Source: Ostreococcus lucimarinus | Taxonomy: Eukaryota | DNA length: 64,000 nt | Reading direction: 5' to 3' (one strand) | Assembly (NCBI GenBank): GCA_000092065.1 | Contig: CP000593.1 | Shown here: positions 1 through 64,000 of the stretch, one piece after another | How the letters are laid out: every line of letters begins with the position of its first letter | How positions within the stretch are numbered: position 1 is the first letter of the stretch | Program-made: the position numbers and the translations under genes | Notes under the pieces: generated by a model | What the model saw: the letters and a program-made list of their open reading frames with translations, nothing else | The model's database searches: none | Told to the model about the DNA's origin: nothing

Positions 1-507
1 ACGAGGAATTTGACGCTCACGGTAGGCGACGCGTTCAACGACGATCAAACGTCGATATGGTACACGAGATTGCTCAGAGACGAGGTGCTCGCGGAGTGGC
101 GCGAGGACGGCTTGCACGTGTTTTGTCAGGTGAGCGCGAAGGAGGCTTGGTGGATACGATGGGCGGCGCCCCTTCGTTCGGTCGTGTTTCGTCAAAAATT
201 ACCGTTGGTGTTAGATACGTTGCGTTACGCCGAGAGAGAGCTACTGGCGACGTATCCAGAGTTGTTTGACAGTCCGGTGTACGTCAACTTTGGCTCCGCG
301 GACGGACCGGGGGACAAGGAGTATTGGGGAGATTTCAGAACGGCTGGATCGGAAGAGACGCGATCGAGTCGAGTGACGTGCGCGGATGGTGCAGGACTGG
401 ATCCCAGAATAGCAGACAATGTTAGAAACACGATAATCACAGGGCGTGGTTCTCGCGTCGAGGTCGGCGGAGTGATTTTGGAAAACTCCCCAGCGCCTCC
501 TCGCTAG
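1..507 (+). CDS. 3' part of a gene that begins upstream of the window; conserved-looking but unassigned protein (...YTRLLRDEVLAEWREDGLHVF...PVYVNFGSADGPGDKEYWGDF...)
   Basis: Open frame from nt 1 with no in-frame stop before 507. The ORF-track 'M' at 10 is TTG. Composition is coding-like and not Arg-rich junk. No family assigned. Confidence 0.4.
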   Translation, partial: TRNLTLTVGDAFNDDQTSIWYTRLLRDEVLAEWREDGLHVFCQVSAKEAWWIRWAAPLRSVVFRQKLPLVLDTLRYAERELLATYPELFDSPVYVNFGSADGPGDKEYWGDFRTAGSEETRSSRVTCADGAGLDPRIADNVRNTIITGRGSRVEVGGVILENSPAPPR

Positions 508-733
508 CGAATGCGTTTTGAAGACCACGTCGTCGTCGTGCCGGCGGGCGAGCGACGCGGTCGAGTTTAGGACTTTTTATTACCACCTTTCTCATTAGTA
601 CTCATCATTCTTCGCACGATTCGAGCGGTGCGAGGAGCCAACGAGAGCTCGCCGACTTCGCAGCCGCTCTTCTGCTCGCCCGACGAGTGACCGCAGACCG
701 CGCTTCGCACGCGCGTCTCGGTGCGTCGCTACC

Positions 734-2215
734 ATGCGACGCTCGGCGTGTTCGCGCCAACACCGCGAGCTCTGTGAGAATTTGTTCTCGTTCGCGCACA
801 GAGCGCGCGCACGAGCCCGCACATCGACCGCATTCGCGACGGTGGACGAAGCGTTGCGGGACTTCGTCAATCACGAAAAGAGCGGCGTCCCGCGAAACGC
901 TGGGACGGATACGACGGACGGATTCGATCTCGGACGCATGCATAGATTGTTGCGAGACTTTGACGATCCACACAGGGCGTATAACACGATACACGTGTCG
1001 GGAACGAAGGGGAAAGGAACGACGGTTTCCGTGCTCGCGAGCGTCCTGCGCGCCGCTGGATTACGAATCGGCACGTATAAGAGCCCTCACGTGTATACCG
1101 TGGCGGAAAGGATTCGGAGTAGCGAAAGTGATGCGTCTGCACAAGTTCTCGACGTACTGCGCGATTTAGAGCGAGAGATAAAGTCTGCACAACAGCGTGA
1201 GGGCGGTCAGTTGTCGTACTTTGAAGTCCTCACGGCGCTCGCCTTTGCATACTTTAAAAAGGCAAACGTCGATTTAGCGCTCGTGGAAGTCGGTCTCGGG
1301 GGAAGTCGAGACGCCACAAACGTACTCGCGGCAGAAAATCTAGAAGCAGCGGTGATCACACACATAGGTGAGGAACACCTCGAAGCGCTCGGCGGTTCGA
1401 TTGAGACAATCGTAGACGCAAAAGCTGGCATCGCGCATAAAGGTCGTCCGGTGTTTTGTGCCCCAAACGTGGACGAACGAATAACAACAATGTTGAAAAC
1501 TGCGCTCCGCGCGCGTGGGGCGAACGTTATCGATAACGTATGCGTAGACACGCGTCTCGTGCGGTATCACGTGGAAGACTCGATCGCTTCGCAGGACGTC
1601 GACATCGACATCAAAGTGGATGGTAAAATAGCGTCCACCCTTTCGAACGTTCGAATTCCTCTCGCTGGGCCGCACCAGCGCGAGAACATAAGTCTTGCGC
1701 TTCGTGTTCTGTGGTGGCTTCGCGCTCAAAACAAAATCGACGCATCTCTGGAAGATATTCGAAGAGGCTTGGAAACGACGCGCAGTCCGGGGAACTTTGA
1801 AGTATTTGAGACGAGTGGAGGGCCCACGATGATTGCTGATGGCGCGCACACCAAAGGTTCCGCTCGAGTTCTCGTGAACACGATTCGTGAGGTTTATCCC
1901 GACCGAAAACTTTTGTTCGTCGTAGCGATGGCGGACGACAAGGATCACGGAGGATTTATTGAAGAGCTGTACAGGGCGGATCCCGTCGGTGTGGTGTGCA
2001 CTCAAATGCAAGTCGCCGGCGCATCGTCTCGAACGACGCCCGCGAAGACGCTCGCGAAGGCTTATATCGGCCCAGCGCATGGTCCGACTCCCACCTCAGA
2101 AGATGATTTCGAGAAGGCCTTGAAAGGAGCGCTCTCGCGCGGCGACGACGAGATTGTCGTGGTCGTGACGGGATCACTTTACACGTTCAAAGCGCTTAGC
2201 AAGGCGTTACTGTAG
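734..2215 (+). CDS. FPGS: Folylpolyglutamate synthase / dihydrofolate synthase (Mur-ligase fold, FolC family)
   Basis: 493-aa ORF starting at ATG 734. Mur-ligase P-loop IHVSGTKGKGTT. FolC-type N-terminus (RDFDDPHRAYNTIHV) and C-terminal domain (VVTGSLY). Single exon. Confidence 0.88.
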   Translation: MRRSACSRQHRELCENLFSFAHRARARARTSTAFATVDEALRDFVNHEKSGVPRNAGTDTTDGFDLGRMHRLLRDFDDPHRAYNTIHVSGTKGKGTTVSVLASVLRAAGLRIGTYKSPHVYTVAERIRSSESDASAQVLDVLRDLEREIKSAQQREGGQLSYFEVLTALAFAYFKKANVDLALVEVGLGGSRDATNVLAAENLEAAVITHIGEEHLEALGGSIETIVDAKAGIAHKGRPVFCAPNVDERITTMLKTALRARGANVIDNVCVDTRLVRYHVEDSIASQDVDIDIKVDGKIASTLSNVRIPLAGPHQRENISLALRVLWWLRAQNKIDASLEDIRRGLETTRSPGNFEVFETSGGPTMIADGAHTKGSARVLVNTIREVYPDRKLLFVVAMADDKDHGGFIEELYRADPVGVVCTQMQVAGASSRTTPAKTLAKAYIGPAHGPTPTSEDDFEKALKGALSRGDDEIVVVVTGSLYTFKALSKALL

Positions 2216-2278
2216 AGACACCGTAGACGTAGACTAGCGTAGATTAAGTAGTTTAGTTACAGCCGCGTTAGACTAAAT

Positions 2279-4156
2279 CTAGAACTCAGCGCTACCCGGG
2301 TAACGGGGGAAAGGAATGGCGTCACGAATGTTCTCCACACCTGTGACGTACTGAACGAGGCGTTCAAAACCGAGGCCGAAACCGGCGTGCGGCTGCGAAC
2401 CGTATCGTCTCAAATCTAAGTACCACCAGTACGACTCCTTTTCCAAACCAACCTCTTCGATTCGGCGCTCCAAGACATCAAGGCGTTCTTCTCTTTGGCT
2501 ACCACCCATCAACTCACCAACGCGGGGCACCAAGACGTCCATTGCGGCGACGGTTTTGTTGTCGTCGTTGAGACGCATGTAGAACGCCTTGATATCTTTC
2601 GGATAATCGCGCACGATCACGGGGCGATCTTTGAAGACTTCTTCTGAGATGTACCGCTCGTGCTCGCTCTGAAGATCCGATCCCCATTCGATTGGGAACT
2701 CAAACTTCTTCTTCGCGTTCAACACGTGCTCGACGGCTTCGGTGTACGTGATGCGCGCAAACTCTTGCGACGCGACGTTTCGAAGTCGCTCTCTCAGGTT
2801 GTCTTTGGAGATGTTCTTCTCGAAGAATTCAAGATCTTCGTCGCAGTGCTCGAGGACGTGGTTCAGGCAATACTTCAAGTACGCTTCTGCGCAATCCATG
2901 TCGTCGTTCAAATCCGCGAACGCGAGTTCGGGCTCTACCATCCAAAACTCAGCCAGGTGGCGCGACGTGTTGCTATTCTCCGCGCGGAACGTCGGACCGA
3001 AGGTGTAGATGTCGTTGACCGCGCAAGCCATGATTTCACCGTTCAATTGCCCAGACACGGTCAAATAAGACGGTTTGCCGAAGAAGTCTTGAGAATAGTC
3101 GATGGAACCATCCTTATTCTTCGGCAAGTCGGACGACGGGCGATTGTTCTTCAGCGCCTCGACGCTCGCCTTGAGATCTAAAAGCTTCGCCACGGCCTCA
3201 TCAACTTGCTCTTTCGTCGCGTCTCCCGCTTTCTTCGCCTCCTTCAGGGCCTTCACCGCGTCACCCTGTGCCTTCACCATGGCTTCTTGCTCGTCCACGA
3301 CCGAGGCCGGCGTCGTCCACTCGCCGGCGCCGAAGCCGTTCAACAGCGTCGTCACTTGAAACTGTTCCCCAGCGCCTTCGCAATCCGACGCGGTGATGAT
3401 CGGCGTGTTGGCGTATAAAAACCCATGCTCTTGAAAGAACGTGTGCGTCGCGTACGCCAACTGATTGCGCACGCGAGCCACGGCGCCGATGGTGTTTGTG
3501 CGAGGTCGCAAGTGCGCGATGCTTCGAAGATATTCCAGCGTGTGTCGCTTCTTTTGCAGCGGATACGTCTCCGGATCCGCCGTTCCGATGACATCAATCT
3601 CCTCCACCGCCAATTCCGCCGCTTGCTTCCCTCCCGGACTCGCCACGAGTTTCCCCTTCACCCTGAGCGCCGCCCCCGTGGAGACGCCGCCCGCGTCGAG
3701 CGCGTCCCACGCCGCGCTTCCCTCGTTCACCACCGCTTGCATCCCCGAGATCGCGCTCCCATCGTTCAGGTCGATGAACGCCATTCCCTTCTGCGTCCGC
3801 ACCGATCGCGCCCACCCTCGCAGTTCCAACGCCTCGCCCACGCGCGACGCCCCCCCGTCGTTTCCCTTCACGCGCGCGATGCGCTCGGGTCGTCCGTACG
3901 TCGCCCGCGTCGCCACCGCGCGCGCGCTCCGCGCGTGTTTGATCGCTCCCGGCGTCGCTCTCGCCCGCATCGCGAGCGCACCGAGTCGCGCGCCGAGTCG
4001 CGCGCCGCGCACCGCGTCCACGGACGCGCGCGACATCATCGCGCCGTCGCCCGCGGGGACGTCCAGTGACGTCGCGCGCCCGTAATTCGTCGTCGGCAAA
4101 GGCGCGGTCGGTCGCCGAGACCATAAAATCGCGTTCGACGGCCACTTGCGAACCAT
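2279..4156 (-). CDS. Asparaginyl-tRNA synthetase, bacterial/organellar type, with an R/A-rich presequence and an inserted WHEP-like helix-turn-helix
   Basis: Class IIb motifs FRAENSNTSRHLAEFWMVEPE and GGSQREER. Anticodon-binding OB fold. The region ASDCEGAGEQF ... DFFGKPSYLTVSGQLNGE parallels E. coli AsnRS. ATG at 4156; alternative start MMSRAS at about 4039. Confidence 0.9.
   Translation of the reverse strand: MVRKWPSNAILWSRRPTAPLPTTNYGRATSLDVPAGDGAMMSRASVDAVRGARLGARLGALAMRARATPGAIKHARSARAVATRATYGRPERIARVKGNDGGASRVGEALELRGWARSVRTQKGMAFIDLNDGSAISGMQAVVNEGSAAWDALDAGGVSTGAALRVKGKLVASPGGKQAAELAVEEIDVIGTADPETYPLQKKRHTLEYLRSIAHLRPRTNTIGAVARVRNQLAYATHTFFQEHGFLYANTPIITASDCEGAGEQFQVTTLLNGFGAGEWTTPASVVDEQEAMVKAQGDAVKALKEAKKAGDATKEQVDEAVAKLLDLKASVEALKNNRPSSDLPKNKDGSIDYSQDFFGKPSYLTVSGQLNGEIMACAVNDIYTFGPTFRAENSNTSRHLAEFWMVEPELAFADLNDDMDCAEAYLKYCLNHVLEHCDEDLEFFEKNISKDNLRERLRNVASQEFARITYTEAVEHVLNAKKKFEFPIEWGSDLQSEHERYISEEVFKDRPVIVRDYPKDIKAFYMRLNDDNKTVAAMDVLVPRVGELMGGSQREERLDVLERRIEEVGLEKESYWWYLDLRRYGSQPHAGFGLGFERLVQYVTGVENIRDAIPFPRYPGSAEF
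3143..3295 (-). other. WHEP-TRS-like insertion inside the AsnRS catalytic domain
   Basis: EAMVKAQGDAVKALKEAKKAGDATKEQVDEAVAKLLDLKASVEAL matches the WHEP consensus (V.AQGD.VR.LKA.KA.K..VD.AV..LL.LKA). Confidence 0.6.
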
Positions 4157-4273
4157 TGAGTTGATCGTTTTTTTCTCGTGTGGACGACTTTTTCGCTCGA
4201 CGCGCGTCGTCCGTCGGGCGTCGCGGTCGACGCGCGCGACGGGACGGGAGACGGCGTCGGGGGCGTGACGCGC

Positions 4274-5398
4274 ATGCGGGACGAGATCGCGCTCGTCGAG
4301 CGCGCGCGCGTGGTCGTGGCGGACGACGGCGCGCGCGCGCGGCGAGACGCGGTCGCGCGGGCGACGACGCGACGGTTGATTTTGACGTTCGAGACGACGG
4401 CGACGGCGGCGGCGGCGGGGAGCGCGGCCGAGGGTGGGACGGTGATCGAGTACGACGACGTGGCGGCGTGCGAACGAGCGCAGGAGTCGCGGTCGACGCT
4501 GGGTGGGTTGTTCAGGAGGCGCGAGCGCGGGGTGGCGCTGGTTTTGACGAGCGGGAGACGGGTGACGATCGGCGCGCGAGGGGCGAGCGCGGAGGAGGTG
4601 TGCGGGAAAATCGAGAACGCGATCGTAAAGTATAAGAGACAGAAAGCGACGGCGGCGGTGGAGACGACGCGGGAGGATGCGAGGCGGCGGGCGAGCGGCG
4701 CGTCGGCGGCGACGGCGGGCGTCGGCGGCGCGGTGAATCGACAGCTCGAACGCGCGGAGGCGACGAATAAGACGATGGACGAGGCGTTTACCGATCTCAG
4801 AGCGCTCATGGCGAAGGCTGGAGAGATGGTGACGCTCGCCGAGCGGCTCGCGGAGTCGATGGACGGGAAAGGGGAAAGTTCAGAGCTTCAGCGTCTCGTG
4901 CTCAGTCTCGGGATTACGAGTCCGGTGACGCGCGCGAACGCGGGGGCAGAGTTTCATCGAGAATTAGGTAAACAATTAGCGGATTGGATAACGCCCGTGG
5001 TGCAAAAATCGAACGGCATCATTACCGTCACCGATGCGTTCTGTTTGTTCAATCGCGCGCGAGGCACGGAGTTAGTTTCCCCGCAAGACATGCTTCGCGC
5101 GAGCGAATCGTGGGAGTCGCTCGGGGTCGATTTGCACTTGCGTAAATTTGAAAGCGGAGTGATGGTGATTCATACCGTAGAACGCACAGACGAGGAAGCG
5201 TGCGCGCGATTGCTCGCGCGATTGCCGTCTTACGAGCATTCAATCGATTCGTACGAGGCGGCGCAAATATTAGCGACGACGCCCGAAATAGCGCTCGAGT
5301 ACCTCTACATGGCAGAAAGCCGAGGCGTTTTGTGTCGAGACGACGGACCTGCGCAGATGAGATTTTATGCAAACATGTTCGAGGCTAGATTGACGTAG
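4274..5398 (+). CDS. VPS36: ESCRT-II subunit Vps36/EAP45 (GLUE-like N-terminus plus tandem winged-helix C-terminus)
   Basis: The C-terminus (NRARGTELVSPQDMLRASESWESLGVDLHLRKFESGVMVIH ... CRDDGPAQMRFYANMFE) closely parallels the human EAP45 C-terminus (CLVNRARGMELLSPEDL...CRDDSVEGLRFYPNLF). The ORF-track start 4178 is GTG; the first ATG is 4274. Confidence 0.75.
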   Translation: MRDEIALVERARVVVADDGARARRDAVARATTRRLILTFETTATAAAAGSAAEGGTVIEYDDVAACERAQESRSTLGGLFRRRERGVALVLTSGRRVTIGARGASAEEVCGKIENAIVKYKRQKATAAVETTREDARRRASGASAATAGVGGAVNRQLERAEATNKTMDEAFTDLRALMAKAGEMVTLAERLAESMDGKGESSELQRLVLSLGITSPVTRANAGAEFHRELGKQLADWITPVVQKSNGIITVTDAFCLFNRARGTELVSPQDMLRASESWESLGVDLHLRKFESGVMVIHTVERTDEEACARLLARLPSYEHSIDSYEAAQILATTPEIALEYLYMAESRGVLCRDDGPAQMRFYANMFEARLT

Positions 5399-5469
5399 AT
5401 TTTTATTGAACAACTCACAAATTAGCCACGGGTGATTGATGATGCTACACAATTTTCAAGCGCGCGCGC

Positions 5470-5898
5470 TTAAATGTCATTAATGTCGTCGAAATCGAAG
5501 AAGTCATCGTTCTCGTCGCGCTCTTCTTCGAACGTATCCGTATCGTTCACGCGGAAAGTGTCCGGGAGTTCCCCGTACGCCTTCAACGAGCGCGCCTCGT
5601 CGGCCAAGTACTTCAAGATGACGTCCGCCTTTTCGTCTTGAAAGTCCCGCAAGCCCAACAGGATGATGTCCCCGGTGTTCACCCAAACCTTTTTCCGCAT
5701 TTTACCGCGAATGTGACACAAACGCTTCACCCCATCGATGCACTGCGCCTCTAAGCGCCCGTTCCCGAGCATGCGCAACACTTGCGCGTACTCTTGACCG
5801 TCCTCTTTGAAGATGAGTTCGCGCTTCTCGTCTTCGCCGCCCCCTTTCCCGCGACGACGGTTCTTCCCTCCCTTTCCCTTGGAGTTACTCTTCGGCAT
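5470..5898 (-). CDS. EIF1A: Translation initiation factor eIF1A
   Basis: 142 aa. Basic N-terminal tail ([14 protein letters not shown]), S1/OB core ([56 protein letters not shown]) and acidic tail ([11 protein letters not shown]). ATG verified. Confidence 0.95.
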
Positions 5899-6337
5899 CG
5901 TGCGTTTACGACGCTCGCGTGTCTAAAACTTTACGCAGTCCCTCGATCGAGGACGAGTCGCGGATGAATGCGATTTCGGCGTCGTTCAAACTGAAGACCC
6001 TAGAACTTTCTTCGCGCGTCCGTCGCGCGCGTCCGTGCGCGCGAGGCGTGCGGTGAATCGATCGAACGCGCGTGCGTGACGTTTACGTGCGTGGAGCGCG
6101 CGCAAAGATCGGCCGAGTCCGGGTCGTCGACGGCGGGGCGTCGAAAAGAGACGGATGGGCGCGGGCCGAGCTCGACGTCGTTCGAGCGAACGCGCGGCGA
6201 AATCGAACCCGACCCCGTGGGCCAGGGTTGATGCGAGCGTTCGTGACTCAAGGAGTGGGGACTCGATCGGCGCGCGCGCGCGCGTCGAGAGGAAGTCGGT
6301 CGCTCGGGCGCTCTACAATCGGCGACGACGCTATGAA

Positions 6338-9300
6338 CTATAAATACTTCAGCCCGACGATCTTCGCTCGACGCTGGAGGGTGTGCTGGGTGACGACGGC
6401 GATGAGACTGGTGAAGGCGAGCGCGCGCACGGAGGGAATTTTTGAAAGAAACGGCGCCACGACGGCGAGCGGGGCGGTCAAGATGAGCGTCATCCCGTCC
6501 GTGCGAACGCTCGTGGCGAGGTAGTGCACCAAATTGATGCTATTCACCGAAGCGAGGAGCAGACTCAACGCGTTGAGCGTCATCCACGGCAACTTGGAGG
6601 CGGTCGCGGCGAGAACGTGAACTCGGTTCGGGCCGGCGAGGATGGCGGCGACGGCGTCCCAGCACATCTTACCCACGATCATCGCGAGCGGTGGAGCGTA
6701 TCGTTGGCTGTCTTCCAGTATAGGAAATATCACCGAGTCTTGGTGAAGAAGAAGCAGAATGGGCGCGAGGACGAAGACCGAAAACGCGGAGCCATCGGCC
6801 AACTCATCGCTCAGCACCACGCACGCGAGAAAGGACGTGAGCGTGGCGATGTTCCCGATGATTGGCATCCAAGCGATCGCCTTTGCCTTGAGTTCTCTGT
6901 GCTCGTTTCTGCTCGCGACACCGCGGAAATATTCCGGACGACTGCGACCAGTGGCGGGAAGGAACGGTGAAGTACCGCCTTGACGTCGTCGATGTTGCAC
7001 GCTCTCCAGGCTCGTTTTGATTCTCAACTTCAGAGCAAACGCGATTTGCAGCGAAGTCCCGGCGAAAACGCCGACGACACCGAATTTTCCTTCCATTCTC
7101 GCCTGATGGTCGTCCACAGTCTCGTCTGAGCCACCCATTTGTGTGACGTACGCCAAGCCGAGAACGGAGACGAACGATAAATACACGTAAGGCAACCAGC
7201 GCGAAGACTTCGGCGAAGGGCTGTACGTGAAAGACAAGAACACTCCCACCAGCGCACACGCGACAAATAGTAGTGCCGTCAGCGCCACTTGCTGGACGAA
7301 GAATTCCAGCGCCATATATAAACCAACGCTCCCACCGCACACGGCGCTTAAGGCGATTCGAATCGTTGACGTTGATTTTGTCTGTTGTCGTGGAGACGAG
7401 ACGGCGAATATCGCGGTGAGCGCGGCTAACATCAGCAACCAGCTCGGCCATCCATGATGCGCGTTCTCGCGCACGCCGTACATTCTCGCTTCGTCTTCTT
7501 CAGAGTCGGGAACGTGTTCGGCGTCATACCACATGCCCACCTCGCCCTTCCAAGGCATCGGCGGTCGGAAGGTGATGAGAAAGACGCCACAGAAACTCAA
7601 GAGCATCATCAATCGTTTGCTAAACATGTCATCACCGTAACTTTGTCGCGTTACCACGGACGCCAAGCTCGCCCCCGTGATCAGGAGGAGTCCACCGAAG
7701 AGCGTCGCGTCCGTCGGTCGGTGACCCGAGAGTTCAAATATAACGTCAAACATCGCAAACCGAGCGAATACCAAAGAGAACACCAAAGCGACGCAATAAC
7801 CAACGCTCGCGCCCGGAGATAATTGAGTCATTCGCCGTGACATCGCGTGCGGAGCGGTGATGGCGAGCACGACCACCAAGACGCTGAACATTTCCTTCAA
7901 ACCGCGAACAAAGAGCATGGAGAGCTTTGCGCCGCACACGCTCTGCATCACCCAGCCAAATTCGCGACTGATTCTCCCGCTGATGACGAGGCCTCGACTC
8001 GCCAAGAAGCCGCTGATGGAAGTGACGATGACCAAATATGGTGGATAAATCAAAGAATCGTCGTCATGCGTCGCTTGACTCAGGATTTGTTCAATCGTTG
8101 CGAGCGCCGAGACGTAACAGACGACGAGGACGCCAACCGTCGGCGCGCGCGCGCTTTTCGTATTCAACACCGCTGGCAAAGCCAAAGCCGCCACGGCGAG
8201 GAGTAATATGGCGACACACAATTGTTTGACGTCGAAAGCTCCCACGCGCACATCGAGTGACCAGAAATTCTTCGAAAGAAACCACGAAAAGCATCCGACG
8301 CAACTCGCGGCAAACACGCCGTAATCCTTCGGCTCTCGGTCCTCGTAATAATATTTGACGAATGACGATGATCCGGCGATGGGGATCGGAATCATCCACA
8401 GAGGTGCACCCAAAGCACAAATTGCGGTCGACGTAGACAGAGCCAACGTCGCCTTCACCGCACCCGTCGGGACGCCGTCGCCGACGGCGTTTGCGTAGCA
8501 CGCGGCGAAAACTGCCAGCGCGCTGTGGACGGAAACCGTCACCATGATGTAATTCAAAGGAGCCATGATTTCGATGTACTCGGCAAATTCACTAAATATT
8601 ATTCCACCTTCAACGCTCACCGCAAATCCAGTGAGTGCGAAGAGGAGCACGGCGGTTTCCATCCTTTTCGACGCCACGTCGACGCCGCGCGCGCGCCACC
8701 ACAACGACTTCTCCGTGCCGGCGGCTATTAAATACAACACCGGGACCGTCACCAACGCCCCACACGCGAAGACGTGATCGAGGGACTTGAACAGTGTGTC
8801 GAGGTTCGTCCATAAATACAACGCGACGGGTAAGCCGAGCGTGGCCACGGTGGCGTACTCGGCGTCGCTCTCGGTCAACGCCGAGCGCTTGTCCGACGGA
8901 GGCCCGTTCGTCTTCGTCACCGCCGCGCACGCGCTCGCGCACGGAAACAAAAACATCCGATGCGTGATCAACGACACGACCGAGCCGTAAAACGCCGCTC
9001 TCTCAGCTCCCGCGCTCGCGCTCGCGAACGCCCACGTCAGAATCGTCGTCGTCGTCGGCGGACACAGCGCGAAAATCAAACGCTCGCACGTCGCCGCCGC
9101 GCCCGCGTGCGACTCGTGTATCCACCGAAATTGCAGCGTGCACCACGAGCAAAATAAAAACAAATTCACCCCATTCACCGCGAGCAGCGCGCACGACGTC
9201 CCGACCGTCGCGCTCGTCCGCCAGCTCCCTCTCGTCAGCAGCGTCCCGAGCGCCGCCGTCGCCGTCGTCCAAATCGCGCCCAGCGCCCCCTCTCCGTTCC

Positions 9301-9766
9301 CCATCGCGTCCATCCCGCGCGCCGCGCTCGCCCCGATCGCGACCACGGTCACCATCGTCTCCCCCCCGCTGCCGAGCGTGACGCACAGCGCCGGCGCGAG
9401 CGCCGTCAGCGCGCGCGTCGAGTGTCCCCAACGACATCCCGCGCGTCGTCGCGTCGCCTCCTCGCGCGCCCCCGTCGCGCGCTCGCGCCCGCGTCCGCGC
9501 GCGCGCATCCCGGACGCGCGCGCGCGTCGTTTCCTCGCCCGATTCGCGCGCGTCGTCACCGCATCGCCGCCGCGCGTCGCTCGATGGCGTCGTTCGTCGT
9601 CCGTCCGACCGCCCGCGCGCCCGCGCCGCCCGCGCTCGCGCCTTCCGTTCGACGAGACCGTCCGATTGAGACCGTCCTCGCGCGCGCGCCCTCGCGCGCG
9701 CGCCCTCCGCGCGCGCGCCGCGCCGCGCGGACCCCGAACGCGCGCGGACGCGACGCGTCGCGACAC
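6338..9766 (-). CDS. Very large multi-pass membrane protein (more than 20 predicted TM helices), family unassigned
   Basis: Continuous 1142-aa ORF. The first ~130 aa are Arg-rich, so the true start is probably downstream, near ...GSGGETMVTVVAIGA. Body composition is coding-like and hydrophobic segments recur throughout. No catalytic motif recognised. Confidence 0.6.
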   Translation of the reverse strand: MSRRVASARVRGPRGAARARRARARGRAREDGLNRTVSSNGRRERGRRGRAGGRTDDERRHRATRGGDAVTTRANRARKRRARASGMRARGRGRERATGAREEATRRRAGCRWGHSTRALTALAPALCVTLGSGGETMVTVVAIGASAARGMDAMGNGEGALGAIWTTATAALGTLLTRGSWRTSATVGTSCALLAVNGVNLFLFCSWCTLQFRWIHESHAGAAATCERLIFALCPPTTTTILTWAFASASAGAERAAFYGSVVSLITHRMFLFPCASACAAVTKTNGPPSDKRSALTESDAEYATVATLGLPVALYLWTNLDTLFKSLDHVFACGALVTVPVLYLIAAGTEKSLWWRARGVDVASKRMETAVLLFALTGFAVSVEGGIIFSEFAEYIEIMAPLNYIMVTVSVHSALAVFAACYANAVGDGVPTGAVKATLALSTSTAICALGAPLWMIPIPIAGSSSFVKYYYEDREPKDYGVFAASCVGCFSWFLSKNFWSLDVRVGAFDVKQLCVAILLLAVAALALPAVLNTKSARAPTVGVLVVCYVSALATIEQILSQATHDDDSLIYPPYLVIVTSISGFLASRGLVISGRISREFGWVMQSVCGAKLSMLFVRGLKEMFSVLVVVLAITAPHAMSRRMTQLSPGASVGYCVALVFSLVFARFAMFDVIFELSGHRPTDATLFGGLLLITGASLASVVTRQSYGDDMFSKRLMMLLSFCGVFLITFRPPMPWKGEVGMWYDAEHVPDSEEDEARMYGVRENAHHGWPSWLLMLAALTAIFAVSSPRQQTKSTSTIRIALSAVCGGSVGLYMALEFFVQQVALTALLFVACALVGVFLSFTYSPSPKSSRWLPYVYLSFVSVLGLAYVTQMGGSDETVDDHQARMEGKFGVVGVFAGTSLQIAFALKLRIKTSLESVQHRRRQGGTSPFLPATGRSRPEYFRGVASRNEHRELKAKAIAWMPIIGNIATLTSFLACVVLSDELADGSAFSVFVLAPILLLLHQDSVIFPILEDSQRYAPPLAMIVGKMCWDAVAAILAGPNRVHVLAATASKLPWMTLNALSLLLASVNSINLVHYLATSVRTDGMTLILTAPLAVVAPFLSKIPSVRALAFTSLIAVVTQHTLQRRAKIVGLKYL

Positions 9767-9792
9767 AACGCGACGACGCGAAGCACGACGCG

Positions 9793-10221
9793 ATGGCGAC
9801 GCCGCGCGCGATGACGATGACGCGCTCGCGCGCGCTCGTCGCGACGCGCGTGACGACGCGAAGAGGGACGGCGACGACGCGACGCGCGCGCGCGACGCGC
9901 CCGAAGATCGAAAGCCTCGGTGGGTTCGGGCCGAACATCGACGCGAAGGAGATTCAACGACGCATGGCGGAGAAGCAGCGAAAGATCGACGAGAACAAGC
10001 GCAAGGCGCGGGGCGCGAAGGAGGCGTCGACCGCGTTCGGGGCGCGAAGGGAGTTTCAGAGGACGATCTCGAGCGCGAGACCGTCGCGCGCGGGACGGAC
10101 GATGCCGGGGGGCGGCGTCGCCGCGGGGACGACGTCGAGCAAGACGAAGACGACGAGCGGGAAGGGCGGGAAGGGCGGGAAGGAGGAGGCGCCGAAGAAG
10201 AAACTGTTCGGATTGTTTTGA
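9793..10221 (+). CDS. Candidate small basic protein with a T/R-rich presequence (hypothetical)
   Basis: ATG at 9793. The mature part (KIESLGGFGPNIDAKEIQRRMAEKQRKIDENKRKARGAKEAS...KKKLFGLF) is not low-complexity GC junk. Lies upstream of and divergent from the big membrane gene. Confidence 0.3.
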   Translation: MATPRAMTMTRSRALVATRVTTRRGTATTRRARATRPKIESLGGFGPNIDAKEIQRRMAEKQRKIDENKRKARGAKEASTAFGARREFQRTISSARPSRAGRTMPGGGVAAGTTSSKTKTTSGKGGKGGKEEAPKKKLFGLF

Positions 10222-10495
10222 GCGACGACGACGGGCGCGAGTTTGTAACGAACGAGTCATTCTAATCGCTCGCGAGTCGACGCGACGACGCGAATGCGCG
10301 CGCGCGTCGACGCCACAATTCGACGACGTCTCGACGCGACGTCTCGACGCGATCGCGCGATCGCGATCGGTCGACGGCGAGAACGCGACGACGGCGCGAT
10401 CGCCGACGCGCGATCGGGCGTGAGTCGTCGCGACGGGCGCGCGGGGCGACGACGACCGACAACACGTGGCGCGATCGACGGTCGACGACGACGCG

Positions 10496-11378
10496 ATGAG
10501 CGCGCAGGCGACGCGAGATCAGCTGCGGACGGCGTTCGCGGAGTTAGAGTGCGTCGCGCGATGCGATGGGATGGGATTCGAGCGACGCGAGCGACGCGAC
10601 GAGACGGAATACGCGCGAGGGACGGGACTGACGGAGCGAGCTCGCGACGCGTCGGCGCAGGGACGGATTCAAGCGTAAGGACGTTCTCGAGAGCCGCGAG
10701 ACGTCGGTGTCGAGCGGACACTTGAAAAAGTTGACCAATAAAATGGCGGAGAGTAAAAAGCTGATCAAGGAGTTTGAGAGACGGGCGCTGAGCGAAGGGG
10801 CCATGGACGCGAACGCGTTGGCGGCGGCGAAGAAGGAATACGTGTCGAGGTTGAACAAGTTTGTGCAGATGAAGAAGGAGGCGCAGATTGCGATCGCGGA
10901 GAAACAAGAAGAGAGGAAGAGCGAGGTTGGTAGTCAGGGCGGGGAAGCGAGCACGTCGGGAGGGGTGACGACGTCGACGACGGCTACGTCGACGGCGTTT
11001 ACGTTGCCGGCGTTCCGGCCAAAGCCAAAGGGGGAGATTGTAGAGGATGAGCAGTTGCAACTCATGGAGGCTGGGGATTTGATTGATCACGGTAGGAACG
11101 TCATGGACCAAACGGATAAGAGCATCATGCGAAGCGAAGCGGTGGTTGAGGAGACGATTCAAATAGGGACGCAAACCGCCGAGGCGTTGCGCGGGCAGAC
11201 AAAACAACTGGAGAAAATCGTAGATGATCTCGATGAAATCCACTTTTCGTTGAAAAAGTCGTTTGGCGTGCTGAAGGACATCACCCGTGGGTTAGCGACG
11301 GATAAGTGCATCATGCTCTTGCTCTTTTTGGTCGTCGTCGGCGTAGTTGTGGTCATCATTACGAGGTTCGTGAAGTAG
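10496..11378 (+). CDS. NPSN-type Qb-SNARE (novel plant SNARE family), two exons: join(10496..10548,10661..11378)
   Basis: Exon 2 gives the SNARE motif and tail anchor (DLDEIHFSLKKSFGVLKDITRGLATDKCIMLLLFLVVVG), near-identical in pattern to plant NPSN11 (ELDSIHFSLKKASKLVKEIGRQVATDKCIMAFLFLIVIG). The ORF-track start 10707 lacks the N-terminal helix. Exon 1 (MSAQATRDQLRTAFAEL-E) joins in frame (phase 2) across a 112-nt GTGCGT...GCGCAG intron. Confidence 0.8.
10549..10660 (+). mobile_element. Introner-like element forming the SNARE intron (112 nt)
   Basis: GTGCGTCGCGCGATG...GACGCGAGCGACGCGACGAGACGG...GGGACTGACGGAGCGAGC...GTCGGCGCAG. Shares the donor, the CGACG repeats, the GGGACTGACGG box and the terminus with the other four introns. 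Confidence 0.75.
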
Positions 11379-11608
11379 CGCGTATCTAAATAAAAGAAGT
11401 TTCGCATCTTAAACATCGCGCGTCTACTTCATCGTCATCAGTTTAATTGCTGAAATTAAAAATTGGATATTCTTTCGCTCGGTAGCGTCGTCGTCGTCGT
11501 CGTCGTCATCTCGCAATCATCCCAGACCGCGGTTGTCATCCTTCGTCGTCGCCAGCGTCGTTTTTCCGAGCTCCATCGTTGTACAGTACAGTATGCTAGA
11601 ACATTCGT

Positions 11609-13486
11609 TTAGTTTTCGCGCATCGAATCAGGTTCAAAGTCGGCATCATCGTCGTCATCCTCTTCTGGCGCATCCGCAGCATCGACGAGCGCTCGAGACC
11701 ATCTCGCGAGATTTTCGCCGCGGTGGTCGTCGTCGCTATCGGTGCTCGCTTCGTCTTCATCGTCTTCATCCGTATCTTCTTCTTCCTCGTCATCTTCTTC
11801 GTCAAATCCCCAAGCGTCGTGTTCATCGCGCATGGGAGGGGTGCCGAGATGCACTCCACCATCACCAGCTTCGAAGACGCGCACGTGATTGTCTATACCG
11901 CAGCACACGATGGTCGGCAAGTGCGGGTGCGGCAAAACGGTGTTCACCACCTGACTGTCTGCTTGCATTTTGCACACGAGCTCGCACGTATCTTTGTGCC
12001 AGACGTATACGTTGCCATCGTCACCACCCGTCGTGACGTACTCATCGTCGCACATAAAAGCGACACCCTTTAAGAAGGTTTTCACATTTCTGCGTCCGAC
12101 GTACCTCTTCGCCGCCTGATGCGTGATCGGCATTTCCCACGGCACGGAGAACGACTTAAAAATACGTTCCTCAGAATTGATATTCGCCGCCGCTCGGCGA
12201 GTGTCCAACAGGTACACGTCGTCGCCTTTGCAGTTAATCGCGAGTTCGCCCTTGGACGAGTAAGCCAGGCCAGATATACCCTCAAAGCCCGGGCTTCGCA
12301 CGCCTCGACCGAGCTCGAGCGGACTGAGCATCATGACGCACGGAATGTCGTGATTCATCGAAGGCCGAGGCGATCTCAGAAACATCGGTTGACCCGTGGG
12401 CGACGTGCTCGGACTCGGTGCCGCTGGACATTCGCGCGCCGCTTCTCGCCGGTTACTCTTGACGTGTCTGAGATCAAACACGCGCACGTGAGGATCGTCC
12501 GAGCACGCGGCGAACGTCGTAGGCGCCGTCGGGTCGAACACGATTTCCGACGTCGGCCCGCACGCGCTCAAATCGACGACGATTTCGTGTGAGTTTCCTT
12601 CGAAACCACCGTGACTTTGCCTCAAGTCGAACAAACGAACGCGACCGTCTTGATGGCACGACAAAAACGTATTCGGTTCGTTCGGCACGAACGTCATGCC
12701 GAACCCCATCCCCGCGCCTCGACCGTGCCAGAGCGAGCGACTGCACTCGGAATTCGGTTGATTCGCCCCGCGCAGGCGATAACCGTAATGCGCGGGCGCG
12801 GGCCCTCGAAACCCACGCTCTAAATCCACCAACCGCACGTCTCCATCCGCGGACGTCGTGACGCAGTACGCGCTGTTCGATTGCGGCACGAATTCGCTCG
12901 CGAAGACGTTGTGCGTGTGCCCCGTGAACGCCGACCCCTTCAGCGGCATCTTCGCCCCGCACCCCCACACGCACACCGTCATATCATCGCTCCCAGAGAT
13001 CAACAGCGACGCATCGTCGTTCCAACTCACGCAATTCACGCACCCACCGTGCTTCTCCAGCGTCTCCCTCAGCCTCAATTCCTCCACGAAGCGCTTATTC
13101 GAGCACCGCAGCGCCGTCGCCCCCGTCTTCGCGCTCGCCGCGCCTCCCCGTCGCTCCCCGATCTGCCGCTCTCTGCACCACTGCCGTCGCTGCGCGTCGG
13201 CGAATATATTTCGACTCCGTCGCGCGAATCCTCCCGCGCCGTCCTCGTCCATCCGCGTCGTTCGCGTCGTCGTCGCCGCCCCGTCGTCGCGCGCCGCCTC
13301 CGCGCCTCGTCCCGCGCCGTCTTCGTCCTCGTCCCGCGCCGTCTTCGTCCGCGCTCTGGCGCGCGCGCTTCTCGCGCCGTCGTCCATCGACGTTCGCCTC
13401 GTCGCCTCGTCCCGTCGTCCCGTCGTCCCGTCGTCGCGCGTCGTCGCGCGTCCGTCCGTCCGTCCGTCCGTCCGTCCGTCAACCAC
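11609..13486 (-). CDS. WD40-repeat DDB1-CUL4 associated factor (DCAF8/WDTC1-like) with an acidic C-terminal tail
   Basis: ETLEKHGGCVNCVSWNDDASLLISGSDDMTVCVWG...FTGHTHNVFASEFVPQSNSAYCVTTSADGDVRLVDL parallels DCAF8 ([31 protein letters not shown]). Multiple WD repeats. The start is uncertain: the N-terminal ~80 aa are Arg/Asp-rich and include the translated (GTCC)n. Confidence 0.8.
   Translation of the reverse strand: MVDGRTDGRTDGRATTRDDGTTGRRDEATRRTSMDDGARSARARARTKTARDEDEDGAGRGAEAARDDGAATTTRTTRMDEDGAGGFARRSRNIFADAQRRQWCRERQIGERRGGAASAKTGATALRCSNKRFVEELRLRETLEKHGGCVNCVSWNDDASLLISGSDDMTVCVWGCGAKMPLKGSAFTGHTHNVFASEFVPQSNSAYCVTTSADGDVRLVDLERGFRGPAPAHYGYRLRGANQPNSECSRSLWHGRGAGMGFGMTFVPNEPNTFLSCHQDGRVRLFDLRQSHGGFEGNSHEIVVDLSACGPTSEIVFDPTAPTTFAACSDDPHVRVFDLRHVKSNRREAARECPAAPSPSTSPTGQPMFLRSPRPSMNHDIPCVMMLSPLELGRGVRSPGFEGISGLAYSSKGELAINCKGDDVYLLDTRRAAANINSEERIFKSFSVPWEMPITHQAAKRYVGRRNVKTFLKGVAFMCDDEYVTTGGDDGNVYVWHKDTCELVCKMQADSQVVNTVLPHPHLPTIVCCGIDNHVRVFEAGDGGVHLGTPPMRDEHDAWGFDEEDDEEEEDTDEDDEDEASTDSDDDHRGENLARWSRALVDAADAPEEDDDDDADFEPDSMREN
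13446..13474. repeat. (GTCC)n microsatellite
   Basis: gtccgtccgtccgtccgtccgtccgtc. Confidence 0.9.
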
Positions 13487-13678
13487 CGCGTCCGTCGCCC
13501 CGTCGGTCCTTCGTCGGTCGCCTCGCGTCGCGCCTCGCGTCGCGGCCGACGGTCCGCGTCAGCGCGCGCGTCGCGATCGCCCGGCCGACGCGCGCCGCCG
13601 ACTGCCGCGCGTCGCGCGCGTCCGCGTCCGCGTCGCGCGCGCTGACGCGGCCCGTCGGCCGGCGACCGCGCTGGACGT

Positions 13679-13800
13679 CGCCACACGAGGGTGTTTTTCG
13701 TCCGGGATCGCCATACGAGGGTATTTTTCGTCCGGGATCGCCACACGAGGGTGTTTTTCGTCCGTCCGGGATCGCCATACGAGGGTTGTTTTTCGTCGAG
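13679..13800. repeat. Tandem ~30-bp minisatellite (about 4 copies of CGCCAYACGAGGGTRTTTTTCGTCCGGGAT) in a bidirectional promoter
   Basis: Direct repeats are visible in the sequence. They sit between the divergent DCAF-like gene (minus strand) and Brf1 (plus strand, ATG 13923). The region is relatively T-rich in a GC-rich context. Confidence 0.85.
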
Positions 13801-13922
13801 TCGGCGCGGGACGATTGGGCGACGAGGATTGGGCTCGCGACGCGCGACGACGGGAGAGGACGGCGCGGTGCGCGCGGGACGCGAGGTGCGCGAGGTGCGC
13901 GAGGTGCGCGGTGCGGCGCGCG

Positions 13923-16199
13923 ATGGTGCACCGGTGGTGCGAGACGTGCGGGAAACGGGTCGCGGCGGAGACGAACGAGGCGAACGGGTTCACGTGCTGC
14001 ACGACGTGCGGGAAGATTTTAGACGAGCGCGCGGCGTTCAGCGCGGACGCGACGTTCGTGAAGAACGCGCAGGGAGCGTCCGTGCCGGATGGACACTACG
14101 TGCCGGAGAGCGGGGTGGCGCACGGGGTGATACGGGCGACGCGAGGCGGAAGACTGTACGGCGTGCAGTTGGACTCGCACGAGCGCACGCTGTATCGAGG
14201 GAAGCTGGAGATTAAACAGTTGGCGGATCGGTTGGGGATACGACCGAGGGAGGACGTCGTGGACGCGGCGCATCGGCTGTATAAGCTCGCGGTGCAGAGA
14301 AATTTTACGCGAGGGCGAAGGATTTCGCAAGTGGCGGGGGCGTGCATGTACATCATCTGTCGACAGGAATCGAGACCGTACATGTTGATTGATTTCGCGG
14401 ATATTTTACAGACGAACGTGTACGTTTTGGGGGGCGTGTTCTTACAGTTGTGTCGGTTGTTGCGACTGGAGCAGCATCCGCTCATGCAAAAGCCGATCGA
14501 TCCGAGTCTGTTCATTCATCGATTCGCGGACAAGTTGAACTTGGGACGACGGATGCACACCGTGGCGAACACGGCGCTGCGGCTCGTGGCGTCCATGAAG
14601 CGGGATTGGATGCAGACTGGTCGTCGTCCGAATGGAATTTGTGGTGCCGCGTTGTGGGTCGCCGCTCAAATTCATGGATTCAGTCCGAGCAAGCGCGATG
14701 TCGTGGCTGTGGTGCACGTCGGCGAATCGACGCTGAAGAAGCGTCTGAGCGAATTCGAAAACACGCCGAGCGCGGCGCTGTCGATCGAGGAGTTTGACAC
14801 GCAAGCTCGCACGTTTGAGGCTGAAGAAGAAGCGAATAAAAACACAAAATCGCTAGCGTCGAGCCCAATGTCGGTGCTGAGCTGTGTGCACAAAGACAAC
14901 GAAAACATTCCGCACTTTGCGCACGGAATGTGTCGCGCGTGTTACGTGGATTACGTTAGAATTTCGGGGGGTTCGGTGGGAGGCGCCGATCCGCCCGCGT
15001 TCATGCGCGCAGAAGCGAAGCGGAAAATCGATGCAAAACAAAAGCTTTTGTTGCCCGCGCTGTCGTCGGGCGAATTGGGAGACGAAGACGCGTTGACGCA
15101 AGAATTTAACTCGGCGCTCGAGCAAGACTTGAGCGCGCTGCTCGCGTCGCCTACGCCGTTGAATTCAGTTCAGCCCTTGGCCTTACCTTGCTCGTCGAAA
15201 CGCGCGACTTCGGCGAGGAATATGACGAAAAAGGGGCAAAAGCAGCAACAGCAACATCACGTTCAAACTAGTCGCCGCGAGCCGGTCGACGCTGATTTCT
15301 TGAGACGCGCCGAGGACGCCCTGCGCCTGCTCGTCGGATCTCGATGGGCCGAACTCGTTTGCTTACCGTTTACAAGCGATCTCTCCAAGGCGCGACTGTC
15401 GAAGATGCATATGTGTGAGCTCCATCCAAACTACGAAACCTTTGTGAACAACGAAGGTGAACGCATCGCGCAAGTGGACGCGCTGGTCTTACACTTTTTA
15501 ATAGCCGCGAAGTGTTTCGACGATTCAGCTCTGGCGCAGTTGGCAAAGCATTCGCCGCACGACGTCGAGGCTTTCCAAACGACGCCGTTCGATCCATCGC
15601 AAACGTCATCGAAGGCCGCGCTTGCGGTCGTTGAAAGCGACGGTCTCGTCGCCAAGGAGGATAACGAAGTCATCGATACGCTCTCGGACGTTGACGACGA
15701 TGAAATCGATTCGTACATTCACAACGAAAACGAAGTCAACCTTCGTCGTTTGGTTTGGTCTGAGATGAACAAGGAGTACTTGGAATTCCAAGCCTTGAAA
15801 GAGCAAGCCGCCAGCCGCACGAGCGCGCCGACGAAAAAGAAGCATAGAAAAGCCCCCGACACGCTGCCCGCGGAGACTCCCGCGGAAGCTGCGCGTCAAG
15901 TCTTAGCTAAAAAGAAGGGCAGCTCGAAAATCAACTACGAAGCGTTGGAAAATCTCTTCAAAGTTTCTGATGGTTCGCAGCCGCCTCCGAACTCAAAAGC
16001 GACGTCTGACGTCGAAAATGACGCTTCTCCGACAAAGTCTCCTCGCACGAGACGCGCGCGTCCCGCAGGCTTACCCTCGAGCGCTCCGATGTCGACGAAA
16101 TCAACCGCCAAGCGTCGCGGCTCGAGCGTCTCGACGCACGCGCCGTCGTCCGCGCGTCCGAGCGGTCTCGCGAAGAAGCCATCGGCGAAGAAAAAGTGA
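13923..16199 (+). CDS. BRF1: TFIIIB subunit Brf1 (TFIIB-related factor): Zn-ribbon, two cyclin folds, Brf1 homology region
   Basis: MVHRWCETCGK...FTCCTTCGKIL Zn ribbon. TFIIB cyclin repeats (RGRRISQVAGACMYIICRQESRPYMLIDFADIL). Long acidic/KR C-terminal extension. The first 355 codons of ORF 12858 are antisense shadow of the WD40 gene; the true ATG is at 13923. Confidence 0.85.
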   Translation: MVHRWCETCGKRVAAETNEANGFTCCTTCGKILDERAAFSADATFVKNAQGASVPDGHYVPESGVAHGVIRATRGGRLYGVQLDSHERTLYRGKLEIKQLADRLGIRPREDVVDAAHRLYKLAVQRNFTRGRRISQVAGACMYIICRQESRPYMLIDFADILQTNVYVLGGVFLQLCRLLRLEQHPLMQKPIDPSLFIHRFADKLNLGRRMHTVANTALRLVASMKRDWMQTGRRPNGICGAALWVAAQIHGFSPSKRDVVAVVHVGESTLKKRLSEFENTPSAALSIEEFDTQARTFEAEEEANKNTKSLASSPMSVLSCVHKDNENIPHFAHGMCRACYVDYVRISGGSVGGADPPAFMRAEAKRKIDAKQKLLLPALSSGELGDEDALTQEFNSALEQDLSALLASPTPLNSVQPLALPCSSKRATSARNMTKKGQKQQQQHHVQTSRREPVDADFLRRAEDALRLLVGSRWAELVCLPFTSDLSKARLSKMHMCELHPNYETFVNNEGERIAQVDALVLHFLIAAKCFDDSALAQLAKHSPHDVEAFQTTPFDPSQTSSKAALAVVESDGLVAKEDNEVIDTLSDVDDDEIDSYIHNENEVNLRRLVWSEMNKEYLEFQALKEQAASRTSAPTKKKHRKAPDTLPAETPAEAARQVLAKKKGSSKINYEALENLFKVSDGSQPPPNSKATSDVENDASPTKSPRTRRARPAGLPSSAPMSTKSTAKRRGSSVSTHAPSSARPSGLAKKPSAKKK

Positions 16200-16476
16200 A
16201 GCACGAGATGATCGTTCATTACCATTCCTGCACGTCGCCTCGCTCATTGTTGTTTGTATTCATCATGTACTGTACATTACATTAATTATTCGCCCACCGC
16301 CAGCCGCCAGCCGCGCCAACCGCGCCGGCGCGCTGCATTTCGCATTTCGCATTCCGCATTTCGCGTTCGTTTCATTGACGCGCGCTCAACATCGCCGTCT
16401 CATCGCCCCGAGCACCATCACGTTCACGAACGACGACGCGTAACACATCGACGAACACCACACGCCGACGCGCGCG

Positions 16477-16899
16477 ATGTCGTCCGCCAAGGTGCAGTTC
16501 ATGATCACGAACGCCATGCGCGCGATTTTGGTTGATGATTTGGATTATCTCGACGCCGAAGTCGACGTGATGCGACCCGAGATCGCGGCACAGCTCATCG
16601 AAACGCGAACGAAACGACCGTTTGGCGATCGCCCGATGCCGGAGGCGTGGAAACGAGGAGGGAACATGCCGCAGAGACGAGGGGGAGGGGCGCTGTCGAA
16701 TAATCTGGTAAAGCTGTTCCTCGCCGGCGTCTGTTGCCTGGGCGCGGCGGTGATGAGCGGGAGAGTGTCCGTGGGAACTCTTCTCGGTGGGGCGCCGCTG
16801 GGGAGGAAACCGTTGAAGAAACTTTCGAGCGAGATGAAGTCGACGAAGAAGCGGAAGAGTTCGTCGAAAAAGCGAAGAAAAAAAACGGCGGCGGCGTAA
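16477..16899 (+). CDS. Hypothetical small protein with one hydrophobic segment and a KR-rich tail
   Basis: ATG at 16477, 140 aa, LVKLFLAGVCCLGAAVMSG TM-like segment, C-terminus KKRKSSSKKRRKK. No family assigned. Confidence 0.35.
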   Translation: MSSAKVQFMITNAMRAILVDDLDYLDAEVDVMRPEIAAQLIETRTKRPFGDRPMPEAWKRGGNMPQRRGGGALSNNLVKLFLAGVCCLGAAVMSGRVSVGTLLGGAPLGRKPLKKLSSEMKSTKKRKSSSKKRRKKTAAA

Positions 16900-16949
16900 C
16901 GCGCAACGCGACTCGGGAAGGAAGTTGTTATATTAAACGTAGCATATAT

Positions 16950-19900
16950 CTAAATGTATCCTCGTCGATACGCCTGAATCGCGCCAACCATGATGAACAC
17001 GCTACCTTCACTCCAAACGTACCAGATGGCGATGATGGACCATATGATGGCTCGGCGTATGAAAGGAAGCGCGTCTTGCATCGTCGGCATGGCGGTGATG
17101 GTGTCGCGATAAGACGCGAACAAAATGTCCCTAGCGAAAATGAACAGCATGAGTTGATCCCAACCCACGGTACCGATGACGGATCCCGCGAGAATACCGA
17201 GCACCTTGTATCTAAAAGCGTCGTCCGGCATCGATACGAGTTGGAGCTTCTTGTTCAACCATGGGATGACTTCGAACGCGCACACGAAGGCGCCGATGAC
17301 CATAGACGCCATCGATCCCATGAGAGATTTGTTCTCCATCGCACCGAGCATGAACGGACGTCCTTTGTAGTTGACGAGCATGACACATACTCGCTGCACG
17401 GTGTCAACGAGGAACACGACGGTGTTCAGCAAGCACGGTTCAAAAGGCGGTCCCTGTTCCCAGAAGCTTCGCTGCGTTTCGTTCGCTGCTTTTTTAACCT
17501 CCTGACTCACCACAGCCACCTTTTCAGCAGTAGGGAAAGCAAGCTCTTCCCCAGTCACGGACTTAACAAGATGTACAGCGTAAACCATGGCGGCGAGGTG
17601 GATGACGAGTTGGCCAAAGAGGGACAAAAAGTTTGCCGGGTGGAAAATCGAGCGGAGAGGACGAACCTCGCTCAACGTGTGGACCGGTGTTGCGTACGAA
17701 AACGCAAGCCCGGCTACCGTGAGCGCGGTTCCAGCCGCCATCATTTGACTTTCGCTGTTGCGAACACCGTCCAAGTACAACACGGATAGAGAGTACGCGG
17801 AAATCAGGCAACTCAACATCAACACTTGCTGCATTTGAATGGCAGAGACGAGCGTGCATCGACCTTGACGGATGATATCAGCCGTGGCTTTAATGCTCGG
17901 GGCTCTGCTCGTGAAAGGTGCAGCCATGGAGGCGTCACCAAGCTTAACTTTCGGCACTTCCCCGTCCGTCTCTTCCAACTCTGCAAACACTTGCTGCAGC
18001 GACTGCCCAGTCCCAGCAACCTTTGATCTGGCAGCTTGTCTACGCTTTGCCTCTTGTACTAGTCGTTGCGTCGCCACTTTCATGGCGTTCAATTGAGCCC
18101 ACTTTTCTCCAGCTTCTAAGCGAACCTTCAACTCCTCTTCGTACCATTGAGTTTGAAGTACTTGTAATTCTGCACGGTCTGCCGCCTGCGCGAGCTTTTC
18201 CTTTTCCTTGTCCGCCTTTATCTTTTCGGCTTGCTCCTTGACGCGGGCCATCTTTTCGGCGAAAGTTTCCGTCTTTGTGGCAATTGTAGCGGCACCTTCC
18301 TGCTTCTTCGTGTTTGCACTACCAAATCCGCTCAACAAGGCGACGCCGACGTGCGCTTGCTTGAGTGCGCCGACATCGTTTGCGCCATCGCCGCACATCA
18401 GGGTATGTTTTCCTTGCGTCTTCAAACGTTTTAGAACTCTCTCCTTGTCGTCAGGAGACATACGAGCGTAAATGCTAATTTGATCCAGGTTATCCCAAAG
18501 TGTACCGGAAGCCGTGAGAGCGACGTTCAGGCTTTTACCGGTGACGCACAAACTGTACTCTTTCGCAAGTTCGCGAATGGATGTTTCTTCGTATGGGAAA
18601 ACTTTCATAGGCTTCATGTGCTCATCAACTCGAGCGCTCTGCCACTCCAATTTATCCAACTGGTCACGTGCTAATATCAACGCTCCATCGAGACCACCTC
18701 GAGCGATCCCAACTTCGTTACCGACGTGTAACGCCGTGAGCGTTGCGTCGCCTGTCGCCATCATCACATTATTAGAACTCGCCTGTAGTGCGTGAATGAT
18801 CTCAGCAGAGTCAGCGCGGACCTTGCAAGCGAACGCAAAAAATCCATCAAACACGAGATCTGATTCCGCTTCATCCCGAGTCAAAGGTGTGGACTGGGAG
18901 CCAACTCGAGCGCTCTCTTCGGCGCTCAATTCCTTGTGCGCCAGAGCAATCACTCTCATACCTTGCTCGGCCAAGCCGCGGTACGCGGCATCATAACCTT
19001 GCGGAACGTTCTTCAACAGTGATTTGATCATCTCTGGAGAACCCTTCACCAAAGACCATCGACTAACGGTTGAATTACTCGAGACGTCTGCAATGACGCT
19101 CATTCGCTGCAATGCTGACGCAAAGTGATTGCGCACCAAAATCTTCACAGAAGTGTTCTCAGCGCCAGTCCACGATCGAGTAATCTTATCATCAAGTTTT
19201 GGCGTTCCTAAGTGAGTGGCGGGATCGTACTTCCATTTGATTCCCAAAAGAGCAGCCTTTTCGAGAGGGTCGCCAAACGTTTTTCCGTCGATTTCAAGCA
19301 GTGCGTGACAACCACCGATGACAATGGATACGTTCTTGTCCGCTTCTACGGGTTGTTTAAGCGGAGCGCCCTTGGTCAAATCACTTAGGACTCCCTCGGC
19401 AACGAGACGGTCGCTCGTGATGGTGCCAGTCTTGTCGAATAAGCAGCAGTCCACCTTACCGGCGACGGGAACGCGGAACGGCTCTGTGCAGTAAACGGAA
19501 GCTTTCACCAAAGCAATGAGAGCCGTGTTTACCGCCATCGCTGTTTGCATCGGAAGATCCGGAGGCACAACACTTGTGACGATCATAATGCATCGCAGGA
19601 TGAGTTCATACTGACTCCGTTTCCCATCTGCAATGCCTTTGACGTAAACGTTGTAACTCGCCGCTAAAGCAAAGATGAGGAGAATGAAGAGTAAAACGAG
19701 CGTTTCCTTTGTGTCTCCAGTGACTTGCTCACTGCTAAATTCCATCATACGCATCAATTTACCTTGCGTAGACGCGAAACCCGTTTGAAGGACGTAGCAC
19801 AAGCATCCGCCATCCGGCGTGGTCACTTGGAGCGCCGACGATTCGCTTTCTGTCTTTGAGGTGTGTTGCATCAACGTCGTGCCGCTGTAGAGAATGTGTA

Positions 19901-21215
19901 CTTTGTGCAAGCCATTCATATCAAGTCTTTCATCCTTCGACACCTCCGGGTTGATGTGCTCTTTCATTTGCGGGACACTTTCGCCGGTCAAGCTCGCTTC
20001 GTTGACGACAGCTGATCCGGCAAGGAGCACGCAGTCGCAAGGAACCGGGACTTCTTCGCCTCCGTTACGCTTAATGGAAATGATATCGCCAGGGTACAGC
20101 TCTTCAGTTGAGTGATCTTCCCATACACCACCACGTCGCACAAGGATGCGCCCAGCTTTTTGACCCATACCCCGCAAAGTGGCGATGTTTCTCTGCCGCG
20201 AAAACGCCGTAGTGCCTTCAAAGATCAACAAGCTCAACGCGCTGAACAGGGCGTACTTCCAGTACTCATCCATGAGCCAAAGGAGTACGGTAAAGATTTG
20301 GAAAACAGTCACCGGACCCGTGAGTTGCTCTTTGTACAAGTTCCAAAACGTGGGAATGTTGACTTGGAGCGCGTTGTCGCCGTATCGTTCATGACTGTGG
20401 TGTACCTCTTCTCCGGAAAGACCTCTCGACTTGACGTAATGCGAAAGCGGTAAATCTTTTGGCGTCTCGATTTCGCGAAGTTCGCCTTGACCTTTGCCGC
20501 GAGCTTCGTCCCACTCAATCTCCACGTACTCGTACCGCTGGCGCTGAAACACGCACCAAAGCATTGTTCGTAAACTACCATCCGCGTCAAACACTCGTAA
20601 GCGCGACACCGGCACGATTTCCGGTTTCCCTTGATGCGCGTGCGGAGTAATGATAAAGTAAGACCCCTCGGTCACGCGGTTGATGGGTTTGTACTGCACG
20701 AAGCACCGAATACGAACGCTCCAATGTTGCGCGAAGAGCAACAACGCGTGCGCCGTCGCGATGGACGCGAACGCCAAAACCGTGGGAAAGTCCGGCAACC
20801 ATCGCGCGGGCAGCGTCGGCGGTACTTCATACTTGACCTCTTCATCCACCGTGGCCCCAGCGTCGTCCTCGCTCGCTTCCGGCTCCCCCGCGTCCCACGC
20901 CCCGCTCGCGTCGTCCCCGCCGTCCCCGCTCGTCCACTCGTCTCGCACTCGCCCTTCGCCAACCCGCGTCTTCTCCACCCCGACCGCATCGAACACCGCG
21001 GGATCGTATCCAGCGTCGATGTGATGCGCCAGCGCCGCCCTGTACGGGTTTCCAGACGTTTCGTAGCACTTTTTCAGCGAGATCGCGTAGAGCACGAAGA
21101 ACGGCAGATGAATCAATCCGACCGCGTTCGCGACGCGGTACCGCCGCGTTCGCGGTCGCGCGTCGTGCACGTGCGCGGGCACGCTCACGCGCAGGTTTCC
21201 ATCGCGCGGCGCCAT
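16950..21215 (-). CDS. P5A-type P-type ATPase (Spf1/ATP13A1 family, ER)
   Basis: 1421 aa. DKTGTIT phosphorylation site. MCGDGANDVGALKQAHVGVAL hinge. PPDLPMQTAMAVN P5A signature. Long P5A-specific insertion with coiled-coil. ATG verified at 21215. Confidence 0.95.
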   Translation of the reverse strand: MAPRDGNLRVSVPAHVHDARPRTRRYRVANAVGLIHLPFFVLYAISLKKCYETSGNPYRAALAHHIDAGYDPAVFDAVGVEKTRVGEGRVRDEWTSGDGGDDASGAWDAGEPEASEDDAGATVDEEVKYEVPPTLPARWLPDFPTVLAFASIATAHALLLFAQHWSVRIRCFVQYKPINRVTEGSYFIITPHAHQGKPEIVPVSRLRVFDADGSLRTMLWCVFQRQRYEYVEIEWDEARGKGQGELREIETPKDLPLSHYVKSRGLSGEEVHHSHERYGDNALQVNIPTFWNLYKEQLTGPVTVFQIFTVLLWLMDEYWKYALFSALSLLIFEGTTAFSRQRNIATLRGMGQKAGRILVRRGGVWEDHSTEELYPGDIISIKRNGGEEVPVPCDCVLLAGSAVVNEASLTGESVPQMKEHINPEVSKDERLDMNGLHKVHILYSGTTLMQHTSKTESESSALQVTTPDGGCLCYVLQTGFASTQGKLMRMMEFSSEQVTGDTKETLVLLFILLIFALAASYNVYVKGIADGKRSQYELILRCIMIVTSVVPPDLPMQTAMAVNTALIALVKASVYCTEPFRVPVAGKVDCCLFDKTGTITSDRLVAEGVLSDLTKGAPLKQPVEADKNVSIVIGGCHALLEIDGKTFGDPLEKAALLGIKWKYDPATHLGTPKLDDKITRSWTGAENTSVKILVRNHFASALQRMSVIADVSSNSTVSRWSLVKGSPEMIKSLLKNVPQGYDAAYRGLAEQGMRVIALAHKELSAEESARVGSQSTPLTRDEAESDLVFDGFFAFACKVRADSAEIIHALQASSNNVMMATGDATLTALHVGNEVGIARGGLDGALILARDQLDKLEWQSARVDEHMKPMKVFPYEETSIRELAKEYSLCVTGKSLNVALTASGTLWDNLDQISIYARMSPDDKERVLKRLKTQGKHTLMCGDGANDVGALKQAHVGVALLSGFGSANTKKQEGAATIATKTETFAEKMARVKEQAEKIKADKEKEKLAQAADRAELQVLQTQWYEEELKVRLEAGEKWAQLNAMKVATQRLVQEAKRRQAARSKVAGTGQSLQQVFAELEETDGEVPKVKLGDASMAAPFTSRAPSIKATADIIRQGRCTLVSAIQMQQVLMLSCLISAYSLSVLYLDGVRNSESQMMAAGTALTVAGLAFSYATPVHTLSEVRPLRSIFHPANFLSLFGQLVIHLAAMVYAVHLVKSVTGEELAFPTAEKVAVVSQEVKKAANETQRSFWEQGPPFEPCLLNTVVFLVDTVQRVCVMLVNYKGRPFMLGAMENKSLMGSMASMVIGAFVCAFEVIPWLNKKLQLVSMPDDAFRYKVLGILAGSVIGTVGWDQLMLFIFARDILFASYRDTITAMPTMQDALPFIRRAIIWSIIAIWYVWSEGSVFIMVGAIQAYRRGYI

Positions 21216-21492
21216 TCGTTGGCGCGCGAACGACGCGTCGATGTGACGCCTTCGCTGCTCCGCGACCTTTCGTCACAGCGCGACGGCGCCGCGCGCGAGA
21301 CGACGCGCGATGGCGTCTCTCGCGATTCGAGACGCCGTGCGCGCGCACGGCGCGCGCGCGCGACTCGCGCGCGCGCTCGCGCGACGGCGCGCGGGCGCGA
21401 CGACGGGCGCGCGCGGTGCGACGACGACGACAGCGACGGCGACGACGACGCGCGGTGCGCGCGATGGCGTGGACGCGCGACGGTGCCGAGGG

Positions 21493-22926
21493 ATGAACGA
21501 CGCGGCGAAGGCGGCGTTGGATGCGTCGGCGCGCGCGCGCGCGAGCGCGAGCGCGAGCGCGAGCGCGGGGCCGGTGGTGTACTGGTGCGACCGGGACAGG
21601 CGGTGCGCGAATAACGACGCGCTGGGACGAGCGATGGAATTGGCGAACGAAAGGCGCGTCCCGCTCGTCGTGGCGATGCACGTGGGGACAGATTTGAGCG
21701 GGAGCGGCATCGGAGGCGCGCGCAGGGCGGTGTTCGCGCTGAAGGGGTTGAAGGAATTGGATGAGGATTTGCGAGCGCGAGGAGTGTCGACGCGAACGAC
21801 GACGGGAAGCGACGTCGCGGGAGGAATCGTGGAGACGTGCGAGACGCTGAATGCGAGTGCGGTCGTGTGTGACTTTTCGCCGTTGCGAGAGGGGCGTGCG
21901 GCGAGGGAAGCGGTGGCGCGTGTGGTGGAGGTTCCGGTGATTGAAGTGGACGCGCACAACGTCGTGCCGGCGTGGGTGACGAGCGATAAGCAAGAGTACG
22001 CGGCGAGAACGATTCGGCCGAAGATTCATCGAAATCTCGGGGATTTTCTCACCGCACCGCAAGCGTTAGATGATCTCATCGCCGCGCCGGACGCGTTGAC
22101 GCCAAGTGAGACGGATTGGGACGCATTGATTGACACCGCGCGCGTCAAGGGCGCGCACGTCCCAGAGGTTGACTGGATCAAACCGGGTGAACGTGCCGCC
22201 TTAGCCGCGCTGCTCGATCCGAATGTCGACTCTTTCCTCCCACAGCGATTGACACTCTACGGGGAGCGAAACAAGCCGACGTCGCCGCGCGCCGTGTCTC
22301 GCCTCTCGCCGTACTTGAATCACGGCCAGCTGTCGCCACGTCGCGCCGCGTGGGAAGCTGCGCAACTTCGGGGAATCGTAGACGACGAGGCGATCGATAG
22401 CTACTTGGAAGAGCTCATCGTTCGAAGGGAATTATCAGACAACTATTGTCTCTTCAATCCGTATTACGACTCGTTGCAAGGAGCGAGTCAATGGGCGCAA
22501 GATTCACTGAGTTTGCACGCCCGCGACGTTCGCGAGTACGTGTACGATTACAAAACACTCGAGCGTGGCAACACGCACGACGAGCTTTGGAACGCGGCTC
22601 AGAAAGAATTATACCATCTCGGACGAATGCATGGGTTCATGAGAATGTACTGGGCGAAGAAGATTCTTGAGTGGACGCCGTCGCCGGAGGTGGCCCTGCA
22701 GACGGCGATTCAACTCAACGACGCTTACGCGTTAGACGGTCTCGATCCCAACGGCTACGTTGGTTGTATGTGGAGCATTGCCGGTGTGCACGATCAAGGA
22801 TGGAAAGAGCGCGCGGTGTTCGGTAAAGTGCGGTATATGAATTACGCCGGTTGCAAGAGAAAGTTTCAAATCCAAGATTACGTAGCGGCGGTCGACGCTG
22901 AGATAAGCGGAATAGGTCGCAAATAG
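21493..22926 (+). CDS. Class II CPD DNA photolyase
   Basis: The N-terminal alpha/beta domain (VVYWCDRDRRCANNDAL...RVPLVVAMHV) and the class II FAD-binding C-terminus (WAQDSLSLHARDVREYVYDYKTLERGNTHDELWNAAQKELYHLGRMHGFMRMYWAKKILEWT...YVGCMWSIAGVHDQGWKERAVFGKVRYMNY) match. ATG at 21493. Confidence 0.9.
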   Translation: MNDAAKAALDASARARASASASASAGPVVYWCDRDRRCANNDALGRAMELANERRVPLVVAMHVGTDLSGSGIGGARRAVFALKGLKELDEDLRARGVSTRTTTGSDVAGGIVETCETLNASAVVCDFSPLREGRAAREAVARVVEVPVIEVDAHNVVPAWVTSDKQEYAARTIRPKIHRNLGDFLTAPQALDDLIAAPDALTPSETDWDALIDTARVKGAHVPEVDWIKPGERAALAALLDPNVDSFLPQRLTLYGERNKPTSPRAVSRLSPYLNHGQLSPRRAAWEAAQLRGIVDDEAIDSYLEELIVRRELSDNYCLFNPYYDSLQGASQWAQDSLSLHARDVREYVYDYKTLERGNTHDELWNAAQKELYHLGRMHGFMRMYWAKKILEWTPSPEVALQTAIQLNDAYALDGLDPNGYVGCMWSIAGVHDQGWKERAVFGKVRYMNYAGCKRKFQIQDYVAAVDAEISGIGRK

Positions 22927-23011
22927 GACAGCAATCTTTGTTATTCTTAGAGATTTTAGGTAGAAACGTTACAATCACTAGCGACGTACTACTGACACAC
23001 GACGTACATAC

Positions 23012-24691
23012 TTACGGTGCGCCTTCGGCGGAGCAAAGGAAAGGATCTAAAGGCTTCCCAAGCGCATACACAATGAAACCAATGTCCTTCAACTTCTGGT
23101 GGTCCAAGATGAGGCGGCCGTCGAACACAAAGGCCGGCTTTTGCATGACGCCATAGATCGCTTCCCAGTCGTACGTCTTGAACTCGTCCCATTCCGTCAT
23201 AATGCACACGGCGTGCGCACCAGTCAAAGACTCAGTGTGAGTCTTGCAGCACGTGATGGATTTCATCGCTTCCTCGCCCATGTCCAACGCGATTTGCGCC
23301 GCAGCAACCTTCGGGTCATAAATATTGAGCTTCGCACCGTCTTCGATGAGGCCGTGACCGACGTCGATAGCCGGAGACTCACGAGTATCACCCGTATCTT
23401 TCTTAAAAGCGTAACCGAGCATTGAAATCTTCTTGCCGCTGATCGTGTTGAACATGGCGGAAATCATGCGCTTGACGAAGCGGCTCTTTTGGTAGTCGTT
23501 CATGCCGACAACGCTGTGCCAGTACTCCGCCACTTCCGGCAAGCCGTGGCACTCACAAATGTATGCCAAGTTTAAGATATCCTTTTGGAAGCACGAGCCA
23601 CCGAAACCGACCGAGGCGTTCAAAAATTTGGAGCCGATACGCGTGTCGGTGCCGATGGCGTGCGAAACTTGCTGGACATCCGCGCCGGTCGCTTCACAAA
23701 GCGCGCTCATGGCGTTGATGGAAGAAATGCGCTGCGCCAAGAATGCGTTCGCAGCGAGCTTTGAGAGCTCGGCAGACCACAAGTTAGCGGTCAGAATGTT
23801 CTCTTTCGGTACCCAGTTGGAGTACACGCCTACGAGCGCGTCCACCGCCGCTTGACCTTTGGCGTTTTCAATCTTACCCCCGATCAACACGCGATCGGGC
23901 GCATCCAAGTCTACAATGGCCGTACCTTCGGCCAAGAATTCTGGGTTGGACAAGATGTCGAATCGCACGCCGTCGTGCGGGCAGTTGCGCTGGAGCACCT
24001 TTTCAATGGCCTCCGCCGTTCGCACGGGCACCGTAGACTTCTCAACGATGATCTTATCACTCTCGGAGCACGCCGCGATGGTGCGCGCCGCCAACTCCCA
24101 GTACGTCAAATCCGCCGCCTTACCTTTTCCTAAACCAGTCTTCTTCGTCGGCGTGTTCACGGAGACGAAAATCATCTCGCAGTCTCGAATAGCCCCTTCG
24201 ACATCCGTCGAAAAGAACAAGTTCTTCCCTCTGCACTCGAACACGATCTCATCCAACCCGGGCTCATAAATCGGCAGCTCGCTCGAGTTCCACGCGTCGA
24301 TCCTCGGCTGCGAGATGTCCACCACCGTGACCGAGATCTGCGGGCACTTCTTCGCGATCATCGCCATCGTCGGCCCGCCCACGTATCCCGCGCCGATGCA
24401 ACATACTGCGTCGTCCCCGAAACCGCGCGCGTCGTCAGTCCTTCGTCCTCGCGCGCCTCCATTCGCACCGTCGCGCGCTCTCCCATCTTTCGCGCCCGTC
24501 CCAACGCTCTCCCGTCGCCGTCGTCGCGTCTCCGGTCGTCGCCGCGTCTCGCGGATGGTTTCCGGACATCTTTCCGACGACCGTCGCGATCGCCCTCGTC
24601 GCGTCGTCTCGCGCGTCGCGTCGTCTCGCGTCGCGTCGCGTCGCGTCGCTCGCGTCGTTCTTCACGCACTCGTCGTGATCGGCCTCGTCAT
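23012..24691 (-). CDS. UGDH: UDP-glucose 6-dehydrogenase, two exons: join(complement(23012..24405),complement(24670..24691))
   Basis: [19 protein letters not shown] catalytic motif and NAD-binding [12 protein letters not shown]. The ORF-track start is a GTG inside the Rossmann motif, with no in-frame ATG upstream. A 22-nt exon 1 (ATG ACG AGG CCG ATC ACG ACG A) plus a phase-1 264-nt intron gives [20 protein letters not shown]. Confidence 0.88.
24406..24669 (-). mobile_element. Introner-like element forming the UGDH intron (264 nt, longest copy)
   Basis: Minus-strand sequence: GTGCGTGAAGAACGACGCGAGCGACGCGACGCGACGCGACGCGAGACGACGCGACGCGCGAGACGACGCG...GGACTGACGACGCGCGCGGTTTCGGGGACGACGCAG. Confidence 0.85.
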
Positions 24692-25038
24692 GCCGCGATC
24701 GCGTCGCGTCGCGTCGTCGCGCGCGCGCGTGTGCGGGGCGACCGGATCGCGCGCGCCTCCGAGGCGTCGATGTCGTGTGGGTAAACAGTCCGACGTCGCG
24801 GTCGGTCGTGTATTGGCACCGCGCGCGGGTGTGATTTCGAATTCGATTTCGAAATCGACCTCGCGCGTCGCCGGCGCCGACCGACGCGCGGCGCGCGACA
24901 CCGACGCGCGCGATGGCGACGGCGACGACGACGACGACGGCGCGCGCGATGCCGTCGCGATGGCGCGCGCGCGCGACGACGCGAACGAACGCGAGGGCGA
25001 ACGCGAGGGCGAGCGCGGCGGCGGACGAGCGGTACGCG

Positions 25039-26190
25039 ATGCGCGGCGTGAGCGCGTCCAAGGAGGACGTGCACGCGGCGATAAAGAAGGTGGACAAGGG
25101 ATTGTTCCCGAAGGCGTTCTGTAAGATCGTGGAGGACATCGCTGGGGACGAGGCGTACTGCACGTGCATGCACGCGGACGGCGCGGGGACGAAGACGAGC
25201 CTGGCGTACGCGTACTGGAGAGAGACGGGAGATTTGGGAGTGTGGCGAGGAATCGCGCAGGATTCGATCGTGATGAACACGGATGATTTGTTGTGCGTCG
25301 GGTGCGTGGATAACATATTCGTCTCGAGCACGATCGGGAGGAATAAGGCTTTGATTCCGGGGGAGGTGCTGAGCGCGCTCATCAACGGGACGGAGGAGGT
25401 TTTGGAGACTTTGCGCGAGTGTGGGGTCGGGGTGAAGTCCACGGGAGGTGAAACCGCGGATTTGGGTGATTTAGTGCGCACGGTGGTGGTGGACACCACG
25501 GTCACGGCGCGCATGCGAAGAGACGCGGTGGTGAGTAACGACAACATTCGCGCCGGAGACGTCGTCGTCGGTTTGGCGTCGTTCGGTCAAGCGACGTACG
25601 AGAGCGAGTACAACGGCGGAATGGGAAGCAACGGATTGACGTCTGCTCGACACGACGTGTTTGCGAAGAATTTGGCGGAAAAATATCCGGAAACGTTCGA
25701 TCCGAACGTACCCGAATCGTTGGTGTACAGCGGCAAGTATCAGCTCACCGACGTCGAGCCGGAAACCGGCGTGACGGTTGGCAAGTTGGTGCTCAGTCCG
25801 ACGCGAACGTACGCCCCCGTGGTGAAAGCCGTGCTCGATGCCATGGACGTGAGGGATATTCACGGCATGGTGCACTGCAGCGGCGGCGCGCAGTCCAAGG
25901 TTGGACACTTTCTCCTCGACGGCTTGCGCGTCGTCAAGGATAACATGTTCCCCATTCCCCCGCTCTTCCGCTTGATCCAGGAGTGCTCCAACACCGAATG
26001 GAGCGAGATGTACAAAGTGTTCAACTGCGGACATCGTCTCGAGTTTTACTGCTCCCCCGAACACGCGCAAAAGATTATCGATATTAGCCAGAGCTTTAAC
26101 ATCGACGCCCGCGTCGTCGGCAGAGTCGAAGCCAAGGATGGCAAGTCTGAAGTCGTGGTGAAGAGTGAATACGGTGAGTTTACGTATTAA
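25039..26190 (+). CDS. PurM-family protein (AIR synthase-like N and C domains), stand-alone
   Basis: MHADGAGTKTSLAYAYW (cf. PurM DGVGTK), GGETADLGDLV (cf. GGETAEMPG), VHCSGGAQSKV and MYKVFNCGHRLEF (cf. MYRTFNCGVGM). ATG at 25039, preceded by junk in the ORF-track entry. Confidence 0.78.
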   Translation: MRGVSASKEDVHAAIKKVDKGLFPKAFCKIVEDIAGDEAYCTCMHADGAGTKTSLAYAYWRETGDLGVWRGIAQDSIVMNTDDLLCVGCVDNIFVSSTIGRNKALIPGEVLSALINGTEEVLETLRECGVGVKSTGGETADLGDLVRTVVVDTTVTARMRRDAVVSNDNIRAGDVVVGLASFGQATYESEYNGGMGSNGLTSARHDVFAKNLAEKYPETFDPNVPESLVYSGKYQLTDVEPETGVTVGKLVLSPTRTYAPVVKAVLDAMDVRDIHGMVHCSGGAQSKVGHFLLDGLRVVKDNMFPIPPLFRLIQECSNTEWSEMYKVFNCGHRLEFYCSPEHAQKIIDISQSFNIDARVVGRVEAKDGKSEVVVKSEYGEFTY

Positions 26191-26212
26191 TACGTAATAT
26201 AAAATCAAAAAT

Positions 26213-26932
26213 CTAAACCACCCCTTGTTTCGTCGTCCCCGTCGGGCGATCCTGCTTGCCCTCGGCGATTTCCTTTGCCTTGCGCGCGTCGCGCCGCGCT
26301 CGCAACTCTTCGATGCTCACCCCTCGAAGCTCGCGCCTGTAAAACAACAACCAATTCGCCACCTGCGCTCGACGCGTCATGTTCGGCGTCAACCCTTCCA
26401 TCTTAAACCCTTTCCATCCCAACGGCGTGAGCGTCGTCTTAATCCCTTGCTTGTGTTCCTCCGGCACCGACCGCGTCAACGCCGCGCACGCCACCTTCAC
26501 CGGCGCGTCAATCTTCGGATCGTACTTCCTCGTCACCCCGATCACGTCCGGTGGTTCGGGATAACTTTTCGCCCAATTCGGAAACACCTCATCCGGCGTC
26601 CACACCTCGTTCGCCGTGAGCGTCTCCGCGTCCAGCTCCACGCGCGAGCGATAGCCCAGCGCGTTCCACACCAGCCGGTTCACCTCCTCATCCGCGAGCT
26701 CCGAGCGCACGATCGACAGCAGCACCTCGTTCGACAGCGGGTCCGCCCCATCGCGCGCGTCGTCCCACGGCTTCGCGCCCCACTCGTCCTCACCAGCGCG
26801 CGTCTCGACGCGTCTTCGTCCCGAGGGCGTTCGCACCGCGGCGGCGCGTCGCGGCGTCGCGCGTCGCGTCGTCGTCGCGTCGCGCGTCGCGCGTCGCAGC
26901 GTCGTCGCGGACGTCGTCGTCGAGCTCGCCAT
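26213..26932 (-). CDS. Conserved hypothetical protein with a T/R-rich transit-peptide-like N-terminus (plastid-lineage type, unassigned)
   Basis: The C-terminal 180 aa are non-repetitive (NEVLLSIVRSELADEEVNRLVWNALGYR...GWKGFKMEGLTPNMTRRAQVANWLLFYRREL). The ORF-track start 27307 is Arg-rich shadow; a plausible ATG is at 26932 (MASSTTTSATTLRRATR...). Confidence 0.45.
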   Translation of the reverse strand: MASSTTTSATTLRRATRDATTTRRATPRRAAAVRTPSGRRRVETRAGEDEWGAKPWDDARDGADPLSNEVLLSIVRSELADEEVNRLVWNALGYRSRVELDAETLTANEVWTPDEVFPNWAKSYPEPPDVIGVTRKYDPKIDAPVKVACAALTRSVPEEHKQGIKTTLTPLGWKGFKMEGLTPNMTRRAQVANWLLFYRRELRGVSIEELRARRDARKAKEIAEGKQDRPTGTTKQGVV

Positions 26933-27062
26933 CGCGCGTCGTCGCTCGCGCGCGTCGTCGTCGAGCGGGCGCGTCGAGGTGTCCCGAGCCGTCCCGGCGC
27001 CGTCGCGACGCCGTCCGCACACGCGCGCGCGCGTCCGCGAGCGCACGTCGCGCGCTCGAGCG

Positions 27063-29150
27063 ATGGAGTGGACGACGCGCGACGTCGCCGCGGACCCGCG
27101 CGCGACGCGCGCGCGCTGGACGCGCTCGGCGGCGGAAACATCGTCCGGGAGCGGTGCGGACGATGGATTCTTCGCGTCGTGGTCGACGCCCGTGTTCGTC
27201 GTCGCGGCGTGCGTCGCGGCGCTCGCCGTGGCGCGATTCGCCGATCGTCGGGTCGGCGCGGCCGTGCGCGCGCACTGTTTCGTCGCGTGGACGCTGGCGC
27301 TGATCATGGTGGGGATCGTGCCGACGGATGTGACGGCGACGCTGCGCGCGGGAGAGGCGCCGCGCGGGTTGGACGCGACGTGGGACGTCGCGTACTGGAG
27401 TACGTACGCGCTGACGTGGATCGTGCTGCCGCTGCACCAGTGTTACGTGGACGCGGCGGATTTTTCGTCCGTGGGACGATTGAAGAGAGCGGCGCGGGAG
27501 AACGCGATGTTTTTGGGAATCGCGGCGACGGCGATGTTCGTGGGCGCGGCGGCGCTGTTGGCGACCGAGTCGCTGTCTTTGGACGCGATGCGCGCGTATG
27601 GGATCGTGGTGGCGAACGTGTGGGGTATTTCGACCGGGGTTTTACTCATGGGGTTTGGTTTGGTGGACGTGCCGCGGGCGATTTGGCGGCGAGCGGCGTT
27701 TAATAATCGTCTCACGCGGTCGTACAAGCGCGTCGCCGGAGTGTCGCGGGCGCTCGGTAACGCTCACGCGCGCTTGGCACGGCAAGTTGTGGCGGTAACG
27801 ACGACGAGTCGAGTGATGCCACGGCGACATAGTTTGCGTTGGGCGATGAGCGTCATCGAAAACGAGACGCCAGAGTTCTCAGAAATGCACCGAGGAAGCT
27901 TAGATGAAGCGTTGGACGCGACAGAGGAAGACGTGCTGGATTACGATTACGATGAGTTGAACGATTTAGTTGCGCTGCGTCGCGCGGTTCGCCGTTCGCT
28001 GAGGCAGTACGATCGCACTAAGGCGCAGTACGTGATAGCGGTGAAGGATGCGTTTGAAGCGGAAGCCGCCGAGCAATCGCGGGCATCGTCAACTCGACGA
28101 TTGCATCGCCCGCCAAACTCGGTATCTCGTAGCGGCTCGCTCGGAAAGTGTATGGATGATGTGCAGTACACGTGGTCGATCGTCATCGTGCCCGTCCTCT
28201 TGAGAGTCATCGCCACTGGTTTGGCCTTTTTTTCGGTATCCATCATCATCGCAGAGAGCAGTATTTGGATCGGGAAACTGTGGGAAGAGGCGGATCAGAT
28301 ATCTCTTTTGAGCGTGATGCTGGAAAACGCTGAAGATTCGACATCGGGTTTGACCTCCATGCACGTCGTCGTGGCGTTTCCGCTCGCTTACATGTGCCTT
28401 TGCACGTTTCATTCCCTCCACAAGCTGGGCATGTTTTCGTTTTACACGCTCGTGCCTCGACACACGGATGCGTTTTCGCTCTTGGTGAACGCGAGTCTGG
28501 TATGCCGTTACTCAGCGCCGCTGAGTTTCAACTTTCTCATGCTTTTGCCCATTATTCGCGCGAGTGGCAAGATGACAACCTTCTCACGGAAGATGGCCAA
28601 CAACGTCCCAGAGCTCGCGGGTGAGCTGAACATCATCGTGCCCACGTTTTTGGGCTTGTACTGCGTCGCCATCGCCCTCGGCTGGTTCGACCGCATCGCA
28701 CGCGTACTCAACGTGGAGGGGTTTAAATTCGATAGCGACAAAGACGTGAATGAGAGCACGGAAACTGGAAAGTCAATCGTAGACAGGGAACGCGCCGAAG
28801 TCATGGACGGCGCCGAAATCGGAAGCTCGCACGAATCTTTCGTCTCTGAGACTGCGCCTCGCGAGCAAAGGCTTCCGCCAATTGCTTCGAATAGTAACGA
28901 GTGGAACGACGTCGAGCACGACGCTCGAGGAGGTCTGCTATCGACCTATCCCGATCCGGAATCCGCGAGCGCACGGTGGGAGACGCAAAAAGCCCGTCTC
29001 GCCCAAGCCACGCAAGCGAGCGCCGCAAGAGCCGTACCGCGCGGGTCGCCGCTCTCGCGAACTGGTCGAGACAAAGTGAGCGAACTCGACTTCATGTTCT
29101 CGAACCTCGGTCGCCGCAGCAGCGGCGGTGAATCGTTCTCGGATGAATGA
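27063..29150 (+). CDS. LMBR1-domain multi-pass membrane protein (LMBRD2-like)
   Basis: TWDVAYWSTYALTWIVLPLHQCYVDAADFSSVGRLKRAARENAMFLGI resembles the LMBRD2 family signature (LPmmQsYedsGdFt..klk). Central coiled-coil loop, then further TM helices. ATG at 27063. Confidence 0.72.
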   Translation: MEWTTRDVAADPRATRARWTRSAAETSSGSGADDGFFASWSTPVFVVAACVAALAVARFADRRVGAAVRAHCFVAWTLALIMVGIVPTDVTATLRAGEAPRGLDATWDVAYWSTYALTWIVLPLHQCYVDAADFSSVGRLKRAARENAMFLGIAATAMFVGAAALLATESLSLDAMRAYGIVVANVWGISTGVLLMGFGLVDVPRAIWRRAAFNNRLTRSYKRVAGVSRALGNAHARLARQVVAVTTTSRVMPRRHSLRWAMSVIENETPEFSEMHRGSLDEALDATEEDVLDYDYDELNDLVALRRAVRRSLRQYDRTKAQYVIAVKDAFEAEAAEQSRASSTRRLHRPPNSVSRSGSLGKCMDDVQYTWSIVIVPVLLRVIATGLAFFSVSIIIAESSIWIGKLWEEADQISLLSVMLENAEDSTSGLTSMHVVVAFPLAYMCLCTFHSLHKLGMFSFYTLVPRHTDAFSLLVNASLVCRYSAPLSFNFLMLLPIIRASGKMTTFSRKMANNVPELAGELNIIVPTFLGLYCVAIALGWFDRIARVLNVEGFKFDSDKDVNESTETGKSIVDRERAEVMDGAEIGSSHESFVSETAPREQRLPPIASNSNEWNDVEHDARGGLLSTYPDPESASARWETQKARLAQATQASAARAVPRGSPLSRTGRDKVSELDFMFSNLGRRSSGGESFSDE

Positions 29151-29208
29151 ATATATTGTTGCAACATCGCTCGCGCGCCTAGATAAAATTACACCCCTCT
29201 ACGACAGC

Positions 29209-29673
29209 CTACTCCTCCGGCAACAGCGCCAGCGCGTGCCCATCGACGCACACCGTCCCACACTTCACTTTCCGCACCACCGTCTCGTACCGCGCCCTCG
29301 TTCCCGATCGTTTCACCAATTTCAACTCAATCTCCAGCTCCTCGTCCACGCGCACCGGTTCCCTGAATTTCAACTCTTGGCTCGCGTACACCGTCCCCGG
29401 CCTCGCGCGCGCCAGCAGCGCCCCGAACGCGCTCGCCGCCAGCATTCCGTGCACCGCGCGTCCTCGCAATCGATTCTCGCCGTCACCCACCGCGCCGTCG
29501 TCGAAGTGAATCGGATTCTCATCGCCCGTCAACCGCGCGAACGCCGCGCAATCGTCCGCCGTGAACGTCCTGCGCTCGCGCAGCGCGTCCGCGCGCGTCG
29601 ACGACGTCGCGGACATCCCGCGCCGCGCCGCGGACGACCGCGCGAGCGCGCGCGCGACGATTCGCGCGCGCAT
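29209..29673 (-). CDS. MaoC-like (R)-specific enoyl-CoA hydratase / hot-dog fold protein with a mitochondrial-type presequence
   Basis: FTADDCAAFARLTGDENPIHFDDGA...GRAVHGMLAASAFGALLA is a hot-dog dehydratase motif. The presequence MRARIVARALARSSAARRG starts at the ATG complementary to 29671-29673. The ORF-track start 29856 is further upstream. Confidence 0.72.
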   Translation of the reverse strand: MRARIVARALARSSAARRGMSATSSTRADALRERRTFTADDCAAFARLTGDENPIHFDDGAVGDGENRLRGRAVHGMLAASAFGALLARARPGTVYASQELKFREPVRVDEELEIELKLVKRSGTRARYETVVRKVKCGTVCVDGHALALLPEE

Positions 29674-29936
29674 CACCGTCGGTCGCGCGACACAGCGCCG
29701 CGCGCCGGCGTCTGCGGCGTCGCGCGATGTCCGCGTCGGTCGACGCGCGCGCGCGCGCGCCGACGACGCGGTGGACATCGCGCGCGACGACGCGCGCGGC
29801 GACGAACGGCGCGGCGCGCGCGCGGCGAAGGAGTCGCGAGGGAATCGCGCGGGCATTCAATTCCGGCGGCGGCTCGACGACGCGCCGCGGACGCGCGCTT
29901 CGCGTCGCTCGACGCGGTGCGGACGCGGACGACGCT

Positions 29937-30737
29937 ATGATGGACGACGACGACGACGACGACGCGAGCGCGAGCGCGTCGGGACGCGCGGCCGAGGACG
30001 CGCGGTGGCTGGACGAGGACGAGGCGCGACGCGCGCGAGGGGCGACGGCGTCGGCGTCGACGCGACAACGGCGAGCGGCGCGAAGGGAACCGCGAGAGCG
30101 ACGAAACGAGCGACGGGATCGAGGTGGAGCGCGACCGAACGTGCTGGTGCTGACGCAGCGGGATTACGAACGCGTGCTGCCCATCGCGGCGACGGGGGAG
30201 CAATACGGGTACTTTTGGGGGGATAACGATACCGCGTTTCAACGCGTGGGGTTGTCGCTGTTGACGACGGTGTTGACCGCGAATGCGGCGCCGGCGCTCG
30301 CCGTGCCCGCGAGCACGTTTTTTTTGTGGGCACCCGTGGCGTTAGCGGCGCGACGTAACTCAAAGGTGCGAAGCGCTAAATACGCGGGCCTGTGGCGCGC
30401 CAGAGTCATCTCAGTCGAGCCCGTGGAGACGCGCGGGACGTCGAGCGTAGATTGGATGTTTAACCTAGTCGTCGGAGATAGATCCGGGGCGCGAGTACCG
30501 CTGAAAGTTCCTTTAAAAGCGGAGTACGCGGATATCAACGTAGGCGACGACGTCGAGCTCATCGTGACATCAGACGACCCGTACTTTTACACGTTTCAAG
30601 CCGTTCGCGAGGCGTATTTTCCGTTCCTTAACGTCTGGGTGGGCGAGTATCCGTTCCTCGACCGTCGTGGGATGGTGAGCGTGAGCGATCGTTTAGCCGG
30701 GGAAGAGGAGGCGCGTCGCGCCAGGGCGAGAGGATAA
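29937..30737 (+). CDS. Hypothetical protein (poly-Asp N-terminus, conserved-looking C-terminal 200 aa), unassigned
   Basis: MMDDDDDDD...NVLVLTQRDYERVLPIAATGEQYGYFWGDN...DPYFYTFQAVREAYFPFLNVWVGEYPFLDRRGMV. Non-repetitive. No family recognised. Confidence 0.4.
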   Translation: MMDDDDDDDASASASGRAAEDARWLDEDEARRARGATASASTRQRRAARREPRERRNERRDRGGARPNVLVLTQRDYERVLPIAATGEQYGYFWGDNDTAFQRVGLSLLTTVLTANAAPALAVPASTFFLWAPVALAARRNSKVRSAKYAGLWRARVISVEPVETRGTSSVDWMFNLVVGDRSGARVPLKVPLKAEYADINVGDDVELIVTSDDPYFYTFQAVREAYFPFLNVWVGEYPFLDRRGMVSVSDRLAGEEEARRARARG

Positions 30738-30778
30738 ACTGATAAAAGCGCCGCACTTACACTGCAATAGAACACTAC

Positions 30779-31427
30779 TCACTTCTCGTCCAATTCGTCC
30801 ATCATCTTCTCCAGCTCGCTCGCCGGCATTTCTTCCAAACGCTTTTGCATCACCGCGTTTTCGTACTGTTTAACCATCGTCGAAACGAAACGTCTGAGCG
30901 TCAGTCTTCGGTTCGCGTTTTCTTTCTCCTTCGCGTTTCGTCTCGCGCTCTCGCCTCGTTCGCTTCGCACGCACATCCTTCAACTGCTTCGCGTAAGTCA
31001 TGTCCTTATTGAACACTCGCATGACGTACGACCCCACCCACGCGAGCGTCAATCCGAGCACGAACGTCAACTGCACCGCGTTGCCCGCCTTCGTCGAATC
31101 CATCCCCGCGAACGATTGCAACCCGTAGTACGCCGCGAATCCCGCGCCCGTGACCCCGGTCCCGATCAGCATCACGTCCGCGCGCGTGTACCCGAACGGC
31201 ACGTCGCCTTCATCGTCCGCGGGCGTCGCGCGCGTGCGCGTGGTCTTCCCGACGCGCGGCGATTCCAGCCTTCGCGTCGTCGTCATCGTCTTCGTCGTCG
31301 CGCGCGCGCGCGTCGCGCTCGACCGCGCGGCCGCGAACACGCCGCGCGCGCGTCGCGTCGTCGCGCGTCGCGTCGTCGCGCATCGCGCCGTCGTCGTCGT
31401 CGCGCGCGTCGTCGTCGCGAACGTCAT
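30779..31427 (-). CDS. Small two-TM membrane protein of cyanobacterial/plastid-lineage type (DUF3007-like, tentative), two exons: join(complement(30779..30865),complement(30975..31427))
   Basis: The ORF track splits it into two frames (30870..31427 and 30779..30976). A 109-nt intron with GTGCGT donor, CTGAC branch box and AACAG acceptor joins ...MTYAKQLKD to YENAVMQKRLEEMPASELEKMMDELDEK in phase 0. T/R-rich transit-like N-terminus. Confidence 0.65.
30866..30974 (-). mobile_element. Introner-like element forming the DUF3007-like gene intron (109 nt)
   Basis: Minus-strand sequence: GTGCGTGCGAAGCGAACGAGGCGAGAGCGCGAGACGAAACGCG...GAAGACTGACGCTCAGACGTTTCGTTTCGACGATGGTTAAACAG. Shares GTGCGTGCGA, GCGAACGA, GCGCGAGACGA, GACTGACG and CGATGGT with the other copies. 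Confidence 0.7.
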
Positions 31428-31699
31428 CGTCTCGATCGATGATGCGTCGACGAATGGCGCGACGCCGCAGAGCGCGCCTCGCCGCGGGCGCGATGCGCGC
31501 GACGCCGGCGACGCGCGCGAGCGGGGACTCCGAGCGCGGCGCGCGCGACGCGATCGCCGCCGCCGCCGCCGACGCGTCGGTCCCGACGGTCGATGACGCG
31601 AACGACGACGACGACGCGAACGATGTCGACGCCGACGCCGACGCGCGACGCCGACGCGCGGGCGACGACGCGAACGCGTCTCGAGCGACGCGCGCCTCG

Positions 31700-32989
31700 A
31701 TGACGCCGGCGCGCGCGCTGTACGCGCGCTTCGTCGCCGTGGGCGTGGGGACGCTGTTCCCGTGGAACGTCTTCATCACCGAGCGCGCGTACTTCGCGCG
31801 ACGGTTCGCGAACGATGGCGCGAACGATGGGTCGTTCTTCGCGGCGAATTTCGAAGGGACGTTCGCGAACGCGTACGCGCTGAGCAATCTGATCGGATGC
31901 GCGGGGTTGGTGAAATATGGGGACGCGCGCGGCGCGGCGACGGGTTCGCGAGCGACGGCGAGCGCGCTGGGAATCGCGGCGGTGGGGATATGGACGTGTG
32001 GGGTCGTCGCGGGCGTGGAACGGGTGAAAATGGACGTCGTATTCGCGCAGACGCTAGGGGTGATCGTGGTGGTCGGATTGGCGACGGCGGTGGCGCAGTC
32101 CGGGGGGTTCGCGCTCGCGAGTCGGTTGCCGCCCGAGTTCGCGCAGGGCGCGATGAGCGGGCAGGCGGTGAGTGGGGTGGTGGTTTCTTTGGTGGCGCTG
32201 GCGACGACTGCGTATGGTGGGGGATCAGTTTCGTCCTCGTCGTCCGCGAAAGGCGCACAGGCGTATTTTTACGTCGCCGCGGCGGTGGTGCTGGGTTGCG
32301 CGGCGACGGCGGCGCGATTGGACAAGACGCCCGCATTCGAAGAGCTCACTGGGGTCGAGCGGCATCGAGATGGGCGCCGGTCGGAGATGAACGCGCTCCT
32401 ACGGGATGATGACGTCGATGAGTACGACAGCGACGTCGAGGGCGCGCCGTTGAGAGCTTCCACAGGCGTGGAGGATTTCGGCGACGAGAGTCGCGATTAT
32501 AGACTCGCCGTCGCGTTGACGTTTATCGCCAGCCTCTGCGCGTTTCCGGCAATCACGAGCTCAATCGAGAGCTCGCACGGCGCAATGGGAGCGTTTTGGT
32601 CGCCGGTATTATTCTTACTCTTCAACTTGGGCGATTTTCTCGGCCGACATCTGGCTGGAATGTATCCCAAGACGCCGCCGAGAGGCGCGTCGTTGCGGCG
32701 CGCGGCGACGCTTCGATTCGCCTTCATCCCGTTTCTCGCCGCCTGCAACGTCACCACGCCGAACTGGCGCGTGCCCACCGTGTTTGCGTCCGACTTCTTC
32801 CCCTTCCTCTTCATATCCGCCCTCGCGGTGACGAATGGTTGGCTCGCGAGCGTCGCCATGATGCACGGCGCCAGCCGCGCGCCGCTCTCAAAACGTCAAG
32901 CCGAGGGCGTCGTCCTCAGCTTTGCCCTCGTCGCCGGTATATTCCTCGGCACTGCATTGTCTCTGTTCATTGTATTCATATTATCTTAG
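31700..32989 (+). CDS. Equilibrative nucleoside transporter (ENT/SLC29 family)
   Basis: LYARFVAVGVGTLFPWNVFITERAYF is the ENT TM1 signature, followed by 11 TM-like segments, a central loop and FIPFLAACNV near the C-terminus. The ORF-track start 31439 adds an Arg/Asp-rich 87-aa extension; ATG 31700 gives a typical ~430-aa ENT. Confidence 0.8.
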   Translation: MTPARALYARFVAVGVGTLFPWNVFITERAYFARRFANDGANDGSFFAANFEGTFANAYALSNLIGCAGLVKYGDARGAATGSRATASALGIAAVGIWTCGVVAGVERVKMDVVFAQTLGVIVVVGLATAVAQSGGFALASRLPPEFAQGAMSGQAVSGVVVSLVALATTAYGGGSVSSSSSAKGAQAYFYVAAAVVLGCAATAARLDKTPAFEELTGVERHRDGRRSEMNALLRDDDVDEYDSDVEGAPLRASTGVEDFGDESRDYRLAVALTFIASLCAFPAITSSIESSHGAMGAFWSPVLFLLFNLGDFLGRHLAGMYPKTPPRGASLRRAATLRFAFIPFLAACNVTTPNWRVPTVFASDFFPFLFISALAVTNGWLASVAMMHGASRAPLSKRQAEGVVLSFALVAGIFLGTALSLFIVFILS

Positions 32990-33121
32990 CGCGGTTGCGG
33001 CCAAATTGTAATAAATTGTATTCGCGATGATTGTCAGAGACTTTTTGACCTCACGGCCGCCAAAGCAATCGCGATCGAGTCGCCGCCGCACTCGCGCGCG
33101 CGCGACGGAACTTCCCTCGAA

Positions 33122-35338
33122 ATGGGTCGGGGTCGATTTAACAAGCGTCGAGGAGGCGGTGGTCGCGGGAACGGTCCTCAAAGCGGCGCCTTCGCGCGCG
33201 ACTTCAAGCGACAAAAACGCGACGGCGGCGGCGGCATGGATGCGCGAGGTGAACGAGGGAACGCGCACGACGGCTATCACGACATCCAGAAGACGAACAA
33301 AGCGTTTGAGACGTACTACAAAGCCCAGAATATCGTCCCGGAGAGCGAGTGGGAGACGTTTTTGGACTGCATGCGGTCGCCGTTGCCGATGACGTTTAGA
33401 ATCAATGGAAGTGGAAAGTTCGCGACGGATATGCGAGACCAATTGGAGGGGACACTGTTCGCGGAATTGCTCAAAGAGGAATTGAAAGATGAGGAACAAA
33501 ATGAATTACCGCCGCCGAAGCCGTTGGCGTGGTATCCCGAGCGATTGGCGTGGCAGTGTAGTTATACGCGAGCGCAGTTGCGACGGTTGCCGGCGCTGCA
33601 AGGAATTTTCGACTTCATCAAGAACGCTAACGAGCTCGGGTCGATCTCTAGGCAAGAGGCAGTATCGATGATTCCTCCGTTTTTCTTGGATGCGCAACCG
33701 CATCATCGAATTTTGGACATGTGCGCGTCGCCGGGAAGCAAGACGTTTCAGATTTTGGAACGCATGCACGGTGATTTTGACGGCAACACCAAGCTTCCCA
33801 CCGGAATCGTCGTCGCCAATGACGTCGATTTGAAGCGTTGCAACTTACTGACGCATCAAACGAAGCGAGCGAACTCACCGACGTTACTCGTGACCAATCA
33901 TGAAGCGCAAAACTATCCCATCATCAAAGGCCCAAAGGGTGAACTCTTCGACTTTGACGCCATCCTGTGCGACGTACCGTGCTCGGGCGACGCGACGATG
34001 CGCAAGGCACCGGATATCTGGAACAGATGGACTCCTGGTAATGGTAACGGTTTGCATACCTTACAGCTTAGAATCGCTGCTCGCGGTGCTCAGCTCCTCA
34101 AGGTGGGCGGTCGTCTCGTGTACAGCACGTGCTCGCTGAATCCGATTGAAAACGAAGCTGTCGTGGCGGCGTTGTTGAAGGAATGCGATGGTGCTTTGGA
34201 GCTTCTCGATGTGAGTGACGAATTGCCAGACTTGAAGCGTAGCCCTGGATTGCGCGATTGGCAAGTGTGGGATAAGTTTGGCTATCACCCAAGCTTTCGA
34301 GGCGAGGAGCAAATGTTCAAGCTCTGCGAGACGATGTTCTCCGACGAAGAGACGAAGAAACTGCCGTTGGAGCGATGTCTGCGACTTTTGCCTCATCATC
34401 AAGACACTGGTGGATTCTTTGTCGCCGTATTCCAGAAAGTTAAGCCCATGGAGATCAAAGAAGACGTGAACGCAAAGAAGCAAACTGTGAAGGAGCGTGT
34501 TCGCCTTTCGCTCAACGTGAACGCGAAGAACGAGATCGAGATGTCACATGAGGTGATCACGTTGGCCCGCAAGGGTCAGACTGCGTCTATACCTCCGGAA
34601 GTCGACGACAAAGGCGAGTATTTGCTCCCACACAGAGGCGCGACGGGTCCGAACGGGGGCAGTCGATGGCTCGGCATCGATCCTGTGCTTCCGGTGAACG
34701 ATCCGAAGGTGATCAATAGCATCTACAGTGTCTACGGTATCGAAAGCGATGACATTGCGTTACACAAAAATTGTGTCACACGCACTGCGGACACTTCACG
34801 ACCGAAGCGTGTGTACACCATCACCGACTCCTTGCGCCAGTACTTAGCGTGCGACGTCAACGAAAGTCTTCGCGTGACGTCGTGCGGGCTCAAGGCGTTC
34901 GAGCGCCAGGAAATCAAGGATGAAGTCAAAGAACAAGAAGAAACTTCTGGTGCGATGTGTGATTTCCGTCTCACGCAAGACGGAATACCGATGATGTTCC
35001 CGTTCGTGAGAAAGCGCATCATTCGCCCGACTTTTGACGACTTTAAAGCCATCCTTGAACGTCGCACGTTGGCGTTTGAGTACAGCGCAGAGGCGCCGCA
35101 ACGCGCCGTCATCTCTTGCGCCGAAACCAAAAAAGCCTTGCTCGATCTCACTTTGGGATGCTGCATTCTCGTTCCTCGCGATGAAGATCTGGCCGCCATC
35201 AACGTCAGCAAGGCGGACCTCGCCATCGCGTGCTGGCGCGGTCGCACGTCATGCAACTTGTTGGTCTCCAAAGCCGAAACAATTCACTTCATCGATAAAA
35301 TCAAAGTCAACGCGGCGGTGAAGATGGACACGTCGTGA
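33122..35338 (+). CDS. NSUN2: tRNA (cytosine-5)-methyltransferase NSUN2/Trm4 (NOL1/NOP2/Sun family)
   Basis: MGRGRFNKRRGG N-terminus. ILDMCASPGSKTFQ (motif I), DAILCDVPCSGDATMRKAPDIW (motif IV, TC dipeptide), VYSTCSLNPIENEAVV (motif VI) and ERCLRLLPHHQDTGGFFVAVF, all collinear with human NSUN2. Confidence 0.92.
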   Translation: MGRGRFNKRRGGGGRGNGPQSGAFARDFKRQKRDGGGGMDARGERGNAHDGYHDIQKTNKAFETYYKAQNIVPESEWETFLDCMRSPLPMTFRINGSGKFATDMRDQLEGTLFAELLKEELKDEEQNELPPPKPLAWYPERLAWQCSYTRAQLRRLPALQGIFDFIKNANELGSISRQEAVSMIPPFFLDAQPHHRILDMCASPGSKTFQILERMHGDFDGNTKLPTGIVVANDVDLKRCNLLTHQTKRANSPTLLVTNHEAQNYPIIKGPKGELFDFDAILCDVPCSGDATMRKAPDIWNRWTPGNGNGLHTLQLRIAARGAQLLKVGGRLVYSTCSLNPIENEAVVAALLKECDGALELLDVSDELPDLKRSPGLRDWQVWDKFGYHPSFRGEEQMFKLCETMFSDEETKKLPLERCLRLLPHHQDTGGFFVAVFQKVKPMEIKEDVNAKKQTVKERVRLSLNVNAKNEIEMSHEVITLARKGQTASIPPEVDDKGEYLLPHRGATGPNGGSRWLGIDPVLPVNDPKVINSIYSVYGIESDDIALHKNCVTRTADTSRPKRVYTITDSLRQYLACDVNESLRVTSCGLKAFERQEIKDEVKEQEETSGAMCDFRLTQDGIPMMFPFVRKRIIRPTFDDFKAILERRTLAFEYSAEAPQRAVISCAETKKALLDLTLGCCILVPRDEDLAAINVSKADLAIACWRGRTSCNLLVSKAETIHFIDKIKVNAAVKMDTS

Positions 35339-35592
35339 TCACAGCGCAGTCACGCCTAGTAGCGCCTCCGATGTGTGGGTGTCGTAATAAGTAGCTCTGT
35401 ATACTCGACGTGTGAATAGCGCCGCCCCGCACACGCGCGCGCGCACCGTCATCGCGGACGATGTCTCGCGTCCACGCGTGGCCGAAGCACACAGTGTCGT
35501 CATGCGCGTCTCCACGCGCGCGCGCGTCGACGAGCGCGCGCGCGCGGGCGTCGACGAGCGCGAAGGCGTCGACGAGCTCAAAGGACGACGAA

Positions 35593-36411
35593 ATGACTCC
35601 CGAGCGCGCGTTTCGCAGGATGTGGACCAAGGCGGACAAGTATCACACGCACGCGGTGTCGGGAACGTTATATACCGCGCTAGGGGCGGGAATGATGGGC
35701 CAGTGGGCGCTGGACGACGCGACGGCGCTGACGAGCGGTGGCGGCGCGACTCCGGGGCTGGACCCCGCGTTGACCGGCGTCGCGCTCACGCTGGCGACGG
35801 TGTGCGCGTTGAGTGGACTACCACTTTCAAAGAGCCGCGGTTGGCGGAAAACCGAGCTCAGCGCGCGATCGATCGCGTTTCAGTTCGTGTTGACGTGGGA
35901 GTGCGTTCGCTTCGCGGGCGTCGTCGATCCCGCGCTCAGAGTCCCCGGATTGGACACCCTTTGGTTGGCGTGGTTGCCATTCGTGTGGCAAACGATGACG
36001 TCGGCATACATCGTCCTGTTCACGAAGGACGACAAGCGCGCCGCGCTCGCGGTGTGGCTCGGCACGCTCGGTTTCGGAGCTCAAATTTTCCCGGCGCAGC
36101 GCGTCCTCGACGTCGCCTCCGTCGCCGCGCTCGAAGCCGCGAGACCCGGTCTCCCCACGATATGGGCTCACGGCACGTTTGGTTTGATTTGGCTCCTGAA
36201 CTGGTCCACGTTCGGCGCCTCACTTCGCGCGCGCGACGTCGTCTCGTCGGACGCCGACTACGTCCGCGCCTTTTTGACGCGTCCCAGCGCGTTTTGGTTC
36301 GCCTTATTCGCCCTCGACCTCGCCGTCGCGCGTCCGTTCGCGTCGATCGGCGATTATCTCGCCTCCGCCCTCGGCTCCGACGTCGCCGCCGCCCTCGCCT
36401 CGAGCGCGTGA
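35593..36411 (+). CDS. Hypothetical multi-pass membrane protein
   Basis: ATG at 35593 (MTPERAFRRMWTKADKYH...). Five or six hydrophobic helices. Coding-like composition. Overlapping ORF 35412..36545 is the alternative frame and is rejected. Confidence 0.4.
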   Translation: MTPERAFRRMWTKADKYHTHAVSGTLYTALGAGMMGQWALDDATALTSGGGATPGLDPALTGVALTLATVCALSGLPLSKSRGWRKTELSARSIAFQFVLTWECVRFAGVVDPALRVPGLDTLWLAWLPFVWQTMTSAYIVLFTKDDKRAALAVWLGTLGFGAQIFPAQRVLDVASVAALEAARPGLPTIWAHGTFGLIWLLNWSTFGASLRARDVVSSDADYVRAFLTRPSAFWFALFALDLAVARPFASIGDYLASALGSDVAAALASSA

Positions 36412-36584
36412 GTCCGCCTTCCCGTCCCGGCCCGGCGTCGCCGAGCGACCGACCGCCCACCGCGCCGCCGTCGGCTCGAAGATATTTTCAACGGGACGCA
36501 TCATTGCGGGAGATCCCTTTTGCATACCCTTCAACACGCGTGTAATACGTACATTTATCACACGTCTGCGAATATCCCGCGTTT

Positions 36585-36607
36585 CGCTTTTTCGCGGCGA
36601 AAAAGCG
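36585..36607. promoter_or_regulatory. Perfect 23-bp palindrome CGCTTTTTCGCGGCGAAAAAGCG ~230 bp upstream of the TOC1-like gene
   Basis: 11-bp arms around a central G, verified base by base. Adjacent GAATATCC (36570-36577) contains the AATATC core of the plant evening element. Confidence 0.5.
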
Positions 36608-36835
36608 TCGTCGAAAAGATTCGCTCGAGCCCCCCCGCGCCGGGTCGCGACTCGTCGATCGCGCGTCGCGCGCGCCCCGCATTCTCAGGCACACGACGCG
36701 CGCGACGATCGACGCGGCGGCGCGATCGACGCGCGGCGCGGCGCGGCGCGGCGCGGCGCGAAAACCAGCGTCCGTCGCGTCGTCCGGACCGCGCTCGACG
36801 ACGCGACGGAGGCGCGGCGACGGGCGCGAGCGACG

Positions 36836-38590
36836 ATGCGGGACGACGACGCGATGGGCGCGACGCGACTCGCGGACGCGCTCGCGGACGCGGTCGAGGA
36901 CGCGAGCGCGAGAAACGCGGGCGGGGGGGGGGGACGCGCGGGACGCGCGCGCGCGAAGACGAATGGGAAGAGCGCGCGACCGAGGTTGAACGACGCGGGC
37001 GCGCACTTGAGAGTGCTGCTGGCGACGGACGACGCGCACACGCGAAAGATGGTGGAATCGATGCTGCGCGAGCTCGGGGTGGAGGTGGTGGCGGCGACGA
37101 ATGGGAACGAAGTCTTGGACGTCTTGCGGGGGGCGCCGAAGAGCGCGAGGGAGGACACGTCGGTGGATATGATTTTGCTCGACGTGTTGATGCCCGAACT
37201 CGACGGGGAAGTCGAACTGGTGGAGGCGTGTAAGGCGAACGAAACCCTGCGCGGGGTGCCGATCGTCATCATGTCCACCGTGGACGAGCGCAAGGCGTGC
37301 AAGACGCGATTTGAAAATTCGGGCGCCGCCGGTTTCTTGACGAAACCGGTGAACCGCATCGAGTTGAAGGAGAGCTTGGCGCACACGCGGGCGTTAAAAA
37401 GCCACGAAAGTGGTAGCGTTGAAGGTGAGGGTTCGGGTTCGGGGAACTGCATGGATCCAAACGACAACGTCGGCGGGAGCGCAAAGTCGTCGCTCACCAA
37501 GCTCACGAGCAGGGAAAAAGTCGCGGGGGGCTCGGGCGGTGGGCAAAACGATTCGGGGAGCGATAATCAATACAACGAAAAACCGCTCACGAGACGCGCC
37601 GAAGCCGAAGCGATCGATCGATGGGCCAGTCGCGAGGGTGGGTCGGGAGACTGCGGCTCGGGCGGCTCGGGTCAAGGCACGGGAAGCGGTAGCGGCTCCC
37701 ACGAAGGCTCGGGGTCGGGCCAGCGTGATCCAAACGACGGCGAAAAGTTCCGCGGCTTGAGCGTGCAACTCATCAAGGCGCACGGTGGGGCAACGACTAT
37801 GCTCGAACTCTCTTTACCAGAGCACGCGTCTGAGCACGTCGTCGTTCGACGATCAAACTCGCGTTCGGCGTTCAAGGGGTTTCAAAACTACCTTAAGAAC
37901 GAAAACAAGGATACCGCGGTGCAAATGATGAGCGTTGACTTGACGCAGCAGCATCACTCGTTTTATGAAGCGTCTTCCATGATGCCACCGTCAGATTTCG
38001 CCAAATTTTACGGACCGATTATGCCGAAGATGGAAATGCCCGTGCCGCCGCCGATGCCGCCGTACGCCGATATGAACCAATTCTCCGCCGCCGCCGCCGC
38101 CGCCGCCGCGGTGGCGGCGTCTTCGGTCGACGCTTCAGTGATGGATCAATCGTATATGGCGAATCCGTTTTTCAACGTTTTACAAACTGCGGCCGATCAC
38201 ACCCAGCAGACGAGCTCGAGCCAAGCCGCCGAGCATCGCGCCGCGGCGATTCGACGCTTTTTGAAGAAGCGCAAGGAAAGGAACTTCGAAAAGAAAGTTC
38301 TTTACCCTTCGCGACAAAAGCTCTCGGAATCCCGTCCTCGCGTTCGCGGACAGTTCACTCGAAACAACGATGAAACGACGACGACGACGACGACGACTGA
38401 AAACGTCTCAAACGGATCGGACAACAAACCAAAGTCGAACGAAACCAACGCGAGCGAGGCGAACAAGGTCGGCGAAGTCGAAGGCAAGGGAGTGGACGAG
38501 TACGGTCACGGCTCGAACGAAGGTTCGAACGAAGGTTCGAAAGAAGGCTCCCGAAGTTCTTCCGGCGCCGAAGGCGAAGGCTCCAAGTAA
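36836..38590 (+). CDS. TOC1/PRR-like clock-type protein: N-terminal response-regulator receiver domain plus C-terminal CCT motif
   Basis: REC domain: LRVLLATDDAHTRKMV...DMILLDVLMPELDG...FLTKP. CCT: EHRAAAIRRFLKKRKERNFEKKVLYPSRQKLSESRPRVRGQFTR (cf. CONSTANS/TOC1 CCT R.RY.EKRK.R.F.K.IRY..RK..A..RPR.KGRF). Low-complexity Gly/Ser, poly-Ala and poly-Thr linkers. Confidence 0.85.
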   Translation: MRDDDAMGATRLADALADAVEDASARNAGGGGGRAGRARAKTNGKSARPRLNDAGAHLRVLLATDDAHTRKMVESMLRELGVEVVAATNGNEVLDVLRGAPKSAREDTSVDMILLDVLMPELDGEVELVEACKANETLRGVPIVIMSTVDERKACKTRFENSGAAGFLTKPVNRIELKESLAHTRALKSHESGSVEGEGSGSGNCMDPNDNVGGSAKSSLTKLTSREKVAGGSGGGQNDSGSDNQYNEKPLTRRAEAEAIDRWASREGGSGDCGSGGSGQGTGSGSGSHEGSGSGQRDPNDGEKFRGLSVQLIKAHGGATTMLELSLPEHASEHVVVRRSNSRSAFKGFQNYLKNENKDTAVQMMSVDLTQQHHSFYEASSMMPPSDFAKFYGPIMPKMEMPVPPPMPPYADMNQFSAAAAAAAAVAASSVDASVMDQSYMANPFFNVLQTAADHTQQTSSSQAAEHRAAAIRRFLKKRKERNFEKKVLYPSRQKLSESRPRVRGQFTRNNDETTTTTTTTENVSNGSDNKPKSNETNASEANKVGEVEGKGVDEYGHGSNEGSNEGSKEGSRSSSGAEGEGSK

Positions 38591-38737
38591 AGGACACAAT
38601 TTTCTCAATACGTCTCAAGATAACAGATTAATTGTACCACACACCACACACCACCTTCCACTGGACAATTTCACATTGGCGAGATTCTACTTTTTAATAA
38701 TATGTACGAGTACACAAGCTATACACTATTTCCTACG

Positions 38738-39814
38738 CTACGCTACGAATTTCAAATACTTGTCGTCGGGGTACAAGACGATGGTGAACACGGCGCCCAT
38801 CTTTGGCGCGCATGAGTCGCGCTCAATTTTCTTTCTCGGCTCACCTGTGAGTTCGCTCGGCATGTGTGCGAAAGCCCAAACAGTGACGACGGCCCACGGT
38901 GCGAGCCCATCGTTCACGATCCTTCGCGCGATATCAATCACGCGTCGAGTATCTGGATACAACATCAAACCTCGCCAGCGACGCGTCTCGACGATGTCGC
39001 CTCGGTCGTCCTCGGCGCCCTCCATGTAGGCGTCTCCTAGACTTATGCGCCCACAAAATTCTAAAATCCGATCTAAATCATCAACATCGATGTCCTTTTC
39101 CTCGCCTCTCATCGGTGGACTCGCAGACGCGAGTAACACGGCACTTTGACTCACCAAATTGACGCGAACTTGCGACGAAGTCTTGACGCTCTCTGCGCGC
39201 CTCGCCGCCGTCACTGTGCGTGGAAACTTGACCTCCTCGTGCGCACCACTCACCATGTACGCGCACAATACCTTTGACTTTCCCGTTCGCTGCTCAAACG
39301 CCCGCGCACACGCCCCGATTCGATCGTGAAACCAATTCCCCACCTTGAACTCTTCTCGCGTCAAATTCACGCTCGCGAGCGCCTTCCCGCGCGCGTCCTC
39401 CGTCGTTTGCATCCCCAAACTTTCCTTTGCGTCCGCCATGAGCGACGCAACGAATCGTCCCTTCGGCGTCACGCAAAAACAATCGTCCGAATCTACCTCG
39501 GCGTCGATCGTCGTCAGCCCAAACGTCGCGCCCGCGTCGCGCGTCTTCGTCTTCGCCGCCGTCCACCGTCGCACGTGTTCGTGCACGAAGTGCGGGTCCA
39601 GCGCGTCCGCGATCGACATCTCCGCCTCGAAATGTGTCCCGACGATCGCATTCGCGTCGTCGTCGAGCGCGCGCGCGATCGCGTCCTCGTCGTCGCGCCG
39701 TCCTCGCGGCACCGCCACCTCGACCGATTTCGCGAGCGCGAACGTCGTCGCGAGGGCGTCGTCGACGTCGCACTTCGCGTGCGCGAACGACCGCCACTGC
39801 GCGCGCCTCGCCAT
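38738..39814 (-). CDS. Hypothetical protein (about 360 aa), unassigned
   Basis: The long ORF 38738..40150 has a spurious first ~110 codons that are the antisense translation of the ACAD 5' introner. Start proposed at the ATG complementary to 39812-39814 (MARRAQWRSF...). The downstream sequence is non-repetitive and coding-like. Confidence 0.45.
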   Translation of the reverse strand: MARRAQWRSFAHAKCDVDDALATTFALAKSVEVAVPRGRRDDEDAIARALDDDANAIVGTHFEAEMSIADALDPHFVHEHVRRWTAAKTKTRDAGATFGLTTIDAEVDSDDCFCVTPKGRFVASLMADAKESLGMQTTEDARGKALASVNLTREEFKVGNWFHDRIGACARAFEQRTGKSKVLCAYMVSGAHEEVKFPRTVTAARRAESVKTSSQVRVNLVSQSAVLLASASPPMRGEEKDIDVDDLDRILEFCGRISLGDAYMEGAEDDRGDIVETRRWRGLMLYPDTRRVIDIARRIVNDGLAPWAVVTVWAFAHMPSELTGEPRKKIERDSCAPKMGAVFTIVLYPDDKYLKFVA

Positions 39815-39959
39815 CGGTGCTCGCGCCTCGCGTCCGCGTCCGCGTCGGCGTCGGCGTGTGTCGTCGCGTCGCGTCACTTCAAGCCGACGGCACAATCGAT
39901 CGAATCGTTCAATCATGACGACGCGCGAGCCGTTCGGCGAGGGCGTGCCTTTCGGCGAC

Positions 39960-40152
39960 GTGCGTGCGATGCGACGCGACGCGACGCGATCGGGCGCGCG
40001 GACGACGCGGACGCGCGCGACGAGACTGCCGCGAATCGATGGAATTCCGAGGACGGTTACTAACCCGACGGAACGAATGAATCGACGCGACGCGACGCGC
40101 GGACGACGCGACGCGGAGGACTGACGACGGTACGAATCGATGGTCATCACAG
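39960..40152 (+). mobile_element. Introner-like element in the 5' region of the acyl-CoA dehydrogenase gene (193 nt)
   Basis: GTGCGTGCGATGCGACGCGACGCGACGCGATCGG...TTACTAAC...GACGCGACGCGACGCGCGGACGACGCGACGCGGAGGACTGACGACGGTACGAATCGATGGTCATCACAG. A possible exon 1 (39915..39959, MTTREPFGEGVPFGD) joins in phase 0 to 40153, 13 codons upstream of ATG 40192. Confidence 0.65.
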
Positions 40153-40191
40153 CCGTCGTGGTACACGACGTTTAATTCGCCGTATTACACG

Positions 40192-41397
40192 ATGTCGCAC
40201 GCGAAGTTTCGAGACAAGGTGCGAGCGTTCGTGGAGCGGGACATCGCGCCGTACGTGCACGAGTGGGACGAGACGAAAACCATACCTCCAGAAGTGTACA
40301 GAGCGACGTACGCGGCTGGGATATTACCCGCGGTGGTTGGAAAACCGTGGCCGAAGGATTTGGTCCCCGAGTGCGAGGAACCGGAGCATTTTGATTACTT
40401 TCATGAGTTGATCGTCTTTGACGAATTCGCGCGGTGCGGGAGCGGCGGCGTACTTTGGGGACTACTGGAGGGCATACACATCGGTTTGCCACCAGTTTTG
40501 AACTTTGGGAGCGAAGATTTGCGACGAAGGGTAGGAGCTCCGTGCTTGCGAGGGGAAGGGATCATATGTCTGGCGATCACGGAGCCGTACGCCGGCAGCG
40601 ACGTGGCGAACATTCGGTGCGAGGCAAAGTTGGATCCGAGCGGGAAGTTTTATCGAGTGACGGGGGAGAAGAAATGGATCACGAATGGGATTTGGGCAGA
40701 TTATTTCACCGTCGCGGTGCGCACGGGTGGGCCGGGCATGGGTGGGATTTCGCTCCTAGTCATCGAGCGTTCGATGCCTGGCGTGGATTGTCGCCGCATG
40801 GACTGCATGGGCGTTTGGGCGAGCGGCACCACGTTCATCACCTTTGAAGACGTGAAAGTGCCAGTCGAGAATTTGATCGGCAAAGAAAACGAAGGCTTCA
40901 AGTATATCATGCACAACTTCAATCACGAACGTTGGGGGTTTGTGATTCAGGCGAATAGGTTTGCACGCGTGTGCTATGAGGAATCGTTCAAGTACGCGCA
41001 CCGTCGAAGAACGTTTGGTAAGAAACTCATCGAGCACCCAGTGATTCGACACAAACTCGCTGAGATGATTCGACAAGTCGAGGCGACGCATTACTTGCTA
41101 GAGACCATCACCTATCAAATGAATACCATGACGAAGGAAGAATCTTCGAAAGCGCTTGCGGGTATCACCGCGTTGGCCAAAGTGCAGAGCACCAAAGTGT
41201 TTGAATTTTGCGCCAGAGAAGCGGCTCAGGTGTTTGGTGGGGCCTCTTACGTCCGGGGAGGTCAAGGTGAAAAGATCGAGCGGCTCTACCGCGATGTTCG
41301 CGCTTATGCGATCCCGGGCGGGAGCGAGGAGATTATGCTCGATTTAGGTGTTAGACAGGCGATGAAGCAGTGGCAAGTTGCGCAATCGCGTCTCTAG
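40192..41397 (+). CDS. Acyl-CoA dehydrogenase (ACAD family)
   Basis: 401 aa. N-terminal helical domain (FRDKVRAFVERDIAPYVHEWDE), middle beta domain, and C-terminal motif YAIPGGSEEIMLDLGVRQAM typical of ACADs. Possibly extended 5' by the exon upstream of the introner. Confidence 0.9.
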   Translation: MSHAKFRDKVRAFVERDIAPYVHEWDETKTIPPEVYRATYAAGILPAVVGKPWPKDLVPECEEPEHFDYFHELIVFDEFARCGSGGVLWGLLEGIHIGLPPVLNFGSEDLRRRVGAPCLRGEGIICLAITEPYAGSDVANIRCEAKLDPSGKFYRVTGEKKWITNGIWADYFTVAVRTGGPGMGGISLLVIERSMPGVDCRRMDCMGVWASGTTFITFEDVKVPVENLIGKENEGFKYIMHNFNHERWGFVIQANRFARVCYEESFKYAHRRRTFGKKLIEHPVIRHKLAEMIRQVEATHYLLETITYQMNTMTKEESSKALAGITALAKVQSTKVFEFCAREAAQVFGGASYVRGGQGEKIERLYRDVRAYAIPGGSEEIMLDLGVRQAMKQWQVAQSRL

Positions 41398-41444
41398 CGC
41401 TGCGCTTGTAATTTACTATCTTTGCTATTCCTAACATTGCTATT

Positions 41445-42788
41445 CTACAATTCGCGCGCGGCTGAGATGAGCTCGCTTGACGACGGAATTTTGTTCTCTA
41501 CTTCTTCGTCGTTGGCTGCGTTTTGCTCGAGAAACGAAATCCACAAGTCTGCGACTGGTACTGGTTTGTTCTCGCCCGTAGCGCCCGTAACTTCGAGTGC
41601 GACGCCTATCGCACCAGCTGCAATGCTCACGGGCGCGCGCGCGATCGTTCCGAGCACACCTCGCTTTTTCTGTCGTCTCTTTAGAGCTTCCATCCGTGCC
41701 TTTTGTTTGTCGGTGAAGCCGAGCATTTTTGCGAGCAAATCGAGCACGTCCTCCGCTCGTTCGCGTTCGAGATAAGCGATGAATAAATCGCTCACTATGC
41801 GCTTATCCAACAATTTCTCACTCTCTACCATCATATCGCTGCTCTTTTGAAGGGCGTGATGGAGCGCTTTCCTGAGCTTACTCGCGTCGCTCGTGGCCTT
41901 GATGCATTCCTCCTTGGCGATTTTCAAGTGAGCCTCAAACTTAGTCAACCTTTCCTCCGCTTCCTTCGCCTTTTCTTTGGCTTCCATGCATGCTGCTCTA
42001 TCAGCAGTCGCCTGCGAGGTGAGTGCGGCTAGCTTTTGTCGTAGATTCGCCGACTCAATGCGCTGCGCGTCCGCGCTCTCGATTTCAGCGTAATATGCCC
42101 CGAGCGCCTTTTGTAAATTTTCCACCTCTTCGTCTCGAGCCTTTATCACCTCCCGCAACCTCGTGACCTCGGCATCGTTTCCACTCATGTTCTTCTTCAA
42201 GTCGCTTAAACGCCGTTCGTATTCTCGCCTTTCCTCCTCTCTCGCCTCGTCTATTTCTCGTTCCTGTTCCTCCGCCACCTCGTCCTCTTCGTCCTCCAGC
42301 GCCAACAAATGTGCCCTCAATTTCTTCAATTCCGTCGCCATCTTGTCGCGCTCACTCCTCAACGTCGCGATCTCTTTCTTGTGTTCGTCCTCCCTCGACG
42401 CATTCCTCGCTAGATCCATCCCCCGCATTCGTTCCGCCTCGCTCGCGCGCTCCGTCAACGCCGCCACCCTTTGCCGCAGTGCCCGCGCATCGTCTCCATC
42501 CGCGCCTTCCGTCGCCCCGCTTCCCTCGTTCATCGCTTCCACGATCGCCGCTGTCTTCGCTTGTTCTTTTTCGACCGCTCGCGCGACGGCCTCGCGCAGC
42601 TTCGCGTCGGCGTCGGCGCGAAACTCGGCGAGTTTTCGTTCAAAATCTATGGAAGCATCCGCGACCGTTTCCGCTTCTGTGGACGACCGCGCGGACGAGG
42701 ACGCGATTTGCGAGGTCTCGCGCGCTTTTTCTCGCTCGCTCACGACTTTCGCGCGAAGTGCGGCGATGCGATCCGCCGCCGACGCCAT
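41445..42788 (-). CDS. Long coiled-coil protein with a C-terminal GRIP-like segment (golgin-like, tentative)
   Basis: Heptad-rich E/K/R/A sequence over ~330 aa. C-terminal VSDLFIAYLERERAEDVLDLLAKMLGFTDKQKARM resembles the GRIP domain core (F.Y[LM].GRE...V[IL]..VL.F.D.Q...[IL]). Confidence 0.55.
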   Translation of the reverse strand: MASAADRIAALRAKVVSEREKARETSQIASSSARSSTEAETVADASIDFERKLAEFRADADAKLREAVARAVEKEQAKTAAIVEAMNEGSGATEGADGDDARALRQRVAALTERASEAERMRGMDLARNASREDEHKKEIATLRSERDKMATELKKLRAHLLALEDEEDEVAEEQEREIDEAREEERREYERRLSDLKKNMSGNDAEVTRLREVIKARDEEVENLQKALGAYYAEIESADAQRIESANLRQKLAALTSQATADRAACMEAKEKAKEAEERLTKFEAHLKIAKEECIKATSDASKLRKALHHALQKSSDMMVESEKLLDKRIVSDLFIAYLERERAEDVLDLLAKMLGFTDKQKARMEALKRRQKKRGVLGTIARAPVSIAAGAIGVALEVTGATGENKPVPVADLWISFLEQNAANDEEVENKIPSSSELISAAREL

Positions 42789-42901
42789 GGCGCCGAGTTA
42801 TGGCGCCGCGCGCGCCACGCGGCGCGGACGACTTTGGGGATTTCGTGATCCAGGGATGCGAATCGCCTAACACTAATGGGTCTTACATGAAACTTTGTCC
42901 G

Positions 42902-43705
42902 CTACGACGGACGCGGCGCGGACGCCAACACGTCCTCGCTCGAAAGACGCACGACGCGCTCGTCCAAAACAAACTCAAACGTGCCGCCGTCGATGAGCAC
43001 TTTGATCGGTTTCTCGCGCTTGCGCGCGACGAGCCAGAGACATCGCGACGAGATAAAAGCAACGACACCTTCGCGACCGACGAGATCGGGCGCGCGCGCG
43101 TGACGCACGACTTTGAGCACGCAACCGTGTAAGTCGAGCCCGCGCGTCAGTCGCGCCTCAGCCTCGCCGCGCTTCGCGTCCTTCACCAGCGCCCGCGCGT
43201 ACTTTTCCCACAGCCCGCGCAATTTCGAAAACGCGCTCCACGTACACTGTTCCGGCCTCAATCCGTACAATCCTTCCCTCTTTAATCGCGTTTTGCTCAT
43301 CATCGCTCTGCGCGCCTCGGCGAAGCGCTTCTCCCGCTCCCGCGCTCGCGCCTCCCCCGCGTCCACCACCCTCTCCCAATCATTCACGAGCACCAGCGCT
43401 TTATCCGCGCTCAGCTTCGCTCGCAAATCGTCCTCCGCGTCCGCGCTCGTCCCTCGTCGACGCGTCGCCAGCATTCGCCGCGCGTACGCCTCCGCGTACG
43501 CCCTCCGCGCCGCCGCCTCCTCGCGCGCCGTCGCCCGCGCGCCCGCGAACGTCTCCTCGTCCTCCCCGATCGACGGCGCGTAATACGACGTCGTCGGATC
43601 CGCGTCCGCGTCCCGCGCCGTCGTCGTCGCCGCGCTCGACGCCGTCTCGCGCGAAGCGCGCCCGCGCATTCGCGCCTCCAAATCCGCGATTCGCGACGCC
43701 TTCAT
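42902..43705 (-). CDS. POP4: RNase P/MRP protein subunit Rpp29/POP4
   Basis: The C-terminus (DLHGCVLKVVRHARAPDLVGREGVVAFISSRCLWLVARKREKPIKVLIDGGTFEFVL) matches the Rpp29 Sm-like core (DLhGa.i.V..S..p.lVG..GIVv.ET...f.Iit....k.IPK....F.F). The ORF-track start 43993 overlaps the next gene; ATG at 43705. Confidence 0.6.
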   Translation of the reverse strand: MKASRIADLEARMRGRASRETASSAATTTARDADADPTTSYYAPSIGEDEETFAGARATAREEAAARRAYAEAYARRMLATRRRGTSADAEDDLRAKLSADKALVLVNDWERVVDAGEARAREREKRFAEARRAMMSKTRLKREGLYGLRPEQCTWSAFSKLRGLWEKYARALVKDAKRGEAEARLTRGLDLHGCVLKVVRHARAPDLVGREGVVAFISSRCLWLVARKREKPIKVLIDGGTFEFVLDERVVRLSSEDVLASAPRPS

Positions 43706-43865
43706 CGCGCGCCTCGTCCTCGCCGTCGCCCCGTCGCTCGCCCGACCGCGCGTCGCGTCGCGTTCGTCGTCGTCGCCGCTCGAGCGTCGTCGAAGCCGCC
43801 GCACGCCGCGCTCTGCGGCGTCGATTCGATTCCATTCCAATCCGCTCGCCGCATTCGTCGTCGCG

Positions 43866-45977
43866 ATGCGTCGCGCGCGTCGCGCGCGGCGCCTCGCGCT
43901 CGGCGCCGCGCTGACCGCGCTCGCGCGCGTCGCGCTCGCGCGCGCCGACCGCGCGTCGATCGCCGTCGTGGGGAGCGTGAACGCCGACGTCATCGCGCGC
44001 GTCGGAACATCGGTCCCGCGCCGCGGAGAAACGCGCGCGGCGACGGCGGCGCGCGTCGAGCGCGCGTGCGGAGGGAAGGGAGCGAATCAAGCGGTCGCGG
44101 CGTCGCGATTGACGTGCGAGCGCGGCGGGAAGGCGGCGTTCGTGGGACGATTCGGGGAGGACGAGGCGGGGACGACGCTGCGACGCGCGCTGCGGCGAGA
44201 GACGGATGTGTCCGGGAGCGTCACGATGGCGCGAGGGAGCGGAATCGAGACGGGAATGGGGTTCGTGATGCTGACGGACGATGGATCGCCGAGCGCGGTG
44301 GTCGTGGGGGGGGCGAACGCGCTCGGATGGAACGCGGACGACGAGGCGCTGGCGAGCGAGTTTCGCGAGGCGCTGCGAGGCGCGAAGACGGTGATGCTGC
44401 AGCGGGAGGTGCCGGAACGCGTGAACGTGATAGCGGCGACGGTTGCGAGGGAAATCGGTGTGCGAACGATCGTGCTGGACGCGGGAGGCTCGTTTCACGC
44501 GGCGGATGAGGCGTTGTTGGCGCTCGTGGATTACGTCGCGCCGAACGAGAGCGAACTCGCGGGAATGGCGGGAATGCGCGTGGAGGAGGTTTCTTCTGGG
44601 GACGAAGCGGTCGTTAAGGCGGCGAGAATCGTCGCAGGAACGTCGCGCGTCGCCGTTCTGTGCACGCTGGGGAGTCGAGGATCGTTGCTCGTGAGAGGCG
44701 AAGACGTCACGAGAGTCGAATCGATGGAACTTCCGGCCGGCGCCAAAGAAGTGGACGCCACCGCGGCTGGTGATGCGTTTCGCGCCGCGTTCGCGGTGGC
44801 GATGGCTGAAAATAAAAACGAGCGCGACGCCATGAAGTTCGCCAGCGCCGCGGGGGCTTTGGCGGTGACGAAGTTGGGTGCGATGCCAAGCCTTCCATTT
44901 CGGAGCGACGTGGATGAATTTCTTGGCGTTTCAGATCCGTGCCGAACGTCCCCTATCTCGTCGTCTTCGTCGTCCAGTGAGGCGGCGATCGAGGCACTTC
45001 GATTTGCCAGTAGATTGAATAGCATGAAATCTCGCGCAGACTTATTCACGGATGCCGAACCGGACGTTCCGGAAGTCTTCAACCTCATAAAGCGCATGGG
45101 ACGCGTTCAGGGCGTGCATTCGGTGTTTCTCAACTACCCCGAACATTTCATCGGACCAGACGGCAACGAGCTCGCGGCAGTGGAATTGCGAGACAAGATT
45201 CTTGCCGCGAAGTTGCGCCCTGGCGCCGTATGCGTGCGATTTCCCGAGGAGCCGTTTCGATTGGGCGCGTTCTCGAATCCCGATGGCGTGATTCGCGAAC
45301 ACGCGGCGACTTTGGCACGCAAGGCGTGCGCGACTGCGACCGCACTCGACGCAGACGAAGTCGTCATATGGCCTCGCTACGATGGATACGATTACAATCT
45401 CCAAGCGGATTACGCCACGGCGTGGGAGGACATGATTGTCGGTTACAAAGCAGTGGCCTCGAGCGAAGAGTGTCGCTCGCTCAAGTTGAGCGTCGAATTC
45501 AAGCCGACGGACGAAAAGAGCCGTTTCAGCTTCATCCCCACCACAGGTGCCGCACTCCTACTCGTCGACGCCGTGGGCGAGCCCAACTTCGGCCTGACAC
45601 TGGACGTCGGCCACGCGCTCGCCGCGGGCGAGAATCCAGCCCAGTCCATCGCGATGGCGGCTTCGAGAAACGCTCTGTTCGGCGTCCAACTCGGCGACGG
45701 TCACACCCGTCTCGGCGCCGAAGACGGTTTGATGTTCGCCTCCGTCCATCCTCACGCCGCCATGGAATTAGTCCGCGCGCTACGTCGCATATCCTACGCC
45801 GGCGTGCTCTACTTTGACACCTTCCCTCTCAACGAAGATCCGGTGGCGGAAGCCGAGCGAAACGCCCGCGTCTTCCGCGACTTCTACGCCCGCATCGTCG
45901 ACGTCGAGGTCGAAATCGAAGATGCCATCGCCAGTCGAGACGCCATTCGAGCTCTCGACGCCGCATCACGGATGTGA
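43866..45977 (+). CDS. Fusion protein: N-terminal pfkB/ribokinase-family sugar kinase plus C-terminal xylose-isomerase-like TIM-barrel (sugar isomerase/epimerase) domain
   Basis: Kinase: AVVGSVNADV...GGKGANQAVAA...DATAAGDAFRAAFAVAM (ribokinase DTxGAGD). Ser-rich linker. TIM barrel: LSVEFKPTDEKSRF, LDVGHALAAGENP, GVQLGDGHTRLGAEDGL. Confidence 0.78.
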   Translation: MRRARRARRLALGAALTALARVALARADRASIAVVGSVNADVIARVGTSVPRRGETRAATAARVERACGGKGANQAVAASRLTCERGGKAAFVGRFGEDEAGTTLRRALRRETDVSGSVTMARGSGIETGMGFVMLTDDGSPSAVVVGGANALGWNADDEALASEFREALRGAKTVMLQREVPERVNVIAATVAREIGVRTIVLDAGGSFHAADEALLALVDYVAPNESELAGMAGMRVEEVSSGDEAVVKAARIVAGTSRVAVLCTLGSRGSLLVRGEDVTRVESMELPAGAKEVDATAAGDAFRAAFAVAMAENKNERDAMKFASAAGALAVTKLGAMPSLPFRSDVDEFLGVSDPCRTSPISSSSSSSEAAIEALRFASRLNSMKSRADLFTDAEPDVPEVFNLIKRMGRVQGVHSVFLNYPEHFIGPDGNELAAVELRDKILAAKLRPGAVCVRFPEEPFRLGAFSNPDGVIREHAATLARKACATATALDADEVVIWPRYDGYDYNLQADYATAWEDMIVGYKAVASSEECRSLKLSVEFKPTDEKSRFSFIPTTGAALLLVDAVGEPNFGLTLDVGHALAAGENPAQSIAMAASRNALFGVQLGDGHTRLGAEDGLMFASVHPHAAMELVRALRRISYAGVLYFDTFPLNEDPVAEAERNARVFRDFYARIVDVEVEIEDAIASRDAIRALDAASRM

Positions 45978-46151
45978 TCGATGTAATAACGACGCGCGCC
46001 GCGACGCGCTCGCCGTCCCGTCCCTCGCGCAGTTCCACAGGCGCGGCGCGCCCGGCGTCGTCAGTCGCAGACGCGCGTCCGTCGTCGCGCCCCTCGCGCG
46101 CGACGAAGCGACGCGCTCGCGCGCGTCGCTCGCGCGCGTCTGTCGCGCGCG

Positions 46152-47876
46152 ATGTCGCTCGACGACGACGCCGCGCTCGTTCGGACGCCGCGCCGCAGTT
46201 TCGACACGACGACGGAATCGACGCCGACGGACGCGGGAAAGGGCGCGGACGACCGCGCGACGAGTCCGATGAGCGCGCTATCCGCGCGATCGTCAGCGCA
46301 GAGCTCTCGCGAGGGTCTCGGGCAGGCGGGACAGGAGGCGTCGGAGGGCGCAAAGCTCGCCTGGACGGCGACGCTGATCGGCGACGCGCGCGCGAGTCGG
46401 AGGTTGACGCCGAGTGAGCTGAGAGCGAATGGAAAAGAGGATGGAACGTGGATAGGGAGTTCGCTCGATGCGGACGACGACCGGGACGACGATGCGACGA
46501 GGTCGGGACGGTTGTCGGAGACGAGCGCGTCGAGCTCGCAGAGCGGGACGTTTAGGAGCGCGTTGGGGGCGGTCCCGGAGGAATGGGACGCAGATCCCGA
46601 CCCGCTGGGAATGGCGAAACCAGAGGACGTGTTGAATGCGTCGATGTTCGGGTGGAGATTTCGCCTGGAGGATTTTCAGCTCGTCAACGTCATCGGTCGC
46701 GGGCGATATTCCGTGGTATACAAGGCGTTTTATCGCAGGATGAACTTTGAAGTGGCGCTGAAGTGCTACATCAAGGCAAAGTTGAAACTGCACGTGTACG
46801 AACAGATTGCGCACGAAATTGCGGTGCATCATAGCATGGAACACTCGGCCATCGTGGGATTTTTTGGTTCGTTCATCGACACTTCGACTGGGAACTATTA
46901 TTTAATACACGAGCTTCACAACCGGGGCGACGTTTTCAACGCTTTGGCGCGAGTTGGAGGAAAGTTTAGTGAAAGCCGAGCAGTGACGGGAGTTATGAAA
47001 TGGGTCATCAAAGCCGTCGCGCACATGCACGCGATGAACGTCATACACCGAGATATCAAGCCTGAAAATGTCGTACTCACCGATGACGGCAGAGCGAAGC
47101 TGACGGATTTCGGCTTTGCGTTACATTTGGAGTGGTTCAAACCGCTCGGGCGTTTGGGAACGACGGATTACATGGCGCCGGAGGTTGTACGCTGCGATAA
47201 AGAGTTTCGAGAACGATACCTCCGATTGAATCGCGCTGGGTACGGCAAGGCTGTGGATTTATGGGCCATCGGCGCTTTGGCGTTTGAGCTCGTCGTCGGG
47301 TTTCCGCCGTTTCAGTCGACGAGTCGACAGCAAGCGTACGATATGATTCTCCAAGGTTCGTTCAAGATCCCTGCATTCGTCAGCGAACACGGCGCCGATT
47401 TCATCCGCAAATGCCTCGTTCTCGACCCGAGCGCGAGATTGAAGCCGGAAGAAATGTTAGAGCATCCTTGGATTGTCTCGCTCGGTTCGTCTGGGGAACC
47501 GCGCGCGAACGCGCCGAGAAGCGTTCTCGATTTCGACGCTAACTTCATGAAAAGAGCGCTGTCAGCCGCGCCGGCGACAAAACGCGCGCCAAACAGCCTG
47601 TCATCTAAATTTGCTGCGGCAAATATTTCGCGAGAAGCGCTCGATTCGATCAAGGACGAATTAGATTGGCAGTATGCGGCGAACAACGTTGAGCTCATCA
47701 GCAGTGGACGAGCCGAGACGACGGTGAACCGATCTGCCACCGCCTTTGCGGTTTCAACGGACGTGAACGCGCCTGATTCTACCGCAGTCGTTTTAAGCAC
47801 GCGCTCTTTCAGTCTCAGTCATAGAATTCGAAGGATGGGATCGAATTTTGTGCGTCGCTTCCGAACGCGAGATTAG
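46152..47876 (+). CDS. Aurora-like Ser/Thr protein kinase with a ~170-aa disordered N-terminus
   Basis: IGRGRYSVVYKA, VALK, HRDIKPENVVL, DFGFA, GTTDYMAPE, DLWAIGALAFELVVGFPPF and LEHPWI are collinear with Aurora kinases. Confidence 0.85.
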   Translation: MSLDDDAALVRTPRRSFDTTTESTPTDAGKGADDRATSPMSALSARSSAQSSREGLGQAGQEASEGAKLAWTATLIGDARASRRLTPSELRANGKEDGTWIGSSLDADDDRDDDATRSGRLSETSASSSQSGTFRSALGAVPEEWDADPDPLGMAKPEDVLNASMFGWRFRLEDFQLVNVIGRGRYSVVYKAFYRRMNFEVALKCYIKAKLKLHVYEQIAHEIAVHHSMEHSAIVGFFGSFIDTSTGNYYLIHELHNRGDVFNALARVGGKFSESRAVTGVMKWVIKAVAHMHAMNVIHRDIKPENVVLTDDGRAKLTDFGFALHLEWFKPLGRLGTTDYMAPEVVRCDKEFRERYLRLNRAGYGKAVDLWAIGALAFELVVGFPPFQSTSRQQAYDMILQGSFKIPAFVSEHGADFIRKCLVLDPSARLKPEEMLEHPWIVSLGSSGEPRANAPRSVLDFDANFMKRALSAAPATKRAPNSLSSKFAAANISREALDSIKDELDWQYAANNVELISSGRAETTVNRSATAFAVSTDVNAPDSTAVVLSTRSFSLSHRIRRMGSNFVRRFRTRD

Positions 47877-48299
47877 TTCGCGAACCGCCTCGCTCTTGTA
47901 CACTTCTTGTATATTCATTCTTTCTTGTTTTCTTGTAATTCGAGGTACAACTGGTGCGAAAGTAACATTAAAAGAACATCAAAGAATCGTCTCGAAGCTA
48001 CTCATGGTCTTGAGATGCGCGCGAGCGCTCACGAATTCTTGCCGGACTCAACAGCCGCGACACCGCGCGACTTCGCCCCAAACTCCGGTGGGAACGTATT
48101 TACACCACTCGGCGCACTGCCCTAGGGTAGATAACACGATCAGCGCGATGTAAGCGAAGCGTTGATTGTGTTGATTGACGATAAAAGCCATGATTTGGTT
48201 TGAAGCGTGAAGCGAGCGTGCGTGCGTCAAAATGAGGTCACATGGTTCGTACACCGTTGCATCGTCTTCCGATGCTCTCCTACAAACATTGCCTATGCG

Positions 48300-49340
48300 C
48301 TACGCGAGTTCTTGGCAACGTGCGAGCACGCGCGCAAACTTCTCGCCCTCTTCTATGTCTACAATTAATTCACCACAATCTTCTCCTCGCCAAGGCGTGG
48401 CGCTCGGCGGAAGCACGATACCAGTGGCCCACAGAAACAAGCCGTCCTCGTGAGCGCGCGACGCGTAATCGTACTTGACGTCGCCGAGGATGGGAGCGCA
48501 GAGCGCTTTGGCGTGGCGCCGAAGCTGATGCGTGCGCCCAGTTTTCGGGAAAAAATCAATCAACGTCAAGATACCGCCGTATTCCTCGCTTTCGTACTCG
48601 CGCACGACGCTATATTCGGTGAGCGCCTCCAGACCGCCGAGCGGGACGTCGACCACCCCCTTCTTCGATTCGACGCGTCCTCGCAGCACCGCCCGATACC
48701 TTTTCCGCACTTCTCGCTTCTCGAACGCCGCCGACAGCGCCGTCATCGCCATCCGCGTCTTCGCGCACACCAGCAATCCTCCCGTGAGTTCGTCCAACCG
48801 ATGCACCGGCCGAGGCCTCGACAACGCGCCTTCGACGCCCTCCGGCGTCGGCGTCAGCGCCGTCGCGCACAGCCGCTCCGCGCTCCACTTCATCGGATCG
48901 CTTCCCTTCCCCACGCTCACGCAGTCATCCGGCTTCACCATGATCGCAAAGTGTGGGTCGTCCCGCGCCAGCGCGACGGCTCTCTCGCCCGCTCTGTGCG
49001 CCGCCGCAACCGGCGAGGACGGTCGAATCCGCGCCAGCACCTCGACCACGTCCCCGTCCGCGACCGCGTCCCCGACCGAGCGCACCGTTCCGTTCACGAG
49101 CACATTCTTCCGTCGTATCTCTCGCTTCGCGCTCGTCGCGCTCGCGTATTCGCTCGGCAGGTGCGCGCGCAGCGCGTCGCTCAGCGCGACCGTCGCCCCG
49201 CGCTCGCCCGCGCCGGCGTCCACGCGCGCGACGAACGTCCGCGCGACGCCGTACGCGCTTCGCGAGGGCGCGCGCGCGCGCGCGTTCGTCGCGTTCGTCG
49301 CGCGCGTCGCGTTCGTCGCGGCGCGCGCGCCGCGAAGCAT
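48300..49340 (-). CDS. RluA-family pseudouridine synthase with an R/A/T-rich presequence
   Basis: VHRLDELTGGLLVCAKT (catalytic Asp motif HRLD..TSG.L) and FFPKTGRTHQLRRHAKALCAPILGDVKYD (motif III). S4-like segment before the catalytic domain. Confidence 0.8.
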   Translation of the reverse strand: MLRGARAATNATRATNATNARARAPSRSAYGVARTFVARVDAGAGERGATVALSDALRAHLPSEYASATSAKREIRRKNVLVNGTVRSVGDAVADGDVVEVLARIRPSSPVAAAHRAGERAVALARDDPHFAIMVKPDDCVSVGKGSDPMKWSAERLCATALTPTPEGVEGALSRPRPVHRLDELTGGLLVCAKTRMAMTALSAAFEKREVRKRYRAVLRGRVESKKGVVDVPLGGLEALTEYSVVREYESEEYGGILTLIDFFPKTGRTHQLRRHAKALCAPILGDVKYDYASRAHEDGLFLWATGIVLPPSATPWRGEDCGELIVDIEEGEKFARVLARCQELA

Positions 49341-49456
49341 CGGCGCGACGCGCGCGAGAGTGCGGCGTCGTCACGACTCGGCGCGCGCGCGGCGCGGCGC
49401 GCGGCGAGCGAATCGACGTCGGCGCGCGAATCGACGTCGCGCGCGGGACGCGAGGC

Positions 49457-51577
49457 ATGCCGTTCGCGCGGCTGAGGAGCGCGGCGACGGCGGCGACGAC
49501 GGCGACGACGGGGACGATCGGGAATTCTGCATCGGCGCGAGCGATGGCGAAGCGCGCGGCGATGGAAGCGACGAAAGGCGCGGCGACGATGACGGTGGAC
49601 GCGAAGACGAGCGTGACGTCGAACGCGACGGTGCGCGCGCTGGAATTCGTCGTGAAAGCGGTGCGGTGGTTGATTCGGGCGACGACGACGCAAATCGCGG
49701 TGGCGACGGCGACGACGGCGATCGGATTCGTCCTCGGGGCGATGCTCACGGTGTGGAGTAAGCGCACGAGGGATAAAGACTACGTGAGACGAGTGCTGAT
49801 AAGTCGTCGCAGGCGAAAGGATGCGGATGCATCGCCCTCGTTGACGTGGTTGGAGAGCGTGCGAGCGAAGAAGGAGTTGGAGACGAACGAACAGGATCAG
49901 ATACACTTTAAGGATGAATTTAAGACGTTATTCAACACGTATTCGCCGAAATGGACGGAAGACGCGTCGTTCAATCGCGTGCATTGGCTCAATCGAGTGA
50001 TCGACGCGGCTTGGCCGAACATTGACACCGGGGTGAGCAAGACGGTGAAGGAGAGTGTCGAGCCGATTTTACGCGACATGCTTCCCGAGAGCGTGACTTG
50101 GATTGGTTTTGAGAAATTTACACTCGGTCCGCGCGCACCGACGCTTTGTGGGATTCGCTCGCACTCGTCTCACATGGAGAATTCCATCTTGGACATCGAG
50201 CTCACGTGGGCTTCGTCGTGCGAAATCATCGTCACGTTGTACGCGTTTGGGATACGATTTCCGGTGTCTTTACGCCAGCTTCAGCTGAAGTGCTTGGTGC
50301 AAGTGACTTTTGATCCGTTGGTAGATATCATTCCATGTCTCGGTGCGATCGAAGCTTGCTTGATGGGTATGCCTGAGATTTTGGACTTTGGATTGTTCCT
50401 TCCGGGCGGAATCGATCTCATGGCGCTCCCCTTCATGCACGGTTTCGTCAAGCGCACCGTGAAATCGTCCATCGAGAAGATGCTCTTATATCCTTATAAA
50501 CTGCACATACCCATAATGGAGGCCAGCGGTATCGAGGAGTCTTCGACGGGGATGATGCGAATTAGATTCCTGAAGGGAAATGCGTTCTACAAGCGACGCA
50601 ACTATAGCCGCCTCTCGCGCAAGAAAGGCAAGGCTTCTTCGCTGATGCGAAACATGCTCAAATCGGACAATTACTTTATCAAGTATTGGACTCGCGAGCA
50701 GCGCCAGCTGAGTACACCACCGCGTTTAGGAGACGCACCGAGCTGGGATGGCGTCGAAGACTCGTTTGTGTTGTGCGATCGAGAAACTCCCTTGACGTTC
50801 CGCCTCCTTAAACAGGGCGCCGAGCGTATCTCCAACTATGGCGAGGCATCGATCACGTGCGGAGAAATCGCCGATCGCGGGCCAGGTCCGATTGTTCTCG
50901 AACTCCCTTTCATCGATCCAACGTACTACAAGAAAGAGTGCCCACTCGAGTATTTCGCCGCCGCCGACGGCTACACGCACGAACAAATCATGACTCGCAG
51001 CAACGAAATCACCGAGTGGCACAAAAAAAGCGAAGAAGAAGCGGATGAGGCGCGCATGAAATACTTTTACCGATGCATCGAGGAACAGAACAAGACGAAA
51101 ACACCTGGTGGGAAAAAGTTCATGCACCCGACGATGACAGTCGAGCTCGAGTACATCGACACCGGCGCTCCGGATGAATTCGATGAGGATTACGAGCAAG
51201 GTTTGCTCACCGTCGAACTTCTCGAAGGTCGCAATTTGCTTCGTGTCAAGGACTTGCCGCCGAATCCCATGGCTCACGTGTCTTGTGCAAAGCAAACGTA
51301 CACGAGTGCGCGCAAATTGAAGACTTCGCAGCCCAAGTTCAACGAACGTTTCGTCTTTTACAACGTCATTCCAGACGTCGACCCGCTCAGAATCGAAATC
51401 AGAGGTTTTGAAGTCTCGCTCGGCTTTGTGGAGATCGACGTCTCACTCGTCCGCCAAAACGTCATAATGAAGGACGTTTTCAAGCTTCAAGGCGTAGCCA
51501 AGGGTGAGATCGAACTTTTGCTCCAGTACGCTCCGATGTCCACGAAAAACGCGGTCCACCGCATCCCGGTCTTGTAA
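49457..51577 (+). CDS. Extended-synaptotagmin/tricalbin-like lipid-transfer protein (TM anchor, SMP domain, C2 domain)
   Basis: SMP: FNRVHWLNRVIDAAWPNIDTGVSKTVKESVEPILRDMLPESVTWIGFEKFTLGPRAPTLCGIRSH...LQLKCLVQVTFDPLVDIIPCLGAIEA. C2: GLLTVELLEGRNLLRVKDL...PKFNERFVFYNV. The first ~168 codons of ORF 48953 are antisense shadow of the RluA gene; ATG at 49457. Confidence 0.8.
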   Translation: MPFARLRSAATAATTATTGTIGNSASARAMAKRAAMEATKGAATMTVDAKTSVTSNATVRALEFVVKAVRWLIRATTTQIAVATATTAIGFVLGAMLTVWSKRTRDKDYVRRVLISRRRRKDADASPSLTWLESVRAKKELETNEQDQIHFKDEFKTLFNTYSPKWTEDASFNRVHWLNRVIDAAWPNIDTGVSKTVKESVEPILRDMLPESVTWIGFEKFTLGPRAPTLCGIRSHSSHMENSILDIELTWASSCEIIVTLYAFGIRFPVSLRQLQLKCLVQVTFDPLVDIIPCLGAIEACLMGMPEILDFGLFLPGGIDLMALPFMHGFVKRTVKSSIEKMLLYPYKLHIPIMEASGIEESSTGMMRIRFLKGNAFYKRRNYSRLSRKKGKASSLMRNMLKSDNYFIKYWTREQRQLSTPPRLGDAPSWDGVEDSFVLCDRETPLTFRLLKQGAERISNYGEASITCGEIADRGPGPIVLELPFIDPTYYKKECPLEYFAAADGYTHEQIMTRSNEITEWHKKSEEEADEARMKYFYRCIEEQNKTKTPGGKKFMHPTMTVELEYIDTGAPDEFDEDYEQGLLTVELLEGRNLLRVKDLPPNPMAHVSCAKQTYTSARKLKTSQPKFNERFVFYNVIPDVDPLRIEIRGFEVSLGFVEIDVSLVRQNVIMKDVFKLQGVAKGEIELLLQYAPMSTKNAVHRIPVL

Positions 51578-51649
51578 ATCACCATAATCGCGTCATTCCG
51601 CGCCTCCTCGACGACGCTCGCGCTCGTCGCGCCCCGCTAGCCGCGCGTC

Positions 51650-52693
51650 ATGCCTCCGACGATGCGTTTCGAGCACTCGAGCCCGACCGCGCGGCTATTT
51701 CACTCTCCCGCGACGGTGAAACCGAGCACGTGGTCGACGGGGGAAAGAACGCTTGACGATTCATCTTCAACCGCCGTCGACGAACTCGACGCCGCGTCCT
51801 ACGCCCGCGTGCTCGAACGAAGAATCGCGGAGCTGGAAGAAATCGTGGAAAAAACGCGAAATACCACCGGTGATGGGAAGTACGCGGCGATGGAGGCGAA
51901 GTGCGCGGCGTTGCGGGCGGAGAATGCGAGGCTCAAGGCGACGACGTCGACCGCGGCGCCGCTCCGAGACGTGACGAACGGCTCGCGAGCGCGGGAATCG
52001 ACGCCGATGCGAGCGTTGAAGAGTCGATTGAGTGAATCCACGGCGGCGATGGCGGTCGAGAACGAACTGCGGGTGGAGTTGGCGAAGGCGAAATCGACGG
52101 CGGCGGCGGAGAGCGCCCGCGCGGAGAAGCGGTTTAATAAAGCTTTGGAGACGGCGTCTGAAAACGAAGAGTGGCTGGCGAGCGCGCTTCGAGCAAAATG
52201 TGATGAAGTTGAAAAGAGTGAGGCGAAGAGGCGAGGCATGGACGCGAGAATGGGCGAATTACAAGACGCCTTGCGCGTCAGCGAATCGCGTCTTCGCGAG
52301 GCGTTGAACAACCTCGATGAATATCGCGCAGAGGTCAAATCGTCCATCAAACGCGAGAAAAAGCACGCAAAAATCATGCACGACAAGTATAAGGCGTGTA
52401 AGCGTGAAAGAGCGCAGCTTGAAGCGGAAGTTGACGCGCTGCGTGAACTCGCGTCGACGCCTCCGCCGGATGCGACGCCCGGGTCGGTTTCCTACACCCG
52501 CGCCGCGGAATCCGCCGTCAAAATCGCATCATTCGCGATGGAATTCGCGATGGAGTACCCTTCCCCATTCGCCGCTTTCGCCGTGGCTTTATTCCACGCC
52601 TTATCTTGGCTCTTTCTTCGCCGCGGACCTTCCAGTGTCCTCGCGCCCCCCGAGCGCTTCGACGTCTCCGGCTTCCTCACCGTTTTCCCTTAG
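51650..52693 (+). CDS. Coiled-coil protein with a C-terminal hydrophobic tail-anchor-like segment (hypothetical)
   Basis: Long alpha-helical E/K/R/A heptads (RIAELEEIVEKTRN...KCAALRAENARLKA...). C-terminal FAAFAVALFHALSWLFL. Confidence 0.45.
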   Translation: MPPTMRFEHSSPTARLFHSPATVKPSTWSTGERTLDDSSSTAVDELDAASYARVLERRIAELEEIVEKTRNTTGDGKYAAMEAKCAALRAENARLKATTSTAAPLRDVTNGSRARESTPMRALKSRLSESTAAMAVENELRVELAKAKSTAAAESARAEKRFNKALETASENEEWLASALRAKCDEVEKSEAKRRGMDARMGELQDALRVSESRLREALNNLDEYRAEVKSSIKREKKHAKIMHDKYKACKRERAQLEAEVDALRELASTPPPDATPGSVSYTRAAESAVKIASFAMEFAMEYPSPFAAFAVALFHALSWLFLRRGPSSVLAPPERFDVSGFLTVFP

Positions 52694-52830
52694 TCTCTCT
52701 CTTCCTATCTCCCTCGTGTCGTCGCATTCATTATTAATTTATATCCTTTCGAACGCGCGTCGTCGTCCCTCGCGCGTCGTCGTCCCTCGCGACGTCCCGC
52801 TCGCGCGGCCTCGCCTCGCGTCCCGAGGGC

Positions 52831-52848
52831 TGACGTCAGCCGACGTCA
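52831..52848. promoter_or_regulatory. Tandem TGACGTCA / GACGTCA (CRE/C-box-like, bZIP-type) motifs ~65 bp upstream of the 52909 gene
   Basis: gggcTGACGTCAgccGACGTCAcgc. Confidence 0.35.
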
Positions 52849-52908
52849 CGCATCCACCGCGCGCTTCACAATCCGTCGCGCGCCGCGAACGCGCCCGACG
52901 CCGATCGA

Positions 52909-53877
52909 ATGCACGCCGCGATGACGCACGCGATGACGCGCGCGATGCCGCCCGCGCGCGCGGCGCCCGCGCGTCGCGCGACGACGACGACGACGACGGC
53001 GCGTCGCGTCTTATCCGCTCGGTCCGCCGTCCGCGCGCGCGCGAGCGCGGCGATCGCGAGCCCGGACGCGCGCGCGAAGGAGGCGCAGGCGTGGATCGAC
53101 GCGTGGAAGAGCGGCGCGAGCGCGGGCGCGGCGGGCGCGGCGGGCGCGGCGGCGGCGGCGACGACGACGACGTTTGAGCTGCGCCGCGGGTCTCGAAAGG
53201 TGTCCGACGAAAAGGAAGCCGCGCTGCTGAGCACGACGTCGTTCGGCACGATCGGTCTGAGCGTTGGATTGCCTCTGCTGCTGTACGGGTTCTGCGCGTA
53301 CTTTTCGTTCCTGCCGGGGGCGGACATCTCGGCGTTGATGTTGATTTACGGCTTTCCGATTTCGCTCATCGGCTTCGCGCTGAAGTACGCCGAGTTGGAA
53401 CCGTTGAAGCTCGTGACGTACGAGGACGCTTTGAAAGTGCGGGAGGAACAAACGACGCCGATCTTGACTCAAGTGCGAGGGGACGTGACGCGATACAGAT
53501 ACGGAGATGAGCAACATTTGGAGGAGGCGCTGAAGATTATTTTCCGCTTCAACCGACCGGGCGGTTTGCGAAGAAACCAAGCCCCCGAGCTCGTGGGGTT
53601 GTCCGAACAGATCATCAACGATCGTTACGCGTTGTGCCTCGAGTTCGATTCGCCCAAGATGGACTTCACCGAGTGGACCGATCGCGTGAGCAAGATTACG
53701 ACGTTTTTCGGTCCGGGCGTCATCGCCGCGGCGACGCGCATCGACGGCGACGAGCACAAGGTTGAGATCGCGTTGATCACCACCGGCGAGGGCGGCGGGG
53801 AGATGCAAGACATGGAAGTCTTACCTCCGCTCGCCCCTGGACAACCCGCTCGATACGTCAAGCGCGGTACCGCGTAA
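52909..53877 (+). CDS. Two-TM protein with a transit-peptide-like N-terminus and a conserved soluble C-terminal domain (plastid-lineage type, unassigned)
   Basis: T/R/A-rich N-terminus, then GLSVGLPLLLYGFCAYFSFLPGADISALMLIYGFPISLIGFALKYAELEPL, then a non-repetitive C-terminus (RFNRPGGLRRNQAPELVGLSEQIINDRYALCLEFDSPKMDFTEW). Confidence 0.5.
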   Translation: MHAAMTHAMTRAMPPARAAPARRATTTTTTARRVLSARSAVRARASAAIASPDARAKEAQAWIDAWKSGASAGAAGAAGAAAAATTTTFELRRGSRKVSDEKEAALLSTTSFGTIGLSVGLPLLLYGFCAYFSFLPGADISALMLIYGFPISLIGFALKYAELEPLKLVTYEDALKVREEQTTPILTQVRGDVTRYRYGDEQHLEEALKIIFRFNRPGGLRRNQAPELVGLSEQIINDRYALCLEFDSPKMDFTEWTDRVSKITTFFGPGVIAAATRIDGDEHKVEIALITTGEGGGEMQDMEVLPPLAPGQPARYVKRGTA

Positions 53878-53944
53878 TAAAATCCTTTGTAGTACACGAC
53901 ACCGATTCGCCTCGACTCGCCGCAGACGCCGCCTCGCGCGCGCG

Positions 53945-55546
53945 ATGACCGCGCCCGATCTCTCCCGCTTCGACGAAGGCTCGAGCGATGAGGACGATTT
54001 CATCGCTCGCGTGCGCGCGCGCGAGCTCGCCGAGGGCGCCGACGACGCGAGCGCCGCCGCCGACGCGTCGCCGCCGACGACGAGCGGCGGCGGCGGCGAC
54101 GATAAAACCGACGCCGACGCGCGCGTGAGCGCGAATCGCGCGTCCAAGCTCGAACGCGCGCGAGAAAAGAAGCGCAAGGCCAAGCAAGCGCGCGCAAAAC
54201 GGCGTAAACTGGAAGAGGGACGACCGCGAGGAACGGACGAGACGGAAGGCGGCGGCGACGCGGCGAACGCCGACGACGAAGACAAGGTGTTCCACGGCAC
54301 GTTTAACGTCGAGGGCGTGGTGATGAACGACGAATTAGTGCTCGTGGATAAAAAGTCTAAAGCCGTGTACTCGAGCACGGAGCGTACGGCGAATGGGGAA
54401 CACGTCAGGATCGGGACGTGGGACGACGCGACGCAGAGCTATACGTATTGGAAACCGGCGGAGAAGAAAAAGGATGAGAGAAAAGAGAAAGGGGCGGTTT
54501 TGAACGAGCGTGGGGAGACGATACCGGCGATCTTTAAGGGGAACGCGAAGTTAGCGGAAGAATTTAAGGCGCCGGCGGAGGTAGAGCATCCGTTCGAGAC
54601 GGACGCGGACGACCACTGCGAGACGTCGCCTGAGGCGCACGAAAACGTAGCGAATTTCTTAAAGGCGGCGTGCGGGCGCTTGAATAAAACGCCCGCCGAC
54701 CTGGTGATTTATGACCCTTACTACTGCGCCGGAGGTACGCGAAGGAACTTGGCTTTGATTGGATTCACGAACGTCATCAATCGCAACGAAGATTTTTACA
54801 AAGTCATCGAAGAGGGGCGCGTGCCCGAGCACGACGTCTTCCTGACAAATCCACCGTACTCTGCTGACCACATAGAGAAGTGCGTGACGTTTGCGGCAGA
54901 AAATCTTGCTGCACACGGCCGTCCGTACATGCTGCTCTTGCCCTCGTACGTCATTCACAAGGATTACTACCTGCCCGCGTTGCTCACGGGCGGCTCGCGA
55001 GGGAAGGAAAAGGCGAAATCGCTCGAGCTTCAGCGCAAAGACGAGGAAAACAACGAAGATGACGTCGAGGAGAATGACGATGGTATCAAGCGTCACGGTG
55101 GTGGTGCCGCTCGAGCGCAAATCTTGCCATTCTACATCGCGCCGAAGAAGCGTTATTATTATTGGACACCCAAGGCGATGGTGAAGGCGCGCGCCGCCAA
55201 AGGTCAAAGCGAAGAAAGCGCCAAGGCGCGTCGCAAGCGAACGCACATAGGCGCCCTGGGTGAACGTACCTCACCGTTTCTGTCGTTCTGGTACTGCTGT
55301 TTCGGGTCGATGCAGCGCGATGTGTTGGCGTGGCACAAAAAGTTGCCTCGTAGCGAAGTTTGGGGGTACGTGGTGGCGCGACACCCGAACGATTTGCCGC
55401 TCGCCGTGCTAGACGAATGGGATCCGCGCAGGATCGCCGCCATGGAAAAAGCCAAGGCTGATGGAGTGGAAATCCCGCAGCTTAGTTCGTACGCCGGTTT
55501 TACCGGCGCCGCGCAATCCCCAGCCAAGAAGAAATTCTACAAATGA
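53945..55546 (+). CDS. Putative amino-group (N6-adenine/N2-guanine class) methyltransferase-like protein with acidic/KR-rich flanks
   Basis: DLVIYDPYYCAGGT (DPxCGxG-like motif I) followed 43 aa later by FLTNPPYS (motif IV NPPY). N-terminus has nuclear-localisation-like KKRKAKQARAKRRK. Function is inferred only from these motifs. Confidence 0.5.
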   Translation: MTAPDLSRFDEGSSDEDDFIARVRARELAEGADDASAAADASPPTTSGGGGDDKTDADARVSANRASKLERAREKKRKAKQARAKRRKLEEGRPRGTDETEGGGDAANADDEDKVFHGTFNVEGVVMNDELVLVDKKSKAVYSSTERTANGEHVRIGTWDDATQSYTYWKPAEKKKDERKEKGAVLNERGETIPAIFKGNAKLAEEFKAPAEVEHPFETDADDHCETSPEAHENVANFLKAACGRLNKTPADLVIYDPYYCAGGTRRNLALIGFTNVINRNEDFYKVIEEGRVPEHDVFLTNPPYSADHIEKCVTFAAENLAAHGRPYMLLLPSYVIHKDYYLPALLTGGSRGKEKAKSLELQRKDEENNEDDVEENDDGIKRHGGGAARAQILPFYIAPKKRYYYWTPKAMVKARAAKGQSEESAKARRKRTHIGALGERTSPFLSFWYCCFGSMQRDVLAWHKKLPRSEVWGYVVARHPNDLPLAVLDEWDPRRIAAMEKAKADGVEIPQLSSYAGFTGAAQSPAKKKFYK

Positions 55547-55701
55547 AATCGTTTTACAAGCCTGCGTTTTATAATGCACAAATGCCTATAGATAGAATAC
55601 AACACGAACACATTATCACTCGTTCTCCATGCCACACGCGTACACGAGCATCGCTGCGCGCGTAGAGCGTGGAAAACCACCGGAGGTGAGTCTATGAACC
55701 G

Positions 55702-56461
55702 TTAAGCTTTGAACCTTCGAGTCGCGAAAACGAGCGCCTCTACACGCGAAGAATGGTTAGAAACAAACGCCGTTCGACGACGAACGCGCGCGCGCGCGAC
55801 GACAACACACGCACCTTGCACCGACATCGGAAGCTCTGAAATATCGACCGAGATATCTTCCGCGAAGATCGGCAAATCGCACAGCGTGAAGAGCAAATTT
55901 GGTTCCTCTGAGATCGCGTAAATCGTATCCTCGTCGCTCTCCGAAGCCCAAATCCGCGTGATGCACGCTTGCGTGCGCCGTATGCGATCTTCCAAATCGT
56001 CACACATCAACAGTTTCGGACAATCCATCACCATGGCGCTAATCTTTCCCACCTTAAACGCCCCTCGCAGCGTCAACAAGTTCGCCGTCGCCCTCGCGAT
56101 GTCGCACGTCGCCACCTCCGTGCACCGCCCCACGAGCGCGCCCACGTTCATTCCCGGCACCCCTCCCAGCGCGCGCTCCAACCGATCGAACTGCACCATC
56201 AACTTTTCGACGTCTTGAAAGTACGCGTCCCCGATGTACAGCTCCCTCGCCGCGCGCTCCGCGTCGAGCGTTCGCGCGCCCTTCCCCTTCAAAAACTCCT
56301 CCACCCGCACGCACTCGAACGCCGCGCCGCGTCCGTCGCCCGCGTCGAACGTTCGCGCGAGCTCCGCGCGCGCCTGTTCGTTCGCCATTCGCGCGGCCTC
56401 GGCGAGGATCTCTCTCGCTTCGTCGATCGCCGCGCGCAGTTCGTCCTCTCGCATGCGTCCA

Positions 56462-56493
<32 letters not shown>

Positions 56494-56604
56494 CGCGCGC
56501 GCGCGCGCGACGCGCGTCGCTCGACGACCGCCCTTTCGCGCGCGTCGCCTCGCGCGCGCGCGCGTCGGCGCCGCCGCGGCCGCGCGTCCGCGCGCGCGCG
56601 ACAT
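55702..56604 (-). CDS. mTERF-domain protein (organellar transcription termination factor family) with presequence and a poly-Asp tract
   Basis: Repeated mTERF-like modules (GMNVGALVGRCTEVATCDIARATANLLTLRGAFKVGKISAMVMDCPKLLMCDDLEDRIRRTQACITRIW). 11 Asp encoded by (GTC)11 at 56463-56493. The start is ambiguous; candidates are the ATGs complementary to 56604 or 56454. Confidence 0.55.
56463..56493. repeat. (GTC)n/(GAC)n microsatellite encoding poly-Asp
   Basis: gtcgtcgtc... with about 10-11 units. Confidence 0.9.
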
Positions 56605-56677
56605 CGTGCGGCGTCGCGCTTCGCGGCGTCGCACTTCGCGGCGCGCGCGCGGACGATCGACGCGCGCGACGCGCGCC

Positions 56678-58388
56678 ATGGCGAGCGACGCGAGCGAGGG
56701 CGCGAGCGACGCGCCGGGCGCGCCGTCGGCGTACCCCACGAACGCGTCGGCGTACGAGCTGCTCGAGGAGATCGGGCACGGCGTGAGCGCGACGGTGCGC
56801 GCGAGGCGAACGACGCGACGCGACGCGACGCGACGCGACGACGACGCGCGAGACGACGCGCGCGCGATGACGCGAGACGGACGCGGGACTGACGGGCGAG
56901 CGATGGTGTCGGCGCGCGACGCAGGTGTGGCGAGCGCGATGCGCGACGAACGACGAAGTCGTCGCGGTGAAGGTTTTGGATCTCGAGGAACACGAGCCGG
57001 AACACCTGGACGAGATCCGACGCGAGGCGCAGACGATGAGCATGCTGAGTCATCCGAATTTGGTGAAATATTATAGCTCGTTCGTGAACGAGGCGTCGCT
57101 TTGGGTGGTGATGCCGTATCTCGCGGGGGGATCGGCGCTGAATTTGATGAAGTGGTCGCATCCGGGAGGTTTCGAGGAACCCGTCATCGCGTGCATCGTC
57201 AAGGCGGCGCTCAAGGCGCTGGATTACTTTCATCGTAATGGGAATATTCATCGAGACATCAAGGCTGGGAACATTTTGGTGGATGAGAACGGGGCGGTGA
57301 AGCTGGCCGATTTCGGCGTGAGCGCTTCGTGTTGGGGTTCGGGAGGCCGACCGCGGTCGCACCAGACTTTTGTCGGCACGCCGTGCTGGATGGCGCCAGA
57401 GGTGATGGAGCAAGAGAACGGGTACGATTTTCACGCCGACATTTGGTCGCTCGGGATCACGGTGCTGGAGTTGTGCCACGGGCACGCGCCGTTTTCCAAG
57501 TTTCCGCCGATGAAGGTGCTCTTGATGACGCTTCAAAACCCAGCGCCGACGCTCGAAGAGCAACCCGAAGACGGTCGGCATTTCTCTCGCGCCCTTCGCG
57601 AGTTCGTCAGTCTTTGCCTGCAAAAGGATCCGTCCAAGCGCCCGCCGGCGAGCAAGCTTTTGGAGCACAAATTTTTGAAGGAGGCGAAGAAAGCCGATTG
57701 GCTCGCGAAGACGTTGCTCGAAAACATCCCTTCTCTGGGCGATCGCACGCGCATGCTCGCCGAACGCGAGGCGAAACGGCGCGCGGAATCGAACGCCGTG
57801 GGTGAGGCGCAAGCGGAAGCCGCTTCGAACGAAGCTTACAAGCACGGGGTGTCTAATTGGAATTTTGACGTCGACGAATTGAAGGCGCAGGCGGCGGCGA
57901 TGGACGATCCCGCGGTGGCTGAATCCAACGCCATCGCCGCGGCGAACGCGCTCGAAAACATGCACATGGGCGAAAAGAGGAGCATCGAGAAGAAAGGCCG
58001 ATTCGAAATCATCACCGAAGACGCGCCCGAGTCGTCGGCGACGTCGCAAACGGTGCAGCGACGAGGACGGTTTGACATCATCGAGGACAACCAGCGCGGC
58101 AGCCGAAGCACGTCTCCCACGCCCGCGAGCTCACCCGCGCCGGGCGTTTCGCGCACAAAGAAGGCGGTACAAAAAGGTCGATTCACCGTGCACTCCGAAG
58201 CCGGCGCGGACGACATGGGCGTGGATCTACGCTACTTTTCCGAAGTCGCGCAATCCGCCGCCTCCGTCTCCGCCGCCCTCCGCGATCTCTACGCCCAAGC
58301 CCAAGCCCAAGCGACCGCCATCGCCGAGCTTCGCGACGAGAACGCCCGTCTCCGCGCCCGCGTCGCCGAGCTCTCCGAACGCGCCTAG
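56678..58388 (+). CDS. OSR1/SPAK/Fray-like STE20 Ser/Thr kinase, two exons: join(56678..56794,56925..58388)
   Basis: Exon 1 supplies MASD...YELLEEIGHGVSAT (glycine loop). Exon 2 starts with GTG: V-WRARCATNDEVVAVKVLDL..., then HRDIKAGNILVDENGAVKLADFGVS, TFVGTPCWMAPEV, and is collinear with OSR1 through FPPMKVLLMTLQN and CLQKDPSKRP. Phase-0 130-nt intron. Confidence 0.87.
56795..56924 (+). mobile_element. Introner-like element forming the OSR1-like kinase intron (130 nt)
   Basis: GTGCGCGCGAGGCGAACGACGCGACGCGACGCGACGCGACGCGACGACGACGCGCGAGACGACGCGCGCGCGATGACGCGAGACGGACGCGGGACTGACGGGCGAGCGATGGTGTCGGCGCGCGACGCAG. Looks like an internally deleted version of the UGDH copy. Confidence 0.85.
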
Positions 58389-58453
58389 ACGCGCGCTTCA
58401 CATCGACTCTGTAACATCACCCGACGCCGCCTCGCGTCCCGAACCCGTCGTCC

Positions 58454-58801
58454 TCACTCCCCCGGAATCATCTCGTACGACCACCCGCGCGCGCCTCGCG
58501 CCGTCATCCACATCACCGTCGTCGCGTACCCTCCCGCCAGCGCGCACATCCCTCCCACCACCGTCAGCGCCGTCGTCGTCCCTCGCGCCGCGTGCGCGTC
58601 CGCCTCGATCGCGCCCAGCGCGAAGAGCGCGCGCGTCCCGAGCATCGCCGTCCCCAGCGCGAGCAGCGTCGGTCCCAGGCACTTCGTCTTCGTCGGCAGT
58701 CGCGCCCACGCCCGCGCCCGCGCCCGCGCGTCCATCTCGTCGTCGTCGTCGTCGTCGTCCTCGTCCTCGCGCGCGGGATCGCGGAACTGGTCGGCGTGCA
58801 T
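58454..58801 (-). CDS. Candidate small two-TM protein (hypothetical)
   Basis: MHADQFRDPAREDEDDDDDDDEMDARARARAWARLPTKTKCLGPTLLALGTAMLGTRALFALGAI...TTALTVVGGMCALAGGYATTVMWMTARG... GC3-rich codons typical of real genes here. Embedded in an otherwise Arg-rich intergenic stretch. Confidence 0.3.
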   Translation of the reverse strand: MHADQFRDPAREDEDDDDDDDEMDARARARAWARLPTKTKCLGPTLLALGTAMLGTRALFALGAIEADAHAARGTTTALTVVGGMCALAGGYATTVMWMTARGARGWSYEMIPGE

Positions 58802-59298
58802 CGCGCGCGCGCGTCGCTCGACGATCCTGTGCCGCATGCGTCGCGCGCGCGTCGACGACGACGCGCGAATGCGCGGCGCGCGCGCGGGACGGTCGAGCGA
58901 CGCGCGACGCCGCGTCGATCGCGACGCGTCGTCGTCGACGCGCGCGCGAGGCGGTCGTCGACGCGCGGCGCGGTGACGGCCGCGTCGAACGACGTAACAG
59001 CGTTCGTTGTTACGGGCGCGCTTCCCGCGCGCGCGTCGTCGGGGAGGCGAAGCGCCGAAAATAGAAGTCGGCGAAGCGACGCATCGCGACGCATCGCGAC
59101 GCATCGCGACGCGCGGAGAGCGGTGAACGAACGCGATGGAGGGCGAAACGAACGCGAGGACGCGGCGCGCGGTGGAGTGCGTGACTCTGGCGAATCTTCC
59201 GGGGATGATTGGAACGCCGACGGTGCGTCGTCGCGCGCGGATGGCGGCCGTCGCGCGCGCGCGAAGACTCGACTCGAACGACTCACGACGGAGCGTCG

Positions 59299-60741
59299 AT
59301 GCGTCGTCGCGCGCAGGCATCGATGAAACCGAAGACGCAATCGCTGAGTTTTGTGAATGGCTACGCGATTCCTCGAGACTCGGACGGCGAGGTCGATGTG
59401 TTCGACGCGAACGCGTTCGCGGACGCGCCCGCGCGCGGCGAGGCGAAGGCGTACGCGCCCGAGTACGTTAAATTGCACGGGCTCGTCTTGCGATTTAACG
59501 CGTATTTTGATGAAACCGTCGAAAACGGTCAAAAGGAGAGCGCGAGATGCCGGAAATGCGTCATTTACTTTTTCCTCGAGGACGGATCGATCAAAATCAC
59601 GGAACCGCGCGTGGAGAACAGCGGCATGCCCCAAGGCGCGTTTCTCAAGCGTCACGTCGTGCGCGGCGTGACTTTGGGAGATTTAAACGTTGGCAAAGCG
59701 GTAACGATCTACGGGTTCGAGTTTAAAATTTATCGCTGCGATGGATTCACGCGCGATTACCTCGGACGCGTCGGCGTCGATGTCCCGAATGATGAGCGCG
59801 AACCCGACGGCGTCGGTCCGTCGTGGGAGGAGGTTCGGCTCGCGCGTCGCGCCGCGCGTTCTACGAAGAAGGATGCTCGAGGGAAATTTCTCACGCACGA
59901 CAAGCAAGTGCTTCGCTTCTACTGCGTTTGGGACGACAGGTCGAAATTCGGCGACAGGCGAAGATTTGTTCTGACGTTCTTTCTCATCGACGACACCGTC
60001 GCCATCACCGAAGTCGAAGCGAACAAATCGGGGCGAGGAAGCGGGATGTCTTCGACGCTTCTGCACAGGTCCAGATTACCTCTGCGCGATGAAGATGCGA
60101 ACGCCAGAGGTCTAGCGAACGATGATTTCGATTATGTCACCGCGGAAGACTTGCACGTCGGGGACACGATTCGAGTGTACAAGAGAGATTTCTTCATCTA
60201 CGACTGCGACGAATTCACGAAGTCGTGGTACCTGACGAAATTCCCGGGCGAGTTGACGGAGGCTGCTTTCGAGCCGCACGACGTCACCGAGCCCGAGGAT
60301 ACTGTTCCAGCGCATCGCATACCTGAGCACACAGGTCTCGCCATCGGGAGCGAAGAGGACAGCTTGCAAAACTGCATTTCGCTCATTCCCAAGCCGCCGC
60401 GCAAGGACGTCGCGAAGGATGACGAAATCGTTTTGCAGTTTCGCGCCGAAATGGTCCCGATCAGCGACGCTGATGAAGTGTGCGAATTCGATGCTTCGCG
60501 TCGTTTTGTGGTCTCGTTCCACGTCGGTGACAAGACGTTGTCAATTTTCGAACAAGCGTCAAAGGACAGTTGCTCGAGCAAGTTTCTGGAGCGCGCCAGA
60601 GTCAGGAAGCGCGACGAGACGGGCGCGTTTTACGACTTGCGCGACATGCGCGTGGGTTCGGTGCTCGAAATTCACTCTCGCGCTTTCAAGCTCGGCGAGA
60701 GCGACGAATTCACGCGCAAGTACCTCGAAAACGCGGTGTGA
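59299..60741 (+). CDS. EFHC1/Rib72-like flagellar microtubule inner protein (three DM10 domains, no EF-hand tail)
   Basis: SLSFVNGYAIPRD (cf. human EFHC1 SYRNGYAIVRR). Three DM10 repeats (VLRFNAYFDE...IYFFLEDGSIKITEP, VLRFYCVWDD...FVLTFFLIDDTVAITE, VLQFRAEMVP...FVVSFHVGDKTLSIFEQ). SLQNCISLIPKPPRKDV (cf. SAQNCFALIPKAPKKDV). Confidence 0.85.
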   Translation: MRRRAQASMKPKTQSLSFVNGYAIPRDSDGEVDVFDANAFADAPARGEAKAYAPEYVKLHGLVLRFNAYFDETVENGQKESARCRKCVIYFFLEDGSIKITEPRVENSGMPQGAFLKRHVVRGVTLGDLNVGKAVTIYGFEFKIYRCDGFTRDYLGRVGVDVPNDEREPDGVGPSWEEVRLARRAARSTKKDARGKFLTHDKQVLRFYCVWDDRSKFGDRRRFVLTFFLIDDTVAITEVEANKSGRGSGMSSTLLHRSRLPLRDEDANARGLANDDFDYVTAEDLHVGDTIRVYKRDFFIYDCDEFTKSWYLTKFPGELTEAAFEPHDVTEPEDTVPAHRIPEHTGLAIGSEEDSLQNCISLIPKPPRKDVAKDDEIVLQFRAEMVPISDADEVCEFDASRRFVVSFHVGDKTLSIFEQASKDSCSSKFLERARVRKRDETGAFYDLRDMRVGSVLEIHSRAFKLGESDEFTRKYLENAV

Positions 60742-60784
60742 GCGCGTGATTGCTGACGCGTGAATATATGTAATGCATTGCTCG

Positions 60785-61891
60785 CTATTGATACGTTTCC
60801 ACGAGGGGTATGTGTTCGGCGCCAAACATCGTCTGGAAATCCGTGATGCAATCACCGCGCTTGAGGTGATGTCCCGCACCACTGCTAATTCCAGCGACGC
60901 CAACTCCACCCAACTTAGCCTTGGTGTAATACATCAAACTTGCCGGCACGTACACGGGCGCCTCGCGCGTAATCGAGGAGATTAAAAATTGCATCGCGAT
61001 GTCCTCGCAATTCCCCCCCCCCTTGTCGATGTATTCCCGCACACCGTCGGGTAAATGCTCCTTATACAGTTTTAAATATTTTTGATCCATGAACGCCGCC
61101 TTGGTGAGGATGATACTGTACTTCCCACTCCACCAAAGTTGAAACTCGTTCGCGACGTATCTCCACGAGCACCCGTCGCTCGGCTTCTTCGCCGGCGCAT
61201 AATTCCTCGCGTAATACCCCACCAACGCGTCAGGGTGCTTCTGCCACGCCTTAAATCCTCTATATAAAGTCTCACACGGAATTCTCACGTCCTCATCCAC
61301 GTTAAACACCGCCCTGGTGCGCAAATCATCCAACGGTTCAAATCTATTCTGTATGCTCGTCGATTCCGCGTGCGCGTCGTATCGCACCAATCCCGGCTTC
61401 TTCTTCACAAAGTATCCATCCTCCGCCGTCCCCTCTCGCGGTGCGTCGCGTTTTTCGCTCCACACCACGCGTATCTCCTCCACGCCTCGGCATTTCCCGT
61501 AGTGTCTCAGCGCCGTCTTCAACAAATCCGGTCTTTCAAACGTATTCAGCAGCACCGCGAACCCATCCGCGCGCATCGCCTCGCTCTCTGCCGTCAGCGC
61601 CCGCGCCCGCGCTCGCGCCGCGTCGACGTCCCACTTCCCCGGCGTCTCCTCGCACCGTCCGCTTCGATCGCGGTGCGCGTTGAGCGTCGGCGCGAACGCG
61701 CGAGACGTCGCGCGCGCCAAGTGCGCCATCGCCCAAATCCCCAAAACCGTCCCCGCGACGCGCGCGACGACGCGCGGCGCCCCTCCTCGCGCGCGCATCG
61801 CGTGCGTCGATCCGCGCCGCGCCGCCGCGGACGCGTGCGTCGCCGCGCGCGCGCTCGACGCCGTCGCCATCGCGGACGGGCGAACGCGCAT
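60785..61891 (-). CDS. GT64-family glycosyltransferase (EXTL-type / plant GINT1-EPC1-like), type II membrane topology
   Basis: GFAVLLNTFERPDLLKTALRHYGKCRGVEEIRVVWS...NRFEPLDDLRTRAVFNVDEDV...GGGNCEDIAMQFLISSITREAPVYV match the GT64 pattern. Signal anchor VLGIWAMAHLARA. Alternative ATG giving a shorter N-terminus at 61798. Confidence 0.8.
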   Translation of the reverse strand: MRVRPSAMATASSARAATHASAAARRGSTHAMRARGGAPRVVARVAGTVLGIWAMAHLARATSRAFAPTLNAHRDRSGRCEETPGKWDVDAARARARALTAESEAMRADGFAVLLNTFERPDLLKTALRHYGKCRGVEEIRVVWSEKRDAPREGTAEDGYFVKKKPGLVRYDAHAESTSIQNRFEPLDDLRTRAVFNVDEDVRIPCETLYRGFKAWQKHPDALVGYYARNYAPAKKPSDGCSWRYVANEFQLWWSGKYSIILTKAAFMDQKYLKLYKEHLPDGVREYIDKGGGNCEDIAMQFLISSITREAPVYVPASLMYYTKAKLGGVGVAGISSGAGHHLKRGDCITDFQTMFGAEHIPLVETYQ

Positions 61892-61911
61892 GCGTCACAC
61901 AGTGCCGCGTC

Positions 61912-62676
61912 ATGTCGCGCGCCGACGACGACGCGCGCGCGCGCGCGCTCGACGGCGCGATCGAGGCGTTGGGAAAGCGGTCGACGTTCAGCGACGGCGC
62001 GCGCGCGATCGAGCGCGCGGCGAGGGCGCGAGACGAAGGCGACGCGCGCGTGAGCGTCGCGCTGGCTCGCGCGGGACGGCGCGTCGCGACGACGCTGAAG
62101 AGTCGATACGGCGATGCGCGCGCGGAGGCGTGGGACGTCGGCGTGCGCGCGATCGAGGCGTGTCGCGACGCGGTCGGTGGGAGCGATCGGGAGGCGCTGG
62201 TGGCGGCGTTGGCGACGTTGGCCGAGACGCGCGAGGCGACGGCGACGGCGCCGCGCGAGGACGAGACGGCACCGAAGACGAAGACGAAGACGAAGGACGA
62301 GACGATGGATGAGAACGTCGATGGTGTCGTGAACGAGGCGCTGCGTTTGATTTTAGCCGCGCGCCGACGATCTCTTGAAAGTCTCGTCGACGGTTTAGAA
62401 CGAGACTTTGACGAGAGCGAAGGTTCGCGCGCGGCGGCGTCCACGGTGAGCGTGGAAGCGCTGAGATATCGTAAACCACGCGATGACGAAGTAGGGATGA
62501 AGTGTTCAATTTGTTTCGATTGCTACGCGACGGATGAAGTGGTCGTGGCGATGCCGTGCAGCGCTTCGCACGTGTTTCACGAGCGCTGCGTGAAGGAGTG
62601 GCTGGCGCGAGACGATTCGTGTCCGTTGTGTCGCAGTTCGTTGCCGGTGTGGCTCGGTCGGCCTCAGTATTCGTAG
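61912..62676 (+). CDS. RING-H2 finger E3 ubiquitin ligase-like protein
   Basis: C-terminal CSICFDCYATDEVVVAMPCSASHVFHERCVKEWLARDDSCPLCRSSL (C3H2C3 RING-H2). N-terminal helical Ala/Arg-rich region. Confidence 0.8.
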   Translation: MSRADDDARARALDGAIEALGKRSTFSDGARAIERAARARDEGDARVSVALARAGRRVATTLKSRYGDARAEAWDVGVRAIEACRDAVGGSDREALVAALATLAETREATATAPREDETAPKTKTKTKDETMDENVDGVVNEALRLILAARRRSLESLVDGLERDFDESEGSRAAASTVSVEALRYRKPRDDEVGMKCSICFDCYATDEVVVAMPCSASHVFHERCVKEWLARDDSCPLCRSSLPVWLGRPQYS

Positions 62677-62748
62677 TCTTTAGTATTCGTAGTCGGTATT
62701 TGTAGATTCGTTGTGATGTTATTGCATGTAAAAGTAGTTGGAACTAGT

Positions 62749-63630
62749 CTAGGCGCCCGCCGTGGCCGTGGCGGCGTACCCAACGCGGAATGTCTTCACC
62801 GCCTGAGCCGCTTCGTCCTCGGAACGGAAATAACCCAACTGTTTCGATTTACCCTCAACCTTAACTTCGGCACGCCATTTGACAGTCTTCTTACCGCTCT
62901 TCCAGGTGTGTTCGTACTTGCGTACACCCTCGTGCTTGCTCGTACAACGGGATCGAGAGGTACCTTGTCTTCGAATCTTGATGTGTAAGCTCGCTCTATA
63001 TTTGTCTAAATCACCCGCAAAATGGTCTAAATGCGCGAGTTGGTACTCCTGCCGATCGAAGTTCGTCACGGCCAATCCGCCGAGACACACTATAGCCGCT
63101 TGATCGTACGTCCTCGCGGCGTCCTCCTCCTTTGCGTGCACTCCCAAGCTAAACTTTTTACCGTTGTGTTCAATCTCGCTCCGATATCGTCCCGTTCGCG
63201 AGCACCGGTGCACGCCTCTATACACGCTCATACTCTTCGACTTATCCGGCGCCCTATCGCTCGTCATCCTTCGCAACGCTTGTATGTTCCCGTTCAACTT
63301 TGAGAGCTCGTCCAACTCAAATTCATACCGATTCGACGTCGCGAAATTCTTCGGTTGCCTCCCGAGCACGATGCTCGCCCGGTCGAACGCCATCGCCGCC
63401 GCCTCGACGTCGCTAAACACGCCCAGCCCGTACGTCTTGCCCTCGCTATTGATCATCGCGCGGTATTTTCCATTTTTCCACTTGTACACGCCTCGGTACT
63501 TGCCGAGCGATTCGCCGCTCACTTCCTTTGTTTTCTTCGCGCGCGGTTGCGTGCCGGGCAAGCCATCGACCGCGTGCGCGCTTTCGCTCGTCGGCGTTCG
63601 CGCGCGGCTCGCTCGGAGCGCGGTCGGCAT
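62749..63630 (-). CDS. AP2/ERF-domain transcription factor with three AP2 domains
   Basis: YRGVYKWKNGKYRAMINSEGKTYGLGVFSDVEAAAMAFDRASIV; YRGVHRCSRTGRYRSEIEHNGKKFSLGVHAKEEDAARTYDQAAIVCLGGLAVTNF; HEGVRKYEHTWKSGKKTVKWRAEVKVEGKSKQLGYFRSEDEAAQAV. Confidence 0.85.
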   Translation of the reverse strand: MPTALRASRARTPTSESAHAVDGLPGTQPRAKKTKEVSGESLGKYRGVYKWKNGKYRAMINSEGKTYGLGVFSDVEAAAMAFDRASIVLGRQPKNFATSNRYEFELDELSKLNGNIQALRRMTSDRAPDKSKSMSVYRGVHRCSRTGRYRSEIEHNGKKFSLGVHAKEEDAARTYDQAAIVCLGGLAVTNFDRQEYQLAHLDHFAGDLDKYRASLHIKIRRQGTSRSRCTSKHEGVRKYEHTWKSGKKTVKWRAEVKVEGKSKQLGYFRSEDEAAQAVKTFRVGYAATATAGA

Positions 63631-63808
63631 CGCGCACGAGTCGCGATTTGACCGATTGCGAATGCGCGATTCGAAAGAATTGCCCGGTGACTGTCCCCGC
63701 CGGGACGCGCGCGGGTAAAGTCTGTCGGCGATCGAGACGCGTGGGAGGGGTCGTGGAATTGTGCGCTAGCGGTAAATGAGATATACAATGAACGATTCGC
63801 GCGCGAGT

Positions 63809-64000
63809 TAGGCGTCGTTGACGTCTTCGTCGTCGGAATTCATGGCTTCGCGAACGCTGCGCAGGGCGAGCGCGGCGGCGCACAGGGCGAGCGAGACGCC
63901 CAGAGACGCGGCAAAGTTGGATGACTCCAACGCGTCGTCGGATTCGCGCACGGATTTGTGCCTGGAGTGACGCGATGGATGCACGAGGCGAGACGAAGCG
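63809..64000 (-). CDS. 3' end of a gene that starts beyond the window (membrane-protein-like tail)
   Basis: In-frame ...SNFAASLGVSLALCAAALALRSVREAMNSDDEDVNDA, then a TAA complementary to 63809-63811. Not in the ORF track because it has no start within the window. Confidence 0.3.

What the first reader, a model, noticed from the sequence alone, without database searches (positions are those of the whole stretch)
36836..38590. TOC1/PRR-like gene: receiver domain that keeps the phospho-acceptor Asp, fused to a CCT motif
REC+CCT architecture is the hallmark of plant and green-algal circadian pseudo-response regulators. In land-plant PRRs the phospho-accepting Asp is replaced by Glu. Here the receiver reads ...VLLATDDAHT... 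/ ...DMILLDVLMPELDG... / ...FLTKP..., so the acidic pocket (DD), the Asp at the end of beta3 and the conserved Lys all appear intact. That suggests a bona fide phospho-accepting receiver. The gene has an unusually long upstream region for this locus (~290 bp, 36546-36835), containing a (GCGGC)n tract.
Basis: partly seen in the sequence, partly recalled or inferred. Interest (0 to 1): 0.65.

Follow-up and report, generated by a model that had tools for sequence, protein, structure and literature searches.

The report
Ostreococcus lucimarinus TOC1 clock gene
This is the already catalogued TOC1 circadian-clock gene of the marine picoalga Ostreococcus lucimarinus. Its retained phospho-acceptor aspartate was first reported for the O. 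tauri orthologue in 2009, so the reading is correct but not new.

Summary
The ORF at 36836-38590 (+) is real. It encodes 584 aa with a Pfam receiver domain (E 2e-15) and a CCT motif (E 5e-15). Residues 7-584 are 100% identical to two O. lucimarinus CCE9901 'predicted protein' entries. The protein is 73% identical to, and syntenic with, O. tauri TOC1. Its upstream region holds the only Evening Element in the 64 kb window, at the position published for O. lucimarinus TOC1.

Alignment to E. coli CheY and to the Sln1 receiver puts D116 at the acceptor position (CheY D57). S147 matches T87, and K170-P171 match K109-P110.

Two corrections apply:
- The 'DD' is one residue out of register. CheY D13 is D65, but CheY D12 is T64.

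The (GCGCG)6 tract is ordinary for this genome.

Asp retention in Ostreococcus TOC1, and the proposed LOV-HK/Rhod-HK to HPT to TOC1 phosphorelay, have been in the literature since 2009. A 2025 paper explicitly treats O. lucimarinus TOC1. Phosphotransfer to any algal TOC1 remains untested. Verdict: correct observation, already known, low interest.

The parts
36412..36835 (+). Upstream intergenic region (promoter plus 5' UTR) of TOC1, 424 bp. It runs from the stop of the upstream 316-aa ORF to the first ATG.
   Evidence: The upstream gene's frame ends at 36411 (GC3 0.82; gene calls on L001-L004). The TOC1 frame is open back to 36278 but holds no start codon and translates to Arg/Ala/Ser-rich junk.
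36480..36488 (-). Evening Element AAAATATCT, the CCA1-binding site in Ostreococcus TOC1 promoters.
   Evidence: It is the only match in 64 kb, against 0.12 expected by chance. It lies 374 nt upstream of the second ATG (36854), which fits the published O. lucimarinus position of -375(-) (PMC12704426). It is conserved in four environmental contigs. As a check on the method, the O. tauri locus L005 has its EE at exactly the published -268(+).
36731..36760 (.). (GCGCG)6 perfect pentanucleotide repeat in the upstream region.
   Evidence: TRF gives period 5, 6.0 copies, 100% matches. Similar CG-rich repeats are common across the window.
36836..38590 (+). TOC1 coding sequence, 584 aa plus stop, with no intron needed. 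The alternative start at 36854 gives the 578-aa NCBI model.
37013..37378 (+). Receiver (REC) domain, residues 60-181.
   Evidence: Pfam PF00072, E 2.2e-15, covering profile positions 1-110 of 111. Best solved relatives are the Sln1 receiver 8phx (E 4e-13) and CheY-like proteins. The AF2 model gives beta1 59-63, alpha1 67-79, beta3 112-116 and beta4 143-147.
37025..37033 (+). Beta1-alpha1 loop T64-D65-D66. D65 corresponds to CheY D13 (Mg2+ ligand). T64 occupies the CheY D12 position. D66 occupies the CheY F14 position.
   Evidence: MAFFT alignment with CheY. HMMER alignments to 8phx and 3heb. AF2 secondary structure. Codons ACG GAC GAC.
37181..37183 (+). Codon GAC for D116, the putative phospho-acceptor (CheY D57 position, end of beta3).
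37274..37276 (+). Codon for S147, at the CheY T87 position (end of beta4).
37343..37348 (+). Codons for K170-P171, at the CheY K109-P110 positions.
37802..37816 (+). LELSL motif (residues 323-327). It sits in the conserved middle block FRGLSVQLIKAHGGATTMLELSLP...VRRSNSRSAF.
   Evidence: Conserved in 11 of the 12 Mamiellales homologues read and aligned with Riccia PRR 'TLELSLKR...VVRQSGGSAFSRY'.
38237..38365 (+). CCT motif, residues 468-510.
   Evidence: Pfam PF06203, E 4.6e-15. Aligns to the Hd1 and CONSTANS CCT domains of solved structures 7c9o and 7cvo.

Best explanation
The feature is the TOC1 gene of Ostreococcus lucimarinus, the single PRR-family clock gene of this picoalga and the positional orthologue of O. 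tauri TOC1.

Shown here:
- An intron-free 584-aa protein with an N-terminal receiver domain and a C-terminal CCT motif.
- The receiver keeps the acceptor Asp (D116), one Mg2+-binding Asp (D65), the Ser at the end of beta4 (S147) and the Lys-Pro of beta5 (K170-P171).
- A conserved, mostly disordered middle region carries an LELSL motif.
- The 424-bp upstream region carries the only Evening Element in the window.

Inferred from the O. tauri literature, not tested here:
- CCA1 represses the gene through the Evening Element, and TOC1 protein acts on CCA1 through its CCT domain. Together they form the core feedback loop.
[quoted passage not shown] Phosphorylation then alters TOC1 stability or activity.

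I put about 0.95 on the identity and about 0.5 on real in vivo phosphorylation of D116.
For: Identity:
- Residues 7-584 are 100% identical to XP_001420962.1 / XP_001422932.1 of O. lucimarinus CCE9901.
- The protein is 73% identical over 542 aa to the full O. tauri ORF.
- Gene order is conserved with O. tauri on both sides: NSUN2 methyltransferase and nucleoside transporter upstream, acyl-CoA dehydrogenase, PfkB and a protein kinase downstream.

Domains: REC E 2.2e-15 and CCT E 4.6e-15.

Catalytic residues:
- D116, S147, K170 and P171 fall in the columns of CheY D57, T87, K109 and P110. The CheY sequence was verified against PDB entry 1djm.
- The same register appears in the HMMER alignments to the Sln1 and 3heb receivers.
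- D116 lies at the end of predicted beta3.
- The acceptor Asp is present in all 10 Mamiellales homologues aligned and in 13 of the 15 O. lucimarinus cluster members read; the other two are N-terminally truncated and lack this region.

Promoter: a single Evening Element at the published position.

Literature:
- O. tauri TOC1 keeps the acceptor Asp and is proposed to be a true response regulator downstream of LOV-HK, Rhod-HK and HPT (PMC3130137; PMC4343026; PMC12704426).
- Moss PpPRR2, which has a full DDK motif, accepts phosphate in vitro (PMC3041508).
Against: - No phosphotransfer to any algal TOC1 has been reported (PMC3041508). The 2015 and 2025 papers still call it a hypothesis.
- The first residue of the acidic triad (CheY D12) is Thr here and in O. 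tauri. All 17 typical receiver domains of the bacterial hybrid kinases read have two acids at these positions, as do the deeper-branching homologues P0011 and P0012 and the Riccia PRRs.
- Moss PpPRR1 keeps the acceptor Asp but has a diverged pocket, and it did not accept phosphate.
- The O. lucimarinus CCT has L489 where all other homologues read have Arg. This position aligns with an NF-Y-contacting Arg of Hd1.
- No expression data could be examined.
Confidence: 0.9

Rival explanations
1. The receiver keeps Asp116 only as an ancestral or structural residue and is not phosphorylated in vivo. The domain would then work as in Arabidopsis PRRs, as a dimerisation and protein-interaction module, with light input arriving by other routes such as regulated degradation or Ser/Thr phosphorylation.
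For: - T64 replaces the first acid of the Asp12/Asp13/Asp57 triad that chelates Mg2+ (triad as described in PMC1974792).
- All 17 typical bacterial hybrid-kinase receivers read are acid-acid at these positions.
- PpPRR1 keeps the acceptor Asp but shows no phosphotransfer.
- No phosphotransfer assay exists for algal TOC1.
Against: - D65 (the CheY D13 equivalent, the essential Mg2+ ligand according to PMC1974792), D116, S147 and K170-P171 are all kept across the Mamiellales homologues aligned. This fits selection on catalysis.
- An extra Asp (D66) sits next to the pocket.
- LOV-HK, Rhod-HK and HPT are retained in all Mamiellales genomes surveyed (PMC12704426).
- A phosphorelay model fits O. tauri clock data (PMC4343026).
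Confidence: 0.35
2. The O. lucimarinus copy is a functionally weakened TOC1 whose CCT substitutions reduce DNA or partner binding. This would be a milder version of the truncated, non-functional TOC1 of the tropical strain RCC809.
For: - L489, P491 and S497 replace the R, A/E and A found in every other homologue read. The three substitutions are present in all 15 cluster members read.
- L489 aligns with Hd1 R359, which is reported to hydrogen-bond the NF-YB/YC dimer.
- The CCT profile score is 55.8 bits, against 59.4-61.3 bits in three orthologues.
Against: - The CCT is full length and well above the Pfam cut-off.
- Nearly all other conserved basic and aromatic CCT residues are kept.
- The gene, its Evening Element and its receiver are conserved in many environmental contigs.
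- PMC12704426 groups O. lucimarinus with the species that keep a functional oscillator.
Confidence: 0.1
3. It is a generic REC-CCT response regulator that is not part of the clock. 'TOC1' would then be a misnomer, with the algal proteins forming a sister group to the whole PRR family.
For: - Holm et al. place the O. tauri protein outside the land-plant TOC1/PRR clades (PMC3017809).
- The best land-plant hits are PRR-like proteins with an LELSL motif, not TOC1-clade proteins.
Against: - Clock function of the O. tauri orthologue is reported as experimentally shown (Corellou 2009, as cited).
- Orthology and synteny with that gene are shown here.
- The Evening Element lies at the published position.
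Confidence: 0.04

Closest known systems
Ostreococcus tauri TOC1 (APRR-like protein; Corellou et al. 2009)
   Same: - Positional orthologue: 73% identity and the same flanking genes.
- Same REC, conserved middle block and CCT layout.
- Same T-D-D loop, acceptor Asp, Ser and Lys-Pro.
- Evening Element in the promoter.
   Different: - The Evening Element is on the other strand and further from the start codon: about -375(-) against -268(+).
- Three lineage-specific CCT substitutions (L489, P491, S497).
- The N-terminal 50 residues are not conserved.
- O. lucimarinus is reported to carry two identical copies (PMC12704426), of which this window holds one.
Arabidopsis TOC1/PRR1 and PRR3/5/7/9 (angiosperm pseudo-response regulators)
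   Same: Receiver-like domain at the N-terminus and CCT at the C-terminus. Role in a feedback loop with CCA1/LHY through the Evening Element.
   Different: - Angiosperm PRRs have Glu at the acceptor position and a diverged first Asp. AtTOC1 did not accept phosphate in vitro (PMC3041508). The plant-like PRR P0031 shows E and N at these positions.
- The algal protein has Asp at both.
- It also carries an LELSL motif. The review read places the repression motif of that region in PRR9/7/5 (PMC9486492); that AtTOC1 lacks it is from my own memory.
Physcomitrium patens PpPRR2/3/4 (moss PRRs with a complete DDK motif)
   Same: REC plus CCT proteins that keep the acceptor Asp. PpPRR2 accepts phosphate from ArcB in vitro, which shows that a PRR-family receiver can be a true receiver.
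   Different: They belong to the PRR7/3 clade of land plants. No assay exists for the algal protein. The residue at the CheY D12 position was not compared for the moss proteins.
CheY / Sln1-type canonical receiver domains
   Same: (beta-alpha)5 receiver profile match over the whole Pfam model, with the acceptor Asp, Ser/Thr and Lys-Pro in place.
   Different: - Thr replaces the first acidic residue of the triad.
- A roughly 10-residue insertion lies before beta3 and one extra residue after the MPxxDG loop.
- The output domain is a eukaryotic CCT motif.
CONSTANS / Hd1 CCT domains (PDB 7cvo, 7c9o)
   Same: The 43-residue CCT aligns end to end with them. The basic helix and the RPRxxGxF DNA-recognition segment are kept.
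   Different: Leu replaces the Arg of the 'IRY' segment (Hd1 R359). There are no B-box domains. Whether it binds with an NF-Y dimer is unknown.

Membership tests
Response regulator receiver domain (PF00072, CheY-like) | Profile match above the curated threshold, covering the whole domain | tested here: met
   57.2 bits against a cut-off of 30.2, covering profile positions 1-110 of 111. There are 146 solved receiver chains at E<=1e-3.
Response regulator receiver domain (PF00072, CheY-like) | Phospho-acceptor Asp at the C-terminal end of beta3 (CheY D57) | tested here: met
   D116 falls in the CheY D57 column, aligns with the Sln1 and 3heb acceptor Asp, and is the last residue of predicted beta3, 112-116.
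Response regulator receiver domain (PF00072, CheY-like) | Two acidic residues in the beta1-alpha1 loop (CheY D12 and D13) that hold Mg2+ | tested here: inconclusive
   D65 matches D13. The D12 position is T64, and D66 follows at the F14 position. All 17 typical bacterial hybrid-kinase receivers read have acid-acid here. Whether D66 can substitute cannot be decided from sequence.
Response regulator receiver domain (PF00072, CheY-like) | Ser/Thr at the end of beta4 (CheY T87) and Lys-Pro at the end of beta5 (CheY K109-P110) | tested here: met
   S147 and K170-P171. S147, K170 and P171 are invariant among 20 homologues.
Response regulator receiver domain (PF00072, CheY-like) | Actual Mg2+-dependent phosphotransfer from a phospho-His donor | not testable with these tools
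   This needs biochemistry. The literature reports none for algal TOC1.
PRR / TOC1 family (receiver-like domain plus CCT) | N-terminal receiver-like domain and C-terminal CCT motif in one polypeptide | tested here: met
   REC at residues 60-181 and CCT at residues 468-510 in one uninterrupted ORF.
PRR / TOC1 family (receiver-like domain plus CCT) | CCT motif passes a profile search | tested here: met
   PF06203 at 55.8 bits against a cut-off of 28.4. Aligns to the Hd1 and CO CCT domains in the PDB.
Pseudo-receiver in the strict angiosperm sense | Acceptor Asp replaced by Glu, and no phosphotransfer | tested here: not met
   Asp is kept (D116), as in O. tauri TOC1, the moss PpPRRs and the Riccia PRRs. 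The protein belongs to the PRR family by architecture and descent, but it is not a 'pseudo' receiver by this criterion.
Mamiellales TOC1 orthologue group | Orthology with the functionally studied O. tauri TOC1 (sequence and gene order) | tested here: met
   73% identity over 542 aa. Flanking genes are shared on both sides. The best named database hit is O. tauri APRR-like protein.
Mamiellales TOC1 orthologue group | Evening Element (AAAATATCT) in the promoter | tested here: met
   One match in 64 kb, against 0.12 expected, at 36480-36488 on the minus strand. It agrees with the published -375(-).
Mamiellales TOC1 orthologue group | Rhythmic, dusk-phased expression and a clock phenotype | not testable with these tools
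   No expression data are available here. It is reported for O. tauri only.

The most novel reading that the evidence does not exclude
The core Ostreococcus clade (O. tauri, O. lucimarinus and relatives) has replaced the first acid of the receiver's Mg2+-binding triad with Thr. Deeper-branching homologues and liverwort PRRs keep Glu there. O. lucimarinus has in addition replaced a conserved NF-Y-contacting Arg in its CCT.

If these changes matter, Ostreococcus TOC1 would be an intermediate on the road from true response regulator to pseudo-receiver, with weakened or kinetically altered phosphorylation. The long-standing 'TOC1 is a functional response regulator' assumption in O. tauri clock models would then need revision.
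Probability: 0.15. Interest if true: 0.35.

Novelty: already known. Interest (0 to 1): 0.12.

Why it matters
The gene is the core evening component of the simplest known green-lineage circadian oscillator. Whether its receiver is really phosphorylated is an open and testable question about how light enters that clock, and about when PRRs became 'pseudo' regulators. That question has been posed explicitly in the literature since 2009, and this window adds no new kind of evidence to it. The only small additions are the Thr at the CheY D12 position and the O. lucimarinus-specific CCT substitutions. Both would be worth including in any mutational test.

Tried and rejected
- The full text of Corellou et al. 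2009 could not be obtained by DOI or by PMC id. A receiver-domain review I tried to fetch by a PMC id recalled from memory was not held either. Their content is cited only through papers that quote them.
- AF2 on the full-length protein with a 20-sequence alignment gave mean pLDDT 48. Only residues 61-100 and parts of the CCT are confident. I used its secondary structure only to check the beta1 and beta3 register and ran no fold search.
The database-derived PRR P0031 serves as the Glu-type comparator.
- I considered whether the photolyase-family ORF 14 kb upstream was a cryptochrome clustered with TOC1. It is a class II CPD photolyase.
- I considered whether the (GCGCG)6 tract is a special regulatory element. 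Such repeats are ubiquitous in the window.
- I considered whether the open frame upstream of the ATG (back to 36278) is an N-terminal extension. It has no start codon and a junk composition. The 690-aa database form P0001 is a prokaryote-style gene call on a strain with an indel.
- Antisense ORFs under the gene have no family match.
- The window has no Rfam family and no tRNA.
- There is no second TOC1 copy in the window.
Full report
**The observation.**
The ORF at 36836-38590 on the plus strand is present exactly as described and encodes 584 residues. A Pfam scan finds a receiver domain over residues 60-181 (57.2 bits, cut-off 30.2, E 2.2e-15, covering 110 of 111 profile positions). It also finds a CCT motif over residues 468-510 (55.8 bits, cut-off 28.4, E 4.6e-15).

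**Whose gene it is.**
The exact 584-aa sequence is in the public protein collection. Its 90% cluster contains XP_001420962.1 and XP_001422932.1, both 'predicted protein [Ostreococcus lucimarinus CCE9901]'. Residues 7-584 of the window protein are 100% identical to that 578-aa entry. The window is therefore O. lucimarinus, or an indistinguishable strain, and the only uncertainty in the gene model is which of two ATGs is used (36836 or 36854).

The best named hit elsewhere is 'APRR-like protein [Ostreococcus tauri]'. That entry is a truncated 474-aa model. The O. tauri locus itself (L005, GCA_002158475.1) carries an uninterrupted 580-aa ORF that is 73% identical to the window protein over 542 residues.

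Gene order is conserved on both sides. The run is MaoC dehydratase, an unknown gene, DUF3007, nucleoside transporter, NSUN2-type methyltransferase, an unknown gene of about 270 aa, then REC+CCT. Further downstream come acyl-CoA dehydrogenase, PfkB/AP_endonuc_2 and a protein kinase. This is positional orthology with the gene known in the literature as O. tauri TOC1.

**The receiver active site.**
I aligned the receiver with E. coli CheY, after verifying the CheY sequence as identical to PDB entry 1djm. The alignment also included ten Mamiellales homologues, two liverwort PRR-like proteins and one Glu-type plant PRR.

| CheY residue | Window residue | Note |
|---|---|---|
| D57 | D116 (codon GAC, 37181-37183) | acceptor position |
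| T87 | S147 | end of beta4 |
| Y106 | F167 | |
| K109-P110 | K170-P171 | end of beta5 |
| D13 | D65 | Mg2+ ligand |
| D12 | T64 | not acidic |
| F14 | D66 | extra Asp |

HMMER alignments to the solved Sln1 receiver (8phx) and to 3heb give the same register. An AlphaFold model is confident only in the first half of the receiver. It puts D116 as the last residue of beta3 (112-116) and S147 as the last residue of beta4 (143-147). The first refutation condition, a non-Asp residue at the acceptor position, is therefore not met either.

One correction is needed. The ungapped register places CheY D12 on T64, D13 on D65 and F14 on D66. The model agrees, with beta1 at 59-63, the loop at 64-66 and alpha1 starting at 67. 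The essential Mg2+ ligand (the D13 equivalent) is present, but the first member of the Asp12/Asp13/Asp57 triad (PMC1974792) is Thr.

The same Thr is found in O. tauri and three other Ostreococcus-like sequences. The more distant homologues P0011 and P0012 and the Riccia PRRs have Glu there. All 17 typical receivers of the bacterial hybrid kinases I read are acid-acid at these two positions. In the plant two-component nomenclature, 'DDK' means the D13, D57 and K109 equivalents, and by that definition the motif is complete.

**The upstream region.**
The real upstream gene is the 35461-36411 frame. Its GC3 is 0.82, against 0.60 for the spurious ORF, and it is called as a gene on four environmental contigs. 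The spacer is therefore 424 bp, the longest of the 15 spacers between called genes within 10 kb either side.

The spacer contains the only Evening Element (AAAATATCT) in the 64 kb, at 36480-36488 on the minus strand, against 0.12 expected by chance. It lies 374 nt before the second ATG, which matches the position -375(-) tabulated for O. lucimarinus TOC1 in PMC12704426. As a control, the O. tauri locus has its single element at exactly the published -268(+). The element is conserved in four environmental O. lucimarinus-type contigs.

The (GCGCG)6 tract is unremarkable. TRF reports 73 CG-rich arrays at score 55 or more across the window.

**What is already known.**
- PMC3041508 (2010/11) says O. 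tauri TOC1 and Chlamydomonas PRR2 share 'the entire DDK motif' and notes that no phosphotransfer assay exists. It also shows that moss PpPRR2 accepts phosphate in vitro while PpPRR1 does not.
- PMC4343026 (2015) builds a clock model in which LOV-HK and Rhod-HK signal through HPT to TOC1.
- PMC12704426 (2025) repeats the point and surveys TOC1 across Mamiellales. It reports two 100% identical O. lucimarinus copies, and a truncated, non-functional RCC809 gene.

The moss proteins and the Riccia proteins in my alignment have Asp.

**Most likely mechanism.**
Shown here are the architecture, the catalytic residues, the orthology and the Evening Element. The following is inferred from the O. tauri literature:
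- CCA1 represses the gene through the Evening Element.
- TOC1 acts back on CCA1 through its CCT domain.
- Phosphorylation of D116 through HPT conveys blue and green light information and changes TOC1 stability or activity.

I put about 0.95 on the identity and about 0.5 on real in vivo phosphorylation. The main rival is that the domain behaves as a pseudo-receiver despite the Asp (about 0.35). The Thr at the D12 position and the PpPRR1 precedent favour that rival. Conservation of D65, D116, S147 and K170-P171, and retention of both kinases and HPT in all Mamiellales, count against it.

**Other strands and surroundings.**
- Antisense ORFs under the gene and the spurious upstream ORF have no family match.
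- No Rfam family or tRNA occurs in the window.
- The downstream neighbour, convergent on the minus strand, is an RNase P Rpp40 subunit.
- Only one TOC1 copy is in the window.
- No other two-component gene was seen among the neighbours scanned.

**Verdict.**
However, this is the known TOC1 gene of a sequenced species, and the 'retained Asp' point has been in print since 2009. Novelty is 'already known' and interest is low. The small residue-level observations listed under 'noticed in passing' would be worth folding into the phosphotransfer and mutagenesis experiments the field still lacks.

Noticed in passing
window 37025-37033 (T64-D65-D66): The residue at the CheY D12 position of the acidic triad is Thr in O. 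lucimarinus, O. tauri and three related sequences. It is Glu in the deeper-branching homologues P0011 and P0012 and in the Riccia PRRs. All 17 typical bacterial hybrid-kinase receivers read have two acids there. None of the papers I read mentions it.
   Followed up: partly
window 38300-38326 (L489, P491, S497 in the CCT): The O. lucimarinus TOC1 CCT reads VLYPS...LSES where every other Mamiellales and plant homologue read has VRY[A/E]S...LA.. . L489 aligns with Hd1 R359, reported to hydrogen-bond NF-YB/YC. The substitutions are present in all 15 cluster members read. The Pfam CCT score is about 4-5 bits lower than in three orthologues.
   Followed up: partly
window 37802-37816 and 37847-37873 (LELSL; RRSNSRSAF): A conserved LELSL(P) motif is followed by an RRSxSRSAF block in the otherwise disordered middle region. 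It aligns with the Riccia PRR block 'TLELSLKR...VVRQSGGSAFSRY'. This resembles the EAR-like repression motif region attributed to PRR5/7/9 rather than to Arabidopsis TOC1. It hints at co-repressor recruitment, although the O. tauri literature describes TOC1 as an activator of CCA1.
   Followed up: partly
P0010 (553 aa, cluster of 132 members) and P0005: A close Ostreococcus homologue has the receiver but no detectable CCT, which fits the truncated RCC809 TOC1 described in PMC12704426. Its relative P0005 has a full CCT but reads SRLRVRGQF, with Leu for the conserved Pro.
   Followed up: partly
window 21310-22926 (+): A photolyase-family gene lies about 14 kb upstream of TOC1. It is a class II CPD photolyase (rice 3umv, E 2e-133), a DNA-repair enzyme rather than a cryptochrome, so it is not a clock-gene cluster.
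   Followed up: yes
window 16950-21215 (-): A 1421-aa P-type (P5A-like) ATPase ORF fills the lowest-GC stretch of the window (GC 0.51 at 18001-20000, against about 0.60 elsewhere).
   Followed up: no
whole window, e.g. 9676-9899, 13394-13910, 21339-21567, 43859-43968, 56462-56883: CG-rich tandem repeats of the CGTCG, GCGCG and CGCGA types cluster near gene starts and in spacers across the whole window (73 TRF rows at score 55 or more).
   Followed up: no
window 36278-36835, and P0001 (690 aa): The TOC1 reading frame stays open for 186 codons upstream of the ATG, but this stretch has no ATG, GTG or TTG. In some environmental strains an indel brings a TTG at the 36520 equivalent into frame, so prokaryote-style gene callers report a spurious 690-aa product.
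   Followed up: yes
(XP_001420962.1 and XP_001422932.1): O. lucimarinus carries two TOC1 copies with identical protein sequences (100% identical CDS according to PMC12704426). Only one is in this window. Which chromosome this window comes from, and how large the duplicated segment is, were not determined.
   Followed up: no

What the first reader, a model, noticed from the sequence alone, without database searches (positions are those of the whole stretch)
43866..45977. Single-polypeptide fusion of a ribokinase-family sugar kinase and a xylose-isomerase-like TIM-barrel enzyme
A pfkB kinase (GG dipeptide, DATAAGDAF anion hole) is joined by a Ser-rich linker to a sugar-phosphate isomerase/epimerase-like TIM barrel. 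The barrel has KPTDEKSRF, VGHALAAGENP and GDGHTRLG metal- and substrate-binding-like motifs. In bacteria such functions are usually neighbouring operon genes. The fusion implies a channelled two-step sugar conversion. Codon usage matches the host, so it is not recent contamination.
Basis: partly seen in the sequence, partly recalled or inferred. Interest (0 to 1): 0.5.

Follow-up and report, generated by a model that had tools for sequence, protein, structure and literature searches.

The report
Algal sugar kinase–isomerase fusion enzyme
This Ostreococcus gene really does join a ribokinase-like sugar kinase to a xylose-isomerase-like sugar isomerase in one protein; the fusion is conserved across many algae and mirrored by a bacterial two-gene operon, but its sugar is unknown and nobody appears to have studied it.

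Summary
Window 43866-45977 (+) is one uninterrupted 703-aa ORF of Ostreococcus lucimarinus. It has a signal-peptide-like N-terminus, a PfkB/ribokinase-type kinase, a disordered Ser-rich linker and a xylose-isomerase-like TIM barrel. The architecture is not unique. More than 100 protein clusters from green algae, diatoms, pelagophytes, chrysophytes and dinoflagellates share it, and some records are already auto-named "ribokinase/xylose isomerase". I found no paper on its function. In bacteria the same isomerase family sits directly upstream of a ribokinase-like gene in 41 of 82 loci, inside sugar-uptake clusters. This supports two consecutive steps on one sugar. The kinase half is not the cell's ordinary ribokinase. 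Several chlorophytes have a separate canonical ribokinase, and the fusion paralogue has a roomier sugar lid (A98G, N108A/V/P, I110S/A). The bacterial partner kinases changed at the same lid positions independently. The isomerase half is closest to free-sugar aldose-ketose isomerases (3ktc, L-rhamnose isomerase, class I xylose isomerase). Best reading: isomerise, then phosphorylate, a ribose-like sugar that is not plain ribose, possibly allose/psicose-type. The substrate, the reaction order, channelling and the implied secretory location are all untested. Interest is moderate.

The parts
43866..45977 (+). Whole gene: 703-aa bifunctional kinase-isomerase ORF, including the stop codon
   Evidence: Residues 1-356 are identical to O. 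lucimarinus XP_001420964.1.
43866..43958 (+). N-terminal signal-peptide-like segment (residues 1-31): basic n-region MRRARRARR, 11-residue hydrophobic core LALGAALTALA, small-residue c-region
   Evidence: AF2 predicts helix 2-25 followed by a break. 93% of 151 fusion homologues have a hydrophobic 11-aa window (KD >= 1.8) within a median 34-aa extension. The figure is 98% of fusions against 0% of bacterial partner kinases.
43953..44897 (+). PfkB / ribokinase-type kinase domain (residues 30-344)
   Evidence: Pfam PF00294, E 1e-40. The best solved relative is ribokinase 6ilr, E 2.9e-50.
43968..43991 (+). VGSVNADV: N39 and D41, equivalent to E. coli ribokinase N14 and D16 (sugar hydroxyl binding)
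   Evidence: Alignment to 1gqt. Invariant in 46 fusions.
44070..44090 (+). GGKGANQ: the GG dipeptide plus K71 and N74 (equivalent to G41, G42, K43, N46)
44250..44318 (+). Substrate-lid strands TGMGFVML...GSPSAVVVGGAN. G132, V134, P142 and A144 replace ribokinase A98, I100, N108 and I110.
   Evidence: Numbering verified against 1gqt. Group-specific columns. Same-species comparison with canonical ribokinases.
44397..44414 (+). LQREVP: E181, equivalent to ribokinase E143
44541..44555 (+). PNESE: the NxxE Mg/phosphate motif (N227, E230)
   Evidence: Invariant in all kinase groups.
44754..44780 (+). DATAAGDAF: anion hole and catalytic base D303 (equivalent to D255)
44925..44999 (+). Inter-domain linker (residues 354-378) with the Ser run SPISSSSSSSEAAIEA. 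Variable in length and sequence among homologues.
   Evidence: pLDDT is below 50 at residues 361-369. The kinase-motif to TIM-motif distance ranges from 313 to 551 aa among homologues.
44988..45974 (+). Xylose-isomerase-like (beta/alpha)8 barrel, aldose-ketose isomerase type (residues 375-703)
   Evidence: AF2 pLDDT 91.2, pTM 0.90. Foldseek: 3ktc TM 0.86, P. stutzeri L-rhamnose isomerase TM about 0.82, class I XI TM 0.80-0.83. Pfam PF01261.
45003..45035 (+). FASRLNSMKSR: family-specific N-terminal motif of the isomerase (R383, L384, N385, S386, M387 invariant)
   Evidence: Shared by the algal and bacterial members.
45492..45527 (+). VEFKPTDEKSRF: E544 and K546, equivalent to XI E181 and K183 (metal 1 ligand and substrate lysine)
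45600..45638 (+). LDVGHALAAGENP: D580 and H583, equivalent to XI E217 and H220 (bridging and metal 2 ligands)
45687..45728 (+). QLGDGHTRLGAEDG: Q608 lies at the XI D245 position, followed by invariant D611. E619 and D620 align near XI D255 and D257.
   Evidence: The loop at 612-619 has low model confidence.
45810..45842 (+). YFDTFPLNEDP: D651, equivalent to XI D287 (metal 1 ligand)

Best explanation
The gene encodes a bifunctional enzyme that carries out two consecutive steps on one free, ribose-like sugar that is probably not plain D-ribose. The C-terminal barrel is a two-metal aldose-ketose isomerase of an uncharacterised subfamily. That subfamily is related to 3ktc, L-rhamnose isomerase and class I xylose isomerase, and it interconverts the aldose and ketose forms. 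The N-terminal domain is a paralogue of ribokinase. It keeps the ATP site, the catalytic residues and the hydroxyl-binding residues, but it has a widened substrate lid. It phosphorylates the isomerase's product and so traps it as a sugar phosphate. Shown here: the architecture, the conservation, intact catalytic residues in both halves, paralogy to a co-existing canonical ribokinase, the lid changes, and the recurrent bacterial operon pairing. Inferred: that both halves act on the same sugar, that the order is isomerase then kinase, and the substrate class. The leading specific guess is a ribo-configured aldohexose/ketohexose pair of the D-allose/D-psicose type, at roughly 25-30%. The runner-up is aldopentose to ketopentose to ketopentose-1-phosphate. 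The conserved signal-peptide-like N-terminus suggests entry into the secretory pathway, which this explanation does not account for.
For: 1. Both domains are real and look catalytically intact.
2. The fusion is conserved in more than 100 clusters across distant algal lineages, and is present in complete transcripts.
3. There is an independent association in bacteria. Among 82 loci holding the isomerase family, a ribokinase-like PfkB gene is directly downstream on the same strand in 41, often with a 4-bp overlap. It lies within four genes in 62 and within the locus in 68.
4. In an NJ tree the bacterial partner kinases form their own clade. That clade is separate from the RbsD-adjacent true RbsK genes and from the algal fusion clade, so the pairing arose at least twice.
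5. Partner kinases score below the ribokinase equivalog cutoff (237-243 bits against 299.65). The second PfkB next to RbsD passes it (309 bits).
6. Raphidocelis, Monoraphidium, Parachlorella and Chlamydomonas leiostraca each have a stand-alone canonical ribokinase as well as the fusion.
7. At lid residues A98, I100, N108 and I110 (numbering checked against 1gqt), canonical ribokinases read A, I/V, N, I. Fusions read G, V, A/V/P/T, S/A. Bacterial partners read S/A/G, A/D/V, Y, A/T/S. The hydroxyl-binding and catalytic residues are invariant in all groups.
8. The nearest structural relatives of the barrel all isomerise unphosphorylated sugars.
9. The bacterial clusters carry sugar ABC importers, RbsD/FucU mutarotases and RpiR regulators.
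10. The adjacent binding proteins score best to the D-allose binder AlsB (157-213 bits) over RbsB (102-147 bits) in four lineages. One cluster has a hexulose-6-phosphate-isomerase-like SIS protein.
Against: There are no biochemical data for any member of either the fusion or the bacterial pair. The algal kinase half is phylogenetically nearer to true eukaryotic ribokinases than to the bacterial partner kinases, so the functional link rests on analogy rather than orthology. All ribose hydrogen-bonding residues are kept, so ribose itself is not excluded. The AlsB-like scores are all well below the curated cutoff. The trees are NJ only, and the kinase tree has no bootstrap. AlphaFold predicts no fixed inter-domain interface (pTM 0.61), so channelling is unsupported. 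A signal-peptide-like N-terminus is hard to reconcile with ATP-dependent salvage in the cytosol or the plastid. Several invariant arginines in the barrel (R383, R410, R458, R553) could instead bind a phosphate. That would favour the reverse order, kinase first.
Confidence: 0.55

Rival explanations
1. Kinase first. The ribokinase-like half phosphorylates an aldofuranose at its terminal hydroxyl, and the barrel then isomerises the aldose phosphate to a ketose phosphate. The barrel would be a non-RpiA/RpiB sugar-phosphate isomerase feeding the pentose-phosphate or Calvin cycle pools.
For: The domain order in the fusion is kinase then isomerase. The barrel has invariant Arg residues (R383, R410, R458, R553) and a family-specific motif, FASRLNSMK, rich in basic and polar residues that could hold a phosphate. 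JGI annotates relatives as 'sugar phosphate isomerase/epimerase'.
Against: The closest solved and characterised relatives (L-rhamnose isomerase, xylose isomerase) act on free sugars. The bacterial gene order is isomerase then kinase, with translational coupling. The clusters include mutarotases that act on free sugars. The JGI label is a generic COG name and not evidence.
Confidence: 0.2
2. It is simply the alga's ribokinase (D-ribose to ribose-5-phosphate, for nucleoside salvage as in plants). The appended barrel would have an unrelated or accessory role.
For: The best solved match is a ribokinase, 6ilr (which I recall is the Arabidopsis enzyme), at E 2.9e-50. N14, D16, K43, N46, E143 and D255 equivalents are all kept. 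UniRef names the orthologues 'Ribokinase'. The nearest stand-alone relatives are eukaryotic ribokinases.
Against: Chlorophytes with the fusion also have a separate canonical ribokinase. The fusion clade has fixed changes at the ribose-contacting lid that the canonical algal and plant enzymes lack. Plant ribokinase is reported as exclusively plastidic (PMC12589546), whereas the fusion has a signal-peptide-like leader rather than a transit-peptide-like one. The same isomerase family pairs with a non-RbsK ribokinase paralogue in bacteria. It scores 197.5 bits against the 299.65 cutoff of the bacterial ribokinase equivalog.
Confidence: 0.12
3. Pentose-1-phosphate route. An aldopentose is isomerised to a ketopentose, and the kinase phosphorylates the ketofuranose at C1, as ketohexokinase does for fructose. 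A class II aldolase encoded elsewhere then splits the product into DHAP plus glycolaldehyde.
For: In one SAR324 lineage the operon reads FucA-like class II aldolase, then isomerase, then kinase, with overlapping stop and start codons. That aldolase matches L-fuculose-phosphate aldolase (264 bits) and ribulose-1-phosphate aldolase (174 bits) models. From my own knowledge: ketohexokinase has a ribokinase-like fold and phosphorylates C1 of ketofuranoses.
Against: The aldolase is adjacent in only 2 of 82 loci, and both are the same lineage. That locus also holds MtnK-like and MtnA-like genes, so the aldolase may belong to a 5-deoxyribose/DHAP-shunt module instead. No aldolase is fused or linked in algae. 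The adjacent binding proteins look more AlsB-like, that is hexose-like.
Confidence: 0.1
4. It is an artefact: two separate genes merged by a chance read-through ORF in GC-rich DNA, or bacterial contamination.
For: GC-rich DNA gives many long spurious ORFs around this locus. The public O. lucimarinus model covers only the kinase half.
Against: Both halves share one frame with no stop. The same fused architecture is present in O. tauri models, in complete transcripts of other algae, and on eukaryotic contigs among MCM8, BRO1 and IFT genes. Codon usage is native. The neighbours are eukaryotic genes.
Confidence: 0.02

Closest known systems
Ribokinase (RbsK / plant plastid RBSK; PfkB family)
   Same: The fold is the same, as are the GG dipeptide, the NxxE motif, the anion hole with the catalytic Asp, and the ribose hydroxyl-binding residues N14, D16, K43, N46 and E143. 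The best solved match is ribokinase 6ilr.
   Different: It is a separate paralogue clade that co-exists with canonical ribokinase in chlorophytes. The lid residues A98, I100, N108 and I110 are replaced by G, V, A/V/P and S/A. It is fused to an isomerase. It has a signal-peptide-like leader rather than a transit-peptide-like one. It scores below the NCBIfam ribokinase cutoff.
Uncharacterised bacterial operon pair: XI-like isomerase followed by a ribokinase-like PfkB (SAR324, Paracoccaceae, Verrucomicrobia, Actinobacteria, Firmicutes)
   Same: The isomerase family is the same (33-47% identity; shared motifs FASRLNSM, EDGL, YFDTFP). The two activities are the same. The partner kinase also has a relaxed lid. 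The SAR324 and algal isomerases form one clade with 60/60 NJ bootstraps.
   Different: There are two genes rather than one, in the opposite order. The kinase belongs to a different clade of the ribokinase family. The bacterial proteins have no hydrophobic N-terminal extension and sit in ABC-transporter, RbsD and RpiR clusters. No function has been published that I could find.
PDB 3ktc, putative sugar isomerase of Pectobacterium atrosepticum. From memory, unverified here, this is probably the D-apiose isomerase ApsI of the apiose pathway.
   Same: It is the closest solved structure (TM 0.86, HMMER E 4e-30) and is a free-sugar aldose-ketose isomerase type barrel.
   Different: Identity over the structural alignment is only about 25%. 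3ktc keeps Asp at the XI D245 position where this family has Gln. The apiose pathway uses an FGGY kinase (AplK) and a split transketolase, not a PfkB kinase.
Class I xylose isomerase and Pseudomonas stutzeri L-rhamnose isomerase
   Same: The barrel is the same (TM 0.80-0.83). Equivalents of E181, K183, H220 and D287 are kept, and acidic residues lie at or near the other metal positions.
   Different: It is about 60 to 100 residues shorter. E217 becomes D and D245 becomes Q. It scores 64 bits against the 447-bit xylA cutoff and 29 bits against the 531-bit RhaI cutoff. It has its own N-terminal motif.
E. coli D-allose system (AlsB binding protein, then allose to allulose-6-phosphate to fructose-6-phosphate). 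The pathway details are from my own knowledge.
   Same: The binding proteins next to the bacterial isomerase genes are most similar to AlsB. L-rhamnose-isomerase-type barrels are known to interconvert D-allose and D-psicose, as shown by complexes in the PDB hit list.
   Different: The als pathway phosphorylates first, with a ROK kinase, and isomerises the phosphate with RpiB. No AlsE homologue was seen next to the pair. The AlsB scores are far below the cutoff.

Membership tests
PfkB carbohydrate kinase family (PF00294) | Profile match above the curated threshold | tested here: met
   140.4 bits against a cutoff of 25.8, residues 30-344.
PfkB carbohydrate kinase family (PF00294) | GG dipeptide, NxxE motif, and the GAGD-type anion hole with the catalytic Asp | tested here: met
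   G69-G70, N227/E230, and A301-G302-D303 are invariant in 46 fusions and in all kinase groups.
Ribokinase proper (EC 2.7.1.15) | Ribose hydroxyl-binding residues N14, D16, K43, N46 and E143 (E. coli numbering) | tested here: met
   N39, D41, K71, N74 and E181 align to them in the 1gqt alignment. They are conserved.
Ribokinase proper (EC 2.7.1.15) | Canonical hydrophobic lid over the ribose (A98, I100, I110, with N108) | tested here: not met
   The window has G132, V134, P142 and A144. The fusion clade has G, V, A/V/P and S/A. Canonical algal, plant and bacterial ribokinases have A, I/V, N and I.
Ribokinase proper (EC 2.7.1.15) | Score above the NCBIfam equivalog cutoffs (TIGR02152, NF008353) | tested here: not met
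   197.5 against 299.65, and 180.5 against 341. Caveat: these models were built on bacterial sequences.
Ribokinase proper (EC 2.7.1.15) | Being the organism's ribose-phosphorylating orthologue | tested here: inconclusive
   Four chlorophyte species have a separate canonical ribokinase plus the fusion. Ostreococcus itself could not be checked. Enzyme activity is not testable here.
Xylose isomerase-like TIM barrel superfamily (PF01261) | Profile match above threshold and a (beta/alpha)8 fold | tested here: met
   59.7 bits against a cutoff of 31.1. AF2 pLDDT 91 and pTM 0.90, with alternating strands and helices. Foldseek probability 1.00 to 3ktc, L-RhI and XI.
Xylose isomerase (EC 5.3.1.5) | Equivalog-level similarity (TIGR02631, TIGR02630) | tested here: not met
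   61-64 bits against 447, and 21.5 bits against 533. The name 'Xylose isomerase' on the O. tauri orthologue is not justified.
Xylose isomerase (EC 5.3.1.5) | Full two-metal ligand set E181, E217, H220, D245, D255, D257 and D287, plus K183 | tested here: inconclusive
   E544, K546, H583 and D651 are conserved. E217 becomes D580. The D245 position is Q608, with invariant D611 three residues on. E619 and D620 lie near D255 and D257, but the register is uncertain and the loop is low-confidence.
D-apiose isomerase / apiose transketolase pathway | Partnered with the FGGY apulose kinase AplK and the split transketolase AptAB | tested here: not met
   AplK in E. coli SE15 is an FGGY kinase next to transketolase genes. 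Here the partner is a PfkB kinase, and no transketolase recurs in 82 bacterial loci.
Secretory (signal-peptide-bearing) proteins | N-terminal n-, h- and c-region signal peptide | tested here: inconclusive
   There is a basic n-region and an 11-residue hydrophobic core in the window protein. 93-98% of fusion homologues have such a segment, against 0% of bacterial partners. No dedicated predictor such as SignalP or TargetP was available, and localisation is untested.

The most novel reading that the evidence does not exclude
The fusion is a secretory-pathway (ER/Golgi-lumenal or exported) ATP-dependent small-sugar kinase-isomerase. It is conserved across green algae and red-plastid lineages, and it defines an undescribed route for a rare ribo-configured sugar of the allose/psicose or ribulose type. 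Abundant marine SAR324 bacteria and Rhodobacterales would run the same route as a two-gene operon. The isomerase would have been exchanged between algae and SAR324 by horizontal transfer.
Probability: 0.15. Interest if true: 0.75.

Novelty: new variant of a known kind. Interest (0 to 1): 0.45.

Why it matters
Both halves belong to well-known enzyme families, so the chemistry is unlikely to be exotic. Even so, this is a conserved enzyme of unknown substrate, present in most major groups of marine phytoplankton and, as an operon, in abundant marine bacteria. Identifying its sugar would add a step to algal carbohydrate metabolism. It might also reveal a sugar exchanged between phytoplankton and bacteria. 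The signal-peptide-like leader, if real, would place a soluble ATP-dependent sugar kinase in the secretory pathway, which would be unusual. On the practical side, the reference O. lucimarinus gene model is truncated, and the names 'Xylose isomerase' and 'Ribokinase' on orthologues are over-specific.

Tried and rejected
1. Literature. Five searches found no paper on the fusion or on the bacterial pair: ribokinase plus xylose isomerase with fusion/algae/Chlamydomonas terms, a plastid/nucleoside search, and a psicose/allulose/ribulose kinase search. The D-ribulose Rbl system that turned up uses an FGGY kinase and a KpsF-type isomerase, so it is unrelated.
2. D-apiose pathway. It was considered because 3ktc is from Pectobacterium. 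It was rejected as the matching system because AplK is an FGGY kinase acting with a transketolase. The Carter et al. 2018 paper (PMC6435334) and Riggs et al. 2016 (PMC5077194) were not held. The identity 3ktc = ApsI therefore remains my recollection only.
3. Stand-alone 'algal-type' isomerases. These seemed to be a bacterial sister group, but they proved to be eukaryotic fusions split by prokaryotic gene callers.
4. Gene calling. The first neighbourhood tally, with longest-ORF gene calling, lost the isomerase gene in 30 GC-rich loci. It was redone with conservation-weighted ORF choice.
5. Bootstrapping. A Biopython bootstrap timed out and was replaced by a numpy distance version.
6. Synteny. 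The neighbours in the window are unrelated eukaryotic genes, as expected, so they give no information.
7. Channelling. The full-length AlphaFold model gave no confident domain-domain packing, so nothing can be said for it.
Full report
**What is there.** Window 43866-45977 on the + strand is a single ATG-initiated ORF of 703 codons with no internal stop. Pfam finds a PfkB carbohydrate-kinase domain at residues 30-344 (E 1e-40). It finds a xylose-isomerase-like TIM barrel (PF01261) at residues 467-671 (E 4.5e-16). Both are well above their curated cutoffs. Against solved structures, the N half matches ribokinases best: 6ilr at E 2.9e-50 and E. coli 1gqt at E 3e-39. The C half matches 3ktc (a structural-genomics 'putative sugar isomerase') at E 2e-29 and class I xylose isomerases at 1e-14 to 1e-9.

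**Organism and gene model.** The neighbours are eukaryotic genes: a Ser/Thr protein kinase, a GRAB-domain coiled-coil protein, an acyl-CoA dehydrogenase and an SMP/C2 protein. Residues 1-356 are 100% identical to XP_001420964.1 of Ostreococcus lucimarinus CCE9901. That public model is flagged 'partial' and ends in the linker, so the reference annotation misses the isomerase half. The O. tauri orthologues (67% identity) are modelled as fused proteins of 686 and 699 aa. NCBI names them 'Xylose isomerase' and UniRef names them 'Ribokinase'. Codon usage of the ORF matches other genes in the window: RSCU r = 0.925, and GC3 0.74 within the local range of 0.61-0.80. Complete transcripts from MMETSP algae carry both domains. 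Apparent stand-alone 'algal-type' isomerases in metagenomes are fusions cut in two by prokaryotic gene callers, on contigs with MCM8, BRO1 and IFT genes. An artefact or contamination is excluded.

**Distribution.** The full-length protein retrieves 170 clusters at E <= 1e-10, and nearly all of the 120 listed carry both Pfam domains. The named ones are:
- chlorophytes (Ostreococcus, Chloropicon, Chlorella, Micractinium, Chlamydomonas, Raphidocelis, Monoraphidium, Tetradesmus, Scenedesmus, Nannochloris);
- a pelagophyte;
- diatoms (Thalassiosira, Cyclotella);
- an ochromonad;
- dinoflagellates (Effrenium, Alexandrium).

Some records are already named 'ribokinase xylose isomerase'. So the architecture is known to databases. 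However, full-text searches found no paper that discusses it.

**The isomerase half.** With an 18-sequence alignment, AlphaFold gives a confident (beta/alpha)8 barrel (pLDDT 91.2, pTM 0.90). Foldseek places it next to three groups:
- 3ktc (TM 0.86);
- Pseudomonas stutzeri L-rhamnose isomerase (TM about 0.82; PDB entries with L-rhamnose, D-allose and D-psicose);
- class I xylose isomerases (TM 0.80-0.83).

This is the aldose-ketose isomerase branch of the superfamily, whose characterised members act on unphosphorylated sugars. In HMMER alignments to xylose isomerase, E544, K546, H583 and D651 match E181, K183, H220 and D287. E217 is replaced by D580. The D245 position is Gln in the whole family, with an invariant Asp (D611) three residues later. 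E619 and D620 lie at or next to D255 and D257. The site therefore looks competent but modified. No NCBIfam equivalog claims the family (64 bits against the 447-bit xylA cutoff). A family-specific N-terminal motif, F[AG]SRLNSMK, is shared by algal and bacterial members.

**Bacterial counterpart.** Stand-alone relatives of about 320 aa (42-47% identical) occur in marine SAR324 bacteria. There the gene is followed, with a 4-bp stop/start overlap, by a PfkB gene. A scan of one genome per bacterial and archaeal species found 412 relatives. The closest are SAR324, followed at 33-38% identity by Paracoccaceae and other Rhodobacterales, Verrucomicrobia, Actinobacteria, Firmicutes and Fusobacteria.

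I called conserved ORFs in 82 loci and clustered them. A ribokinase-like PfkB is directly downstream on the same strand in 41 loci. It lies within four genes in 62 and somewhere in the locus in 68. Other recurrent neighbours are:
- a ribose-type ABC importer (Peripla_BP_4 binding protein, ATPase, permease);
- an RbsD/FucU mutarotase;
- an RpiR regulator;
- an FGGY kinase with BtpA and an M42 peptidase-like protein;
- aldo-keto reductase, SDR and amidohydrolase_2 genes.

The partner kinase scores 237-243 bits on the ribokinase equivalog, below its 299.65 cutoff. A second PfkB beside RbsD in the same locus scores 309 bits and is the true RbsK. It shows that the isomerase works with a ribokinase paralogue and not with ribokinase itself.

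**The kinase half.** By BLAST the algal kinase is closer to plant ribokinase (38% identity, 179 bits) than to either bacterial PfkB (about 30%, 81-85 bits). An exhaustive HMMER search found that its nearest stand-alone relatives are eukaryotic ribokinases from Ulmus, the ciliate Protocruzia and the alga Rhizochromulina.

I built an NJ tree of 232 kinase domains (no bootstrap). All 49 fusion kinases form one clade, whose sister group contains Arabidopsis RBSK and other stand-alone ribokinases. The bacterial isomerase-partner kinases form a different clade, distinct from the RbsD-adjacent RbsK clade. The kinase-isomerase association therefore arose at least twice.

Raphidocelis, Monoraphidium, Parachlorella and Chlamydomonas leiostraca each possess a canonical stand-alone ribokinase in addition to the fusion. 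So the fusion kinase is a paralogue.

Column-by-column comparison, with numbering verified on the 1gqt alignment, shows the following. The ATP, catalytic and sugar-hydroxyl residues are invariant in all groups (D16, G41, G42, K43, E143, N187, E190, G254, D255). The lid residues differ by group:

| E. coli position | Canonical ribokinases | Fusions | Bacterial partners |
|---|---|---|---|
| A98 | A | G | S/A/G |
| I100 | I/V | V | A/D/V |
| N108 | N | A/V/P/T | Y |
| I110 | I | S/A | A/T/S |

That these lid residues cover the bound ribose in E. coli ribokinase is my recollection of the crystal structure literature. Both isomerase-associated kinase lineages thus independently enlarged the lid while keeping the ribose-type hydrogen-bond set. 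I infer a ribo-configured furanose that carries extra bulk.

**What sugar.** This cannot be settled computationally.
- Hexose hints: the binding proteins encoded next to the isomerase in Paracoccus, Heyndrickxia, Sebaldella and a verrucomicrobium all score best to the D-allose binder AlsB (157-213 bits). RbsB scores lower (102-147 bits). All are far below cutoff. The verrucomicrobial cluster also has a 6-phospho-3-hexuloisomerase-like protein. L-rhamnose-isomerase-type barrels interconvert D-allose and D-psicose (PDB entries). Psicofuranose is, in effect, ribofuranose with an added hydroxymethyl group, which would fit the roomier lid.
- Pentose hint: one SAR324 lineage places a FucA-like, ribulose-1-phosphate-aldolase-like gene directly upstream of the pair. 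This suggests aldopentose to ketopentose to ketopentose-1-phosphate to DHAP plus glycolaldehyde. That locus also holds MtnK- and MtnA-like genes, to which the aldolase may belong.
- Rejected: the D-apiose pathway, because its kinase AplK is an FGGY enzyme acting with a transketolase.

**Origin of the isomerase half.** In an NJ tree rooted on 3ktc, the algal and SAR324 sequences form one clade in 60 of 60 bootstraps. Freshwater actinobacterial MAGs are the sister group. Eukaryote monophyly within that clade is weak (9 of 60). However, all algal sequences share E[FYW]KPTDE where bacteria and xylose isomerases have EPKP.EP. This points to a horizontal transfer between a SAR324-like lineage and algae, direction unresolved. 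A fusion to a duplicated eukaryotic ribokinase would have followed.

**Unexpected N-terminus.** The kinase core is preceded by a short segment that looks like a signal peptide: MRRARRARR, then LALGAALTALA, then RVALARA. AlphaFold predicts helix 2-25. Across 151 fusion homologues the extension has a median of 34 aa, and 93% contain an 11-residue window with mean Kyte-Doolittle hydropathy >= 1.8. In the curated set the figure is 98% of fusions, against 23% of stand-alone ribokinases with any extension and 0% of bacterial partners.

In the diatom, pelagophyte, chrysophyte and dinoflagellate proteins the hydrophobic segment abuts the kinase core. That leaves no room for the transit-peptide part of a bipartite plastid leader. 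A stand-alone ribokinase clustering with that of Rhizochromulina has a 71-aa extension long enough for such a bipartite leader. Plant ribokinase is reported as exclusively plastidic (PMC12589546). No signal-peptide predictor was available, so this remains a sequence-level observation. If correct, it puts an ATP-dependent sugar kinase in the secretory pathway, which none of my explanations accounts for.

**Channelling.** The full-length AlphaFold model has high local confidence (pLDDT 91) but pTM 0.61. The linker at 361-369 is disordered. The model therefore predicts two beads on a string. Linker length varies widely among homologues. Co-localisation of the two activities is certain, but substrate channelling is unsupported.

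**Verdict.** The finding is real and correctly described at the domain level. It is a conserved, uncharacterised bifunctional enzyme built from two familiar families, and the architecture is already visible in databases. The new points from this analysis are:
- the specific bacterial operon counterpart;
- the paralogy to canonical ribokinase and the convergent lid change, which argue against plain ribose;
- the SAR324 link;
- the signal-peptide-like leader;
- the truncated reference model.

I rate it a new variant of a known kind, of moderate interest.

Noticed in passing
window 43866-43958 (residues 1-31) and the N-termini of homologues P0003-P0118: There is a conserved signal-peptide-like hydrophobic leader directly before the kinase core, in green algae, diatoms, pelagophytes, chrysophytes and dinoflagellates. 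In the secondary-plastid lineages there is no room for a plastid transit peptide. This implies secretory-pathway entry or a membrane anchor for an ATP-dependent sugar kinase.
   Followed up: partly
window 43866-44933 against the public model XP_001420964.1 / ABO99257.1: The reference O. lucimarinus CCE9901 protein is a 356-aa 'partial' model, identical to residues 1-356 of this ORF. The annotation stops in the linker and omits the isomerase half. The same 356-aa sequence carries two accession pairs (also ABP01289.1 / XP_001422930.1), which suggests it is recorded at two places in the assembly.
   Followed up: partly
window 42902-43993 (-): A divergent minus-strand ORF of 363 aa has a weak, sub-threshold RNase P/MRP p29 match in its C-terminal part. 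If it starts at its first ATG, it overlaps the first 128 nt of the fusion ORF. Internal Met codons at 43705 and 43669 would remove the overlap. Its true start is unknown.
   Followed up: partly
loci L001, L007 and L012-L025 (SAR324 group) against the algal isomerase halves: The algal and SAR324 isomerases form one clade (60/60 NJ bootstraps), nested in a broad bacterial family. This indicates horizontal transfer between marine SAR324-like bacteria and algae. The direction is not resolved.
   Followed up: partly
L007 / L014, about 1-9900 (SAR324 MAG JAYPUA010000043.1): Next to the aldolase-isomerase-kinase operon lie a divergent GntR regulator, an MtnK-like kinase (APH), an MtnA-like isomerase (IF-2B), an FGGY kinase, BtpA, and Dak1/Dak2. 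This resembles a 5-deoxyribose / methylthioribose DHAP-shunt module joined to other sugar genes.
   Followed up: no
Rhodobacterales loci such as L046, L048, L061, L071 and L087: A trio of FGGY kinase, BtpA-family protein and M42 peptidase-like protein recurs beside the isomerase-kinase pair, often with an aldo-keto reductase. From memory it resembles the E. coli sgc cluster proteins SgcQ and SgcX. Its function is unknown.
   Followed up: no
P0363 / P0457 (Rhizochromulina marina ribokinase cluster): This stand-alone algal ribokinase has a 71-aa N-terminal extension with a hydrophobic stretch followed by an Arg/Ser/Ala-rich region. It looks like a bipartite plastid-targeting leader, which contrasts with the fusion's short leader.
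   Followed up: no
P0051 (Parachlorella, 1084 aa), P0101 (1149 aa) and P0232 (Aureococcus, 451 aa): Some gene models add further domains to the fusion or to the isomerase: lipase_3 (PF01764), LRAT-like (PF04970), and ankyrin repeats. These may be merged gene models or real larger fusions.
   Followed up: no
O. tauri CEG00142.1 / OUS46292.1 and UniRef entries: Orthologues are named 'Xylose isomerase' by NCBI and 'Ribokinase' by UniRef. Neither name passes the corresponding equivalog thresholds, so both are likely over-annotations.
   Followed up: yes

What the first reader, a model, noticed from the sequence alone, without database searches (positions are those of the whole stretch)
56678..56924. 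OSR1/SPAK-like kinase: glycine loop encoded in a separate exon removed from the ORF track by a 130-nt introner
ORF 56925 starts with GTG at the beta3 strand (VAVKVLDL) and lacks the GxGxxG loop. The ATG at 56678 encodes MASD...YELLEEIGHGVSAT, ending exactly at a GTGCGC donor. The CAG acceptor at 56922-56924 is followed by GTG TGG (V-W). Together these give ...IGHGVSATVWRARCATNDEVVAVK, collinear with OSR1 (IGSGATAVVQAAYCAPKKEKVAIK).
Basis: partly seen in the sequence, partly recalled or inferred. Interest (0 to 1): 0.7.

Follow-up and report, generated by a model that had tools for sequence, protein, structure and literature searches.

The report
Ordinary intron in algal kinase gene
A 130-base intron really does separate the ATP-binding glycine loop from the rest of an OSR1/SPAK-type kinase gene in the green alga Ostreococcus lucimarinus, but it is an ordinary intron already present in the public gene model, not a mobile "introner".

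Summary
The ATG is at 56678. Exon 1 is 56678-56794, the GTGCGC donor is at 56795, the CAG acceptor is at 56922-56924, and exon 2 is 56925-58388. Splicing gives a 526-aa protein with a complete Pkinase domain, and its best solved relatives are SPAK and OSR1.

The window is Ostreococcus lucimarinus CCE9901. The public partial model XP_001420970.1 already contains exactly this junction (…GHGVSAT|VWRARC…). Three intron-less sister lineages read straight through the same peptide. Three other lineages have an intron at the identical site. Eight environmental copies keep both exons but have a 125-nt intron.

The "introner" label fails:
- The intron has the canonical Ostreococcus signals (GTGCGC, GACTGACG, CAG).
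- Its resemblance to other sequences comes from (GACGC)n low-complexity sequence, which is also found in intergenic DNA.
- Its specific 3′ segment is single-locus in metagenomes.
- Its position is shared by diverged lineages whose intron interiors are unrelated.

The protein belongs to the GCK-VI kinase subgroup but has no CCT domain, so it is the plant (BLUS1-like) type and not a canonical OSR1/SPAK. I could not reach any transcript evidence. Verdict: real, ordinary and already annotated, so interest is low.

The parts
56678..56794 (+). Exon 1 (39 codons): start codon, an acidic Ser/Asp-rich N-terminus, then kinase strands beta1-beta2 with the glycine loop IGHGVSAT.
   Evidence: translation; the Pfam profile start moves from position 21 to position 1; orthologue N-termini are collinear; third-codon-position bias 98/67/211; intact in 8 environmental alleles.
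56795..56924 (+). Phase-0 spliceosomal intron, 130 nt, 76% GC. It is 125 nt in environmental populations.
   Evidence: GT...AG boundaries, length not a multiple of 3; the public model omits exactly this interval; an intron sits at the same site in L006, L007 and L023; 5-nt length polymorphism.
56795..56800 (+). 5' splice site GTGCGC. It matches the GTGCG(Y) donor of the other candidate introns in the window.
56800..56867 (+). Pentanucleotide (CGCGA/GACGC)n microsatellite that fills the intron interior. Its copy number varies between strains.
   Evidence: Tandem Repeats Finder reports period 5, 14 copies; one unit fewer in all 8 environmental copies; the same repeat occurs in non-intronic GC-rich islands.
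56887..56894 (+). Branch-point motif GACTGACG. The predicted branch A lies about 33 nt upstream of the acceptor.
   Evidence: PMC3879977 gives GACTGACG as the extended branch-point sequence of canonical Ostreococcus introns.
56922..56924 (+). 3' splice site CAG.
56925..58388 (+). Exon 2 (487 codons plus stop). It holds beta3 (VAVK) to the end of the kinase domain at about 57677, then a tail with three (K/R)GRFx(I/V) motifs (57999-58010, 58068-58079, 58179-58190) and a C-terminal coiled-coil-like segment.
   Evidence: ORF. (Pkinase, SPAK/OSR1). (motifs); orthologue C-termini end at the same place.

Best explanation
This is the 5' part of a two-exon nuclear gene of Ostreococcus lucimarinus: CDS join(56678..56794, 56925..58388), 526 aa. 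It encodes a Ste20-type kinase of the GCK-VI subgroup, the group that holds OSR1, SPAK, Fray and BLUS1.

A regular U2-type spliceosomal intron of 130 nt, in phase 0, lies between the Thr codon that ends the glycine loop and the Val-Trp that begins the run into beta3. The intron carries the strong signals typical of this intron-poor genus: donor GTGCGC, branch site GACTGACG about 33 nt upstream of the acceptor, and CAG. Its interior is a T-poor (GACGC)n microsatellite of the kind that fills non-coding DNA throughout this genome.

Splicing is needed to make an active kinase. The unspliced message changes frame and stops after 133 codons. The ORF alone has no Met start and no glycine loop.

The intron is old and vertically inherited. 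It arose after Ostreococcus split from Bathycoccus and has been lost, or was never acquired, in some Ostreococcus lineages. It is not a member of a mobile introner family.

Shown: the anatomy, the junction, conservation, population behaviour and the lack of any repeat family. Inferred: actual splicing in vivo, the branch site used, and whether the pattern reflects gain or loss.
For: Gene structure
- Coordinates and frames.
- The Pkinase profile is completed by exon 1 (213.3 vs 197.0 bits; profile 1-263 vs 21-263).
- Gapless alignment across the junction to SPAK (5.9e-94) and OSR1 (3.5e-89).
- The public model P0126 (XP_001420970.1 / XP_001422924.1) reads …EEIGHGVSATVWRARCATNDEVVAVK….

Comparative evidence
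- Syntenic orthologues L001, L005 and L008 are uninterrupted ORFs with …GVSA(T/V)VW(R/K)A….
- L006 (117 nt), L007 (154 nt) and L023 (233 nt) have GT-AG introns at the identical codon boundary, each with an ACTGA(C/T) branch motif.
- Bathycoccus (L021) and a Micromonas-like locus (L022) are uninterrupted.

Population and coding evidence
- Eight environmental O. lucimarinus contigs all have a 125-nt intron. Exon 1 stays at 117 nt in all eight. Exon 2 stays at 487 codons in the seven contigs that span it (L016 ends inside exon 2).
- Exon 1 shows third-codon-position bias.

Against a mobile element
- GACTGACG is the branch motif of canonical Ostreococcus introns: PMC3879977.
- Four other window introns have the same architecture.
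- No repeat family: shuffle control. Orthologous intron interiors are unrelated (z about 0). The microsatellite also occurs in intergenic islands. The intron's 20-mer is single-locus.
- No Rfam match and no excess structure.
Against: - I obtained no transcript evidence. The spliced-junction 27-mer has no match in the JGI metagenome contigs. Six spliced full-length protein variants are absent from the protein collection. Both negatives are expected if those collections hold genomic DNA and ORF-type gene calls.
- A second in-frame donor (GTGAGC at 56783, giving a 142-nt intron) would delete VSAT. Sequence alone cannot exclude it as a minor isoform.
- The kinase intron does beat shuffles against one other window intron (24406-24669, z=4.25). 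I attribute this to the shared pentanucleotide repeat.
- Only 64 kb of the genome was examined for copies.
Confidence: 0.92

Rival explanations
1. The intron is an introner: a copy of a mobile, intron-generating element that spread through O. lucimarinus genes, as in Micromonas pusilla.
For: - Several window introns share the GTGCG(Y) donor, the GGACTGACG branch site and a T-poor (GACGC)n interior in the sense orientation.
- The kinase intron scores above shuffles against intron 24406-24669 (z=4.25), and weakly above them against 10549-10660 and 39960-40152 (z=2.5 and 2.1).
- Intron presence varies among Ostreococcus lineages.
Against: - The best window hit is no better than dinucleotide shuffles (6 of 60 shuffles do as well or better).
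- No alignment reaches both splice boundaries (query 8-94, 20-130 and 1-81).
- The shared part is a pentanucleotide microsatellite. It also occurs in non-intronic GC-rich islands on both strands.
- Gozashti et al. 2022 explicitly exclude this kind of similarity (PMC9860276). In the supplementary text held here, Ostreococcus appears only in the list of surveyed genomes.
- The intron's non-repetitive 20-mer is found only at this locus (8 contigs) in metagenomes.
- The same site is occupied in four lineages whose intron interiors are unrelated. That points to age, not recent insertion.
- No terminal inverted repeats or convincing target-site duplication were found.
Confidence: 0.04
2. The intron is real, but the main donor is the upstream GTGAGC at 56783 (142-nt intron). 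That would give …EEIGHG|VWRARC…, without VSAT.
For: This donor is in frame, because 142 and 130 differ by 12 nt. GTGAGC is the donor actually used in lineage L006.
Against: - All seven Ostreococcus lineages, Bathycoccus, Micromonas and SPAK/OSR1 keep four residues at this place (VSAT, VSAV, VSGV, VSAK, ATAV).
- The same GTGAGC is plain coding sequence in the intron-less species.
- The public model uses 56795.
- GTGCG(Y) is the donor consensus in the window.
Confidence: 0.03
3. There is no splicing. The gene is a 5'-truncated remnant or sequencing artefact, and the product (if any) starts inside ORF 56925-58388.
For: Prokaryote-style gene callers report only the 487-aa ORF (P0001 and P0121). 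I could find no transcript.
Against: - The ORF's 'start' is a GTG in a eukaryote, and it lacks the glycine loop.
- Exon 1 is under purifying selection and is intact in 8 independent environmental assemblies.
- The insert has GT…branch…AG signals and differs in length at the same site in other lineages. An artefact would not do this.
Confidence: 0.01

Closest known systems
Public gene model XP_001420970.1 / XP_001422924.1 (ABO99263.1, ABP01283.1), 'predicted protein, partial', Ostreococcus lucimarinus CCE9901
   Same: It is the same locus and uses the same splice junction (…GHGVSAT|VWRARC…). It is identical in sequence to the window's spliced product over its 354 aa.
   Different: The public model is partial at both ends: it starts at GAPSAY and ends at AAAMDD. 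The model derived here runs from the ATG at 56678 to the stop at 58388 (526 aa). Orthologue N- and C-termini support this.
Human/mouse SPAK (STK39) and OSR1 (OXSR1), GCK-VI Ste20 kinases (PDB 5d9h, 5dbx, 2vwi, 3dak)
   Same: The kinase domain is the best match by a wide margin (319 and 303 bits against 244 bits for MST3). Shared features are a glycine loop of the GxGxxA type, the VA(V/I)K lysine, HRD, DFG, the T-loop motif TFVGTPCWMAPEV and a conserved post-kinase segment.
   Different: No CCT/PF2 (PF12202) domain is detectable. The tail instead carries three RFx(I/V)-type motifs and a coiled-coil-like end.
BLUS1 and other plant GCK-VI kinases
   Same: They belong to the same Ste20 subgroup (PMC8254492). 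Land-plant BLUS1-annotated proteins are among the strong hits. They share the architecture of an N-terminal kinase plus a long tail with GRFx(V/I) motifs.
   Different: The algal protein is shorter. I tested no functional equivalence, for example phototropin-dependent phosphorylation.
Micromonas introner elements (D-IE1/2 in M. pusilla CCMP1545; ABC-IE/IE-C in M. commoda RCC299)
   Same: They are spliceosomal introns in a related Mamiellophyceae genus. IE-C shares the GACTGACG branch motif (PMC3879977).
   Different: Introner elements are defined by high sequence identity among hundreds to thousands of copies (PMC4815162; PMC9860276). This intron has no such copies, and its position is conserved between diverged lineages.

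Membership tests
Canonical U2-type spliceosomal intron of Ostreococcus | GT…AG boundaries, with removal restoring a conserved open reading frame | tested here: met
   Removing 56795-56924 joins the two frames and reproduces the peptide seen in intron-less orthologues and in the public model.
Canonical U2-type spliceosomal intron of Ostreococcus | Extended branch-point motif GACTGACG close to the 3' splice site | tested here: met
   The motif is at 56887-56894, about 33 nt upstream of the CAG. The motif definition is from PMC3879977.
Canonical U2-type spliceosomal intron of Ostreococcus | The interval behaves as non-coding in populations and between species | tested here: met
   A 5-nt indel (130 vs 125 nt) occurs with both exons invariant in length. 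Lengths are 117, 154 and 233 nt, with unrelated interiors, in other lineages.
Canonical U2-type spliceosomal intron of Ostreococcus | Excision observed in mRNA | not testable with these tools
   I could not reach any RNA-derived sequence. The junction 27-mer is absent from the metagenome contigs, and the spliced proteins are not on record.
Introner / introner element | Many introns in unrelated genes of the same genome with high sequence similarity (e.g. at least 4 members; 80% identity over 80% of length) | tested here: not met
   Within 64 kb, the best hit is 81% identity over 89 of 130 nt, no better than shuffles. The intron-specific 20-mer is found only at this locus in metagenomes. A whole-genome test was not possible.
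Introner / introner element | Similarity extends to both splice boundaries and is not due to microsatellite or low complexity | tested here: not met
   The alignments cover query positions 8-94, 20-130 and 1-81 only. The shared core is (GACGC)n. The criteria are from PMC9860276.
Introner / introner element | Recent, lineage-specific insertion, with the position not shared between diverged lineages | tested here: not met
   The same phase-0 site is occupied in four Ostreococcus lineages that are about 15-20% diverged in protein.
Introner / introner element | Transposon hallmarks (terminal inverted repeats, target-site duplication) | tested here: inconclusive
   Only short CG-rich repeats were found, of the kind expected in low-complexity sequence. 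GCGCGACG occurs at the end of exon 1 and near the intron's 3' end, but this octamer is common here.
GCK-VI Ste20 kinases (OSR1/SPAK/Fray/BLUS1) | Kinase domain closest to SPAK/OSR1, with intact catalytic motifs and a GxGxxA glycine loop | tested here: met
   (SPAK 5.9e-94, OSR1 3.5e-89, next best MST3 4.2e-71). The motifs VAVK, HRDIKAGN, DFG and APE are visible in the translation. IGHGVSAT aligns with IGSGATAV.
GCK-VI Ste20 kinases (OSR1/SPAK/Fray/BLUS1) | T-loop threonine equivalent to OSR1 Thr185 / SPAK Thr233 (the numbering is from my own knowledge) | tested here: met
   The alignment places …SHQTFVGTPCWMAPEV… against …VRKTFVGTPCWMAPEV….
Canonical metazoan OSR1/SPAK | C-terminal CCT/PF2 domain (Pfam PF12202) that binds RFx[V/I] motifs | tested here: not met
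   There is no PF12202 hit in the whole protein at E<=0.01, nor in residues 294-526 at E<=10. The metazoan hit P0066 does carry PF12202.

The most novel reading that the evidence does not exclude
The canonical Ostreococcus introns all share GTGCG(Y)…GGACTGACG…CAG and a sense-strand T-poor (GACGC)n interior, and they lie mostly near 5' ends. The kinase intron is one of them. These introns could be the eroded remains of an ancient introner-like burst on the Ostreococcus stem, after the split from Bathycoccus. The kinase gene would then be one of its insertion sites, and later losses would explain the patchy distribution.
Probability: 0.05. Interest if true: 0.5.

Novelty: already known. Interest (0 to 1): 0.1.

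Why it matters
Mainly as a calibration point. The biology itself is ordinary, and the public O. lucimarinus model already has the junction.

Two by-products are modestly useful. First, there is a complete 526-aa model in place of the partial 354-aa public one. Second, there is a clean example of an intron present in four Ostreococcus lineages and absent from three, and from both outgroup genera. This could serve in studies of intron gain and loss once a robust species tree is available.

If the introner reading had held, it would have extended intron-generating elements to a genus where none are reported. The evidence is against it.

Tried and rejected
- BLAST of the intron against the window gave hundreds of hits on both strands. 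I rejected these as evidence for a repeat family after the dinucleotide-shuffle control (the first attempt, timed out).
- I searched for direct transcript evidence. The spliced-junction 27-mer gave 0 hits in JGI metagenome contigs. Exact look-ups of six spliced protein variants found none on record. These negatives are uninformative, because the positive control shows that the collection holds the genomic, intron-containing locus.
- I tested homology of the introns at the orthologous site in L006 and L007. Local alignment was no better than shuffles, so the apparent similarity in the MAFFT alignment is compositional.
- I tried to decide gain versus loss with neighbour-joining trees: kinase alone and kinase plus DM10. 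Only L005+L008 and L007+L023 are well supported, and window+L007 gets 79% in the two-gene tree. The deep order is unresolved, so I make no firm claim.
- I looked for terminal inverted repeats or a target-site duplication. Only CG-rich short repeats were found.
- I checked for a hosted structured RNA. There was no Rfam match and the fold z-score was -0.03.
- I checked for a CCT domain in the tail and found none.

Full report
**1. The observation**

- The ATG is at 56678. Thirty-nine codons follow (MASDASEGASDAPGAPSAYPTNASAYELLEEIGHGVSAT), ending at 56794.
- GTGCGC starts at 56795. CAG is at 56922-56924, followed by GTG TGG.
- The interval is 130 nt and 76% GC. It is not a multiple of three, so exon 1 and ORF 56925-58388 lie in different frames.
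- Read without splicing, the message shifts frame and stops after 133 codons.
- The ORF's own upstream frame closes at a TGA at 56868, inside the interval.

**2. Is it a real exon-intron-exon structure?** Five independent lines say yes.

(a) Domain completion. The joined 526-aa protein matches Pfam Pkinase over profile positions 1-263 at 213.3 bits. The ORF alone matches positions 21-263 at 197.0 bits.

(b) Structural relatives. It aligns without a gap across the junction to SPAK (5d9h, E=5.9e-94) and OSR1 (2vwi, E=3.5e-89).

(c) Public annotation. The window is Ostreococcus lucimarinus CCE9901. Its ORF falls in one 90% cluster with XP_001420970.1 / XP_001422924.1, 'predicted protein, partial'. 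That model reads …EEIGHGVSATVWRARCATNDEVVAVK…, which is exactly the proposed junction.

(d) Comparative genomics.
- In the same synteny, three sister lineages (L001, L005, L008) have one uninterrupted ORF that reads …GVSA(T/V)VW(R/K)A….
- Three others have a GT-AG intron at the identical phase-0 boundary, each with an ACTGA(C/T) motif 30-36 nt before the acceptor: L006 at 117 nt, L007 at 154 nt and L023 at 233 nt.
- Across the seven lineages the last 66 nt of exon 1 differ mostly at third codon positions (98/67/211 pairwise differences).

(e) Population data. A scan for the intron's non-repetitive 20-mer found eight environmental contigs of this locus at 98-99% identity.
- All eight carry a 125-nt intron, one GACGC unit shorter than the window's.
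- Exon 1 is 117 nt in all eight.
- Exon 2 is 487 codons in the seven contigs that span it.
- A 5-nt indel is tolerated only in sequence that is removed.

I could not obtain direct RNA evidence. The spliced-junction 27-mer is absent from the metagenome contigs. Six spliced protein variants are not on record.

**3. Is it an introner?** No.

Introners are defined by many introns in unrelated genes with high similarity that reaches both splice boundaries. Microsatellite and low-complexity similarity is explicitly excluded (PMC4815162; PMC9860276). This intron fails on each count.
- The interior is a pentanucleotide microsatellite, (CGCGA)n with 14 copies.
- BLAST against the window gives hundreds of hits on both strands. 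The best is 72.5 bits, while dinucleotide shuffles give 65.1±5.3 bits, and 6 of 60 shuffles do as well or better.
- Four other candidate introns in the window share the GTGCG(Y) donor, the GGACTGACG branch site and a T-poor interior: 10549-10660 (+), 24406-24669 (-), 30866-30974 (-) and 39960-40152 (+). However, no alignment spans an intron end to end.
- The excess over shuffles against intron 24406-24669 (z=4.25) lies in the (GACGC)n run.
- That repeat is also present in GC-rich islands that are not introns. It occurs in 9 of the 40 islands, and only 3 of those 9 overlap introns.
- The intron-specific 20-mer occurs at no other locus in the metagenome contigs. The three other matches have unrelated flanks.
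- Introns at the orthologous site in other lineages share nothing with it beyond composition (z about 0). That fits an old intron whose interior has been randomised, not a recent insertion.
- GACTGACG is the published extended branch-point motif of canonical Ostreococcus introns (PMC3879977, citing Irimia and Roy 2008).
- In the supplementary text held for the 2022 introner survey, Ostreococcus appears only among the surveyed genomes (that file was cut when stored).
- There are no transposon-type termini, no Rfam match and no excess folding.

**4. History of the intron**

Bathycoccus (L021, 1689 nt for 562 codons plus stop) and a Micromonas-like locus (L022, 1779 nt for 592 codons plus stop) are uninterrupted. 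The intron therefore postdates the split from Bathycoccus.

Neighbour-joining trees resolve only part of the tree.
- L005+L008 are sisters in 100% of replicates, and L007+L023 in 199 of 200.
- Window+L007 group at 79% in the two-gene tree.
- The four intron-bearing lineages never form a clade (0 of 200).
- L007+L023 are sister to the rest in 120 of 200 replicates.

This leans weakly towards one gain on the Ostreococcus stem followed by one or two losses. The order of branching is not settled.

**5. What the protein is**

The catalytic motifs are intact: VAVK, HRDIKAGN, DFG and APE. The glycine loop IGHGVSAT has the GxGxxA form also seen in OSR1 and SPAK. The T-loop TFVGTPCWMAPEV is conserved.

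BLUS1, SPAK and OSR1 belong to the same GCK-VI subgroup of Ste20 kinases (PMC8254492), and land-plant BLUS1-annotated proteins are strong hits.

The defining CCT/PF2 domain of metazoan OSR1/SPAK is absent. The protein therefore works like a GCK-VI kinase, but it is not a canonical OSR1/SPAK. It is the green-lineage form.

**6. Verdict**

The gene-structure and kinase-family parts of the interpretation are supported, and the introner label is not. The junction is already in the public annotation. The only addition is a complete 526-aa model in place of the partial 354-aa one. Interest is low.

Noticed in passing
window 57999-58010, 58068-58079, 58179-58190 (protein residues 398, 421, 458): The kinase tail has three conserved (K/R)GRFx(I/V) motifs: KKGRFEII, RRGRFDII and QKGRFTVH. 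This matches the RFx[V/I] ligand motif of metazoan CCT domains, yet the protein itself has no CCT domain. The motifs are kept in all seven Ostreococcus lineages, Bathycoccus, Micromonas-like, Cymbomonas, Prasinoderma, Klebsormidium, mosses, Selaginella and a legume BLUS1-like protein. A 2026 preprint says the partners of the plant WNK CCT-like domain are undefined and that SPAK/OSR1 are absent from plants. A reversed docking polarity is therefore a testable idea: the tail of the GCK-VI kinase would bind the WNK CCT-like domain.
   Followed up: partly
window 10549-10660 (+), 24406-24669 (-), 30866-30974 (-), 39960-40152 (+): These are four further candidate introns with the same architecture: GTGCG(Y) donor, GGACTGACG, then CAG 20-30 nt later, with a T-poor interior. 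Three of the four follow very short first exons of 7 to about 17 codons, so ORF-based calls will truncate those genes too. I did not verify them against orthologues.
   Followed up: partly
window 58389-59319, compared with L001/L005/L006/L007/L008: Every related Ostreococcus locus has a small ankyrin-repeat gene between the TMEM230-like gene (minus strand) and the DM10-domain gene. The window has no tblastn match to it anywhere. The space is filled with 70-77% GC low-complexity DNA. This suggests gene loss or relocation in O. lucimarinus.
   Followed up: partly
whole window: About 26% of the window (40 islands, 16.8 kb) is at least 72% GC, while coding DNA is about 55-60% GC. These low-complexity islands lie between genes, in 5' regions and in introns. 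Around the kinase gene's start, the A-rich, T-poor strand is the sense strand of each of the two divergent genes.
   Followed up: partly
protein P0126: The identical partial protein is listed under two RefSeq and two GenBank accessions (XP_001420970.1 and XP_001422924.1; ABO99263.1 and ABP01283.1) on two contigs. This suggests the locus is annotated twice, or lies in a duplicated segment of the O. lucimarinus assembly.
   Followed up: no
window 56289-58049 (-) and 56054-57043 (-): Long antisense ORFs of 586 and 329 aa overlap the kinase gene and its upstream region. They are Arg-rich products of the GC-rich composition, not genes.
   Followed up: no
L006 4499-4545 (P0008 versus P0005): The 514-aa call P0008 from contig sanbank1 diverges from its close relative P0005 near the C-terminus, in a way that looks like a frameshift in that assembly. 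I used P0005 for the phylogeny instead.
   Followed up: no
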